Positions 1-64,000 of a stretch of 64,000 nucleotides of DNA are shown here, one piece after another (within the stretch, counting starts at the first letter, position 1; each line of letters begins with the position of its first letter). Under the pieces are notes generated by a model. The model saw only the letters and a list, made by a program, of their open reading frames with translations. It did not search any database and had not been told where the DNA came from. This DNA comes from Clostridia bacterium (lineage in GTDB: Bacteria; Bacillota; Clostridia; Christensenellales; UBA1242): the NCBI GenBank assembly GCA_017409005.1, contig JAFQTP010000007.1, forward strand, positions 28,854 through 92,853, written 5' to 3'. The position numbers were made by a program, and so were the translations under genes.

Positions 1-1021
1 AGAGGGGGCAAAACAAATGGCTGAATTTAAACCTGATTGCATTATTGCACTTGGTGGCGGTTCTGCTATGGACGCAGGCAAAATTATGTGGGTTTTATAT
101 GAACACCCAGAAGTTGACTTTTTAGATATGGCAATGCGTTTTGTAGATATTCGTAAACGTATTTACACATTCCCTAAAATGGGCGAAAAGGCATACTTTA
201 TTGCAGTTCCAACTTCTGCCGGAACTGGTTCAGAAGTAACACCATTTGCCGTTATTACCGACGAAAGCACCGGAACAAAATATCCTCTTGCCGATTACGA
301 ACTATTACCTAACATGGCAATTGTAGATTGCGACTTAATGTTAAAAGCACCAAAAGGTTTAACAAGTGCTTCCGGTATTGATGCTGTTACACATGCTTTA
401 GAAGCTTATGCTTCCATGATGGCAACCGATTATACCGATGCACTTGCTATTCAAGCATTAAAAGTTATTTTTGAATATTTACCTCGTGCATATAATAATG
501 GCGAAGCCGATGTTGAAGCACGCGAAAAAATGGCTAATGCAGCAACAATGGCAGGCATGGCATTTGCTAATGCTTTTCTTGGTGTTTGCCACAGCATGGC
601 ACACAAACTTGGTGCATTCCACCACTTGCCACATGGTGTTGCAAACGCACTTATGATTAACGAAGTTATTAAATTTAATAGTGCCGAAGCACCAACCAAA
701 ATGGGGACATTCCCACAATACGACCACCCACACACACTTTCAAGATATGCCGAAGTTGCAACTGCACTAGGTTTGGGAGGTAAAACCGACCAAGAAAAAG
801 TTGATAATTTAATTGCAAAAATCAACGAACTAAAAGAACAAATTGGAATTAAATCAACTATTAAAGATTATGGCATTAACGAACAAGAGTTTTTAGATAA
901 ACTTGACGAAATGACTGAACAGGCATTCGACGACCAATGCACAGGCGCAAACCCACGTTATCCACTTATGAGCGAAATTAAACAAATGTTTTTAAATGCT
1001 TATTACGGAGGTAAAAAATAA
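1..1021 (+). CDS. adhE: Bifunctional acetaldehyde-CoA/alcohol dehydrogenase, C-terminal Fe-ADH part (5' truncated by window)
   Basis: GGGSAMDAGK, PTSAGTGSE and GVCHSMAH...HGVANA iron-ADH motifs; C-terminal FDDQCTGANPRYP typical of AdhE; frame is open upstream of the ATG at 17. Confidence 0.92.
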   Translation, partial: EGAKQMAEFKPDCIIALGGGSAMDAGKIMWVLYEHPEVDFLDMAMRFVDIRKRIYTFPKMGEKAYFIAVPTSAGTGSEVTPFAVITDESTGTKYPLADYELLPNMAIVDCDLMLKAPKGLTSASGIDAVTHALEAYASMMATDYTDALAIQALKVIFEYLPRAYNNGEADVEAREKMANAATMAGMAFANAFLGVCHSMAHKLGAFHHLPHGVANALMINEVIKFNSAEAPTKMGTFPQYDHPHTLSRYAEVATALGLGGKTDQEKVDNLIAKINELKEQIGIKSTIKDYGINEQEFLDKLDEMTEQAFDDQCTGANPRYPLMSEIKQMFLNAYYGGKK

Positions 1022-1782
1022 TGACTTTTAAATTAGATAATTTAATTTATAAAGGCGAGACCAAAGAAGTTTTTAAAGAAGATGGCAACGCAATTAAATT
1101 GTTTAACGAAACTCACCCAAAAGCTTTTGTTTTAAACGAAGCATTAAATCATGCTAGGGTTGAACAATATTCTGGTTTAAGTGTTCCAACATTAAAGGAA
1201 GTTGCTGTTGTTAACAACCGCTGGGCACTTGTGTATAACTATTTAGAGGGTAAAACTTTGGCCGAACTTATGGCTGAAAACCCTGAAAAAGAAGATGAGT
1301 ATTTAAATAAATTTGTTGATATTCAACTTGAAGTTTTGTCTAAAAATGTTCCACTACTTAATCGCACTAAAGATAAGTTTCGCCGTAAACTTTCAGAATT
1401 AACCGAAATTGCCGACGATGTTAAATATGAACTTATGCAAAGGCTTGAGGGAATGAAAAACCACACAAAGCTTTGTCATGGCGATTTTGACCCATCTAAC
1501 ATTATTTTTGATAAAGATGGCAACTATTATGTTATCGACTGGGCACACGTTACAGCGGGTAACGCTTCAGCCGATGCGGCACGCACATTTTTAATTTTCT
1601 CTATCGAAAACAAAACCGAACTTGCTAATAAATATTTAAAATTATTTTCACAAAAAAGCGAAATTGAAATTAAATATATTCAAAGTTGGATTCCAATTGT
1701 TGCAGCAACACAACTTGAAAAAGGTGTTCAATCTGAAAAAGAATTTTTACTAAAATGGATTAATGTTGCTGAATATCAATAA
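1021..1782 (+). CDS. APH/choline-kinase-like phosphotransferase
   Basis: LCHGDFDPSNI and VIDW motifs; TAATG stop/start overlap with adhE. Confidence 0.85.
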   Translation: MTFKLDNLIYKGETKEVFKEDGNAIKLFNETHPKAFVLNEALNHARVEQYSGLSVPTLKEVAVVNNRWALVYNYLEGKTLAELMAENPEKEDEYLNKFVDIQLEVLSKNVPLLNRTKDKFRRKLSELTEIADDVKYELMQRLEGMKNHTKLCHGDFDPSNIIFDKDGNYYVIDWAHVTAGNASADAARTFLIFSIENKTELANKYLKLFSQKSEIEIKYIQSWIPIVAATQLEKGVQSEKEFLLKWINVAEYQ

Positions 1783-1801
1783 CATTTACAAATTAAAATA
1801 C

Positions 1802-1833
1802 AAAAAAGTTGAGTTAAACACTCAACTTTTTTT
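1802..1833 (+). terminator. Intrinsic (bidirectional-type) terminator
   Basis: AAAAAAGTTGAG-TTAAACA-CTCAACTTTTTTT. Confidence 0.85.
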
Positions 1834-1933
1834 GTTTGTTACCACCTGAAAAATTTTCTAGTTACATATTTATTTTAAAACGTTTTATTTTCGTGATTGT
1901 GTGATATAATTGGTGTAAATTTAAGGAGCTGTT

Positions 1934-2983
1934 ATGAATAAAACCTTTGGAGAGTTTTTAAAACAAAAACGATTAGAAAAAAGTTTAACTCAAAAAGAAC
2001 TATCAAAATTACTTATTATTTCAGAATCGGCAGTTAGCAAATGGGAAAAAGATGTTGCACACCCAGATATTACATTGCTTCCTAAATTAGCCGAAATTTT
2101 AGGGGTTACCGAACATGAGTTAATAACTGCCAGCATCGATGAAACTTCTAGGGCGGAAAAGTCACAAGCAAAAAAATGGAGAACTTTATCGGTTACTTGG
2201 AGTTTGTTTTTCTATATTTCATACGCCTTAGCATTAATACCTTGCTTTATAGTTGATTTAGCAATAAATAAAGCATTAACTTGGTTCTGGATTGTTTTTT
2301 CGGCATTAATTTTAGCATTTAGTTTTACAAATTTGCCAAAACTAATTACTAAACATAAATTAATTTTAGTGCCGTTATCAAACTATTTAGCTCTTTGCTT
2401 ATTGCTTGGTGTGTGCTGTTTATACACAGGCGGAAACTGGTTTTTTATTCCGGCAGTTGCAGTGTTATTTGGTTTAATAATAATTTTTATGCCAATATAT
2501 ATTTGCAAATATAAAGTGTTTGAAAAAGTTAGAAAGTATGCCGATTTTGTTTCGGTGACAATCGATTTTGTTATGCTAAATATTTTATTGCTTGTAATTA
2601 ATGCGTACACAATAATTAATAATGCAACTGGGTTTTGGTATTTAAAACCGGCATTGCCAATAGTGTTAATTATTTATGCAATTTTAAACATACTTTTAAG
2701 CGTAAGATTTTTAAAAATTAATAAGCTTTTAAAAACTAGCATTATTTTGTTTTTGTGTAACATTTTTATTTATGCTGTTCCGCCATTTATAAAGGTTTCG
2801 AATATTAATATACAATCTAACATAGATGAAATTAATATTTTTAAAGCTGATTTATCTAGGTGGATATTAGGTGTAACAATTCAACAAAACATACATTTAA
2901 TTATTTGTTTAAGCATATTATTTATTGGTCTTTTATTTTTTATTGGCGGATTAATAGTCCATTGCAATAAAAAACACAAATAA
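1934..2983 (+). CDS. XRE-family HTH regulator with multi-pass membrane domain
   Basis: N-terminal LTQKELSKLLIISESAVSKWEKDVAHPD HTH followed by many hydrophobic segments; RBS AAGGAG. Confidence 0.85.
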   Translation: MNKTFGEFLKQKRLEKSLTQKELSKLLIISESAVSKWEKDVAHPDITLLPKLAEILGVTEHELITASIDETSRAEKSQAKKWRTLSVTWSLFFYISYALALIPCFIVDLAINKALTWFWIVFSALILAFSFTNLPKLITKHKLILVPLSNYLALCLLLGVCCLYTGGNWFFIPAVAVLFGLIIIFMPIYICKYKVFEKVRKYADFVSVTIDFVMLNILLLVINAYTIINNATGFWYLKPALPIVLIIYAILNILLSVRFLKINKLLKTSIILFLCNIFIYAVPPFIKVSNINIQSNIDEINIFKADLSRWILGVTIQQNIHLIICLSILFIGLLFFIGGLIVHCNKKHK

Positions 2984-2989
2984 AACAAT

Positions 2990-3021
2990 AAAAAAGTTGA
3001 GTAAAACACTCAACTTTTTTT
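2990..3021. terminator. Bidirectional terminator, near-identical copy of 1802-1833
   Basis: AAAAAAGTTGAG-TAAAACA-CTCAACTTTTTTT between convergent genes. Confidence 0.85.
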
Positions 3022-3022
3022 A

Positions 3023-4087
3023 TTATTTTTTTAAGTTTGCTCCGCAGCCCGAGCATTTTAAATTTGAAGATTTATTCATTGTGTTACAGTAAGGGCAGGC
3101 TACTAAATTAGATGTTTTTGGTTTTACTGCTTGTACTTGTGTAGGTTTGTTTATTTTTTCATTATCTTCAAAAGTTTCATTGTCTTCATATTCTTCAAGT
3201 AAATCGTCTAGGTCTTCAATTTCTTCGTCATCTTCAACTTTTTTCAATTTGTTAAATCTTTGTTCGTTATATTTTTCGGCTTTTTCGCCATCAGTTTCAT
3301 ATTTCGATTTCATGGTAATGTCGCCTTTACCTCTAACAACACCTTCGTCCATCATTTTAACAAATGGATTTTGTCTTACTTTTGTGTAAGCAACAGGTTT
3401 GTTATCAACTAAGGCTCTAATGCTTGGAATAATGTCGCCATTTAGGGTGTAAAACTTTAATTTGTGTCCAGCAATTTTCATATTAAATAACGAAACTTCT
3501 GCTTTAAACTTTGGTAGTTTGCCTTCTTTAATTAAAACGCCGTCAACAATAACACCTGCTTTACGCCAACTCGCAAACACAACAACTTTTTTATCTTCAA
3601 TATCAAAATAATATTTTCGGTTTGCGAATAATTGTTTAACCAAATATGTTAAAATAAATCCAGGAATTAAAATTAAATACCAAGCAAATTTGTTGTATTC
3701 GCATTCAATATCTTTTAGCTTTGCTTTAGCAACAATATCTTTATCGGTTGCCATAAATGTGTGTTTAAAATCACAACTTTCCTTAGATTCTAAATTAACT
3801 TTAATTTTAACGGTTTCGTCTTGAATATAAGCGCCCTTTTCGTTATAGGTGCTAATAACAACGGTTATTTGTTTAAGTGTAAATCCGGTTGTGTTATCAA
3901 TGTGCCCGGCAATGGTTATTTGGTTCGGTTCAGAAGCTTTGCCAGTTAATGTAATTTCGTCTGTAGGAATGTGGGCATCTTTAAGTGGCATCATAAAGCA
4001 AAGTAGCGACGCAATAATTGTTAATCCAAATAAGAAAATTATAACACCTCTGGCAAATTTATCTTGTCTTTTCATTTTAAACTCCAA
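3023..4087 (-). CDS. Membrane protein with FxLYD-like domain and C-terminal zinc ribbon
   Basis: Two TM segments, GHIDNTTG...TYNEKG beta domain, C-terminal CPYC...CSGCG. Confidence 0.65.
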   Translation of the reverse strand: MEFKMKRQDKFARGVIIFLFGLTIIASLLCFMMPLKDAHIPTDEITLTGKASEPNQITIAGHIDNTTGFTLKQITVVISTYNEKGAYIQDETVKIKVNLESKESCDFKHTFMATDKDIVAKAKLKDIECEYNKFAWYLILIPGFILTYLVKQLFANRKYYFDIEDKKVVVFASWRKAGVIVDGVLIKEGKLPKFKAEVSLFNMKIAGHKLKFYTLNGDIIPSIRALVDNKPVAYTKVRQNPFVKMMDEGVVRGKGDITMKSKYETDGEKAEKYNEQRFNKLKKVEDDEEIEDLDDLLEEYEDNETFEDNEKINKPTQVQAVKPKTSNLVACPYCNTMNKSSNLKCSGCGANLKK

Positions 4088-4252
4088 TATTATATAACTG
4101 GTTTAAGTTTAAAGTGTTTAGTAACTTTAGTCAAATTTATTTTGTTTAATATTTAAATATATACTTTTTAATAATTTAAATGTTTAAGTATGGTAAAGTT
4201 CTTATGTTTTCTTTAAGTTTGTGTTATTATAAATTAACATAAGGAGAACGGA

Positions 4253-5410
4253 ATGGATAAAAACAAGAAAACCAATTTAACAATGCTAAAATGTTCTAAT
4301 TGTGGTTCTTCAGTTTTTGAACAAACCAGCGACGATACCTATAAGTGCGGATATTGTGGCTCGGTTGCAAAAGACGATAATGCCGAAAAGCAATCGTTTA
4401 TTAAATTTTTAAGTTCAAAATCTGCTAATGAAAGCAAAATAAGAATTGTTAAAAGCATGATGGGTGAACAAGATTTTTTTAAATATGCAATTGAACATAT
4501 TTCAAATGAAAAAAATTCGCCCATAGATATTTTAGAATCTAAATTTGAAAATGTTGAAATTAGGTATAGTTATTATTTATTAGTTAAGGCCGAGTTTAAA
4601 TTGGCAACACTATCAAATCAATATTTCGAAGATATTTCATATTCTCAAACAAAAAATAAAAAACTCTCAATAAACTCGCAAAAGCAAGTTGAGGAAGATG
4701 TTGTTAACGAATCTATTGCAATTTGTTCGCCTCTTCAAGAAAATGCTTTTGAGGGACAAAGTGAAAAAGTTTATAAAGATTTATATTCAGAGTTTTCAAA
4801 TGTGAATAGTGCAATTCTTTCAGCGGAAGAAATTAAAAAGCGAAACATTAAACTGCCAAGCAAAACAAAAATTTCGGAAGCAATCGACCGTATTATTAAC
4901 GAAACAAAAACCGAGCTGTTAGAAAATAGTGTTGAAAAAAATGTTAGAGTAATGCACAAAATTGACGACATTGAACTTTGTATTGTTCCAGAATATGTTT
5001 TAAAGTTTGAATATAAAAACGAAAAATTTGAGGTGTCGTCGTTTGCATACGATTTAAACATTGTGGGAAGCATTCCAAACGATTCCGAAAATTTATATAA
5101 GCAAGTAATGCAAAAAACTGCAAAGTATCCAATTGTTTCAATTTCTATTTCGGCTGTGTTTGCTCTGTTTGGTTTTATTACATTTGCAATTGCTAGATAT
5201 ATTGCACTTGCATGGGTTTGCATTTTTGCAATTCCGGTTATGCTTGTTGTTTTTGCTTCAACATTTTTCATTGATAAAATTGTAACCAAAAACATTTTAA
5301 CTAAACGATATAATTTAAAGCGAACAAAACTTCAAGAGTTTTTTAAATCTAGAAACATCGACCCAACTTTAACGTCAGAGTTTTTAAATTCGTTTGAAGG
5401 AGGGGAATAA
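4253..5410 (+). CDS. Zinc-ribbon membrane protein
   Basis: N-terminal CSNCGS...CGYCGS; two C-terminal TM segments; RBS AAGGAG. Confidence 0.7.
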   Translation: MDKNKKTNLTMLKCSNCGSSVFEQTSDDTYKCGYCGSVAKDDNAEKQSFIKFLSSKSANESKIRIVKSMMGEQDFFKYAIEHISNEKNSPIDILESKFENVEIRYSYYLLVKAEFKLATLSNQYFEDISYSQTKNKKLSINSQKQVEEDVVNESIAICSPLQENAFEGQSEKVYKDLYSEFSNVNSAILSAEEIKKRNIKLPSKTKISEAIDRIINETKTELLENSVEKNVRVMHKIDDIELCIVPEYVLKFEYKNEKFEVSSFAYDLNIVGSIPNDSENLYKQVMQKTAKYPIVSISISAVFALFGFITFAIARYIALAWVCIFAIPVMLVVFASTFFIDKIVTKNILTKRYNLKRTKLQEFFKSRNIDPTLTSEFLNSFEGGE

Positions 5411-5411
5411 C

Positions 5412-6581
5412 ATGTTAAGAAAAATTTCTATTGCAATTGTTGTTATTGGAGTTGCACTATGTGCACTTGCAGGAATTAGTGTTAACTTAAACCCAATGGT
5501 TGAAAAGGTTTCTTTTACCGAAACTGAAAAAACACTAACTATTAACACTTCTCACAAACTAAATTTTTACACGTATCCAGAAAATGCTCGTTTATCAGCT
5601 TCTGGGCTAGAATGGTCTAGTTCTGACACAAACGTGGCAGTTGTTGACAAATACGGCAATGTTGATGCTGTTGGTGTTGGCACTGTAACTATAAAAGCCA
5701 AATATAAAACAAACACAATTGAATGTGCTATAACAGTTAATCCGGTGTTTGTATCACACTTAAATGTTAGTTATCCATATTCAATTATTCACCCAGCCGA
5801 AACAATGCAAATTGCAGCAATAGTTAAACCTGATAATGCCACTTACAAACAATTAACATGGTCTAGCTCGAACCCAGAAGTTGCTACTGTTTCAAACACT
5901 GGTTTGGTTACTGGTGTTGCCGAGGGAGAAACATTGGTTACAATAAATGCTGCGAATGATGTAACTGAAACACTTGTTGTAAAAGTTCAAAACACAATTG
6001 AGGTTGAAAGCATTGATTTATCTATTAATGTGTTAGACCCAACAAAACTATGGCTTTCAACTTTTAATATAACCCCAACAATTTTCCCTGCTAATGCCGA
6101 TAACCAAACTCTTACATGGTCTAGTTCTAACTCAGAGGTTATTAGTGTTGATTCTGCTGGAAAAGTTACAACACATAAAGATGGTTTTGCAACAATTACT
6201 GCAACAAGTTTAAGTGGTAAAACTGCAAGCATTTATTTAAATGTTCCTAGGGTAGAGGCAACTAGTGTAAATATTGTTAAACCATCGGTGTCGGGTGCAA
6301 CTATTGTGTCTTGCACGATTAGCGTTGGCACCACGTTACAACTAAGGGCAAATTTAACAAGAGGTATTTCAAGTTATCCTTACATCACATCAAGCGGAAT
6401 AACCACACACGAACTTGAGTGGACTTCCAGTGACCCATCTAAGGTTAGTGTAAGTCAAGGCGGACTTGTTACTGCCATTGCTTCAACGGCTAATGGTACG
6501 GGTACAAATTTTGGTGTAACAATTACTGTTACTGTTAAAGGTGTTGGAATATCCGACTCATACATAATTATGGTTAAATAA
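5412..6581 (+). CDS. Secreted protein with bacterial Ig-like (Big_2) repeats
   Basis: Signal/anchor followed by four W(S/T)SSxxxVxxVxxxGxV repeats. Confidence 0.88.
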   Translation: MLRKISIAIVVIGVALCALAGISVNLNPMVEKVSFTETEKTLTINTSHKLNFYTYPENARLSASGLEWSSSDTNVAVVDKYGNVDAVGVGTVTIKAKYKTNTIECAITVNPVFVSHLNVSYPYSIIHPAETMQIAAIVKPDNATYKQLTWSSSNPEVATVSNTGLVTGVAEGETLVTINAANDVTETLVVKVQNTIEVESIDLSINVLDPTKLWLSTFNITPTIFPANADNQTLTWSSSNSEVISVDSAGKVTTHKDGFATITATSLSGKTASIYLNVPRVEATSVNIVKPSVSGATIVSCTISVGTTLQLRANLTRGISSYPYITSSGITTHELEWTSSDPSKVSVSQGGLVTAIASTANGTGTNFGVTITVTVKGVGISDSYIIMVK

Positions 6582-6690
6582 ATTTAAAAAGGGATTGATT
6601 TTCTTCAATCCTTTTTGTTTGGTGCAAAAAAACTTTAAAACTTATAAATTCAATCTTGAATTTTGTTTTTATGTTTGATAATATAAAAAT

Positions 6691-7470
6691 ATGATAAACG
6701 TTAAAGGTGGCTTTTTAAAAGCTGAGCAAGTTTACAATAGGTCTAAGTGTAATGGTATTTTCACTTCACAAGCATTGGCGGAAATTTTAAGTTCGCCAAA
6801 TTTTACCGAACTTTTAGAAGCAACAAAACGTGGGGTGGATAATTTAGGTCAGCCTGACCCAGTTTTAACTAAAGTTTTGCAGGAAATTGGTTTTACTGCG
6901 TTGCCTATTATGGTTGATAGCAATCACTATCAACTTTTGGTTAAAAGTGGATTAACTCCAGTTTATAGGGGCGTTAAGCGCGACAATGCAATTGTTGATT
7001 TTGCAACTAACCCAGAATTGTTTGTTGGTAAAGGTCTTTTGTGTAATGGAGTTCATTTTGTTTATGACGATGGCACAAAATCTTCGTACGGTAACACTCC
7101 GCTAGAAATGGCGGCACGATATGCTAGAAAACCACCTAAAGGGCTACATAAAAAAATTGATGCCGACATGCAACACTATAACGAGGGGCAAATTGTTCGA
7201 GCTTTAATTTCCGAGAATGCAAAGGCAATTGAAATTAAAGAACTTTTAAAACTTGCTAAAATGGTTACGGAAAGCATTAAGAGTAATAACACAATTTCAG
7301 AATCAACAAAGCAAAAAATGATTAAATTGTTTTCAAAAGAGGCTTCGGTTATTGCAGCCCTTGAGGGTATTGATGTTATTGTTGCAGAACGAACTAGATT
7401 TTTAATTGGGCTAAATCGTGGTGTGTTTATTATGGATAAAGGAATGGTTGATGCCGAACTAAACAAATAA
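6691..7470 (+). CDS. Hypothetical protein, possible ADP-ribosyltransferase-like fold
   Basis: VYRG...GKGLLCNGVHF...AARYA...GIDVI...GLNR motif order; judged by eye only. Confidence 0.45.
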   Translation: MINVKGGFLKAEQVYNRSKCNGIFTSQALAEILSSPNFTELLEATKRGVDNLGQPDPVLTKVLQEIGFTALPIMVDSNHYQLLVKSGLTPVYRGVKRDNAIVDFATNPELFVGKGLLCNGVHFVYDDGTKSSYGNTPLEMAARYARKPPKGLHKKIDADMQHYNEGQIVRALISENAKAIEIKELLKLAKMVTESIKSNNTISESTKQKMIKLFSKEASVIAALEGIDVIVAERTRFLIGLNRGVFIMDKGMVDAELNK

Positions 7471-7524
7471 AGGAGTTTCAAAACTCCTTTTTCTTTTTTT
7501 CATAAAATGTTGTTAATAAAACAC

Positions 7525-7553
7525 TTGACAATAAGGTGTTGTTTTAATATACT
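7525..7553 (+). promoter_or_regulatory. Sigma-A promoter of the tRNA-Thr locus
   Basis: TTGACA-17 bp-TATACT. Confidence 0.8.
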
Positions 7554-7646
7554 ATTGCCGTCGGTTTTTATAACTGACATAATGAAACATATATGGGTTA
7601 AATTATCGCTAAGCGCATTTATATGTTTTCGGTATTAACTTAATAT

Positions 7647-7686
7647 GCTGATGTGGCACAGTCGGTAGCGCACCGCCTTGGTAAGG
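7647..7686 (+). pseudogene. 5' half of the original host tRNA-Thr(GGT), cut at the anticodon loop (attL of element A)
   Basis: GCTGATGTGGCACAGTCGGTAGCGCACCGCCTTGGTAAGG then unrelated sequence; its stems pair with the 3' halves at 21380 and 25686. Confidence 0.9.
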
Positions 7687-7725
7687 AAAAACCAAGCACA
7701 AAAATTATACCAAATATCTTAATAT

Positions 7726-7801
7726 GCTGTTGTGGCACAGTCGGTAGCGCACTGCCTTGGTAAGGCAGAGGTCACGGGTTCAAGTCCCGTCAACAGCTCC
7801 A
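7726..7801 (+). tRNA. tRNA-Thr(GGT), complete, carried inside element A
   Basis: 76 nt cloverleaf: acceptor GCTGTTG/CAACAGC, anticodon arm CTGCC-TTGGTAA-GGCAG, GGTTCAA T-loop, encoded CCA. Confidence 0.97.
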
Positions 7802-7897
7802 CATATTATACCCTTGAAAAACCCTTTAAAATAGGCACTTTCAAGGGTTTTTCTTTTTCTACAAATTTCAAAATTCTTTCCACAAAAAAATGAAAAA

Positions 7898-8023
7898 TGT
7901 ACCTACAAATACTCCGTAGGTACATAAAAAATCAAAAAAATGACCGACCTTTGATTTTTCAAAAGTCGGTCAAATTCTTTCTAAAACTGCCTTTTCAGGT
8001 ACACGTAGGTACATTTAGGTACA
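7898..8023. repeat. Putative integrase arm-binding sites, left end of element A
   Basis: TAGGTACA motif at 7898 (inverted), 7917, 7996 (CAGGTACA), 8006 and 8016; the last three have 10-bp spacing. Confidence 0.7.
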
Positions 8024-8063
8024 TAGTATTTAAGAACAACAAATTAAAAAATATTATTAATTA

Positions 8064-9377
8064 TTATTCAATAAAGGCTGTAACAATTTCTTCCAATAAT
8101 TTTTTTATATTGTTAAAAATTGCAATCTCAAATTCTTGTGTTCCTCTCAAAACGGATTGCCTATATTTTTTAAAATTCTCCAATACCTTTTCTTTTTCAG
8201 ATATTACACCTTGAAAATCGGATATTTTTTTACTACCTATCTTACATTCACAAAACGAACTCCATCTAATAGGGAAATATGTATTGTGAGAATTTGTTAT
8301 AAATCTCTCAGGTAAGTATAATTCTATTGAACAAGCTCTTCCATTTATATTATCAAAAATAATTTTATTATTAGTTCCAATAGTAGGATAACGGTTGAAA
8401 TTTTTTAAATTGGGATAAGTCAATATTCTAAAATTATTAGGTATTTGACCTATTTCATTAACTAATTTTTCTTTTGACTGATTACCTATAGTATCATTAT
8501 CAAAAACAGCTATAAACTTACTATCAATTTTCGATGTGATAAATGTTTTTATATTATGAGCAATAGCATCGCAACCACCTTGTCTATTTTGTCCCTTTAC
8601 ATATTCGAAATCCATAAAGTAATATAAATTATATAAATGCGGATAAATATTTTTAAGTGTAAATTCTAAAATTTCTTTATCGGTCTTTCCTTCCACTAAA
8701 ACTATAGTTTTAGGGATAATATCTCCAATTTGCATTTGTTCTATGCTTTCATATGTCCAACCAACCATCTCACTTATATCTATTTCCATCACGTCTTCTT
8801 GTTTACAATTCGCCAAAATAAAACGTATAGTATTAATGCAATCAAATTCTTCATAATAACAACCAAAAAACGATTCATCTGATGCACTGAAGATGGACTC
8901 GTATATTATTTTATCGCTTTCATTTTTGGGATTAAGTTCATGAGGTTTTTCTTTATCACTTAAGAGAAAATCATAAATATCATTGTTTAATAAAAATTTT
9001 AAATATTTTGTTATAGAATTTTTCCATTTTCGTATTGTTATATATTTATCAACTCTTTTTTTGATAACTTCTTCTTGCTTTTCAAAATCAACATTTTTAT
9101 CATATAAATATTTAGAATAATCTAATGCTTGATATTTTTTACAACTAAACTCATGTTCAAATCTTTTAATAGTATATCCTATAGAATCCAATCTATCGGA
9201 TGCCGCTTTTACCGTTGTAGAATATCTATATCTTTTACGGATTTCACCATCAATGACAATTTCGTCAATAATCAAATTATCATCGGTAAAAAACAATCCA
9301 AGTGTTTTACTATCGAAAAAGCTTTTCCAAGTAAGCAAACTTAGCTTATTTATTTTTAAATCAACATATACACCCAT
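8064..9377 (-). CDS. HEPN/Toprim-associated N-terminal domain plus OLD-like Toprim protein (probable defence nuclease)
   Basis: IVLVEGKTD and AVFDND Toprim motifs; N-terminus resembles the HEPN_Toprim_N family. Confidence 0.7.
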   Translation of the reverse strand: MGVYVDLKINKLSLLTWKSFFDSKTLGLFFTDDNLIIDEIVIDGEIRKRYRYSTTVKAASDRLDSIGYTIKRFEHEFSCKKYQALDYSKYLYDKNVDFEKQEEVIKKRVDKYITIRKWKNSITKYLKFLLNNDIYDFLLSDKEKPHELNPKNESDKIIYESIFSASDESFFGCYYEEFDCINTIRFILANCKQEDVMEIDISEMVGWTYESIEQMQIGDIIPKTIVLVEGKTDKEILEFTLKNIYPHLYNLYYFMDFEYVKGQNRQGGCDAIAHNIKTFITSKIDSKFIAVFDNDTIGNQSKEKLVNEIGQIPNNFRILTYPNLKNFNRYPTIGTNNKIIFDNINGRACSIELYLPERFITNSHNTYFPIRWSSFCECKIGSKKISDFQGVISEKEKVLENFKKYRQSVLRGTQEFEIAIFNNIKKLLEEIVTAFIE

Positions 9378-9431
9378 AAAATCTATTTCCTTTGTCTACA
9401 TTATACCACAAAAAAATATTTTTTCATATTG

Positions 9432-10823
9432 TTACATCTCAAAATCTTTTTCTCTTTTACGCTTTCTTTCTTGACGTTCTTCCATAAGTTTTTGTAGCAT
9501 GTCGTCAAACTCATCATCAGTCATATCTTTAACAAGTTTTTCCTTTCGTTCTTCAATAACTTCTTCTCTGATGTTTTGGTCAATTAACATTTGTTCTTCC
9601 TTAACTTTTTCATTAAACTTCTCTGTTGTCTGTCTTACATATTCGCTATCCACAGAGTTATATACTGTGATTGTAGTTTTTACATCACGATGACCTAAAA
9701 GTTGTTGGATAACCTTTGGATTTTCGTTCATCTCAAATAACATATTAGAAAATGTATGTCTTAATCCGTGAAATCCAATGTGATATTTCTTCAAATCATT
9801 TCTTTTCTTAAACCTATCAAATATCTTTTTAGTACCTGAATAACTTCTAACAGAACCATCATCATTAGCAAATATAAAAGAAGTCCTAGATGTTAAATCC
9901 CCAGAGACTTCTTTATTTGTGTTTTGTCTTAAAATTTGCTTTTCTCGCCACTGTTTTAAAGTTTCAACAACAATGTCCGCTATTGGTATTTCTCGGACAC
10001 TACAAGTGGTTTTTGTGTCTCCTACGATAGTTACACGGCTTGTTACTTTGCCATCACTATCAAACTTTGGTTCCTGCGTTATTGCTTGTTCAACTTTTAA
10101 TGTTTTATTTACAAAGTCAACATTTTCCCATTTTAGAGCAAGTGCTTCGCCAATGCGGAGTCCTGAGAACATTAAGCAAATACAAAGTGGTTTTATGAAA
10201 TTAGCTTCATCTTTATTTAATGCTTCCAAAAATTTAGTTCTCACTTCGGGTGGTAGTGCCTTGTATTTTTCTTTCTTATTTGGTGCTTTGTCTTTTGTTC
10301 GTATTTGTACTTTTAGGGTAGGATTAACTGATACCCATTTGTTGTCTATTGCATATTCAAAGAATTGACTTATCATGTGTTTGTTTTTCTTTATTGTATT
10401 ATTGCTATACTTCTCATCAATAAGTTTGTTTATCACTTTTTGAATTACAAAAGTATCAATATCATAAATTTTCATATTGCCAATTTGTGGCTCTATGTGT
10501 AATCTAAAATTTCTCATAATGCCTTCAAAAGTTCTTCCAGTAACTGAACTTTTTTTGAATACCAATAACCAATCTGTCATTAGCTCTCCAAAACTTTTAC
10601 TTTCAACTAGTTCATAAGAATTGCTTTTAATTCTGCCACTAACTTCGGCAAGTTTTTTAGCAACTTCGGTTTGGCTATTTCCATATACTGTCTTTTTCTT
10701 TTGTTGACCTTTATCATCATATCCAACAGTTATACTGCCAACCCATTTGCCATCACTTTTCCTTTGAAAGATACTTCCTTCATTATTACTTCTTCTAATT
10801 TTTGACTGAGTTCTTTTAACCAT
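9432..10823 (-). CDS. Tyrosine integrase of element A
   Basis: N-terminal GSIFQRKSDGKW arm-binding domain; SGLRIGE, KT, HGLRH and LLGH...TTITVY catalytic residues intact. Confidence 0.95.
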   Translation of the reverse strand: MVKRTQSKIRRSNNEGSIFQRKSDGKWVGSITVGYDDKGQQKKKTVYGNSQTEVAKKLAEVSGRIKSNSYELVESKSFGELMTDWLLVFKKSSVTGRTFEGIMRNFRLHIEPQIGNMKIYDIDTFVIQKVINKLIDEKYSNNTIKKNKHMISQFFEYAIDNKWVSVNPTLKVQIRTKDKAPNKKEKYKALPPEVRTKFLEALNKDEANFIKPLCICLMFSGLRIGEALALKWENVDFVNKTLKVEQAITQEPKFDSDGKVTSRVTIVGDTKTTCSVREIPIADIVVETLKQWREKQILRQNTNKEVSGDLTSRTSFIFANDDGSVRSYSGTKKIFDRFKKRNDLKKYHIGFHGLRHTFSNMLFEMNENPKVIQQLLGHRDVKTTITVYNSVDSEYVRQTTEKFNEKVKEEQMLIDQNIREEVIEERKEKLVKDMTDDEFDDMLQKLMEERQERKRKREKDFEM

Positions 10824-11082
10824 TCTTCACCTCGCTTGTATTGTTATTTAAAGTTATCCAAGTTACAAAGTTAAGAACACTTACGACTTGTCTTTTACCA
10901 ACTTTTGTGGTAGGGAAATTTTTACTTCTCATCAAATTTCTAACATTATCTCTTCCAAGACCTGTAATCTTTATTAGGTCTTCACAATCAAGAAAATCTT
11001 TATTGTATTTAGTTGTTAAACGGTCAACTTCCGCTTTTATTAAATTGTCAATATTAAGTTGTTTGTTATCGTTAATAATCAT
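10816..11082 (-). CDS. Excisionase / HTH DNA-binding protein
   Basis: Small, overlaps the integrase start; LIKITGLGRDNVRNLM...FPTTKVGKR winged-helix pattern. Confidence 0.75.
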   Translation of the reverse strand: MIINDNKQLNIDNLIKAEVDRLTTKYNKDFLDCEDLIKITGLGRDNVRNLMRSKNFPTTKVGKRQVVSVLNFVTWITLNNNTSEVKNG

Positions 11083-11415
11083 TTAATTCTCCTCATAAAT
11101 TTAAATCTTTGTGTTCTATTAAATTGTAATTTTCTATTCTAAATTTTTGAGAAAGAATATTCTTCTTTCTGCTTTTCTATTCCTAATATCTTCTGTAGCT
11201 TTAAGCATAAGAAGTCGGCAGCTTACTGCCATAAAACGAAAATGGGTATTCCCATTTGTCGTAAAGATAAGGAAGAAAACAATAGATGCAGTTTTGTAGC
11301 ATATAAAAAAGTCCTATTTTATAGGGCTTTTGGATACTTTAAACTAAAATCTATGTTTCTTCCGTTTATCCTGTTTGATTAAAACTCTAAAAATGAGTCG
11401 TTTTGCATACACTTT

Positions 11416-12648
11416 TTACAACTCAATTTCACTATATTTTCTGCGATATTCTTCTTTTTCTCGGTCGGCTTGAATTCTATAATATTCTTGCTGTTTAGCA
11501 TAAGCTTCGCTTTGCTTTTGACGATATATAAAGTTCTTAATTTCCATTTCATCACACTTCGCATAATATTCAAGTAAATCCAAAAGTTTATCCCATTCTC
11601 GTTGTCGCATTGCTTTCTTGTAAGCTTTGTATTGAGCTGTTTTAATATCTAACTTTTCAAGTTCCTCGTGCAGTTTTCCAAGTTCAATGGCTGTGTTGAT
11701 TGTTATATTTCCAAGTCGTCTAAATAGGTCTTTTTTGTAGTTAGAACCTTCTTTGTAATTTCGTTCATCTTTCCATTCTTCAAACTTTTTAAGTGCGTTT
11801 TCAAACTCCCAATAAGTTTCTCTCGTTTGGGTGTTTTTGGTTAAGATAAACTCGGTTACTCCGTCAACATCTTTTTTAACTCTCAACATATTTTCGCTAT
11901 CGTAAGAATGTCTGCCGTCTTTTGGTAGGATAGTGTAAAGATTTAAAAGAAATCGTTTTAACTTTCTTGCCATATCTGTTCTGCTCATTAAAGCATTATA
12001 AGAATAAAGCATATCTTTTCTTGCTTTAAGAATTTGTGCTGTTGGCTTGGTTAGTGCTTTTTCAAATGTAAATTTTGTTGCAATTAGTAAGTCTTTTGAA
12101 ATAGTGCCTGAGTGATATTTTAACTTTCCACCATTGTCAAAATATAATGGCTCCTTTTCAAAGAATGAGATATGAATGTGTTTGTTCTCGGTGTTCTCGT
12201 GAAGTCCCGCATACCAAACAATATTGTCGCCATATAGTCCAGCTCTATTAAAAAACTTAGGAAGTTCTTTCTTTAAGAATTTGTATGCCTGTTCATAATC
12301 TCGACAATATTCATCTCCAAAGTCTTCTCTAAAAGAAATTATCATATCCCAAATAACACTTTGAGTTGTTTGTAGTTGGTGTCGTAAATCTAGTTTTTGT
12401 TCATCATTAAGTAGTCCATCTTGATTAAATGCTCCAAATGATTTTTCTTTGTTTGCTATATATTGCTCATAATCAGATGATACATTTTCACTTGCTCCTG
12501 TGTGAACATAGTTAAGGTAACTATAACTATCTTGGCAACTAACAAAATCTCTATGTGTTGCCATTTCGGGATTATTGGTATAATGGTCTTTTGTTTGGTA
12601 GTATTGTAATTTCATAAAAACATTATCAGTTTGTGGTTCGCTTGTCAT
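11416..12648 (-). CDS. Relaxase (MobL/MobP-like)
   Basis: YLNYV tyrosine, IWDMIISF and LHENTENKHIHISF HUH motif. Confidence 0.85.
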   Translation of the reverse strand: MTSEPQTDNVFMKLQYYQTKDHYTNNPEMATHRDFVSCQDSYSYLNYVHTGASENVSSDYEQYIANKEKSFGAFNQDGLLNDEQKLDLRHQLQTTQSVIWDMIISFREDFGDEYCRDYEQAYKFLKKELPKFFNRAGLYGDNIVWYAGLHENTENKHIHISFFEKEPLYFDNGGKLKYHSGTISKDLLIATKFTFEKALTKPTAQILKARKDMLYSYNALMSRTDMARKLKRFLLNLYTILPKDGRHSYDSENMLRVKKDVDGVTEFILTKNTQTRETYWEFENALKKFEEWKDERNYKEGSNYKKDLFRRLGNITINTAIELGKLHEELEKLDIKTAQYKAYKKAMRQREWDKLLDLLEYYAKCDEMEIKNFIYRQKQSEAYAKQQEYYRIQADREKEEYRRKYSEIEL

Positions 12649-12874
12649 CTTTTACCTTTTCCCATATAGCAGTAGTAGTGTCTTCAATTTGGTCTAACAG
12701 TTCAATAATCTGGTCATCACGATTTTCTTTAAAAGCGTATGATTTTAATACAGCATTAAGAAATTCATTAACACTTTCAAACTTTGTCATATCATACATC
12801 TCTTGTAATTTTTCTAGTAGCCTTACATCTTTAAGGCGTAGGGTATTTACTGGTTTTATTGTATCCGATTTCAT
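12626..12874 (-). CDS. Small RHH-like relaxosome accessory protein (putative)
   Basis: Overlaps the relaxase start; LRL...SVNEFLNAVL pattern; RBS AAAGGAG. Confidence 0.5.
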   Translation of the reverse strand: MKSDTIKPVNTLRLKDVRLLEKLQEMYDMTKFESVNEFLNAVLKSYAFKENRDDQIIELLDQIEDTTTAIWEKVKDDKRTTN

Positions 12875-12889
12875 TAATTCTCCTTTCAA

Positions 12890-13233
12890 GTAATATTTTT
12901 GTTGGTCTTTCTATGATTTTGTTTTCTTTAACTAATACCTCCTTTTAATAAATTTTTTCACAACAAAAAAGAAACCTCGGTGGATAAGATTTCTTTTAGT
13001 TCTTTCTATATTTAGTTTTGGTTAACAAAGAAAAATGCCTACTAACAATAAGTGCAATTTTATCTTCTTTTCCCCCTCATATATATAGGTTTTTTTGAAG
13101 TTTTTGCATCGGTTTTCGATGTCGTTTTTTACAACATTTTGTTAATAGACATTAAAAAAGCCCGAGAATATCGGGCTAAAAAATTTTTAAAAAATTTTTG
13201 AAGTTTTGTGCCAAAAGTGTTAATTTTAGGTTT
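12890..13233. promoter_or_regulatory. Candidate oriT / mob promoter region
   Basis: Non-coding gap upstream of the mob genes with inverted repeat AGCCCGA-GAATA-TCGGGCT and repeated TTTTTGAAGTTTT; nick site not identified. Confidence 0.35.
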
Positions 13234-14229
13234 CTATTTCACCCCTAAAATATTTTTTGAGATGAAATGTATACCTTTGTTAGTTCCATATTGCTTTATT
13301 CTTCTTGGGGCAACATTTAAAGTTATCCACCTGTAGTTTTTCTTTGGAGTATAGCACTTATCTAATTCAACAAAAGAGAAATATAACTTTTCTTCCCATC
13401 GTTCAGGTTTATCAGTTAAACCATCTTGATATTTCCCTTTGCAAACATAAGAATTAACTATTCCATAAAACTTTCCATCAATTTTTGTATCTTTTCCAAA
13501 TATTACATTAAGAAAGGCAAGTGTGGTATTATCACATTCTTTTGTAGATTTTATTCTTCTATAAGGCAAGTCAAATGTAAAATCACTTATATTAAATTTT
13601 CCACGTACAACAAGTTTTTCATCATAATCCGTATCAGTTAGAATATTATACTTACCATTTTCTTTGGCAACAAAAATGTTATAAGCAATTTTATCTCCAG
13701 TATATTCAAAATCTTTTTCTTTTTTCAAATTTACTATGTAAGAGTTTTTTGTTTGTCTGTTTAAGTATGTTTTATTTATTTGTCTTGTTATATAGTCATT
13801 ATCTATTAAATATTTTAAATCACTTTGAATTGTCCTCTCAGTAACAGCAAACTTCCAAGCTAAATCTCTAACCAAGACCTTTCTACCTTTAAGATATTTA
13901 AGATAAGCATATAACTTTTTTCTTCTTAATTCTCGTGTGAAAATACATTTGATAGGTCTTTCAAAAACTTGTTCTTCTTCATCTTCTTCAACATCGTCAT
14001 AATCATTGAGACACCCATATTCATCTTTGTCTTCATAAACCAAAAACTCTAATTTTTTATAGTCATAATATCTTCTAACGCCTCGTTGACCTTTCAAATA
14101 GGTCTTGTTGCGTTCTTTCTTTTCTTTAAGTTTTTCAGCAAGTTCTTCCTGTCTCTGTTGTAAAATTATTTGTCTTTCATAAGGGTCTCTAAAATCCAAA
14201 CCATCATCATTAATATACATACTTATCAC
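13234..14229 (-). CDS. Winged-HTH-containing hypothetical protein
   Basis: VRDLAWKFAVTERTIQSDLKYL DeoR/HTH_11-like motif. Confidence 0.6.
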   Translation of the reverse strand: MISMYINDDGLDFRDPYERQIILQQRQEELAEKLKEKKERNKTYLKGQRGVRRYYDYKKLEFLVYEDKDEYGCLNDYDDVEEDEEEQVFERPIKCIFTRELRRKKLYAYLKYLKGRKVLVRDLAWKFAVTERTIQSDLKYLIDNDYITRQINKTYLNRQTKNSYIVNLKKEKDFEYTGDKIAYNIFVAKENGKYNILTDTDYDEKLVVRGKFNISDFTFDLPYRRIKSTKECDNTTLAFLNVIFGKDTKIDGKFYGIVNSYVCKGKYQDGLTDKPERWEEKLYFSFVELDKCYTPKKNYRWITLNVAPRRIKQYGTNKGIHFISKNILGVK

Positions 14230-14307
14230 AACCTTTCAATCATTATATCACAAAGAAAACAAAATTGTTGGAGTTTTGACAAAAGATTACAAAAAACACC
14301 CAATCAT

Positions 14308-14652
14308 TTAAGATTGAGTGTTTAAGTTAACCCAAATTATTGCTCCTTTAGGATGTTTATAAGGTTTAGGTTCCTTGTATCTTTGAGCATTTTTAATAAA
14401 CCATGCGTAAGTTTTATTGTAAGGTAAATATTTAGTATCTTTAATATTATGCTTACATATGCCATTTTGATAATCTTGTAACGAAAGTTGCTTTGAATCA
14501 TATATTTCACAAGAACCGATAATTTTCCCAGAGCCACTTTCTATCAATTCTATTTTACCTCGAATTTTTGTGTTGCTACCACGAATTTCCCATGTTTTCT
14601 GTCCGTTTAATATGTATTCAATCCAAGGTTTTTTTATTATTAAACCTTTCAT
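14308..14652 (-). CDS. ASCH domain protein
   Basis: GLIIKKPWIEYILNGQKTWEIR signature; coupled to the restriction endonuclease gene. Confidence 0.88.
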   Translation of the reverse strand: MKGLIIKKPWIEYILNGQKTWEIRGSNTKIRGKIELIESGSGKIIGSCEIYDSKQLSLQDYQNGICKHNIKDTKYLPYNKTYAWFIKNAQRYKEPKPYKHPKGAIIWVNLNTQS

Positions 14653-15401
14653 TAAAACTCATCAAATCCTTCATAGGTTGAAAATGCTAATAAATATAAA
14701 GCTTTTAACAAATCGTTGTTGTTTTCTCTTAATTCTTGTATAACAGTATCTTCTTCAACTGTTAATTGTTCATTATTTGATACTATATCTTTGATTATTT
14801 CGGGCAATATCTTGCACAATTTAAAGAACGCCTGATTGTCTCCAGTTACAATTTCATAAAATTTATCTATAGACACTCGTCTAACTTTTTCATTTCCAAC
14901 TCTTTGTCCATCTAACGATATGTACCATGGTATATTCTGACTTTTTCTAGCTATTATTTCAACCAAATAACATTCACAAGAAGGTTCATCTAATGCTTTA
15001 GAAGACAATTTCATATATGTTTTTTGTGATGAACTTGAATTCATTGTATTATGCTTATTTTTTAATTCAACATAAACCTTGTCACCATTATTTTTAGTAA
15101 AAACCACATCAAATCCATGATTAGGAACTTCACAATTTTTAAAATAATTAAAAATATTTTGATGGAAATATCCTATAGCATTAGTGTTTGTTTTATCTCT
15201 CTGTCTAGCAATTTCTTCTTTTATAATAGTTTCCATGTCTTTATTATATACATTGCTGTCAAAAGTTAATTTAATTGGGTCAATTAAATTACTGTTAAAT
15301 TTAGCCAAATTAATACTTTTGATAGTTTCTGAATAAGTAGCTAAAGTTTGTTTTATATGATTTCTCAAATCCTCATCACTTATAAAATTTAAATATGACA
15401 T
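14652..15401 (-). CDS. Type II restriction endonuclease, Eco47II family
   Basis: NLIDPIKLTFD, RQRDKTNTNAIGYFHQ, FDV...ELKNKHNTMNSSS. Confidence 0.85.
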   Translation of the reverse strand: MSYLNFISDEDLRNHIKQTLATYSETIKSINLAKFNSNLIDPIKLTFDSNVYNKDMETIIKEEIARQRDKTNTNAIGYFHQNIFNYFKNCEVPNHGFDVVFTKNNGDKVYVELKNKHNTMNSSSSQKTYMKLSSKALDEPSCECYLVEIIARKSQNIPWYISLDGQRVGNEKVRRVSIDKFYEIVTGDNQAFFKLCKILPEIIKDIVSNNEQLTVEEDTVIQELRENNNDLLKALYLLAFSTYEGFDEF

Positions 15402-16627
15402 AATTTAATCTCCTTTAATGTTTTTGCGATTGCAAGACCAATCTCTTTTGCAAAGTTTACAGGAACCGCATTTCCTATTTGTTTATATTTATTTAACATA
15501 CTTCCATGAAATTACCACTCATCTGGGAATGATTGTATTCTAGCACTTTCTCTTACTGTAAACGGTCTTGTTTCATCTGGGTGGCATCTGTCTGTTTGTT
15601 TCATACATGGAGAGCATAATATTGTAAGACTAGGCTCATCCCAAGAAATTCTTCTTGCCATTCCCGTTTTCCCACCACCCAATCCATATGAGCCTTTCAT
15701 GTAGGCACGAGCAACATCATCTGGCAAATCTCTCCAACAACCACCTGGGGGAACTAAATCAAAAACTTCTTTTTTACTCTGAGGATAAGAAGCTCCTTCT
15801 GATTCTGGAACATTTTGTAAAACATCTCTAAGAACAGGCTTATAATCATGTGGCTCTGGATATTTAAATTCAACATTAAGGTCATTTCTAATTCCTATAA
15901 TAACAATTCGCTCTCGTTTTTCGGCAACGCCATAATCCCATGCATTAAGAACTTTATATTGAACTCTATATCCAATCTCTTCAAAAACATTTATCATCGT
16001 TGTTAATGTTTTTCCACCATCATGATTTACTAAGCCTTTAACATTTTCAGCTAAGAACATTTTAGGTTTAAGTTGCTCTAAGACTTTGGCATAATAATAG
16101 AACATTGTACCTCTAACATCATTTAATCCAAGTCTTTTCCCAGCATAACTAAACGATTGACAAGGATATCCTCCTGACAATAAATCTAGTTCACCTTCTT
16201 TTAAATTTAATAAAGACAATAAATCTCTATTTGCCAAGTCTTCAATAGGTTCACAAAAAACACTCCAATCAGGTCTGTTCATTTTAAGAGTTTCGCAGGC
16301 ATCCTTATCAAAATCATTAGATAACAGATTGTCAAAACCGGCATATTCTAACCCTAAGGCCAATCCACCTGCACCTGCAAATAATTCAACATTAGTAAAT
16401 TTTTTCTCTTTTTTTAAATTTTCAACATTTAGAATTACATTTGCATCAATATTAAAATTAGCAACAATAGAACGTAAGTTGTCATAATTGGGTTTGCTTT
16501 TCCCAGACAACCAATCGCTTACTTGAGCTTGTGTTGCGTTTATTACTTTGGCAAATGTTGTTTGATTTAAATGATTATTACTTATAGTTTGTTGTAAAAG
16601 CAATGACAATTCCATGATTTTTTTCAC
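15389..16627 (-). pseudogene. HTH-fused C5 cytosine methyltransferase interrupted by an in-frame TAA
   Basis: ELFAGAGG, GYPCQ and ENV motifs; TAA at 15512-15514 is followed in frame by FHGSMLNKYKQIGNAVP (motif X) up to the natural stop at 15389. Confidence 0.85.
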
Positions 16628-16734
16628 CTCTAATCCATTATAACATACTTAATCAAAAAATGTATCATTTTTATAGGTTTTCCTATAATTTTTTTAAAAA
16701 AAGAGAATCGTATTGCCAATTCTCTTAAAAACTG

Positions 16735-19026
16735 TTAAATTTTAAATTTGCTTTTCAAATGTTCATAAACCAAATATTCATATTTGTCAAATTTATTTAA
16801 TACATTAATATCTTTAGAGTCCAAATATTTTATAACCTTAAATGGTACCCCGTAATCACTTATTTTTTTTGCATCACTATTTGTACAACTATATTCTAAC
16901 AATGCAATTAAAGATGTAAGATTTGATGAAATTTCATCCATATCACAATTATCTGTTTTGGCAATATTGTATCTTAACAATACATCCAACAATCCCAAAT
17001 ATTTTACCAGGTGATACTTAAAAATATTAAATGTCAATTTAGAGGTCTCTTTAACTGCGCTATCTGGACTTTTCCTTTCCAACTCGAATTTAAGAACACC
17101 ATGAAAACCATCACTTAAATAATGTGCCACTTTTACTGTTAGAAATGAAAAATTTTTTTTCGTCTTTTTTTCTATAAGGTTTTTCAAATCTTCATTTTCT
17201 ATTATTTGGTATATAGATGTCAATAAAATTTCAAAATTATCCCAATTTAAGTATCTTCCAAAATTTAAAACATTTCTTATTTGTTGTTTCCTATATGATG
17301 ATAACTTTAAAATAGTTTCATATAGTGTTATTTTATCAGATAGTTTAATTGTCTTAAACTTTTCTACAATGTGTAAATCCAACCCCAATTCATTAGCTTT
17401 TTGTAACAATTGCTTCTTTGTTGATTTTTGGTTATCAGTTAAATATTTTTCGGAAGCCATCATAACATCTACTTCTGATTTTGTGGCATTTTTATCATAT
17501 TCCAAATTTTTCAACTCTTCCGATTCTGAGTTTAGGATTTGATTAAAATTATTATCAACAGCAAAAACAAAACCTTTAAAATGGTGCATGAATCTACCAG
17601 CTCTTCCTGCAATATTTTGAGCATCAAATTTTTTTAAGGTTTTATTACCTTTTTTATCAGACATAACTATCATATTTTTTGCTGATGTATTTATACCTTC
17701 AGTTATAGTCGTTGTTGAAATTATAGTATCTAGTATTCCTGCATTAAAAAATTCAATTATTTCTTTTTGAATATACTTTGGAATATATCCATGATGAATT
17801 CCTATTCCTTTTTGCAAAGATTTATACAATATCCAATCCTCGCTAAAAGCATGCTTTAAATGGTCTAAAAAGATATAAAATTTTTCTTTTAATTTCAAAT
17901 TCACAATATCGAGATTAATATTAGACTCTTCTTTAAATTGTATTAACCATTTTGCTATTTGTTCAGTTTTATGCCTAGCATCAGTATAAATAATAGATGA
18001 TTTATTTTCACTTTCATATAAAGTTTTTAACAATGTTTTTAACTTATTTTTTGATGGTTTGCTAGTAACTTCAAAACTCAAACCTTCAAAATGATAAGAT
18101 TTTTTTTCATCAATATTTAATATGGCTTTGTTTACTATTTCTATATTGTTATAAGATAAAACTTCAAAGCTATTGTCTTTAAAAAAGTTTTGTATTGAAC
18201 TTGTATTATTTTTTGTTATTTCAATATATGGTCCTGCTAATAATATATCTTTAGATAAGTTACACACAAGTTGTAATGCAACCCTAAAAGACAAGTCTCT
18301 TTCGTTTTCACCTACAGTTTCATTATCCATAATAAACTGGTTGTCTATTTTATATATTTCATCCATAAATATAAAATCAAATTTAAATCTATTTGATTTA
18401 TCTGTCATTGATAAAAATCGCTCAGGTGTATAGATAAATAGATTTTTATCATCATTATTAACATCTTCATCACTCAAAGTATGTATTTTATAATCAGAGA
18501 AGAAATCATCATTAAGCAATTTTATATAATTCTCTGCCAATAAGGAAAGAGTAGGAAAAATTAAAACTATATTCTTATACTTCATCTTTTTAATAATTTG
18601 AGTTACTATAAATGTTTTACCAAAAGATGTTGGAGCTGTTAGGAAAAAACGGTTTTGATTTTCCTGATGAAACTGTTCATATACAATTTTTTGATACTTA
18701 TGAAAAGCTTTATTTTCTTCCATTGCTAATGATGAATTATATATCATATTTGAAAAGTCATTTAAATGAATGTTTTCAAATTTTAATTTGTTATTTTTTT
18801 GCTCTAACAACATTTCATAATATTGAGGAACACCTATTAAATTTGAGAATTTATATAAAAATTTTAATTGTGTTTGGGATAAATCAAAATCCTTTATTAT
18901 GTCAAAGAAATTACATACACACTTAATTAAAACACCTTCTTTTTCTAAGGTATCACAATCATATTTCAACTTAATTATTTCTTCTGCCTTACTATTTAAA
19001 TAAGAGGCTTGTTCTTCTGAATACAT
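16735..19026 (-). CDS. hamB: Hachiman SF2 (Ski2-like) helicase
   Basis: APTSFGKT, DEIY, GIHHG, TTITEGIN and NIAGRAGR motifs; directly downstream of a DUF1837 gene. Confidence 0.85.
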   Translation of the reverse strand: MYSEEQASYLNSKAEEIIKLKYDCDTLEKEGVLIKCVCNFFDIIKDFDLSQTQLKFLYKFSNLIGVPQYYEMLLEQKNNKLKFENIHLNDFSNMIYNSSLAMEENKAFHKYQKIVYEQFHQENQNRFFLTAPTSFGKTFIVTQIIKKMKYKNIVLIFPTLSLLAENYIKLLNDDFFSDYKIHTLSDEDVNNDDKNLFIYTPERFLSMTDKSNRFKFDFIFMDEIYKIDNQFIMDNETVGENERDLSFRVALQLVCNLSKDILLAGPYIEITKNNTSSIQNFFKDNSFEVLSYNNIEIVNKAILNIDEKKSYHFEGLSFEVTSKPSKNKLKTLLKTLYESENKSSIIYTDARHKTEQIAKWLIQFKEESNINLDIVNLKLKEKFYIFLDHLKHAFSEDWILYKSLQKGIGIHHGYIPKYIQKEIIEFFNAGILDTIISTTTITEGINTSAKNMIVMSDKKGNKTLKKFDAQNIAGRAGRFMHHFKGFVFAVDNNFNQILNSESEELKNLEYDKNATKSEVDVMMASEKYLTDNQKSTKKQLLQKANELGLDLHIVEKFKTIKLSDKITLYETILKLSSYRKQQIRNVLNFGRYLNWDNFEILLTSIYQIIENEDLKNLIEKKTKKNFSFLTVKVAHYLSDGFHGVLKFELERKSPDSAVKETSKLTFNIFKYHLVKYLGLLDVLLRYNIAKTDNCDMDEISSNLTSLIALLEYSCTNSDAKKISDYGVPFKVIKYLDSKDINVLNKFDKYEYLVYEHLKSKFKI

Positions 19027-19889
19027 TCTAACACCTCCAATTTAATTGTTTTAGCATCCTTTACTGGTAAAAATATAAAAAATAGTTCCACTTCTATGTT
19101 GTGAGGAATGATTACGGGGTTTGTTTGATTTAGTTTCTCAATTTTTTCAATATATGATTTGATAGTTAAATCATAATCATTATAGACTTCATTTGCAACC
19201 ACTAAAACTGGGTACACTAACTTTCCGTTATATCTTTTAATATCTTCATAAAAATTTCTATATGGATTTTGTTTGCACTCTTCAATAAATTTTTCTATTA
19301 AAGCACCACTCGCAAATGATTGATACCTTTTTTGAAATATGGTTTGAAGATTTTTATTTAGATATTCTAATGTAATATCCTTATTAATATTATCCCAAAT
19401 TTTTTTTAAAGCTCTTGTATATTTATCATAAAATTTAACTTCTCCACACCAAAATTCAAGATTATTACCTTTTTCAATAATATGATGACAATCGTAGCCG
19501 TGAACTTCAGAATTTGATAATAAATCAAAAAACTCTCCACGAGCAACTAAAACATCTGTACCATAGAATACTTGTAAAAATACATTTAATAAAGCTTCTC
19601 CATAAAATCCTAGTTTTAATTTAGCATCATCATCTCCCACATTGAAACGGACTCTAAACTCCAATGCGTTTCGTTGGAGTTCATTTAATTGAGTTAAATC
19701 AATTTGATAATCATCATAAGCCAAATCAACTATACTATTATATATTATATTGGCCACATCAGAATCCTGGTTTGGCTTAAATGCGAAATCTTCACAAGTA
19801 GACACAATGCTTTTAGGAGTATCGTTATGTGGTAATGTATATTGCAAAGTTATAACATTGTTAAATAATTCTTTCAATGCTGATCTCAT
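18996..19889 (-). CDS. hamA: Hachiman HamA (DUF1837)
   Basis: GFYGEALL, HGYDCHH, FWCGEVKFY and FIFLP motifs; overlaps the helicase gene. Confidence 0.82.
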   Translation of the reverse strand: MRSALKELFNNVITLQYTLPHNDTPKSIVSTCEDFAFKPNQDSDVANIIYNSIVDLAYDDYQIDLTQLNELQRNALEFRVRFNVGDDDAKLKLGFYGEALLNVFLQVFYGTDVLVARGEFFDLLSNSEVHGYDCHHIIEKGNNLEFWCGEVKFYDKYTRALKKIWDNINKDITLEYLNKNLQTIFQKRYQSFASGALIEKFIEECKQNPYRNFYEDIKRYNGKLVYPVLVVANEVYNDYDLTIKSYIEKIEKLNQTNPVIIPHNIEVELFFIFLPVKDAKTIKLEVLECIQKNKPLI

Positions 19890-19977
19890 AGACATCTCCT
19901 TATTTGTCATATTATAACATATTTGCAAGAATTTTCCATAACTTATCTAAAAAAATATCAACCAAGTTGAAACTAGA

Positions 19978-20535
19978 TTATTGTTCTCTCACATTAATAA
20001 CTATCTTTTTCTTTTGTTTTGCATAGGCATGGGCAAGAGCAGTGCCGGATTTAGGTTGGTAGTAGCCAATGCTTCGCTTTGAGTATTTTCTCATTTCGGG
20101 TTGATAATTTTCATCATAGTAAAAGACACAATAATCGCTATCGTTTATCATTGCTTGGTTTCTTTCAACATAACTTGCTCGACCAGATGTGTATTTTGTT
20201 TTATGTTCAACTTCTTCTTCAACTCCAAGTAGTGTAACTTTTTCTTTTTTAAAATGGCTATAAATTTCTTCCCAATATGCTCGTTCACTTTCTAATGTGC
20301 AAGTTTCGCTCCTGCAAGTGTAACACTTCCTTATAATGTTTGGATATTTCTCTTTAAGTTCTGTAACCACTAAATGACAAAGGTAGTCAAAATCACTTCG
20401 ACTGCCAAACAAGAATATTAACACATTGTGGTTAACAATTAAATCTTCAATAACTTCCTTTACTTTTTGTTTAAGTTCTTCAGTAATCTCAATTTTTCTA
20501 TGACCAAAGAATGAACATGTTTTATGTTTTTGCAT
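19978..20535 (-). CDS. SLOG/DUF1273 (YspA-like) protein
   Basis: TCSFFGHR, RNQAMINDSD and SGTALA motifs. Confidence 0.75.
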   Translation of the reverse strand: MQKHKTCSFFGHRKIEITEELKQKVKEVIEDLIVNHNVLIFLFGSRSDFDYLCHLVVTELKEKYPNIIRKCYTCRSETCTLESERAYWEEIYSHFKKEKVTLLGVEEEVEHKTKYTSGRASYVERNQAMINDSDYCVFYYDENYQPEMRKYSKRSIGYYQPKSGTALAHAYAKQKKKIVINVREQ

Positions 20536-20710
20536 AATAAAAAACTCCCAAAGTATTCACTTTGAATACTCACACTGGTCATTATAACACAATTTTATGT
20601 TTCTGTGTATTCAAAATGGAGTTTTTGAGAAAAATTTATGTGTGTGGCTTTCTAACGAAAAACCATTCTTAAATTATAATTATTGTAACAACAAATAATT
20701 AGGAGTTTTT

Positions 20711-21010
20711 ATGGAAATCAAAGAAATCTTATCAAGAATTGGTTATGTTAGAAATAAAGCCAATTTATCCGCAAGAGAAGTTAGTCAAAGAATGGGTATG
20801 AGCCCACAATATGTCGCACAGCTTGAAAGTGGTAGAATTGTATTGACTGTTGAAAAGTTATTACAAATTTTAGAGATTTGTGAATTTCCTATTGATAGAT
20901 TTTTCAGTTCGAACATAGCTGACTACAAAATTGACAATGAATTAAAATCATTAATAGAATCTTTACCATCAGACAAAAAGAAAAACATAATTGAATTTAT
21001 TAAGAAATAA
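20711..21010 (+). CDS. XRE-family HTH transcriptional regulator
   Basis: LSAREVSQRMGMSPQYVAQLESG; RBS AGGAG. Confidence 0.85.
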   Translation: MEIKEILSRIGYVRNKANLSAREVSQRMGMSPQYVAQLESGRIVLTVEKLLQILEICEFPIDRFFSSNIADYKIDNELKSLIESLPSDKKKNIIEFIKK

Positions 21011-21255
21011 AAATAGCATTAGGATAATTCCTAGTGCTGTTTTTATCATTATACAGTATTGATGTTTTAGGGAACAATTTAACTATTTTTATCTCGATTT
21101 GTTCCCTAAAATGTGTATTACCAAAATCAACTTAAAAAACTTGTTATGCTAAGTTTTTTGGGATATTTTTGGTAGTAATTTTTAAGTAGAAGTAAAAAGA
21201 TTTAAATAGTTTTAGATAGTTTCAAATCAACAAATTGAACCTAAAAATATGCTTG

Positions 21256-21298
21256 TAGGTACAGTTAGGTACAGAAGTTTTAAACTTATATGTACCTA
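21256..21298. repeat. Putative integrase arm-binding sites, right end of element A
   Basis: TAGGTACA at 21256 and 21266 (10-bp spacing), inverted copy at 21291. Confidence 0.7.
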
Positions 21299-21379
21299 TT
21301 AAAAAAATACTAGCAAAAACACTAGTATTTAAAGTGGATTATTTAGATAGGGTTGAAGTTCTTTCAATTCTATTTTAAG

Positions 21380-21424
21380 TTGGTAAGGCGGAGGTCACGG
21401 GTTCAAGTCCCGTCATCAGCTCCA
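21380..21424 (+). pseudogene. tRNA-Thr 3' half (attR of A / attL of B)
   Basis: TTGGTAAGGCGGAGGTCACGGGTTCAAGTCCCGTCATCAGCTCCA. Confidence 0.9.
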
Positions 21425-21701
21425 ATGCCTTAAATCCCTTTATTTATCGGGCTTTTCCGGTATTTACAGGGATTTATTTTTTTTGCAAATTTTTCCTCAA
21501 AAAACATATAAATTGTGGAGCAAAACTTATTTTTGAACTAGCGTATTAAATCGGTCTAAAATTTTAAGGTTTGCTTTTATGATGAATTTCTAACTTTCCT
21601 GTTTTTGGCGTTCTAAGTCGGTCTATGTCGGTATAGTTGGCTCCAAATGGTCCCTGTAAATAAAAAAGGAATGTATCTTTTTACATTCCTTTTTAAATTG
21701 C

Positions 21702-22175
21702 CTACTTAATAATTCCTCCGTTACATTGTAATTCATAAACGAGTTCGTTATTTTTATAAATTCTCTCTAATCCTGTGAAGTTTTCCATACTTCCAGTAAC
21801 TTCAAAACCATATGAAAATTCACCATTTACAAACTTGCTTGGTCCACGCAATGGTAATACTAAATTATCAGATCCAACTTGCATTAAAGCTGGTCTCAAA
21901 GCATTGTCCATAGCTTCTTCGCTTAGGTTAGGATTGATTGTATTTCCATAATAATTCATAGCCCAGATCGGTTTTTCATCAATGTAAACAACTTCTGAGC
22001 CTATAAACTTTTCTCCACCGAAATAAGTATCGTGATAGCAAAGTTTTTTATTGTTGATGATTTCTTCATATTGATAATCTTTTGAGCCAATGCGTGAAGA
22101 GTTAACTTTCGCAGCATTTCCATTTGCATAAGTATTTTTCTTTGCTCTTATTAAAAACTCCAATATATTTTCCAT
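21702..22175 (-). CDS. DUF5680-like protein
   Basis: FLIRAKKNTYA, YHDTYFGG..F.G.E, WAMNYYG and RGP motifs. Confidence 0.7.
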   Translation of the reverse strand: MENILEFLIRAKKNTYANGNAAKVNSSRIGSKDYQYEEIINNKKLCYHDTYFGGEKFIGSEVVYIDEKPIWAMNYYGNTINPNLSEEAMDNALRPALMQVGSDNLVLPLRGPSKFVNGEFSYGFEVTGSMENFTGLERIYKNNELVYELQCNGGIIK

Positions 22176-22188
22176 AACTCCTCCCTAA

Positions 22189-22725
22189 TTACATCATGTA
22201 ATAGTTATCTGCTCCAATCATAAATGCATTTATACATAATTTTTTAACATCAACTAATGCTTGATATTCTGTTCCGTCTTTTTCTTTTCCTTTAATCATT
22301 GCAAATCCAGTAAATTCACAATTTCTATCTATTTCATAGCCATATCCAATGTTTCCACTTTTATCTTTCATTTGTAAATCAATTCTATCTGAATGGATTA
22401 TTTTTGACAAAGCATCAGAGAAAGAGATATCTTTTGTGTTTGATATATATTTGGCAATATTTGAATATTTAACTTTATTGTTTATAGACTTCCCATATTT
22501 TTCTAATTGCTCAGATTCTCTTCTTAACATTATTGACAATTCAATCAATAAGCTTATTGTCTCTTCATAAACATGTGGATAATAATCTTTTATAGCAAAA
22601 TATTCGTACGGTTCATCTCTCTTAAATTTTTCATTTAAAGGCAAAAGCAATTTATTAATTTTACCTAATGAAGTTATATTTTGTAGTAGTTTCAATGCTT
22701 TACTAGAAACAATATTTAACCTCAT
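22189..22725 (-). CDS. Hypothetical protein
   Basis: ORF with AGGAG RBS. Confidence 0.6.
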   Translation of the reverse strand: MRLNIVSSKALKLLQNITSLGKINKLLLPLNEKFKRDEPYEYFAIKDYYPHVYEETISLLIELSIMLRRESEQLEKYGKSINNKVKYSNIAKYISNTKDISFSDALSKIIHSDRIDLQMKDKSGNIGYGYEIDRNCEFTGFAMIKGKEKDGTEYQALVDVKKLCINAFMIGADNYYMM

Positions 22726-22787
22726 ATTTTCTCCTATAGCAATATTATAACACACATATTCTATATTTGCATTGCTTTATTAAATAA

Positions 22788-23956
22788 TTATTTAAATACA
22801 TTGTTTATAATCTCAAGCATTTCTTTGTTATAAATACTTACATTATTATAAGTTTCGAGAGTAGTTTTTACTGATTTATGTCCTAATAACAATTGTATGA
22901 TTTTAGGGTTGATTTTTTTTCAAAAAGCATTGTGGCAAAGGTGTGCCTAAATGTGTGAAAATGAATATCATATTCTGAAAAGCCATATTTATCATTAAAT
23001 CTTTTTAATAATCGTCTAGTGCCAGAATAACTTCTTAAATCATTTTCGTGATCAAACAATAAAGAATCCTTAACTTTACCATTTGCGACTAATTGTAGAA
23101 CTTTCCATTCTATTAATATTTTATATAACTCATCAATTATAGGAACAGCTCTAATGCTACAATTAGTTTTTGTTGTTTCTATTTTTCTTTTATTGGATAT
23201 TGTCTCTCCTTTCTGATTAAATTTGTAGTCTTTGGTCAATGAAGAATTAATATGTGTAAGCCGTTTTTCAAAGTCAACATCTTTCCACCTTAACGATAAA
23301 ATCTCTCCAATTCTCATTCCTGCATATAAACCTAAATAGCATAAAGTTTTAAGTGGTTGATGATTATTTAATTTTTTAATATAATCTTGTCTTATTTCTT
23401 TTGGTAATGCTTTATATTTAATTTCATCTCTGCTTTTTGGATATTTTATATTATTCAAGATTAAAGGATAAGACGCTATATAATTATTTAAAACAAGATA
23501 ACTAGCAAATTGATTTAATACAAACTTTGTTTTTAAAAACATACTTTTAGGAATTTTGTTATTTAATAAATGATTGAAAAATACAAGCAAGGTATTATTG
23601 TTTATAATGCTTAATGTTTTATTCTCAAAATAAGGCTTTATATACAACCTATACACCATTAAATTACTGCAGAGTGTAGAAGAACTGACACTTAATCTTT
23701 TCACATTCATTAGCCAATAGATAAGAACTTCATTTATTTGGAGATTGTTTTTATCGTCAATACTTAAAGTGTTATCATCTCCATACTTTTCATAAAACTT
23801 TTTTATTGCTTCTATTTTTGTTTTTGCAGAAGTTTTTACTCGCTTTCTTTCTCCATTAATTAACATTCGTTTTGCAAAATACCAATAACCATTGGCAGAA
23901 TAATAAAGCGACCCATCTCCATTAGGTCGCCTTGTTTTTCTAATTTCTTTTTTCAT
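22788..23956 (-). pseudogene. Tyrosine integrase of element B, frameshifted in an A8 run
   Basis: AGMRIGE and HTFRH present; NPKIIQLLLGHKSVKTTLETY lies in the -1 frame after the T8 run at 22913-22920. Confidence 0.85.
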
Positions 23957-24011
23957 TTATTTATACCTCCATATGGAGAGTATAAATCATAGATTAATAA
24001 AGATTTTTATT

Positions 24012-25550
24012 TTAAAATAAGTTCTTTATTAACTCTATAAATTTATTTAAAGCTTCACAATTCGGATCAGCAGTCAAATACACTCCGACAATTGAAACCA
24101 ATAATGCTAATATAGCAATAAACAATGTCCAAGAAATATTTTTCATGGTTGAATAGTTTGCAATGCTATTTATATTTTCATTAAAGAAAGAATAAACATC
24201 TTTTAACAACTTTCTGTTTGCATCTAATTCATAAAAAGTTGATATGTAATCATAATATATTAATTCATGTTTTATTCCTTTTGGTTGTTTTTCTAACGGT
24301 TCATAATTTTCTAGAAAACCATTTATGTGTGATTCTAAAGATTTTTCTGAAATTTGAATTTCGTTCATTAACCGTTTATAAAAAAACAGATCTTTATCAA
24401 TTTCACGATTTAATTTCATGAGAGATAATATTTTCTTTCCCTTCTTTATGCTATCATTAATTTTTGTGTTTGATTTGTTTATTTTTAATGTGATATCATT
24501 ATTAATAGAGGTTAATATATAGTATATAGTAAATTTTTGAGCTAAATTATAAAATACTTCCGGGAACCATTTGTGTTCTCCATTTTTTTCTTTATCTTTA
24601 TCATCAACAATAACTATCGAGTCCATAATATAATTTGGGTGAAAAAATGAATTATTAACTAAAGAAAAAATAATTTTTTCTTTTTTATGTAAATAGCAGT
24701 TTTGCTTTATTTGTAAAAAGTCAACAATTTCATTTGAATCTTCAAAATTATCAATAGATAAAACTTCTAGTCCATGAGGTGTTAATTTATTATCAAACAT
24801 GAAACTCCCTAAAAATTTTTTGACATCACACATAAATGAATGTTTGAGTTCTAAAAAGAAATTTTGTAATGTGTTCTTTTTTGCTCTATCATCGCAACAC
24901 GAAGAACCACCTATATCTTTAATTTTCCACCATTTATTGTTTGTATAAATAACCGGAGATTCATATACATCTTCTTCTAAAATGTTTTCTATAAGTTTTT
25001 GAACAACTTCATTTGGAGTTAATTCATATCTAATAGATAGAAAAGAGTCGCTTATACTATCAATATTAATGGAAACAAAATCAAAATATTTAAAAGAGTT
25101 TAATTTTTTTGACAACTTCAAATAATCATGTAGACTACCGCTAGTTGCATTTTTAAGATTATCAAAACTCTTTTGCAAATTAAAGCCGGCAGTCATAAAC
25201 ATGTTATTATCGCAAACTTTACGGAATTTTTTGAAATTGTTTTCAAAATAGGATAAGTTCTCTTTTGGAAGAATATCATATATAAATAATTTTTTTAATT
25301 TAAGTTTAGTTTTTAAATCCTTTTTGTAGGTTTTATGCTCAAAATCATAATTGGAAAAAGTGCATTCATGTAAAAATTTTATTTTTTTATTCTTTGAACA
25401 AATCTTTAACAATTTGGTTTTGTTTAAAAATTTATAAAAAGATGTAAATAATTTTGTACATTTTCTGTCTTTGTCTTTTATTTTCTTTTTAACATATTCA
25501 TTATCGAATTTGTATTCAAATATATCTTTTTTTACTTCAATTTTTTTCAT
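24012..25550 (-). CDS. Hypothetical protein with C-terminal TM helix (cargo of element B)
   Basis: Long AT-rich ORF; RBS GAGGTG. Confidence 0.65.
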   Translation of the reverse strand: MKKIEVKKDIFEYKFDNEYVKKKIKDKDRKCTKLFTSFYKFLNKTKLLKICSKNKKIKFLHECTFSNYDFEHKTYKKDLKTKLKLKKLFIYDILPKENLSYFENNFKKFRKVCDNNMFMTAGFNLQKSFDNLKNATSGSLHDYLKLSKKLNSFKYFDFVSINIDSISDSFLSIRYELTPNEVVQKLIENILEEDVYESPVIYTNNKWWKIKDIGGSSCCDDRAKKNTLQNFFLELKHSFMCDVKKFLGSFMFDNKLTPHGLEVLSIDNFEDSNEIVDFLQIKQNCYLHKKEKIIFSLVNNSFFHPNYIMDSIVIVDDKDKEKNGEHKWFPEVFYNLAQKFTIYYILTSINNDITLKINKSNTKINDSIKKGKKILSLMKLNREIDKDLFFYKRLMNEIQISEKSLESHINGFLENYEPLEKQPKGIKHELIYYDYISTFYELDANRKLLKDVYSFFNENINSIANYSTMKNISWTLFIAILALLVSIVGVYLTADPNCEALNKFIELIKNLF

Positions 25551-25631
25551 AAGCACCTCTAAAAACATTATAACATAATTTTTTAAAAAAACAGGTTTTT
25601 ATGAAAATAAATTTTATTTTTATTTCTGTTA

Positions 25632-25680
25632 TTGGCGGTTTAGGGCGGATTGAGGCGGTTTTGAACTGTTTAGGCGGTTC
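25632..25680. repeat. ~10-bp-period GGCGG(T/A)T repeats next to attR of B
   Basis: ttggcggttt agggcggatt gaggcggttt ... aggcggttc. Confidence 0.55.
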
Positions 25681-25685
25681 CAGGT

Positions 25686-25731
25686 CTTGGTAAGGCGGAG
25701 GTCACGGGTTCAAGTCCCGTCATCAGCTCCA
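25686..25731 (+). pseudogene. Displaced original tRNA-Thr 3' half (attR of B)
   Basis: Identical to 21380-21424 and followed by terminator AAACGGC-AAATTA-GCCGTTT. Confidence 0.9.
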
Positions 25732-25785
25732 TTAAAAAAACGGCAAATTAGCCGTTTTATTTTTTTTGTTGAAATTTGTAAAATA

Positions 25786-26232
25786 TTAAATTGTTTCAAT
25801 ATTAAATCCCAAAGATTGTGCGCGTTTAACAAACTTAATTATGTTAAAAATTCCCCATTGTGTGCAAACAACAACTTTTTCGTTGTTTAAAACCAAAATA
25901 TCTTCGTCTTTTAAAAAATATCTTTTGCTTGCGTCGCTGGTTTTTATTGCAACATCATAAAGTTCAACAACACCAAGTGAACCTTGCAATGATTTATCAA
26001 ACACTTGGCTTAGTTCCAAAAAAGTAGGGTTGTGCTCATTAGCATATTTTTTAATAATTGCTAACACAAGTCGGTTTTTAGGAAATACTTTTCCTTCAAA
26101 CATATATTTTGTTTTGTCGCGGTTACTTTGTTGGTTTGCTTCTATATTTATTGGTTGAACAGTTTTTAAAACTATCTTCTCAAGTTCTTCTATTCTCTTT
26201 TTTAAACTTAAAATTTCTAATTCGTAATCCAT
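25786..26232 (-). CDS. Conserved hypothetical protein
   Basis: RDKTKYMF...KNRLVL...VCTQWG domain. Confidence 0.65.
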   Translation of the reverse strand: MDYELEILSLKKRIEELEKIVLKTVQPINIEANQQSNRDKTKYMFEGKVFPKNRLVLAIIKKYANEHNPTFLELSQVFDKSLQGSLGVVELYDVAIKTSDASKRYFLKDEDILVLNNEKVVVCTQWGIFNIIKFVKRAQSLGFNIETI

Positions 26233-26383
26233 ATTTTTATTATATCAAAAACAAATTTAAAAGCAATAAAAACTTGCGAAAACTAAAAATATTTTTAAAA
26301 AACTATAAAAAACTATAAAAAACTATTTACAACTATAAAAAACTGTGATATATTTAAACCAACAAACAAAAGGAGAAGACACA

Positions 26384-26785
26384 ATGAAACAAATTACAAC
26401 TGTTGCTGGGGTTATTAAAAACGAAAAAGGCGAAGTGCTTTGCACGCTTCGCGACCAAGGAAAATATGACTATGTTTCTTTTAAATGGGAATTTCCAGGA
26501 GGAAAAATTGAAGAGGGTGAAACTCAACAACAAACTTTAACTCGTGAACTTCAAGAAGAACTTGAAATCGAAGTTGAAATTGGCGATTTCTTTTATCAAG
26601 TAGAGCACGACTATCCAGACTTTCATTTATCTATGGCAGTTTATGAGTGTAAACTATTATCTTCCGAAATGAAAATGAATGTTCATAAAGGAATTAAATG
26701 GCTTGCTCCAAAAGACATCATGAGCCTGGAATGGGCTGCGGCCGACGTTCCAGTTGCAAAATTAATTCTAAAAAAATATTGTTAG
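26384..26785 (+). CDS. NUDIX hydrolase (MutT/NudG-like)
   Basis: WEFPGGKIEEGE...RELQEEL Nudix box. Confidence 0.9.
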   Translation: MKQITTVAGVIKNEKGEVLCTLRDQGKYDYVSFKWEFPGGKIEEGETQQQTLTRELQEELEIEVEIGDFFYQVEHDYPDFHLSMAVYECKLLSSEMKMNVHKGIKWLAPKDIMSLEWAAADVPVAKLILKKYC

Positions 26786-26856
26786 AATTTAAATATTGCG
26801 TTAATTTCTTTATAAGAATATTAACTTTGTAATTAAAACTTCAGTATACTAATATT

Positions 26857-26941
26857 GGTATAAAGGTTTGCGTGTAATTACCGCTTTATACTGTTGGTAA
26901 TAACCAACAAACTGGGTGGTAGCATAATTGCTACCTTTTTT
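26857..26941 (+). ncRNA. Candidate small structured RNA
   Basis: TATACT -10 at 26845; stems GTATAAAG/CTTTATAC and TGTTGG/CCAACA; terminator GGTAGCA/TGCTACC plus T-run. Confidence 0.45.
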
Positions 26942-27112
26942 GTTCTATTATAAAAAATTTTGTTAAATTTTTTCAAATATCATTTAAACATTCTCTTATT
27001 TTTATTTATAATAATATTGACTTTTAGTACAACTTCAGTAAAAAACACTAAGTTATTACAGAATTATACATTTTCAACAAAATATGATACTATTATATAA
27101 TTGGAGAGATAT

Positions 27113-28339
27113 ATGATAAATGTTGTGGATTTATTTTCGGGTGCAGGTGGAATGACACTTGGATTCAAATATATTATAAAAAACAATACTTTCAAAAAAA
27201 GTGATGTTTTTGATATTCTTTTTGCAAACGAGTTTGATAAAGATGCTGCTTCAACTTTTAGGAATAACTTTCCTGAGATTAATATGGTTGAGAAAGATAT
27301 TAAAAACTTGTCAGAAAAAGAAATTCATAGATATTTAAATGGTAAAAATGTTGATTTAATCATAGGTGGACCTCCTTGTCAATCTTTTAGTACAGTAGGT
27401 AAAAGAGTTTACGATGATAAAGCAAAAATGTATCAAGAATATTTGCGTTTATTGAAGATAATACGTCCAAAAATGTTTTTATTCGAAAATGTTCGCGGAA
27501 TATTATCCATGAGAGAGGTGTTTTACAAAACTGATGGAAAAGGGAATATTTTATATGATGAGATAGTAAGTAAAACAGGACGAAAATCAAAGAAACCCCA
27601 AATAGATTACTATGGAGAAAAGATTTTAGATAAAATTGAAAAAGAATTTAAGAATATTGATAATGAATTTGGATATAAAATCAAATATCAAGTATTAAAA
27701 GCTTCTAATTTTGGAGTTCCTCAAAACAGAGAAAGAGTATTTATTGTTGGAGTTAGAAATGATATATCCAAAGAATGGATATTTCCTACACCTTTAAATA
27801 AAAACACTTTATCTATAAAAGAAGCGATAGATGATTTACCAGAATTACAATCTGGGCAAACTATATCAGAATACAACAAAAAACCGTATAATTATTATCA
27901 GAAACTTATGAGAAAGAAATCAAAGGTTCTTACACAACATGTTGCCGCAGATTATGGAGAAAAAATAAGAACAGTAATTAAAAATGTTCCACAAGGAGAA
28001 GGTAAAAATTATTTTAACAAATTAGTGGAAGCAGGCAAGATTGATAAAAAATATTATTTAACTTCTGGTTATGCAAACACTTATTCAAGATTAATAGAAA
28101 CAGAACCATCAACAACAATTACAAATAATCTTATAACTCCCTCCGCCCTAAGATGTATTCATTATAGAGATGATAGGGCATTAAGCCCACGAGAAGGAGC
28201 TAGAATACAATCTTTCCCGGATTGGTTTAATTTTAGTGGTAATATGGGTAAAGTTGCAATGCAGATAGGTAATGCAGTTCCACCACTTTTAGCAATGGCA
28301 ATAGCAGAACAAATTAAAAATTTTTTAGAAGGAGTTTAG
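27113..28339 (+). CDS. C5 cytosine DNA methyltransferase
   Basis: DLFSGAGG, GGPPCQ, FENV, QNRER and QIGNAVPP motifs. Confidence 0.93.
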   Translation: MINVVDLFSGAGGMTLGFKYIIKNNTFKKSDVFDILFANEFDKDAASTFRNNFPEINMVEKDIKNLSEKEIHRYLNGKNVDLIIGGPPCQSFSTVGKRVYDDKAKMYQEYLRLLKIIRPKMFLFENVRGILSMREVFYKTDGKGNILYDEIVSKTGRKSKKPQIDYYGEKILDKIEKEFKNIDNEFGYKIKYQVLKASNFGVPQNRERVFIVGVRNDISKEWIFPTPLNKNTLSIKEAIDDLPELQSGQTISEYNKKPYNYYQKLMRKKSKVLTQHVAADYGEKIRTVIKNVPQGEGKNYFNKLVEAGKIDKKYYLTSGYANTYSRLIETEPSTTITNNLITPSALRCIHYRDDRALSPREGARIQSFPDWFNFSGNMGKVAMQIGNAVPPLLAMAIAEQIKNFLEGV

Positions 28340-28340
28340 A

Positions 28341-30470
28341 ATGGATATAAAACAATTGAATGATAAAAATACAATACATTTTAATTTTACCTATGCGGCC
28401 TTAGAATTATTAGGTAAAAACTTATATTCAAATGTATGGAATGCTCTTTCGGAATTAGTTGCAAATGGTATTGATGCAAAAGCAAAAGAAATTAAAATCT
28501 TAATAGACATGACAAATAAAGAACATTCAACCATTGATATTTATGATAATGGTTCTGGTATGGATTATTTAGATTTGGCAAACAGATATGTATTGTTGGG
28601 TAGAAATAAAAGGGATGATATTATTGATAATCATACCATAAAATACCCGATGGGTAGAAAAGGAATTGGTAAACTCGCAGCTTTATATTTGTCAAAAGAT
28701 TTTTATATTATAACAAAAAAAGATTTTAAGAAATCTACTTGGAATTTAAATTTATTAAAAATAACTGAGAACGATATACCAAATATAAAAAAAGTTGAAG
28801 CAAGAAATGATATATCAGAATTAGAAAAGGATTTAAATTTCCAACAATCTGGAACAATCTTACATCTTACAGATGTGGACATGTCGAATATAGGGGTGCA
28901 AACTATAAATGCTTTCAAGGCAAGGCTTGCGGATTTTTATTTGGTAAATTCACTAGATTGCAGTATTTCCGTTGCATTGAAAGATAGAAATACAAAAAAA
29001 GAAGAAATCGTATTCGATGAGGTGAAAAAATCTATTGCATATAAAAACTTCTTTGCGTTGTATGATAATAGCAATAATAATATACAAAAACATATGAAAA
29101 ATAATGTTGTTATCAAATCTAGTGTTCCATCTGTAGAGATGAAATTAAGAAATACTGTAATTTTAAATCAAAATGATTATCCTAGAGTATCGGGAGAGAA
29201 GGAGTTTGTAGATAAGTTTGGAAATAAGAGGGTCATTCCTTATAATATGGTGGGTTGGATTGCAATGCATTCTGCAATAGAAAAAGATTATGCAGTGAAA
29301 AATGACCCCTTGTTTATGAAAAATAATACTTATAGACCAAACCAACTACGGGTATACATAAGAAATAAATTGGCAGTGGCTAATTTTCTACCATATTTAA
29401 AAAACACACAAATATTTGGAAATTATATAGAAGGTGAAATTAGTTTTGATATTTTAGATGATGATTTTTTGCCTGATATAACAACATCAAATAGACAAGA
29501 TTTACAACAAGAAGATGAACGAGTTATTTTATTAATAGAGATATTGAAACCTATAATTAATAAATTGATATCGGAACGTATCAAAGTTGCCAATGATATA
29601 AAAAGGGAAGAAGAACTATTTTTTGAAAAACAGAAATTAGAATTACAAAAAATAAAAGATCAAGCTGAACTTAAAGTTGAATCTTTAGAAAAAGATAATA
29701 AGTCGTTAAAATATGACATTGCATTAAAAAACAAAGATTTGAAAAGTGAAAAGAAAAGGAATAGTTTTCTTAATAGCAGTTTGAGGATCGATCAAAAAGA
29801 ATTTATGCAGAGATTGCATATGTTTCAAATTAATTTAGGAACTATTAATAATATTATCGCAAAATGGATAAAAAAGCATTCACGAAATAATTTAAAGATT
29901 GAAAACATTTTACCTGACATAAAAACAATTTCTTATACCATAGAGAAGATGCGTGGTAACTTAAAATATAGCAGTTACGCAAGCTTTAATACTCAAGATG
30001 AATATATTGAAGGCGACTTATTCGCTTTTATTAACGAATTCTGTAAACTAACTTATGGCGATTATAAGTTATTAAATGTGTATGTAAATAACCCAAACAA
30101 TTTGGAATGTCAAATAAGTTTTTCTCCTCAAGATATTTCCGTTATAATTTGTAATATTGTAAGCAATTCAGAAAAACACAGGTCTAAAAACTTATTTTTT
30201 GAGCTCGGTCGAGATTCTAAAGGAAACTATTTTATTAAAGCTATAAATGATGGTAAGTCGTTTGATTTTAACACGATTAATAATAAAAAAGAATTGTTTG
30301 AATTTGGGAAAGGGTTTACCCCAACAGGGAATGGTGTTGGCTTATACCATATCAAAAATATCATTGAAACAAAGATGTGCGGACAAGTGGATATAGATGA
30401 TACTAGAAAAAAAGGATTTGAGATACAGATGAGGTTTAAAAATGAAAGATTTAAAAATAATGTGGATTGA
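28341..30470 (+). CDS. MORC-like GHKL ATPase fused to a histidine-kinase module
   Basis: N-terminal ELVANGIDA/DNGSGM/GRKGIGK; coiled coil; LHMF H-box candidate; C-terminal SNSEKH/NDG/GNGVGLY. Confidence 0.8.
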   Translation: MDIKQLNDKNTIHFNFTYAALELLGKNLYSNVWNALSELVANGIDAKAKEIKILIDMTNKEHSTIDIYDNGSGMDYLDLANRYVLLGRNKRDDIIDNHTIKYPMGRKGIGKLAALYLSKDFYIITKKDFKKSTWNLNLLKITENDIPNIKKVEARNDISELEKDLNFQQSGTILHLTDVDMSNIGVQTINAFKARLADFYLVNSLDCSISVALKDRNTKKEEIVFDEVKKSIAYKNFFALYDNSNNNIQKHMKNNVVIKSSVPSVEMKLRNTVILNQNDYPRVSGEKEFVDKFGNKRVIPYNMVGWIAMHSAIEKDYAVKNDPLFMKNNTYRPNQLRVYIRNKLAVANFLPYLKNTQIFGNYIEGEISFDILDDDFLPDITTSNRQDLQQEDERVILLIEILKPIINKLISERIKVANDIKREEELFFEKQKLELQKIKDQAELKVESLEKDNKSLKYDIALKNKDLKSEKKRNSFLNSSLRIDQKEFMQRLHMFQINLGTINNIIAKWIKKHSRNNLKIENILPDIKTISYTIEKMRGNLKYSSYASFNTQDEYIEGDLFAFINEFCKLTYGDYKLLNVYVNNPNNLECQISFSPQDISVIICNIVSNSEKHRSKNLFFELGRDSKGNYFIKAINDGKSFDFNTINNKKELFEFGKGFTPTGNGVGLYHIKNIIETKMCGQVDIDDTRKKGFEIQMRFKNERFKNNVD

Positions 30471-31425
30471 TGATTCTGAAGAGTGGTTTAACAGCCAAAA
30501 AGATAGTTTAGAGGTTAATCTTGAAGATGTTGGTATTAGTGTGGATTTTGAATACTGTAAAAATGCAAATATTTTAACAAACAAAGTGTTAAAACAACCA
30601 AGGTTTGAAATGTATGATATAATCTTTATTGATTATTCGCTTTCAAATAATATTGTCGGCGATGAAATAATAAAAAGGATTCGAGATAATGATATATTAG
30701 TAGATATCATATTTTATTCAGCCTCAAAAGAAAAGGAACTCATTGACAAGATAAAAACGAATATTGCTTTAATTGACGGGTTAACAATTGCAAATAAAGA
30801 TAATTTTATTGATAAGGCTTTTAATTCTATTTGTAAAATGGCACAAAAGAAAAAATCTATAACTAATATGAGAGGTGTTCTAGCAAATGTAACATCAGAA
30901 AATGATTTCGTGATAAATTCATATATTATGGAAAATTTCAAAAATATTTCTGAAACAAAACAACAAGAAATATTAGATTTGTTTTTAAAAAATCAAGAAG
31001 ATAATAAAAAAGAGATAAATGAATCTATCGATAGTTATAAAAGCAAAGGAAAGATTACTAGTATTAATAAGTTTTTAAAAGAAAAATTTTTTCCTTTGGA
31101 ATTAAAATATCGTATTTTTGCTATGATTGCTGAAGAGTTGCACGATGAAGATGCAAAAGGTTTTAATATTGAGGAATATTTTAAAACAATAGTATCATCT
31201 AGAAATAAGTTATCTCACAAAAAGCTGGATATTTGCTCCAAAGGTTCATATTTAAAATATTTCGACAATCTAAAACAATTTAATGAAAGGATATGCCCTA
31301 GAGATTGTAATAATCATTCAGATGAAAATAAAATTTCTTGTTCAGAGTGGGAAAATATAAAATTACAGGCATACTCCTACTGCAGTTTATTAACTTCAAT
31401 TTTTAACAAATTAACAAATGAGTGA
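30442..31425 (+). CDS. Receiver-domain protein with putative C-terminal HEPN motif
   Basis: IMWIDD, IIFIDYSL and IIFYSA receiver motifs; RNKLSH (Rx4H). Confidence 0.7.
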   Translation: MKDLKIMWIDDSEEWFNSQKDSLEVNLEDVGISVDFEYCKNANILTNKVLKQPRFEMYDIIFIDYSLSNNIVGDEIIKRIRDNDILVDIIFYSASKEKELIDKIKTNIALIDGLTIANKDNFIDKAFNSICKMAQKKKSITNMRGVLANVTSENDFVINSYIMENFKNISETKQQEILDLFLKNQEDNKKEINESIDSYKSKGKITSINKFLKEKFFPLELKYRIFAMIAEELHDEDAKGFNIEEYFKTIVSSRNKLSHKKLDICSKGSYLKYFDNLKQFNERICPRDCNNHSDENKISCSEWENIKLQAYSYCSLLTSIFNKLTNE

Positions 31426-31436
31426 AAAGTAATCAC

Positions 31437-31466
31437 AAAAGCACTAGATTAACCTAGTGCTTTTTT
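31437..31466 (+). terminator. Intrinsic terminator
   Basis: AAAAGCACTAG-ATTAAC-CTAGTGCTTTTTT. Confidence 0.8.
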
Positions 31467-31716
31467 GTATATAAATTCTTGGTTTGTTTTACTTTTGAAC
31501 AAGTTTTATAGTGCAATAAGCATCACTTTTTGTGGGTCTCTTCAAAATATTAGAGAAAGACACTGCAATTGATGAAACACTATTTTAACCCAACCCAAAC
31601 ATATATTTCCTACCTAAATTCACTTAAAATCAAACATTAAGTGGTTTGTTTAGCAATAAAGTCGCTAATTTTTTGGTAATATATGGAAATTTAATTTATC
31701 TATGCTATAATATTTA

Positions 31717-31790
31717 ATGTCTTTATGTATCTAAAAGTTCATATAGTCTCCACTATTGTTTCCAAATGTTCATATAGCCACCACCTAAAT
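31717..31790 (+). repeat. 74-bp direct repeat, copy 1
   Basis: Matches 35769-35842 with 3 mismatches. Confidence 0.85.
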
Positions 31791-31898
31791 TAAATAAAGT
31801 CGATTTTTCAAAATGTTTCGTTTTTTATTAGCACCTTTTAAAACAATTTGTGATATACTTAAAATATCAAATACAATAAATATGTATTAGGAGGTTTT

Positions 31899-32636
31899 AT
31901 GAAAAAGAAATTTCTAACATTTTTATTAGCAATATGCTTAATTTTACCTTGTGCATTTGCTTTAACAGCATGTGGTAAAGATGATGATAAACTAACAAAG
32001 ACTCAATATCTTACAATGTTAAATGATGTTTCAACTGCTTGCGAAAATTATCTTTCAAGTATTGAATCTAAACCACAAGTTCTTGCAATGAGTTATAATA
32101 TAAACGATAATGACTATGAAGAAGTTGATAATGAAGAAGCAATGGTTGATATGATAAAAGCAAATATTGCACTTATTTATTTAGTTGAAAATATTTATAG
32201 CAGAGATGACTATGCTGTGAATAATGGTGTTGACGAATATATTGTAAGCACATTAGATTGGACGGCAAGAGCAAGAATGCAAGTTAACTATAACAAATCA
32301 ACAAACATAACAACAATAACAATTTATTGGCTTAGTGGACACGATATTCAATATTTCATATTTGATATTAATTATAATTATTCAGAAGAAGAGTTAAACT
32401 CATTTACTATAACTGGTTTATATGGAACTGAGATGAGTTCTGATTTTGACACAAGAAAATTTAAATATGAAAATGGCAAATTGTATATGCTAAAACAAGA
32501 AGTTGAATATTATGGCGAATTCAAAACAGATGTTAAAAATAAAATGCTAGCATTTAGAACTTTTAACAAGCAAATGTCTGAAATGCCAGATTATTCAATA
32601 GAATATGCTGGTGCTTGCGAACGAGCAGGAATATAG
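31899..32636 (+). CDS. Lipoprotein
   Basis: MKKKFLTFLLAICLILPCAFALTAC lipobox. Confidence 0.8.
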   Translation: MKKKFLTFLLAICLILPCAFALTACGKDDDKLTKTQYLTMLNDVSTACENYLSSIESKPQVLAMSYNINDNDYEEVDNEEAMVDMIKANIALIYLVENIYSRDDYAVNNGVDEYIVSTLDWTARARMQVNYNKSTNITTITIYWLSGHDIQYFIFDINYNYSEEELNSFTITGLYGTEMSSDFDTRKFKYENGKLYMLKQEVEYYGEFKTDVKNKMLAFRTFNKQMSEMPDYSIEYAGACERAGI

Positions 32637-32649
32637 GAGGAATAATTAT

Positions 32650-34572
32650 ATGAAGAAGAAAATTTTAACTTTTATATTTGCTTTATCTTTAATAATTCCT
32701 TGTGGGATTATGTTAACTGCTTGTGGTAAAGACCCAAATGAGCCTTCGCCAAACAATGCTGTTTCTGTTACAATAGACTTTATATTGGATGAGGATTTCC
32801 AGTTTGGCGATCAGTGGAGTGTTGATGAGGCAACCAACACCTATACAACTACATATTTGAATGGATTTGTTTGGGGAAGTAGTTATATGTTTGAGGTCGT
32901 TGCCACAACAGAAAATGGAGATACAAGACACTTATATGAGGTTACAGAACAAAATACTGCTGGTTATAAAGTAGAAACTAACATGCCTGATACGAATGGT
33001 CGTTTACCAGTTGGCACATATACATATAAATTATACTGTGAAAGCTTTAATAATGGTATTTATAAAACAGAAGCTTGTGAAAGTGAAACATATACCATTA
33101 TTATTGAAAAAGAACCTATTGAATTGGAAGGAGGTTGGCAGTATAACGGCGGTAACTCCTATCATGGGGATTATATTTCGGTTGATTTAAATTTGATGGC
33201 AAGATGGCAAAATTCACAAATTAGTCTAGAAGATGTTGGCATTACAAATTTAAGTTATGTTGACGAAGCTCCTTATACAAGAAGACAAAAGAATGTTGGT
33301 GACTATACAGCAAAGGTAGAATATGAAGCTGATACTGCTAACTTTAATTATATTGGTGATGGTCTTCCTGAAAAAGAATTTGAGTGGTCTATTGAAAAAG
33401 GTAATGTTCAATCTTTAATGGGTTTAATTTGGAATAGTTATCAAAATGATACTTTTGAATTTGAATATGGAACACAAGTTACACCTATATATAGTCTTGA
33501 AGAACTTTCTCAAAATTTAGATGACCAAAACATTATAACATTAACTGGTCTAAAAGTTAATGGAGTGCTTGTTGATAGCTATCCACTTACATTTTCAAAT
33601 GTCGGAACATACACAGTTACACCTGTGATTGTTCAAAATGACACAGAAAATTATGAAGTTGTTGACTACGAAAGTGCTGAATATTCTCGCACATGGACAA
33701 TTACTAAAAAGAAATTTAATGCAAGTGATTTTACTTGGAGCAGTGATAATATTCAGCCTTATACTGGCTGGCCTCAAACGGTTAGGTTCAACTATCCAGA
33801 CAGTGCGGCAGAATGCTTAAACATACAACCTGTAATAGACATTGATAATAACATCACTAACGAGGCAACAAACGCTGGAACATACACCGCAAAAATAACT
33901 TATACTTGTCCTGAAAATTATGAAATTATTGGAACTATTCCAGTAGAATATGTATGGACAATACCAAAGGCAGAACTAACATTTGAAAATGCAAGCTGGC
34001 ATTTTGACTTTTCAGAAAAAACTCAAATACCATATCATCAGAGTTATAGTTTAAGACCACAAGTTAGATCTGTTGGCTTCCCAGTAACTTATACACATTA
34101 TGATAGTCAAAGACAGGAAGTTTCCGTTGGTTATTTAGAGTGTGGAACTTACAAGACAGTTGCAACAGTAGATTATGATACAAATAACTATTATCTTGAA
34201 GATACAAGTAAACTAGAATTTGAATGGTCTGTTGTAAAGGGAGATTACGTAATCAATTGGGCAGATTGGAAGTATTATAGTGATATAAACACTAATGAAA
34301 TCACAATTGAAGGAAATAATATAACTTTACAAACCTTGAGTTCTGGAAAATACCATATATATCTTGATTTAATGACAACACCATTTTTTAGTTTTAAATA
34401 TTCATTTGACGGTGGACAAACTTTTGTTGAACAAGGAATTGCTCCAAACGTTGATGCCGCTGTTGCTGGAAACTATACTATTACTATTGTGATTGAAGAA
34501 CTAGATTTAGAACATTACAATCCTATTGATGCAACAACTTTCACTTTGAATGTAAACATTGTTGAAGCTTAA
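32650..34572 (+). CDS. Large lipoprotein with repeated beta-rich (MBG-like) domains
   Basis: LTAC lipobox; repeated (N/V)xGxYT...NY...W(T/S)IxK units. Confidence 0.75.
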   Translation: MKKKILTFIFALSLIIPCGIMLTACGKDPNEPSPNNAVSVTIDFILDEDFQFGDQWSVDEATNTYTTTYLNGFVWGSSYMFEVVATTENGDTRHLYEVTEQNTAGYKVETNMPDTNGRLPVGTYTYKLYCESFNNGIYKTEACESETYTIIIEKEPIELEGGWQYNGGNSYHGDYISVDLNLMARWQNSQISLEDVGITNLSYVDEAPYTRRQKNVGDYTAKVEYEADTANFNYIGDGLPEKEFEWSIEKGNVQSLMGLIWNSYQNDTFEFEYGTQVTPIYSLEELSQNLDDQNIITLTGLKVNGVLVDSYPLTFSNVGTYTVTPVIVQNDTENYEVVDYESAEYSRTWTITKKKFNASDFTWSSDNIQPYTGWPQTVRFNYPDSAAECLNIQPVIDIDNNITNEATNAGTYTAKITYTCPENYEIIGTIPVEYVWTIPKAELTFENASWHFDFSEKTQIPYHQSYSLRPQVRSVGFPVTYTHYDSQRQEVSVGYLECGTYKTVATVDYDTNNYYLEDTSKLEFEWSVVKGDYVINWADWKYYSDINTNEITIEGNNITLQTLSSGKYHIYLDLMTTPFFSFKYSFDGGQTFVEQGIAPNVDAAVAGNYTITIVIEELDLEHYNPIDATTFTLNVNIVEA

Positions 34573-34892
34573 TAAAATTTAAAACCTATTAGGAAATATC
34601 CTAGTAGGTTTTTTGTTTATGGTTATATAGCATAAAAAGCCAAGAGTTTTAACTCCTGGCTTATGTTTTATATATCTAAATTTAGTTTTTTTCAATACCT
34701 ATCAAAAAACCTATTTTGGATTCTTTCCAGTTTCATTGTTTATCTCTTTTCAAAGTTAAATAGTTTAGTGATGACTTTGGTTCTGGTCTTTCATAGTAAA
34801 CAATTATGCCAGCATTTCCTTTTGCAAAAACATAATCAATAATTTCAATATAAAAAGTCGCATTTGACCGAGCGTTCAAACGCGACTTTATC

Positions 34893-34917
34893 TGGCGGAG
34901 CATGAGGGACTCGAACC
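34893..34917 (-). other. Diverged tRNA 3'-end fragment (att remnant)
   Basis: Minus strand GGTTCGAGTCCCTCATGCTCCGCCA, followed by a hairpin AAAGTCGC...GCGACTTT. Confidence 0.6.
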
Positions 34918-34928
34918 GAACCGCATAT

Positions 34929-35672
34929 TTATATATCATTTTTATTAAATTTGCAGCAATTATTTAGTGGGCAATGTAAACAATTCGGATTAGTTGGATG
35001 ACAGAAATTTCTTCCTATTTCCCAACATGAACTATCTATTATGCCTGGGAATTCGGGATATAATTCTCGGGCTTTATATAATACAAGATTTATATCTTCT
35101 TGATTTGAAATTAACTCCAATCTGTACATTATTCTTTTAATATGTACATCTGGAGAAATATCGATAGAATAATAATCACTTAATTCAATGTTATACTCTC
35201 TAACAAGTATGTTAGTTGCCATTGTTGCAATTTTTATTCCACATCCTCTAAATTGCAAAAACTTATAAATAACACTTGCACTACTTGGTTTGTTTTTCCA
35301 TATTTGTGAGATATCATCATTATAATCATTATGAATTTTTTGAACCCCATCATAAAACACTTTAGCCATATGTTCGTTATATCTGTGTGGTTTAAATTTA
35401 AAAAACCAATCTCTAATATTTTCATAAGATATGTGTGATAATTTTTCCATATCAAAAGCATTAAAGTGTTTGCATAATAGATAAGGTATTTTCCATGCTT
35501 TTTCAGCCTTTATACCTCTATCCATTAAACATGATAAAACATATAAATGTGAAAATTTTTCTAAATTATTAAAACATGCATCAATTTCATCTTCTCCTGT
35601 AAATTGATGTCTTTTTATTGTATTTTTTAAATCATAAAATCTTCTTTTTGATATTTCTACAAGTGGATGCAT
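34929..35672 (-). CDS. HhH-GPD / endonuclease III-like DNA glycosylase with Fe-S motif
   Basis: FRGCGIKIATM HhH, PDVHIKRI, and CHPTNPNCLHCPLNNCC cluster motif. Confidence 0.82.
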   Translation of the reverse strand: MHPLVEISKRRFYDLKNTIKRHQFTGEDEIDACFNNLEKFSHLYVLSCLMDRGIKAEKAWKIPYLLCKHFNAFDMEKLSHISYENIRDWFFKFKPHRYNEHMAKVFYDGVQKIHNDYNDDISQIWKNKPSSASVIYKFLQFRGCGIKIATMATNILVREYNIELSDYYSIDISPDVHIKRIMYRLELISNQEDINLVLYKARELYPEFPGIIDSSCWEIGRNFCHPTNPNCLHCPLNNCCKFNKNDI

Positions 35673-35768
35673 TTTTTCTCCTTTGCGTTCTATTTATTAT
35701 ACCATATTTTAATTAAAATTTATAATAAAAAATCCACCCTTACCATAATGGTACGGATGGACGATTTT

Positions 35769-35842
35769 ATGTCTTTATGTACCTAAAAGTTCATATAGTC
35801 ACCACTATTGTTTCCAAATGTTCATATGGCCACCACCTAAAT
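35769..35842 (+). repeat. 74-bp direct repeat, copy 2
   Basis: Matches 31717-31790. Confidence 0.85.
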
Positions 35843-35958
35843 AGAGTAAAAGAAAAAGTCTAAACCTGCGATATAAAGCGAGATTTAGACTTTTTTAATC
35901 ATTGACATTTTATATGAATATTTTGTGACATTTAAGTGAATAAATATGACTTTTATTA

Positions 35959-36885
35959 TTAGATTCTATCTGCATAAGGCAATGATTTTATATAATCTTC
36001 CATAAATGTCCAATCGGGTTGATTGTTTTTTACTGGTAATTTAATTATGTGATTATTATAATCTTTTTGTCTATATTGTCTACCATATGAATTTTTATAT
36101 TTATCTTTTGTTATAATTGTAGAAATAAATATTGCATTATATTTATTTAAGTTTACATTTTTTAAAACAAGAATATTATCATCACATTTAAATTCATTTT
36201 CATAATAAAAGCTATTTCCAAACATATCTATAGTAATTGCATTATAATAACTTTTTTGTTCAGAATTTGATATTTTGGAAACAACACCATAATTTTCATA
36301 TCCTGCTGTTACAAAAGGAATATGTCCAACTATCCTATCTTCTTTTGTTAGTCTACATCCTCGTTCCATTTTGAAAATTTTTGAAAGTTTAAATTCTTTC
36401 CAATTTGTATAATCTGTTAATAGATTGTTTTCTTTTACTCTCGTAGTAATAGTTTTTACCTTATAATCTTGTATTATACTATCGCATACATTTAATTCAG
36501 GTATTTCAATTTCAGGAAAAGTTTTATTTGCAGCCCTACCATAACTATATCTATATTTATTTTTAGAAATACACATCGCATAAAATAATTTTTGTTCTAA
36601 TGTTAACTCAATTTTAGGTGTTAACACGTACAAATCTCTTCCACTATAATAGTCTTCTGTTTGAACAAAACACGACAAAACCGAACCACTTGTTGCTAAA
36701 CTTAATGTTCCTGCTTTTTGAGGATTTAATCCTTCAATTAATTTTACCCTTGAAACAACTCCGTTATTATTGCTTGTTCTCGCTACAAAGTTAACAGAAT
36801 TGTCATCTCTATCTTTGGTTTCTTGGCAATTAATCAATTCAAGATTTACACCATATTTATAATCAAATAAGTCTTTAATCTTCAT
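35959..36885 (-). CDS. R-M specificity subunit (BcgI beta-like)
   Basis: Two TRD-like halves (NNGV...YSYGR; NYGV...SYGR...IKLPV..NQPDWTFMEDYIKSL). Confidence 0.8.
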   Translation of the reverse strand: MKIKDLFDYKYGVNLELINCQETKDRDDNSVNFVARTSNNNGVVSRVKLIEGLNPQKAGTLSLATSGSVLSCFVQTEDYYSGRDLYVLTPKIELTLEQKLFYAMCISKNKYRYSYGRAANKTFPEIEIPELNVCDSIIQDYKVKTITTRVKENNLLTDYTNWKEFKLSKIFKMERGCRLTKEDRIVGHIPFVTAGYENYGVVSKISNSEQKSYYNAITIDMFGNSFYYENEFKCDDNILVLKNVNLNKYNAIFISTIITKDKYKNSYGRQYRQKDYNNHIIKLPVKNNQPDWTFMEDYIKSLPYADRI

Positions 36886-38740
36886 ACACATCACCATTTT
36901 TAACTAAATATGCAAGATAATCATTGACTGTTTGCTGAAAATCAGATTGGGTTAAAGTTGAGTAGTCAGTTTTCATATATGCTTCACACAGCCATTCATC
37001 TTCATGTGTTACGCATTGTAAAGCAGATTTACCGTCCACGACCTTTTTATTTTCATATAAATCAAGCCATTCTTTTTCTATATCTTCCCATTTGTTGTAA
37101 TAATCAATTCTTCCCATTTTCTTTCTTTTAACAAATCCATCATCTTTACAATATCCAAAGAATGTAGGTTTAGAACTGTCATGAGATTTATGAGCTTCCC
37201 ATACCATAACACAAACATTTGTTCCAGTTGGATAAAATATATCATCTGGCATGCTAAAAACAGCTTTCAATGTATGATAATTAAATAGTCGCTCTCTTAC
37301 TTCTTTAAATTTTGTTCCAATTGCACAACTCATAGGAACAACAGCAACAGCTAGCCCTCTAGGTTCTAGAATATTTAAAAGCCTTTCTACAAACTCCAAC
37401 TCACATTTATCTTCTTGAGCATATGGCGGATTAATTAAACCCAAAGACAAATGCTTATTTTTTAAATTATTATATATTTCTTGGGAGAAACAATCGCCAC
37501 ATACAATATTTGATTTTCCATCTTTACGAATAATCATATTTGTAATAGCTAAAGTGTACAAATCAGTATCAAGTTCTACACCATACAATCCATTTTTCTT
37601 TATCTCCAATATTTCAGAAGCATTTGCATCTTTACACATTAAACCCATAGCGGTAACAAGAAACGATGCCGAACCACAACATATATCCACAACCTTACTT
37701 TGTTTATTAATTTCCCCCAACTTACACATAAAGTCTGTCAAATGTTTAGGAGTTAAAACAATTCCTAAGCCTTTTCCATCGGTAGAGCTATATTTGATAA
37801 ATTCGTGATAGAAAATACTTAAAGCATCTTCAGTATATTCATAATGGTTCATCATAGGCAAAATTCTCATCTCAAGTTGCTCAATAAACCAAGCCAAAGA
37901 ACCATTTTCACCTAAAGGAATTGATTTAATTTTCTCATTACTTTTAATTCTTCTAAAAGAACTTTTTATAGCTTCTATTTTTTCTCTCTTTATATCGCTA
38001 TTATCAAGAGTTTCCTCAATTGAATCAATCATTAATTTTACTAAACTATTGAATGAATTTATATTATTCCAAGTATTTCTAAAATCTGCATTTTGTAAAG
38101 CAATAAGCATTCCGGCAATAAAAATAGGCTTGTCCTTTTCTGAAATTTTAATTTGTCTCAATTTCTCATGCATAATTTGAGACAATTCTCTGATTTCTTG
38201 TAAAGAAAACTTTCTTTCAAGTTTTTTACCTTCTACAAGATTTAAATAGTTCAATGGCTCTAATATTGTGTCTTTTGCTTTTTTAAGCTCCTGATAATCT
38301 TCAAATCCTTTTTTCCAATAAAAAGTATTAACCTTAACATTATCTTTAGAAGTACCACTAACTGCAACAGCAACAACATTATAATCTTCTTTTAGATGTT
38401 TTGCATAAAATAGGGCACCGTCTACAGCATATTTTTGAGGCATATTCTTTTCCATACTCTCATGATCTTTAGTAGACTTCTTGCATTCAACTAAAATAAT
38501 AGTGTTTCTATCGTTGTTAAAAGTTACTATATATTCTGGTTTTGCTCGACCTGTTCCAACAGTGTCATAGTCGTCCAATGAACAGATAGTAGGTTTTCCA
38601 CCCATTTCCTTTAATCTTTTCTCTATTTTATCAAAATTATCGGCTTCTCCTTGTGGAAAAACAAATCCAAAATCGTTTTCTCCCAACTCAACACCCATTT
38701 CTTTTAGTACAAGATTTTCACTATATCTTTCATTAGCCAT
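36875..38740 (-). CDS. Fused endonuclease/N6-adenine MTase (BcgI alpha-like, type IIB/IIG)
   Basis: PE...VECK nuclease motif, GIVLTP, DICCGSASFL and INPPY. Confidence 0.85.
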   Translation of the reverse strand: MANERYSENLVLKEMGVELGENDFGFVFPQGEADNFDKIEKRLKEMGGKPTICSLDDYDTVGTGRAKPEYIVTFNNDRNTIILVECKKSTKDHESMEKNMPQKYAVDGALFYAKHLKEDYNVVAVAVSGTSKDNVKVNTFYWKKGFEDYQELKKAKDTILEPLNYLNLVEGKKLERKFSLQEIRELSQIMHEKLRQIKISEKDKPIFIAGMLIALQNADFRNTWNNINSFNSLVKLMIDSIEETLDNSDIKREKIEAIKSSFRRIKSNEKIKSIPLGENGSLAWFIEQLEMRILPMMNHYEYTEDALSIFYHEFIKYSSTDGKGLGIVLTPKHLTDFMCKLGEINKQSKVVDICCGSASFLVTAMGLMCKDANASEILEIKKNGLYGVELDTDLYTLAITNMIIRKDGKSNIVCGDCFSQEIYNNLKNKHLSLGLINPPYAQEDKCELEFVERLLNILEPRGLAVAVVPMSCAIGTKFKEVRERLFNYHTLKAVFSMPDDIFYPTGTNVCVMVWEAHKSHDSSKPTFFGYCKDDGFVKRKKMGRIDYYNKWEDIEKEWLDLYENKKVVDGKSALQCVTHEDEWLCEAYMKTDYSTLTQSDFQQTVNDYLAYLVKNGDVYED

Positions 38741-38931
38741 TACTTTTTCTCCCTTTTTTGTTTAATTTCAGAACATGTTGATTTAAACTGAGTTTTATTT
38801 GAAATCATCATTTGAGCTAAGTGATTAAAAAACTCATCTACATAAATTCCTTGCTTAATTAATTCTCCATGCAACTCAGAATATAAATCTGGAACAAATC
38901 TGACCTGTACTTGTTTTGTCTTTTTGTTCAT
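38740..38931 (-). CDS. Small putative regulator of the R-M operon
   Basis: 63 aa, RBS AAGGAG, stop overlaps the MTase start; RHH-like QVQVRF. Confidence 0.55.
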   Translation of the reverse strand: MNKKTKQVQVRFVPDLYSELHGELIKQGIYVDEFFNHLAQMMISNKTQFKSTCSEIKQKREKK

Positions 38932-48532: not shown

Positions 48533-48647
48533 TTTTAACAGACTTTAACATTTCGTTAAGGTCTTTTTTATGGTAATTAGTTGTCAATCTAAAAATCTTG
48601 AAGTAATATATAAATATATTAAACTATTGTTTAAGAGGAGATTACTT

Positions 48648-50543
48648 ATGACAAAAAAGAAAATTGTTCAACTTGTTTTTTGTTTAATTAGTTTCTTACT
48701 TGTTGCAGCAATGGTTGTTGCTGGTTTAATTTTTTCTAAGGATAACGATGGCGAAATATCTGCCGAGGAAAAACTTGAACTAGTTTTAAGCAAAACTGGT
48801 GCAGCAATGGAAACAAATAATAAAAAATTGGCAAACAGCTTTAATGCTGCTGTAGACCAAAAGAAAGCTCAAGCCGAAGCTGAAGATTCTGGCTCACAAA
48901 CTCAAGCGTTAACAAGTTATAAAAACAAAGTTGGTGCTTACATGAGCGACACCGAAGAAGAACTTTTTAATGATTGTTTGTGGGAAATTAATTATTTTGC
49001 TGGTTACTATGGTTTTTCTGAGTATTTTAACGAGTTTTTAGATATTTCGTTTTTAAACAACACCTATTTTGTTAATCAAACACTTTATGATGGCGATTAT
49101 TATGCAAAATTTGTTTTAAACGAAAATTCACTTCAACTTTTGCTTGATAGAAAAGCAAATGCCGATACAAACGAAAGTGAAAACTTAGATATTACAGTGT
49201 TCTTTAACGAGAACTATAATCCAACAAAAATGGAATTTTATAGTGTATTTAAAAATCCAGATAGTGAAACACCATATTTATATTTCCATCATGCAACAAT
49301 AAATTTTGCTAGTTCAACCTTTACTTATTACAACAACTCGTTTCCAATTAATACAACCTACGAACAATTTACAAATTTCTCTGATGCTGATTTAATTGAA
49401 AACATGCGTGCTGCCGAGTATTTTTATTTGAATTATAACGATGTTTCAACTCTAGATGGTTTTTATATTTGGGATATTGAAGAGGTTGATTGGGGCACAA
49501 CCATTAACTCTGATTTGCAAGCAAACATTTTAACAAAATGTAAAGCTGCTGGCTATAAAGATTTTACAACCTACAGCACCGATAATTTCGATCACGAAAA
49601 TGCTTTAACCTATGAAAAGGGTAACGAGTGCATTAACTATGCATTTAATAAATATATTATCGAGCAAGATTCTAAAGGTGAATATTTAATTGCTCGTCAA
49701 GCTAAAGGTATTGACCAAAACGTTATGATTGGCATCGATTCGTTTGCTGAAATGCTTTTAGGAGATTTGGAAGTATCAGAACAATTTAATCAATTAAATT
49801 ACGTGGTTAATAACGAATTAACAAACAACGAAGATGTTAACTTTAAAAAAGAGTTGAATTCACAAAATCCAATTAGCACACAAACTATTACCGATGTAAA
49901 AAATTGGTTCGATAACGAATATGATAGCAGTAAATATTATTTCCAAACCATCACTTTTGGAAATTACAAAATTACTATTGAAAATTCGGTAGTTAACATT
50001 GTTAAATTGGGAACAAATAGTGCAGAGGTTTTATGTGTTCAATCATACAGCCCTAATAGTGCTTATGTATATTACTATAACATTACTGAAACGGGAACAG
50101 TTTTGTTTAGTTACGATTTTGCTGAAAATGCAGATTCTTGGTGGTACACTTATGATTCAGACGCACAAGAATGGATAGAAAATTTAAGAAAACGCACAAC
50201 CTATGCTGTTGAATATGGGAAACTTGATTTAACTTATTCAAACTATATGGCTAATTATTATAGCGAAAATAAAGGTTTAGAATGTGGAACCGATTATAAC
50301 GTTTTAGAGGTAAGCAATATTTCTTATTATTACTATGTTGATGCCAACGATTCTGCTAAAACAGAATTAAGTTATTATTATAATGGCAAATATAATGAAA
50401 AGAATATTCATGTTGCAGCACATAAAAATAATAACGAAAGCGCTTACAATTATTGCTATGAAGGGACAGATGTTTACATGTATTTCAACTACTGGGCAAT
50501 AAGAGATGCTTTAGGAAGTGTTGGTTTTACATATAACGCATAA
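48648..50543 (+). CDS. Large secreted/membrane-anchored Tyr/Asn-rich hypothetical protein
   Basis: N-terminal hydrophobic anchor; RBS GAGGAG. Confidence 0.7.
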   Translation: MTKKKIVQLVFCLISFLLVAAMVVAGLIFSKDNDGEISAEEKLELVLSKTGAAMETNNKKLANSFNAAVDQKKAQAEAEDSGSQTQALTSYKNKVGAYMSDTEEELFNDCLWEINYFAGYYGFSEYFNEFLDISFLNNTYFVNQTLYDGDYYAKFVLNENSLQLLLDRKANADTNESENLDITVFFNENYNPTKMEFYSVFKNPDSETPYLYFHHATINFASSTFTYYNNSFPINTTYEQFTNFSDADLIENMRAAEYFYLNYNDVSTLDGFYIWDIEEVDWGTTINSDLQANILTKCKAAGYKDFTTYSTDNFDHENALTYEKGNECINYAFNKYIIEQDSKGEYLIARQAKGIDQNVMIGIDSFAEMLLGDLEVSEQFNQLNYVVNNELTNNEDVNFKKELNSQNPISTQTITDVKNWFDNEYDSSKYYFQTITFGNYKITIENSVVNIVKLGTNSAEVLCVQSYSPNSAYVYYYNITETGTVLFSYDFAENADSWWYTYDSDAQEWIENLRKRTTYAVEYGKLDLTYSNYMANYYSENKGLECGTDYNVLEVSNISYYYYVDANDSAKTELSYYYNGKYNEKNIHVAAHKNNNESAYNYCYEGTDVYMYFNYWAIRDALGSVGFTYNA

Positions 50544-50682
50544 TTAAAACAAAAAATGGTGCTTAGGCATCATTTTTTTATTTTAAATAAGTTAAATTAT
50601 ATAAATAAATTAATTTTATCCGCTTTTTATTTGTTTGGAAGTTGCTTGATTAATGTGATATACTTTTAATTAGGAAATTATT

Positions 50683-51105
50683 ATGGATAAAATGTTTACA
50701 AACTTGCAAAATTTAACACCTCAAAAAGCCAAAAACTTAAATCCACAGGTTTTGGCTTTTGTTGGTGATAGTGTTTACACATTGTTTGTTCGAACCATGC
50801 TTGCTGAAAAGTTTGATGTTAAAAGCGGAAAACTTCATAATCTTGCAAACGAATATGTTAAAGCGGGTGGGCAAAGCGATGCTCTTACAAACATTTTAGA
50901 GGTTTTGTTGGAAGACGAAATGGCAATTTTTAAGCGTGCTAGAAACTATAAAACCCATTCGGTTGCAAAAAATGCGAATGTTATTGATTACAAACGTGCA
51001 ACAGGGTTTGAGGCTGTTGTTGGATATTTATATTTAATTGGAAATTATAACCGATTAAATGAAATTTTAAATTTGTGTGTTAAAGGAGATTCTCATGAAA
51101 GTTGA
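50683..51105 (+). CDS. mrnC: Mini-ribonuclease III
   Basis: LAFVGDSVY, KRARN and YKRATGFEAVVGYLYL; upstream of rlmB. Confidence 0.92.
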   Translation: MDKMFTNLQNLTPQKAKNLNPQVLAFVGDSVYTLFVRTMLAEKFDVKSGKLHNLANEYVKAGGQSDALTNILEVLLEDEMAIFKRARNYKTHSVAKNANVIDYKRATGFEAVVGYLYLIGNYNRLNEILNLCVKGDSHES

Positions 51106-51817
51106 GGGTAGAAATGCTGTTAGAGAACTTGTTTTAAACGGAACCACTATTGATAGGGTTTTAATTCAAAACAACTTGCACGACGCTGTTATTACCGATT
51201 TAATTGATTTATGTAAAAGTCGAAAAATTAGGTTTCAATTTGTTGCTGCAAACATTTTAAATAACGAAAGCGTAACAAAACATCACCAAGGAGTAATTGC
51301 TTACACCTCGGAATTTAAATATTCGGCAACCGAAGATATTTTAGAGTACGCTAAAGAAAAAGGTGAGGACCCATTTATTTTAATTTTAGATGGTATTGAA
51401 GACCCACACAATTTAGGAAGTATTTTGCGTAATTGCGATTGCATGGGCGTGCATGGTGTAATAATTGAAAAAACTAGGGCTTGTCAGGTTAACGAAACTG
51501 TTATTAAAACCAGTGCTGGGGCTACAAGCTATGTTAAAGTTGCACGTGTGGCAAACATTAACAACGAAATTGAAAAACTAAAAAAACAAAATGTTTGGGT
51601 TTATGCTTGCGAGTTGGGTGGCGAAAACCTAACAAAAGCAAACTTAACAGGGCCCATTGCCATTGTTATTGGCAGCGAGGGGCGAGGAACTGGCAAATTA
51701 ACACTTAAAATTTGCGATGGAACAGTAACCATTCCACAATACGGAAAAATTAATTCGCTTAATGCAAGTGTTGCAACCGGCGTAATTTTATATGAAGTAA
51801 GGCGTCAGCGCGGATAA
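51095..51817 (+). CDS. rlmB: 23S rRNA Gm2251 methyltransferase
   Basis: EGRNAV, DPHNLGSI, GSEGRG and SLNASVA SpoU motifs. Confidence 0.92.
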   Translation: MKVEGRNAVRELVLNGTTIDRVLIQNNLHDAVITDLIDLCKSRKIRFQFVAANILNNESVTKHHQGVIAYTSEFKYSATEDILEYAKEKGEDPFILILDGIEDPHNLGSILRNCDCMGVHGVIIEKTRACQVNETVIKTSAGATSYVKVARVANINNEIEKLKKQNVWVYACELGGENLTKANLTGPIAIVIGSEGRGTGKLTLKICDGTVTIPQYGKINSLNASVATGVILYEVRRQRG

Positions 51818-51831
51818 AACTTTAAGGAAAT

Positions 51832-52440
51832 TTGATGGATAAATTATCGGAAGATAAGTTAATAGCACTTGCCAAAAGTGGCAACGAACAAGCACAAGAG
51901 CAACTGCTAAACAATTATAAGCAGTTGGTTAGTTTTGTTGCTCGCCATTATTTTTTGGTGGGTGGCGACCAAGACGATTTAATTCAAGAAGGCATGATTG
52001 GGCTATATAAAGCAATTAATAGTTACGACGAAACTAAAAATGATAATTTTGGGGCTTATGCAAAAACATTAATTGAACATCAAGTTATTAATGCAATTAA
52101 AAGCGATAGCGCATTAAAAAATTCGATGTTAAACCAATCGCTTAATCTAAACAATCAGGGCTTTGTTAGCTACGACGACGAAGACGACAGCCCAATTTTT
52201 GTGGTTCCATCTAACAAACTTACACCCGAAAATTTAATTTTATCTAGCGAAGGAACTAAAAACATTGCCAAAGAAATTAAAAAAGTTTTATCTGATTATG
52301 AGTTAAAGGTTTTGAAACTTTACTTAAAAGGGTTAAACTATAATGACATTGCAAGTGTAATTAGTGCAACACCCAAAAGTGTTGATAATGCACTTAATCG
52401 TATAAAAACCAAACTGCAATTTTTAAAGGAAAGGAGTTAA
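51832..52440 (+). CDS. sigH: RNA polymerase sigma factor H
   Basis: YFLVGGDQDDLIQEGMIGLYKA and KSVDNALNRIK; synteny with rlmB. Confidence 0.88.
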   Translation: MMDKLSEDKLIALAKSGNEQAQEQLLNNYKQLVSFVARHYFLVGGDQDDLIQEGMIGLYKAINSYDETKNDNFGAYAKTLIEHQVINAIKSDSALKNSMLNQSLNLNNQGFVSYDDEDDSPIFVVPSNKLTPENLILSSEGTKNIAKEIKKVLSDYELKVLKLYLKGLNYNDIASVISATPKSVDNALNRIKTKLQFLKERS

Positions 52441-52441
52441 T

Positions 52442-53950
52442 ATGTATTTAGCATTATATCGAAAATATAGACCAACAACTTTCGATGGTGTTATTGGGCA
52501 AGAGCACATTACCACCAGTTTAAAAAACCAAATTAAAAACGATGCTATTTCGCACGCATATTTATTTTGCGGAACAAGGGGAACTGGTAAAACCAGTGTT
52601 GCAAAAATTTTTGCAAAAAGTATTAACTGCGAACACCCGGTTGGTGGTAGTGCTTGTGGCAAATGCCCAACTTGTGTGGCACTAAACGACCCAAGCAACC
52701 TAGATATTTTAGAAATTGACGCTGCAAGTAACAACCGTGTAGACGAAATTAGAGAACTTAGGGAAAAAGTTAAATATCCGCCAGTTAATGGCAAGTTTAA
52801 AGTGTATATTATCGACGAGGTTCACATGTTAACCGATTCGGCATTTAATGCACTTTTAAAAACTTTAGAGGAACCGCCTAAACATGTTGTGTTTATTTTA
52901 GCTACAACCGAGGTTCAAAAACTTCCTGCAACTATTTTAAGCAGATGTTTAAGGTTCGATTTTAAACTTGTTGGTTTAACAGATTTAGAAAATCACTTAA
53001 AACGAATTTTTAACGATAGCGGAATTAAATTTGACGATAGTGCAGTTAGTTTAATTGCAAGGCTTGGCGAAGGTAGTGTGCGCGATACACTTTCAATTGC
53101 CGATATGTGCGTTGCCTACACAAACAAAAATATTACCTACGATGCGGTTTTAAATGCTGTTGGTGCAATCGATAAAAATGCGCTTAGTTTGCTTGCAGGG
53201 CATATTTTAAAAGGTGATGTGCATAATTTACTTAACGAACTAAATGTTATTATTGAAAAAGGTAAAAACATTGCTCAAATTGCAAAAGATTTAGCAGGAT
53301 ATTTTAGAGATTTAGCGGTTGTTAAAACTTGTGAAGATTTTAATGCTATTTTAAAATATCCAGAAACCTTTGTTGAAAAACTAAAAGAACAAGCAAATGT
53401 TTCGGAAACCGATGTTATTTTAAAGGCTTTAAAAACCTATTCGGCATTAGATAACGAATTTAGACTTATAACTAATCCACGTATTGTGTTAGAGGTTGCA
53501 AGTTTGAATTTGTGCGACGAAATTAAAAATCACGTTAGCCTTGAAAAACGAGTTGAAGCCCTAGAGGTTAAAAAGCCACAAACAATGCAAGTTGCGGCAG
53601 TTGCTATGCCTGAAGTTGTTTTACAAAATCCAACAGAGCAAGATTCCGATAAAACATTGTTTGGAAAATTACTAGTTAATTTGCGTAAACAAAACGAAGT
53701 TATGCTAATTGCTTTGCTTGGCGAAAACACAAACTTTAGTTTAAATGGTAAGGTTTTAACTTTAATAAGTTCGCACGAGCAAGAGTTTAAAGCGTTAACA
53801 AAACCAGATAATCTTAAAATTTTAAACAACATCATGAACGAAATAAAAGCTGGATATTCAATTAATGTTGAATATAAGGAAGAAAAAGTTGAAAAAAGTG
53901 TTGAAGATATTTTAAGGGAAAAATTTGGCGACGATATTAATTTTAAGTAA
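52442..53950 (+). CDS. dnaX: DNA polymerase III gamma/tau
   Basis: YRKYRP, GTRGTGKT, EIDAAS, DEVHML and SRC motifs. Confidence 0.96.
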   Translation: MYLALYRKYRPTTFDGVIGQEHITTSLKNQIKNDAISHAYLFCGTRGTGKTSVAKIFAKSINCEHPVGGSACGKCPTCVALNDPSNLDILEIDAASNNRVDEIRELREKVKYPPVNGKFKVYIIDEVHMLTDSAFNALLKTLEEPPKHVVFILATTEVQKLPATILSRCLRFDFKLVGLTDLENHLKRIFNDSGIKFDDSAVSLIARLGEGSVRDTLSIADMCVAYTNKNITYDAVLNAVGAIDKNALSLLAGHILKGDVHNLLNELNVIIEKGKNIAQIAKDLAGYFRDLAVVKTCEDFNAILKYPETFVEKLKEQANVSETDVILKALKTYSALDNEFRLITNPRIVLEVASLNLCDEIKNHVSLEKRVEALEVKKPQTMQVAAVAMPEVVLQNPTEQDSDKTLFGKLLVNLRKQNEVMLIALLGENTNFSLNGKVLTLISSHEQEFKALTKPDNLKILNNIMNEIKAGYSINVEYKEEKVEKSVEDILREKFGDDINFK

Positions 53951-53967
53951 AAAGGAGATACAAAGTT

Positions 53968-54300
53968 ATGTATAAAGGATTTGGTGGAATGGGCGGAGGT
54001 AATATGCAAAACCTTATGCGCCAAGCACAAAAAATGCAAGAAGAAATGATAAAAAAGCAACAAGAAGCTGAAGAAAAACTTGAAAGCACAGTTTTAAGTG
54101 CTTCTAGTGGTGGCGGAATGGTTACTGTTGAAATTACCGGAAGCAAAAAAATTACTGCAGTAAAAATTAATCCTGCAGCAGTTGACCCTGACGATGTTGA
54201 AATGCTTGAAGATATGGTTTTGGCATGTGTTAACGAGGCACTTGCAAAAGCCGACGAACTAGAAAAAGAACTTAAACCAAACTTGCTTGGCGGTATGTAA
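53968..54300 (+). CDS. ybaB: YbaB/EbfC nucleoid-associated protein
   Basis: QAQKMQ, GGGMV and [10 protein letters not shown]; lies between dnaX and recR. Confidence 0.93.
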
Positions 54301-54301
54301 T

Positions 54302-54895
54302 ATGAAAGATAATATTGAAAGTATGGAAAAACTTATAAATGCTTTCACTTATCTTCCTGGTGTTGGCCGAAAAACAGCCGAGCGTTATGCTTATTCAATT
54401 ATTGGTTTAAACGACGACGAGGTTGGTTTTTTTGCTGATAGTTTGCTAGAGGTTAAAAACAAAATAAAATTATGTTCGGTTTGCGGAAATTTTACCGACG
54501 AAAACGAATGCGAAATTTGTCGAACCAGAAAATCGGATACAATTTGTGTGGTTAAAGAACCTAAAGACATTATGGCAATAGAAAAAGCTCGTAACTATAA
54601 TGGTTTATATCATGTTTTACACGGAACCATTAATCCACTTGAAGGCAAAGGCCCCAACGACATTAGAATTAAAGAGCTTGTTTCGCGTGTTGGTGGTGGA
54701 CAAATTAAAGAGGTTATTGTTGCAACTAACCCAGATGTTGAGGGCGAGGTTACTGCAAGCTACATTGCTCAAATTTTAAAACCATTAAATGTTAAAGTTA
54801 CACGTATTGCACAAGGAATTAGCATGGGTAGTGCACTTCAGTATGCCGACGAAGTTACTTTAAGTAAAGCAATTGCCGACAGAAAAGAAATGTAA
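54302..54895 (+). CDS. recR: Recombination protein RecR
   Basis: [12 protein letters not shown]4 zinc finger, YHVLHG and YADEVTL. Confidence 0.95.
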
Positions 54896-54998
54896 TTAAA
54901 AGCAATTATTTAATAAAAAAAGAACGAAGTTAAATTTCTTCGCTCTTTTTTGTTTGATTTATTGGTTTGGGCTTAAAATTAAGCCGTGGTGGCAAAAA

Positions 54999-55805
54999 CT
55001 ATAAAAGTTCAAGTGCTCGCAAGCAAATTGTAACAAGTTCCTCTCTAAGCGCAATTTTATCGTATTTGCGCCATTCCCATTCGGTTGGTTTAACTCTGTC
55101 GGTAAAGTATAGTAACGAGCCAAAACGTAGTCCGTTAAATTTTGCACAAGCCGAAAGCGACGCGCATTCCATATCTACGCCAATGGCACCCTCTTTACGA
55201 CGGCGTTCAGTTCGGTTTGGTGTTTCTCGATACATTGCGTCAACCGTCCAAATTATGCCATTAACAGCGGCTTTATTAAATTCTGCAAGTGCTGCTTCAA
55301 TGGCACTATTTACAACGGCATGTGTGTTAACTGTGCGGCTTGCAGGTAAGTAGTGGTAGCTTAAACCTTCGTCCCTTATTGCAGAGTTAGGAATAAAATA
55401 TTTTTCAATATCAACATCTTCGGCAATGCAACCACACGAACCGCAAGCAATAAAGGTGTTAATTCCAACAAACTCTAGCTCTTCCATTAAGTTTGCGGCA
55501 CCTGGTCCGCCAAGTGGGCAAAGGGCAATTAAAAATTTGTTATCGTATAAATAAACTGGCGAATATGTGCTAGCCGATTTAAAATCGTAAATTTTTTCGC
55601 ATTTATTATAAATTGAGGTTAATTTATTGAAATCACGTGGAAAGAAAATTAAGCATTTATATATTCCCAGTTTTTTAACTTTGTCAAATTGCTCGAAAGG
55701 TTTTTTGCCGGCACTAAAAAAATAGTTTTTGCTTTGTTCGGCACTATCTTCGTCAAATTCTAAAATAGGTGCATTTTCTACTAATGTTTTATAATCTTTT
55801 TCCAT
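54999..55805 (-). CDS. Nucleoside phosphorylase (PNP/UDP family)
   Basis: GSCG, AIRDEGLSYHY, YRET and VDMEC motifs. Confidence 0.88.
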   Translation of the reverse strand: MEKDYKTLVENAPILEFDEDSAEQSKNYFFSAGKKPFEQFDKVKKLGIYKCLIFFPRDFNKLTSIYNKCEKIYDFKSASTYSPVYLYDNKFLIALCPLGGPGAANLMEELEFVGINTFIACGSCGCIAEDVDIEKYFIPNSAIRDEGLSYHYLPASRTVNTHAVVNSAIEAALAEFNKAAVNGIIWTVDAMYRETPNRTERRRKEGAIGVDMECASLSACAKFNGLRFGSLLYFTDRVKPTEWEWRKYDKIALREELVTICLRALELL

Positions 55806-55937
55806 AGTTGTCCTTAATTTGTGGTATAAATTTTAACTATTTTTATTATTATATATTTATGTTTTTTATTCAAGTAAATTGAATTTAAAAGTAAAAAAAA
55901 GACGTTAAATTAATTAACGCCTTTTTGTTTTCTTTAA

Positions 55938-57254
<1,317 letters not shown>

Positions 57255-57455
57255 TCACCTCATAAAATTTTTTCATTGATTGTAATCAACTCTAAGTATT
57301 ATAATATCACAAAATTTTTTAATTGTTTATTAATTATTACCTTAAAATTTTTAAACCTAAATAAATTTGGTAAAATTATGCAAAATATATATAATTTAAA
57401 TAAAATTTATGATAGAATGATTTATGTAATAAATAAAAACAGTTTAGGAGTTGTT

Positions 57456-59003
57456 ATGTTTAAACAAGTTTCTAAAATTAAATATTTGCTAATTTTGTTG
57501 GCTTTTGTTTTAATGGCTTTATGTGTTCCAACTAGCACCTATGTGTTGGCTGAAACAACAACCACACAAAATAATGTTAAAGTTGAAAACAATGCTGTTG
57601 CAGTTTTAGAAGATGGTGCGGGTGAGGACCCTGGTGCAACTGGAGAGAACGAAGGTGCTGGCGAGGGGCAAACACCAACTCCACCAGCAAGTTTAGGTGC
57701 TCCGGTTTTAAACGACCAAGATGGTATTAACGATGTTTACTTATACCAATATTTATTGCAAACTTACAATAATTATTATGGTTTAACCGATTTAAGGCAC
57801 GAAACTGAAACTACTTCCGACGACCCAGCAACTCAACTTTATGTTGAAATGTTTAAAGATTTTACTGAAATTAGTTTAACCAACACTAATGCTTTAATTA
57901 AAAGCGTTAAGGGTTTAAAAGTTTTAAACTTAGAAAACTTAAAAGTTTTAAACTTAGGACAAAACCAAATTTCTGAAATTGATGTAGAAGATTTAAAAAA
58001 TTTAAATAGTTTAGAAGAATTAATATTATACGATAACGAATTAACAACACTAACAATTCCATCTGGCTTAACGCATTTAAGAGTTGTTAACTTAAATAAA
58101 AACAAATTAACAAGTTTCGATGCAAGTTTAATTAATTCGGGCGAAGTTTATTTGAGTTTTAACCGCATTTCAAGCATTCAAGATGTTAAACTCCCACGCA
58201 TTATTTATAGCACAAACCTTTATGTTGAATTATTTAACAATAATATAACTGATGCCGACACAACTTATTTAGCAGGATTAACTAACGAAGCAAAAATTAA
58301 ACTAGAACTTGGTTTGCAAGGTTATGGCTTAAACTATAAAGCTAACGAACAAAATGTTGCAACTCCAGTTATTTGTAAGGCAAACAAACTAAAATTTTAT
58401 AATAGTTTAAAATATCCAAACCTAAAAGCAAACATTTATAGTAATGCCGATAATGCTTTGGTTAAAGGAATTGTAAATAACACTGAATCTAACATAACCG
58501 AAATTAGTTTAGAAGTTGGCGAATATAGGGTTGAATTTGTTGATGCTACTAGTGGAAATAGCTTATACGATTACACCGACGAATTTAATTGCGCATTTAA
58601 AACACACAACGCATTTAAAATTGTTCCAACAAGCCCAGTTGTTAAGTTTGTTATTAAAGGAACAGAATATGATAACTATGGTAAATTTAGTGGCACAGGC
58701 AAACTAGTGGCAACCAATCAAGACGAAGTTGGCGAAATTTACTATTCAATTTCTGGTGGCGAATGGATTAAAGGAAACGAAGTAACACTAAATCGTGGTG
58801 GACAATATAATGTTGAATTTAAATGTGTTGTTGGCGATATTTCAAGCGATAGCGCTTATGAAAGTGCTCCAGTTATTAAAATGGTTACTCAATCGTTAAA
58901 CCCATATATTCCAGATGTTGTTTCTTTAATTATTTTAATTGCACTTGCACTTGTTTTATTCTTTGTGGTGCTTCCACTGCTTGTTAAAGTAATTAAACGA
59001 TAA
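57456..59003 (+). CDS. Leucine-rich-repeat surface protein
   Basis: Signal peptide, LxxLxLxxNxI repeats, C-terminal TM; RBS AGGAG. Confidence 0.8.
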   Translation: MFKQVSKIKYLLILLAFVLMALCVPTSTYVLAETTTTQNNVKVENNAVAVLEDGAGEDPGATGENEGAGEGQTPTPPASLGAPVLNDQDGINDVYLYQYLLQTYNNYYGLTDLRHETETTSDDPATQLYVEMFKDFTEISLTNTNALIKSVKGLKVLNLENLKVLNLGQNQISEIDVEDLKNLNSLEELILYDNELTTLTIPSGLTHLRVVNLNKNKLTSFDASLINSGEVYLSFNRISSIQDVKLPRIIYSTNLYVELFNNNITDADTTYLAGLTNEAKIKLELGLQGYGLNYKANEQNVATPVICKANKLKFYNSLKYPNLKANIYSNADNALVKGIVNNTESNITEISLEVGEYRVEFVDATSGNSLYDYTDEFNCAFKTHNAFKIVPTSPVVKFVIKGTEYDNYGKFSGTGKLVATNQDEVGEIYYSISGGEWIKGNEVTLNRGGQYNVEFKCVVGDISSDSAYESAPVIKMVTQSLNPYIPDVVSLIILIALALVLFFVVLPLLVKVIKR

Positions 59004-59135
59004 TAAAAATATAAAACTAAAGGCAAAGGGAAACCTTTGCTTTTTTTATTGTTTTATAAAGCAATATAAAACTAGTTATTTACATAAAAATAAAAATAAA
59101 ACCCAAACTACTAAAAATATTGTTTTAGGTGAACT

Positions 59136-59963
59136 ATGGGTAAATTTAAAGAAATTATTTATGTTGTTTGCGTGGTGGCGGTGCTAATTGCGGTTTCGTT
59201 AATTTTAGGTTTTAGCGGAACTAAAAATGCCGAATATAACTATGTTAAACTCGAAATTAATCCGGCACTTGAGTTTTTGTGCGATGGCAGTGGAAAAGTT
59301 GTAACAATGTTTCCAGTAAACGCTGAAGCAAAAGAACTTATTATTGCAGAGCAATTTGTGGGATTAAAGGCTGAAGATGCAAGTAAAAAGTTTGTTGATT
59401 TGTGTGTTCAAGCAGGATATATTGATGTTGATAGGCAAGATAATGCGGTTAAACTAACAATTATAACTGGGTTAACCGAAATGCTTGATGTTAAAATTTA
59501 TAATAAGGTTAGTTCGTATCTACTTGAAAATCAGATAAAAGCAGTAATTGTTGAAAACGAAAGCGACCTCGAGGAATTTAAAGAAGCAAAAAAATATGGT
59601 GTTAGCTCAAACAAATTTAGTTTAATGGAATCGGTAAGCCGGTTGTATCCTGATATAGAAATGGATAGTTTAAAAAAGTTAAGTAAAAAGGAACTAATTA
59701 AAAAAATTAAAACTGCACACCAAAACTTGTTTGAAAGTGTTGTAACGTATACACCCGAACAACTTGCAAACAAAACAAAACTAATCGATTTTAACAGAGC
59801 AAAATTAAATAATCATAAAGAATTAATTACAAAAACTTCTAAAAGTGAGTTTGCGGACGAATATAAACAATTTGTAAAATTGCAACAAAAATATTACGAA
59901 CAAAACTTTAATAAACAACACGAAATGTGGAAAGCCAACAAAATTAACTCTTCTATTGCTTAA
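59136..59963 (+). CDS. Protein with RsgI-like extracellular domain
   Basis: TM followed by YVKLEINPALEF...PVNAEA. Confidence 0.65.
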   Translation: MGKFKEIIYVVCVVAVLIAVSLILGFSGTKNAEYNYVKLEINPALEFLCDGSGKVVTMFPVNAEAKELIIAEQFVGLKAEDASKKFVDLCVQAGYIDVDRQDNAVKLTIITGLTEMLDVKIYNKVSSYLLENQIKAVIVENESDLEEFKEAKKYGVSSNKFSLMESVSRLYPDIEMDSLKKLSKKELIKKIKTAHQNLFESVVTYTPEQLANKTKLIDFNRAKLNNHKELITKTSKSEFADEYKQFVKLQQKYYEQNFNKQHEMWKANKINSSIA

Positions 59964-60078
59964 AAAGGGGTGGTTTTAGTCAAAAAGCTTAAATTTGGTT
60001 GTAAAAACGCTAATTTGTTAGTATACTATTAGCACTAAATTATTTTTAAATTTAAACCAAATTTTTCGTGGAGGATTT

Positions 60079-60909
60079 ATGAAAAAAGAGGGCTTAGTTT
60101 TGTTTGTGTCGGGCTCTAGCGGCGTTGGCAAAAACACATTGATTCAAGGGTTACTAGCAAAAGAAGGTTATAAATTTATTTCCTCTTATACCACTCGTGC
60201 ACCAAGGGAATCTGATGCACCTAACCAATATCAATATATTTCGGTTGCTGATTTTGAGGCTAAAATTAAGTCTAACGAAATTTTGGAATACGATATTTAT
60301 AACGAAAACTATTATGGCACAAGCCGTAAAATGTTTATTGATGGTTTAAACGACGCTAAAGTTGTTATGAAAGACGTAACTGTTTTAGGGCATAAAAATA
60401 TTGTTGAAAAAATGGGGAACGAAGTAAACCTTTTATCAGTGTTTTTAACCGCAGATAAAAAGGTTTTAAAGCAACGTTTAACCGATAGGGGCGAAAAACC
60501 AGAAAAAATTAAAGCAAGGTTAGAACTTTATAAAAAAGAACAATCACAAATTCCTAATTACGATTTTGTTATTAAAAACACAGTTTATTTAAAATCGCTT
60601 GAAAAATTAGAAAAACTTTGCGAAGTTGGTTTAGGAAATGCAAGGCTTTTGCCAACTAAGGAATATAATAAACTTAGTGCTAAAAAAATTGATAAACATG
60701 CTGCAAAACTTGAACAAGGCAAAATTTTAAAACCAATTAAAGTTGCAATGTTTGAAGGCGAAATTTACATTGTTGATGGTGTTCACCGTTATTTAGCAAG
60801 TTTAAAAACTGGCAAAAATGTGGTTAAAGAGTTTGTAGATATAACTCCTAAAAACACTCAAACCAACTTAGAAGAATGGGATAAAATTGTTAAAGCTTAC
60901 ACAATTTAA
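60079..60909 (+). CDS. gmk: Guanylate kinase fused to a ParB/Srx-like domain
   Basis: GSSGVGKNT, SYTTRAPR and YYGT; C-terminal PIKV...IVDGVHRY. Confidence 0.75.
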   Translation: MKKEGLVLFVSGSSGVGKNTLIQGLLAKEGYKFISSYTTRAPRESDAPNQYQYISVADFEAKIKSNEILEYDIYNENYYGTSRKMFIDGLNDAKVVMKDVTVLGHKNIVEKMGNEVNLLSVFLTADKKVLKQRLTDRGEKPEKIKARLELYKKEQSQIPNYDFVIKNTVYLKSLEKLEKLCEVGLGNARLLPTKEYNKLSAKKIDKHAAKLEQGKILKPIKVAMFEGEIYIVDGVHRYLASLKTGKNVVKEFVDITPKNTQTNLEEWDKIVKAYTI

Positions 60910-61057
60910 AACAACGGCAACCAATGTTTGGTTGCCTTTTTTGTTGGTAGAAATTTAAAAACTTACAATATTTTTTAAATGTTAGTAAATATCGTTATTA
61001 AAAACGACAATAATTTGTTAAAATAATAATTGATTAAAAATAAATTTGAGAGATGTA

Positions 61058-62326
61058 ATGAAAAAGAAAAATTGGTTCTTACTTGATAATGCGGCAAAAA
61101 TTTTCCCTTGCTCGTCAAATAAAAATAATCCACATATGTTTAGTGTTAGTGCAACCCTTGTAGAAGATATTAATCAAACCATTTTACAAGAAACCATTAA
61201 CATGGTTTTAACACGCTTTCCTAGTTTTAACGTAAGGCTAAAAAAGGGTTTGTTTTGGTATTATTTAGAAGAAAACCCTAAAGATTATGTTGTTGAAGAA
61301 ACCAAAGGTGATTTATTTAACTTTAATTGGTTAAAACATAAAAACGATTATTTGTTTAATTTATCGTACTATAAAAACAAAATAACAATGGTTGTTTTTC
61401 ATGCTTTAAGCGATGGCACTGGTGCCATGGAATTTTTAAAAAGTGTTGTTTTTCAATACTTAAAGTTAACCGGCAAAAAAGTTGATGCCGAGGGTATTAT
61501 TAAAGACCCAGATGCACCATCTAGCAACAACGAAGATAAAGATAATTTTGTTAAATATTATAAAAAAGATAAAGAGGGTCCACCAAAAGAAGAAAAAGCT
61601 TATCACATTGAGGGCACTCACTTCGACTATGGTGTTGGACTTGTGGTTGGAACCGCAAGTGTTCAGGAAGTTAAAAAACTTGCAAAAAAATATGATGTAA
61701 CTTTAACAACTTATTTGGCGGCTTTGTATAGCTATGCGGCTTATGTTGATGCTTACAATCCAAATAGGCAAATTAAAAAGCCAATTAAATTGTTTGTTCC
61801 GGCAAATATGCGTAAAATTTTTAAAGATGAAACCATGCGTAATTTTGCTGGTTACATTAGGCTTAACACCCACTTTAAACCAGATTTAACATTTGAGGAT
61901 ATTATTCTAGACTATAAACAACAAATGGCCGATAAAATGAATAAAGATTATTTAACAAAGGCAAGCAACTCTAATGTTAGAATGGAACGTAATTGGATTT
62001 TACGAATTACGCCGCTATTTATTAAAAACTTTGTTATGAAAATTGCCTACAATATTTTGGGCGATAGCATTCAAACTTCAAGTGTTAGCAATTTAGGCAT
62101 AATTAATTTGCCAAAATCAATGGAAAAATATGTTTTAAACATGGGGTTCGATTTAGGTGCAAGTTATTTAATTACTAAAAACTTTGGCATTTGTTCTTAT
62201 AAAGATAAGTTAAATTTAAGTTTTAGCCGTAGCATTGTTGAAACTGGTTTAGAAAAACAATTTTTTAAAGTGTTAACCGACCAAGGCATTAAAGTTGAGT
62301 TGGTTAGCAACTATTGGGAGAAGTGA
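61058..62326 (+). CDS. Alcohol acetyltransferase / condensation-domain family protein
   Basis: LDNAAKIF, FHALSDGTG (HxxxDG) and SNLG motifs. Confidence 0.82.
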   Translation: MKKKNWFLLDNAAKIFPCSSNKNNPHMFSVSATLVEDINQTILQETINMVLTRFPSFNVRLKKGLFWYYLEENPKDYVVEETKGDLFNFNWLKHKNDYLFNLSYYKNKITMVVFHALSDGTGAMEFLKSVVFQYLKLTGKKVDAEGIIKDPDAPSSNNEDKDNFVKYYKKDKEGPPKEEKAYHIEGTHFDYGVGLVVGTASVQEVKKLAKKYDVTLTTYLAALYSYAAYVDAYNPNRQIKKPIKLFVPANMRKIFKDETMRNFAGYIRLNTHFKPDLTFEDIILDYKQQMADKMNKDYLTKASNSNVRMERNWILRITPLFIKNFVMKIAYNILGDSIQTSSVSNLGIINLPKSMEKYVLNMGFDLGASYLITKNFGICSYKDKLNLSFSRSIVETGLEKQFFKVLTDQGIKVELVSNYWEK

Positions 62327-62327
62327 T

Positions 62328-62999
62328 ATGAAAAGATGTGAACATTGTAATGTTGATGTTAATACAAACCATGGCACTTGTCCGCTATGTTTTGGAACAC
62401 TTACCGAAGTTAACAACAAACCTGGGTTAGACCCATTTAAGGAAAAAGAAGATGTTGTTGAAAACAAATCAAAACAGATACTATTTAAATTGTTTTTATA
62501 TTTATCTATTATTGCTGTTGGTGTTTGTGTAATTATTAATTTAATGACCGAGCCACTTCCTCTTTGGAGTTTAATTGTTGCAATTGGTGTTCTTTATTGT
62601 TGGGTTTTAATTTATCACACAATAATTAGTAAGCGCAGCATATTTGAAAAATTGTTTTTGCAAATTGGAATAATTGTTGGATTGTTGTTTGTTTGCGAAT
62701 GGGTTTCTGGTGGCGAAAAATGGATGGTTGACTATGCAATGCCATCAATTTCAATGGCAGTAATGTTAGTGTTGTTTGTTTTGGCTCAAACATTAAAATA
62801 TCATAAAGGGCTGTTAGCATTTTTTATAATGACATTTATTTTAACATTAATTTCCGGAATTTTACTTTTGTGCAAAGTTCCAACTTTTAATCTTTTAAAC
62901 ATCATAACAATATGTGCTGGCGTTACAGCTTTGGTTGGCATGATTATGTTTAAAGGTAGTGTTCTTAAAAAAGAGTTTAGCAAAAAATTTCATGTTTAG
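62328..62999 (+). CDS. DUF6320-like membrane protein
   Basis: N-terminal CEHC...CPLC, multiple TMs, KKFH C-terminus; follows the acetyltransferase gene. Confidence 0.7.
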   Translation: MKRCEHCNVDVNTNHGTCPLCFGTLTEVNNKPGLDPFKEKEDVVENKSKQILFKLFLYLSIIAVGVCVIINLMTEPLPLWSLIVAIGVLYCWVLIYHTIISKRSIFEKLFLQIGIIVGLLFVCEWVSGGEKWMVDYAMPSISMAVMLVLFVLAQTLKYHKGLLAFFIMTFILTLISGILLLCKVPTFNLLNIITICAGVTALVGMIMFKGSVLKKEFSKKFHV

Positions 63000-63008
63000 A
63001 GGTAAGTT

Positions 63009-64000
63009 ATGAAACGTAATGAAATAGACGTTAAATACACTTGGGATTTAAGCAAGTTTTATAAGTCGGATGCCGAATGGTATGCCGACTTTAAAATTGC
63101 CAAAACCTATAAAGGTAAGTTTTTAAAGTTTAAAGGAAAGTTAAATAGTAAACAAAGTTTGCTGGAGTATTTTGAATTTTCAAAAAAAGTTAGTTTGTTA
63201 ATTGATAAACTTTATATGTATGCGTCAAACAATTTAAACATTAACCTTGATAGTGCAACCTATAGCGAAATGACTAATTTAGTAATTGCACTAGCAAGCG
63301 AACTTGATGCTGAAGATAGTTTTTCTGAACCAGAATTGCTTGGCTACAGCGAAGAATATTTTAAAGAATTAATTGCCGATAAAAACTTTAAAAACCACAA
63401 GCTATATTTTAAAAATTTGCTTCGCGATAAAAAACATATTTTAACTGAAGCCGAAGAAAAACTGCTTAGTGGTGTTAAAAATTTTGCAGGCGATTCAGCC
63501 GACTTATTTGACGGACTTACAAATGTAGATTTTAAGTTTAAAGATGTTACTGATTCTAACGGAAAAACATATCCGTTAACAAAAACAAATGCGTCAACTT
63601 ATTTTGAAAGCCACGATAGGGTTTTACGTAAAAGTGCCAGCGAAAACTATAATAAAAAGTTTAAAGAGTTTAATAACACCATTGCAATTAATTATATTAA
63701 CAATTTAAAAGCCGATCACTTTTTTAGTGTGGCACGTAAGTTTAAAAACACCTTTGAAGCAAGCCTATATTCTGAAAATGTTAGCAAAAAATTATACAAT
63801 AAATTAATTGAACAAACACATAAAAACATTCCTTTAATTAACAAATACTATGCTTTGCGAAAAAAGGCTTTAGGTGTAGATAAGTTGTTTGGCTACGACC
63901 TTAGTGTCAGTATGTGTAAAGATTTTGACAAAAAGTTTACTTTTGAAGAAACCAAACAAATAATTTTAGAAGCACTAAAACCATTAGGGGAACAATATTT
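63009..64000 (+). CDS. pepF: Oligoendopeptidase F (3' truncated by window)
   Basis: MKRNEIDVKYTWDLS start, LYMYA and DRVLRK; frame appears open to the window end (absent from ORF track because no stop). Confidence 0.85.
   Translation, partial: MKRNEIDVKYTWDLSKFYKSDAEWYADFKIAKTYKGKFLKFKGKLNSKQSLLEYFEFSKKVSLLIDKLYMYASNNLNINLDSATYSEMTNLVIALASELDAEDSFSEPELLGYSEEYFKELIADKNFKNHKLYFKNLLRDKKHILTEAEEKLLSGVKNFAGDSADLFDGLTNVDFKFKDVTDSNGKTYPLTKTNASTYFESHDRVLRKSASENYNKKFKEFNNTIAINYINNLKADHFFSVARKFKNTFEASLYSENVSKKLYNKLIEQTHKNIPLINKYYALRKKALGVDKLFGYDLSVSMCKDFDKKFTFEETKQIILEALKPLGEQY

Follow-up and report, generated by a model that had tools for sequence, protein, structure and literature searches.

How can a cell keep its supply of tRNA-Thr(GGU) when the gene for it has been cut in two at the anticodon loop by an integrated element? 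According to the rule for islands in tRNA genes, as given in the available text of PMC4383910, attP holds a fragment of the tRNA and integration rebuilds the gene. The locus examined here, within a stretch of 64,000 nucleotides (the window), is organized in another way, and its parts have been identified and compared with related loci through in silico analysis.

The resident tRNA-Thr(GGT) gene is represented by separated parts. An orphan 5' half on the plus strand (7647-7686), which starts with the acceptor stem and stops in the anticodon loop, forms attL; it comprises the first 40 nt of a tRNA-Thr and ends in TTGGTAAGG (core, 7678-7686), beyond which the DNA is no longer tRNA. The 3' part is present twice, as identical copies of 45 nt on the plus strand. 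The first of these (21380-21424) comprises the core at 21380-21388 and the 3' half complementary to the orphan, and constitutes attR of the island; the second (25687-25731) is followed by a simple terminator at 25737-25758. The 9-bp core is the sole sequence common to both halves, identity stopping there on both sides. It corresponds to the anticodon loop of tRNA-Thr(GGU) plus two bases and occurs four times in the 64-kb window, always at tRNA/att sites (0.67 occurrences expected). At the attL junction, ARAGORN reported no tRNA for the 5' half alone or for the half with the spacer that follows it; the 5' half joined in silico to either 3' half is recognized as tRNA-Thr(GGT), with the acceptor stem GCTGATG/CATCAGC and the anticodon stem CCGCC/GGCGG. 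A previous sequence-only reading of this DNA had described a tRNA-Thr split at the anticodon loop with just a 9-bp core duplicated, and both the sequence and the core counts agree with it. The pairing of the 5' half with two 3' halves, also described there, stands for the copy at 21380, whereas the second copy starts at 25687 and not at 25686. It may be added that an inverted repeat spans the crossover region (7677-7696), its arms being CTTGGT of the core and ACCAAG eight bases further on; these may be core-type binding sites of the integrase.

The first element DNA behind the core is an A-rich spacer of 39 nt, unrelated to tRNA (7687-7725, plus strand), in which the CTTGGT of the core is found inverted as ACCAAG and the last bases are those of the leader CTTAATAT. 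It separates the orphan half from a complete, element-borne tRNA-Thr(GGT) identified with ARAGORN (7726-7801, plus strand; hereafter the cassette), behind which a terminator hairpin with a T-run is located (7810-7858, plus strand; hairpin at 7810-7848, -15.7 kcal/mol, z -4.4). The cassette is self-consistent: its acceptor stem (GCTGTTG/CAACAGC) pairs at 7/7 positions and its anticodon stem (CTGCC/GGCAG) at 5/5, each stem differing from the split gene by one compensated pair, and the anticodon loop is unchanged. A full tRNA-Thr(GGT) with two compensatory pairs just inside the element, as reported before, is thereby confirmed, and the two pairs are best read as a mark of separate ancestry of the cassette. 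The leader CTTAATAT does precede both the host gene and the cassette, as had been noted, at 7639-7646 and 7718-7725; a leader ending in ...AATAT is common to the tRNA-Thr genes and cassettes of this clade. Seven of the eight TAGGTACA sites in the window lie just inside the island ends, four of them at 7898-8023 (P' arm) and three at 21256-21298 (P arm), which is the position expected for arm-type integrase sites. Because these sites stand at the two element ends, the cassette sits between the core and the arm repeats, in line with the earlier description; cassette and terminator are both part of attP, between the core and the P' arm.

Dozens of independent assemblies show the same layout, which makes a misassembly very unlikely as its source. 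At repeats, MAG contigs may be chimeric, and the contigs of the 20 public runs that contain parts of the stretch break there: over 7000-26400, those of runs X1, X3, X5 and X9 break at 7673, 7996, 21409 and 25715, with no joint at the cores. In one contig of run X3, from another sample, a 3' half of the type seen in the split gene is joined at its end (21426) to the post-cassette terminator (7839), with 19 other letters between them, which points to a further cassette variant in that community.

The element bounded by these junctions measures 13.7 kb (7687-21379), and all of its genes are on the minus strand except that of an HTH_3 regulator (20711-21010, plus strand). The gene nearest to the cassette end encodes a protein with a HEPN/Toprim N-terminal domain, a cargo gene with a probable defence function (8064-9377; PF18871, 2.4e-9), which gave no PADLOC or NCBIfam match. 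It is followed by a tyrosine integrase of 463 aa (9432-10823; PF00589, 9e-26, with SAM-like N-terminal domains) and by a small HTH_17-like protein overlapping the integrase start (10816-11082; a weak match, E 0.0095, below the Pfam cut-off), which by its position is a candidate Xis-like excisionase. Further genes encode (i) a MobL/MobP-type relaxase (11416-12648; PF18555, 9.9e-21; MobP2/MobP3 matches below cut-off); (ii) a type II restriction-modification pair, formed by an Eco47II-like endonuclease (14652-15401) and a C5 methyltransferase (15512-16627); (iii) a Hachiman system, with the HamB helicase (16735-19026; 2.2e-245) and HamA (DUF1837; 18996-19928; 1.2e-83) adjacent and their genes overlapping at 18996-19026; and (iv) a YpsA/SLOG-like protein (19978-20535). 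The IME features are an integrase, a MobL relaxase and an att core at both ends, with no conjugative apparatus of its own. Since neither phage structural or lysis families nor T4SS or conjugation-apparatus families are found among the Pfam matches of the ORFs in 7687-21379, the element can be classified as an integrative mobilizable defence island, its mobilisation presumably depending on the relaxase. Just outside the islands, a protein of 148 aa matching the candidate defence family PDC-S57 (25786-26232, minus strand; 4.9e-13) and another C5 DNA methyltransferase (27101-28339, plus strand) are encoded, and the chromosomal flank may itself be a defence locus.

The cassette is preceded, at a distance, by the sigma-70-like promoter of the resident tRNA-Thr gene, TTGACA-17-TATACT (7525-7553, plus strand; 11/12 matches), from which the orphan half is separated by a leader of 93 nt. 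Between 7584 and the cassette no other promoter-like site was detected, and between the promoter and the cassette no terminator-like site. Across the related loci treated below, promoter-like sites occur in 0/49 spacers, compared with 19/36 of the regions upstream of the outermost half, and their absence from the spacers fits a cassette driven by the resident promoter. The proposal that the host promoter at 7525 drives the cassette is consequently well supported by the promoter and terminator scans, as a prediction from sequence. In the genome, 35 tRNA genes were found, nearly all of them single-copy, and the cassette is the sole Thr(GGT) gene. ACU and ACC together account for 51% of the Thr codons in 426 long ORFs; a tRNA-Thr(UGU) is also present and might read ACU. 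The tRNA-Thr(GGU) is probably essential, and the cell would then depend on the cassette.

The layout is not restricted to the window. A total of 127 integrase relatives were confirmed in species-representative genomes and 79 loci were fetched, all from Clostridia/Christensenellales gut MAGs, with integrase identities of 53-98%. ARAGORN identified 57 tRNA-Thr(GGT) genes in them, every one on the strand opposite to the integrase, and all of the tRNA-Thr genes located beside integrase homologues were Thr(GGT); the remaining 22 loci were without a tRNA, many of them on short contigs. By local alignment, a 5'-half look-alike is present upstream of 40 of the 57 tRNAs, three others having no upstream sequence. 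A structural detector, applied to the tRNAs with at least 130 nt of upstream sequence (n=51), found orphan halves upstream of 38, a number that rises to 43/51 by eye and is descriptive, as are the other junction counts, because related MAGs supplied the loci, which cannot be counted as independent events. The arrangement seen in the window is in this way found again among its integrase homologues. The 38 tRNAs comprise 24 with single, 11 with double and three with triple halves. The 13 undetected cases include degenerate halves recognized by eye (five: L040, L058, L065, L066 and L093), a core with a non-tRNA left flank (two: L069 and L090), a spacer without a core (L055) and ordinary leaders (five: L031, L038, L056, L061 and L079), and from the last group it follows that the family also includes standard-looking arrangements. 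Spacers measure 39-63 nt across the family, which is the distance of the cassette from the crossover, and at every junction examined the crossover site is the anticodon loop of tRNA-Thr(GGU).

Comparison between loci indicates to which partner the full tRNA belongs. The cassette and spacer of the window recur unchanged in G042 and G041, whose integrases are 97-98% identical and whose contexts differ: in G042 they are nested inside the cassette of another island, and in G041 the right end of the island, with 98% identity over 825 nt, borders on another 3' half. At the level of single loci, the spacer is nearly identical in L029, L069 and L050, and the cassette is identical in L029 and L069. In G043 (88% integrase identity) a 5' half, an element of about 15.7 kb, the matching 3' half and a plain terminator follow each other, and the junction ...TTTAAG-core-AAAAACC is kept. 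For another cassette type, with the acceptor GCTAATG, no fewer than five different target halves were found as neighbours. The cassette is part of the element and travels with its integrase lineage. The earlier reading is borne out here: the element carries a whole tRNA, and with its 9-bp core it does not rebuild the target gene.

Stacks of two or three orphan 5' halves are present at 14 loci, which means that cassettes are re-targeted by later elements. Of the seven loci that could be judged, five (the window, L052, L068, L083 and L097) have, as the first 3' half downstream, the complement of their innermost orphan 5' half, as nested insertion would predict; L057 and L085 are exceptions. These stacks also bear on the suggestion that the changed anticodon stem guards the cassette from re-integration: the cassettes are themselves targets, and cassette and target-half stems are identical in 11/56 junctions, so a protective role of the recoded stem is unsupported and was rejected. 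The stem differences have another consequence. If an element supplied the 3' half only, a mismatched chimera, in which the acceptor or anticodon stem contains one or more unpaired positions, would result in 40/56 junctions, the window included, and this mispairing with the 5' half of the host is a possible reason for carrying a whole tRNA.

In our judgement it is highly probable that a mobilizable defence island splits tRNA-Thr(GGT) by way of a minimal core, does not repair it, and places its own whole-tRNA cassette behind the resident promoter. The process that would lead to the observed anatomy is as follows. The tyrosine integrase would recombine the attP core TTGGTAAGG with the resident tRNA-Thr(GGT) gene, and because attP has only the core in common with that gene, integration would leave two dead halves, 7647-7686 and 21380-21424. 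The cassette has its own terminator and lies on the P' side of the core, 39 nt from the crossover and ahead of the P' arm sites; it would for that reason land directly behind the resident tRNA promoter. It would be transcribed from there and its tRNA trimmed from a leader containing the orphan half. The only tRNA-Thr(GGU) of the cell is now island-borne, and precise excision would rebuild the old gene. With a whole cassette and a core limited to the anticodon loop, the need to match the acceptor and anticodon stems of each host would be removed, presumably to the benefit of host range. The cassette is in turn a good target, and with each later insertion into it another orphan 5' half is added to a nested stack.

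Two other explanations of the full tRNA have been weighed against this process. The cassette might mainly provide an additional tRNA or one that resists nucleases, such as anticodon nucleases, complementation being incidental; such a possibility is raised for phages in the discussion of PMC10865867, within its available text, the island is full of defence genes, and the HEPN/Toprim gene adjoins the cassette. It is nevertheless improbable, since the anticodon is always that of the split gene (57/57 Thr(GGT)), the cassette keeps its fixed place 39-63 nt from the crossover with an unchanged anticodon loop, and stems equal to those of the target in 11/56 junctions speak against a systematic escape change. 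Alternatively, the tRNA at 7726-7801 could be a chromosomal gene rebuilt by a canonical island, with the half at 7647 as a stray duplication or assembly artefact. This would follow the usual rule for islands in tRNA genes (PMC4383910, available text), but we regard it as hardly credible: the parts of the full tRNA match each other and not the 3' halves at 21380 and 25687, with both of which the 5' half pairs perfectly; the full tRNA, spacer and integrase recur together elsewhere beside different halves; and the layout was found in 38-43 of 51 surveyed loci from independent assemblies.

Beyond attR lies a second, smaller element of 4.3 kb (21425-25686), with a DUF5680 gene, a frameshifted integrase gene and a 518-aa unknown gene. 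It starts with a cassette-style terminator of the nested-hairpin form (21431-21476) and ends with GGCGGTT repeats (25634-25679). Its integrase (22883-23956, minus strand) is 30% identical to that of the 13.7-kb island and is cut short after 357 aa, where eight consecutive A occur near 22905; its C-terminal motif, which includes the catalytic tyrosine, is found in another frame, down to about 22788, and the break may represent a frameshift, a homopolymer sequencing error or slippage. A relative of this integrase with 43% identity, encoded in G195, heads an element with its own cassette. Flanked by two 45-nt 3' halves (a 45-bp repeat), the 4.3-kb element looks like a canonical island, or like a cassette-type island that has lost its front part.

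The presence of this older element raises the question of what the 13.7-kb island has split. Intact tRNA-Thr genes of the split-gene type occur in the congeners G004 and G002, as had been expected for relatives with an empty site, and about 50 nt at the window promoter match the promoter region of the intact gene in G002; no strictly syntenic empty site was found, however. A tblastx comparison of both window flanks with the tRNA-Thr loci of 10 relatives gave no match, and in the congeners searched, tRNA-Thr has neither the gene of the left-flank protein nor that of the right-flank NUDIX protein as its neighbour, so the empty-site argument is carried by the intact genes of G004 and G002 and by the G002 promoter. 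The promoter region shared with the intact gene suggests that the split gene may be chromosomal. It is less likely, but deserves serious consideration, that the split gene was a cassette or restored copy left by the older 4.3-kb element, with the 13.7-kb island nested in an earlier island; the original host gene would then survive only as the 3' half at 25687, and the history would differ while the mechanism stays the same. This history would account for two identical 3' halves next to just one 5' half. It is also consistent with the terminator after 21424, built in the nested-hairpin style seen after cassettes, with the occurrence in G041 of a cassette whose tRNA does not differ from the split one, with the older integrase being a homologue whose relative in G195 heads a cassette-bearing element, and with a leader before 7647 about 50 nt longer than in G002. 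Against it, the sequence from the promoter to 7647 contains no other orphan 5' half, the promoter region is common to the window and the intact G002 gene, and the older element is accounted for just as well by a standard attP with a 3' half of 45 bp.

Whichever gene was split, splitting by way of the core and supply of a whole tRNA, as set out above for the 13.7-kb island, could be part of a wider pattern, to which we give an even chance. The tRNA-Thr(GGU) locus of gut Christensenellales would be a nested 'leapfrog' landing pad for a family of mobilizable defence islands with the anticodon loop as their sole attB requirement, where each newcomer takes over the resident promoter with its own whole-tRNA cassette and kills the previous one, and the cell depends on the newest island. 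A single-copy and probably essential gene would in this manner be replaced repeatedly by foreign versions; the whole tRNA would give a broad host range, and deletion between two cores could revert a cassette-type island to a canonical one.

The principle itself is already known. In tRNA-dependent lysogeny, described by Guerrero-Bustamante and Hatfull (mBio 2024, PMC10865867) for the actinobacteriophages Fionnbharth, LeBron, Cain, Gaia and others, the available text reports cores of 8-17 bp, tRNA-Lys, tRNA-Ile2 or tRNA-Leu genes that are not rebuilt, and a phage tRNA required for lysogeny. The island and these phages share a tyrosine integrase, an attB inside a tRNA gene, a short core, a tRNA that is not rebuilt and arm-type sites flanking the core, and all the sequence-level features of tRNA-dependent integration are present in the island, which is not a temperate phage. 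There are also major differences. The actinobacteriophages are, by the same available text, temperate phages at tRNA-Lys, tRNA-Ile2 and tRNA-Leu genes, whereas a non-phage mobilizable defence island at tRNA-Thr(GGU) is found here, and the best match of its integrase in the phage collection is 33% identical. In contrast to the phages, the island family has its cassette within attP, downstream of the resident promoter and at 39-63 nt from the crossover, and islands insert serially into each other's cassettes, leaving stacks of orphan halves. The requirement for the tRNA is experimental for the phages in the available part of PMC10865867 and is deduced for the island. Prophage Lj965 of Lactobacillus johnsonii, a Firmicute host, is named in the accessible discussion of PMC10865867 as a possible case outside Actinobacteria, in which the tRNA is reportedly not rebuilt and a cognate tRNA is carried; it is a prophage and not a mobilizable island.

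Canonical anticodon-loop islands identified with Islander likewise possess, in the available text of PMC4383910, a tyrosine integrase and a crossover in the 7-nt anticodon loop, and they may form tandem arrays at one tRNA gene with the displaced 3' fragment at the far end. Unlike them, as that text describes them, the 13.7-kb island has an attP that rebuilds no tRNA, whereas the 4.3-kb element with its 45-bp repeat looks canonical. Works citing the term tRNA-dependent lysogeny are, in their available parts, phage studies and one Sinorhizobium prophage survey, and the literature covered beyond PMC10865867 and its citing works, a coverage that leaves out most subscription journals, gave no description of non-phage islands or stacked 5' halves. 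What is new is the position of the cassette inside attP, the nesting of the stacks, and a family of such islands that are not phages.

A principle demonstrated in 2024 for actinobacterial phages is hereby extended to non-phage mobilizable defence islands, and their integrase is widespread: among 150 other genomes sampled from the window's own gut family, 29, or about one in five species, encode a homologue (E 1e-80 or better), representing 22 of 58 genera with the window's own counted. A single-copy tRNA gene can evidently be replaced horizontally, and the order of island arrival can be read from the stacked orphan 5' halves. Programs that locate islands by a tRNA accompanied by a 3' fragment will misplace or miss those described here. 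An integrase acting at the anticodon loop together with a tRNA cassette could become a broad-host integration tool for gut Clostridia, which are genetically hard to manipulate.

Several minor observations concern the composition of the arrays. On contig G249:C6 there are four integrase matches, one of them a 96% identical copy in two pieces with one internal stop each (TAA and TGA), an array with decaying members, and on G041:C6 two islands of the same family lie about 30 kb apart. In L069 and L090 the left junctions carry non-tRNA DNA before the core and spacer, which suggests that another element was inserted into attL and that tandem rather than nested arrays were formed. Four genomes of the family (G012, G015, G020 and G013) display the layout of half, spacer and full tRNA, but a homologue of the integrase is absent from them at E 1e-80 or better; either the design is shared by other integrase lineages, or cassettes have outlived a lost integrase. 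Within 1.5 kb of the half-plus-full loci L010, L011, L018 and L027 no integrase was found; in G003 an integrase lies further downstream than that distance, and the contigs of G020 and G012 end there.

In L095 (reverse-complemented, about 5280-5424), a hybrid tRNA-Thr combines the 5' part of one cassette type (GCTGGTG/CCACC) with a 3' part (GGCAG/CAGTAGC) that pairs with the upstream orphan half instead; its acceptor pairs at 6/7 positions and its anticodon stem at 3/5. It could stem from recombination at the wrong core, from an island supplying the 3' half only, or from a chimeric MAG contig. Finally, a short hairpin (stem of 5, loop TTT or TTTT, no T-run), absent from the short spacer of the window, is conserved 3-5 nt before the cassette in several spacer types, for example in L064, L065, L068, L052 and L083, and might be a processing signal or a protein-binding site.
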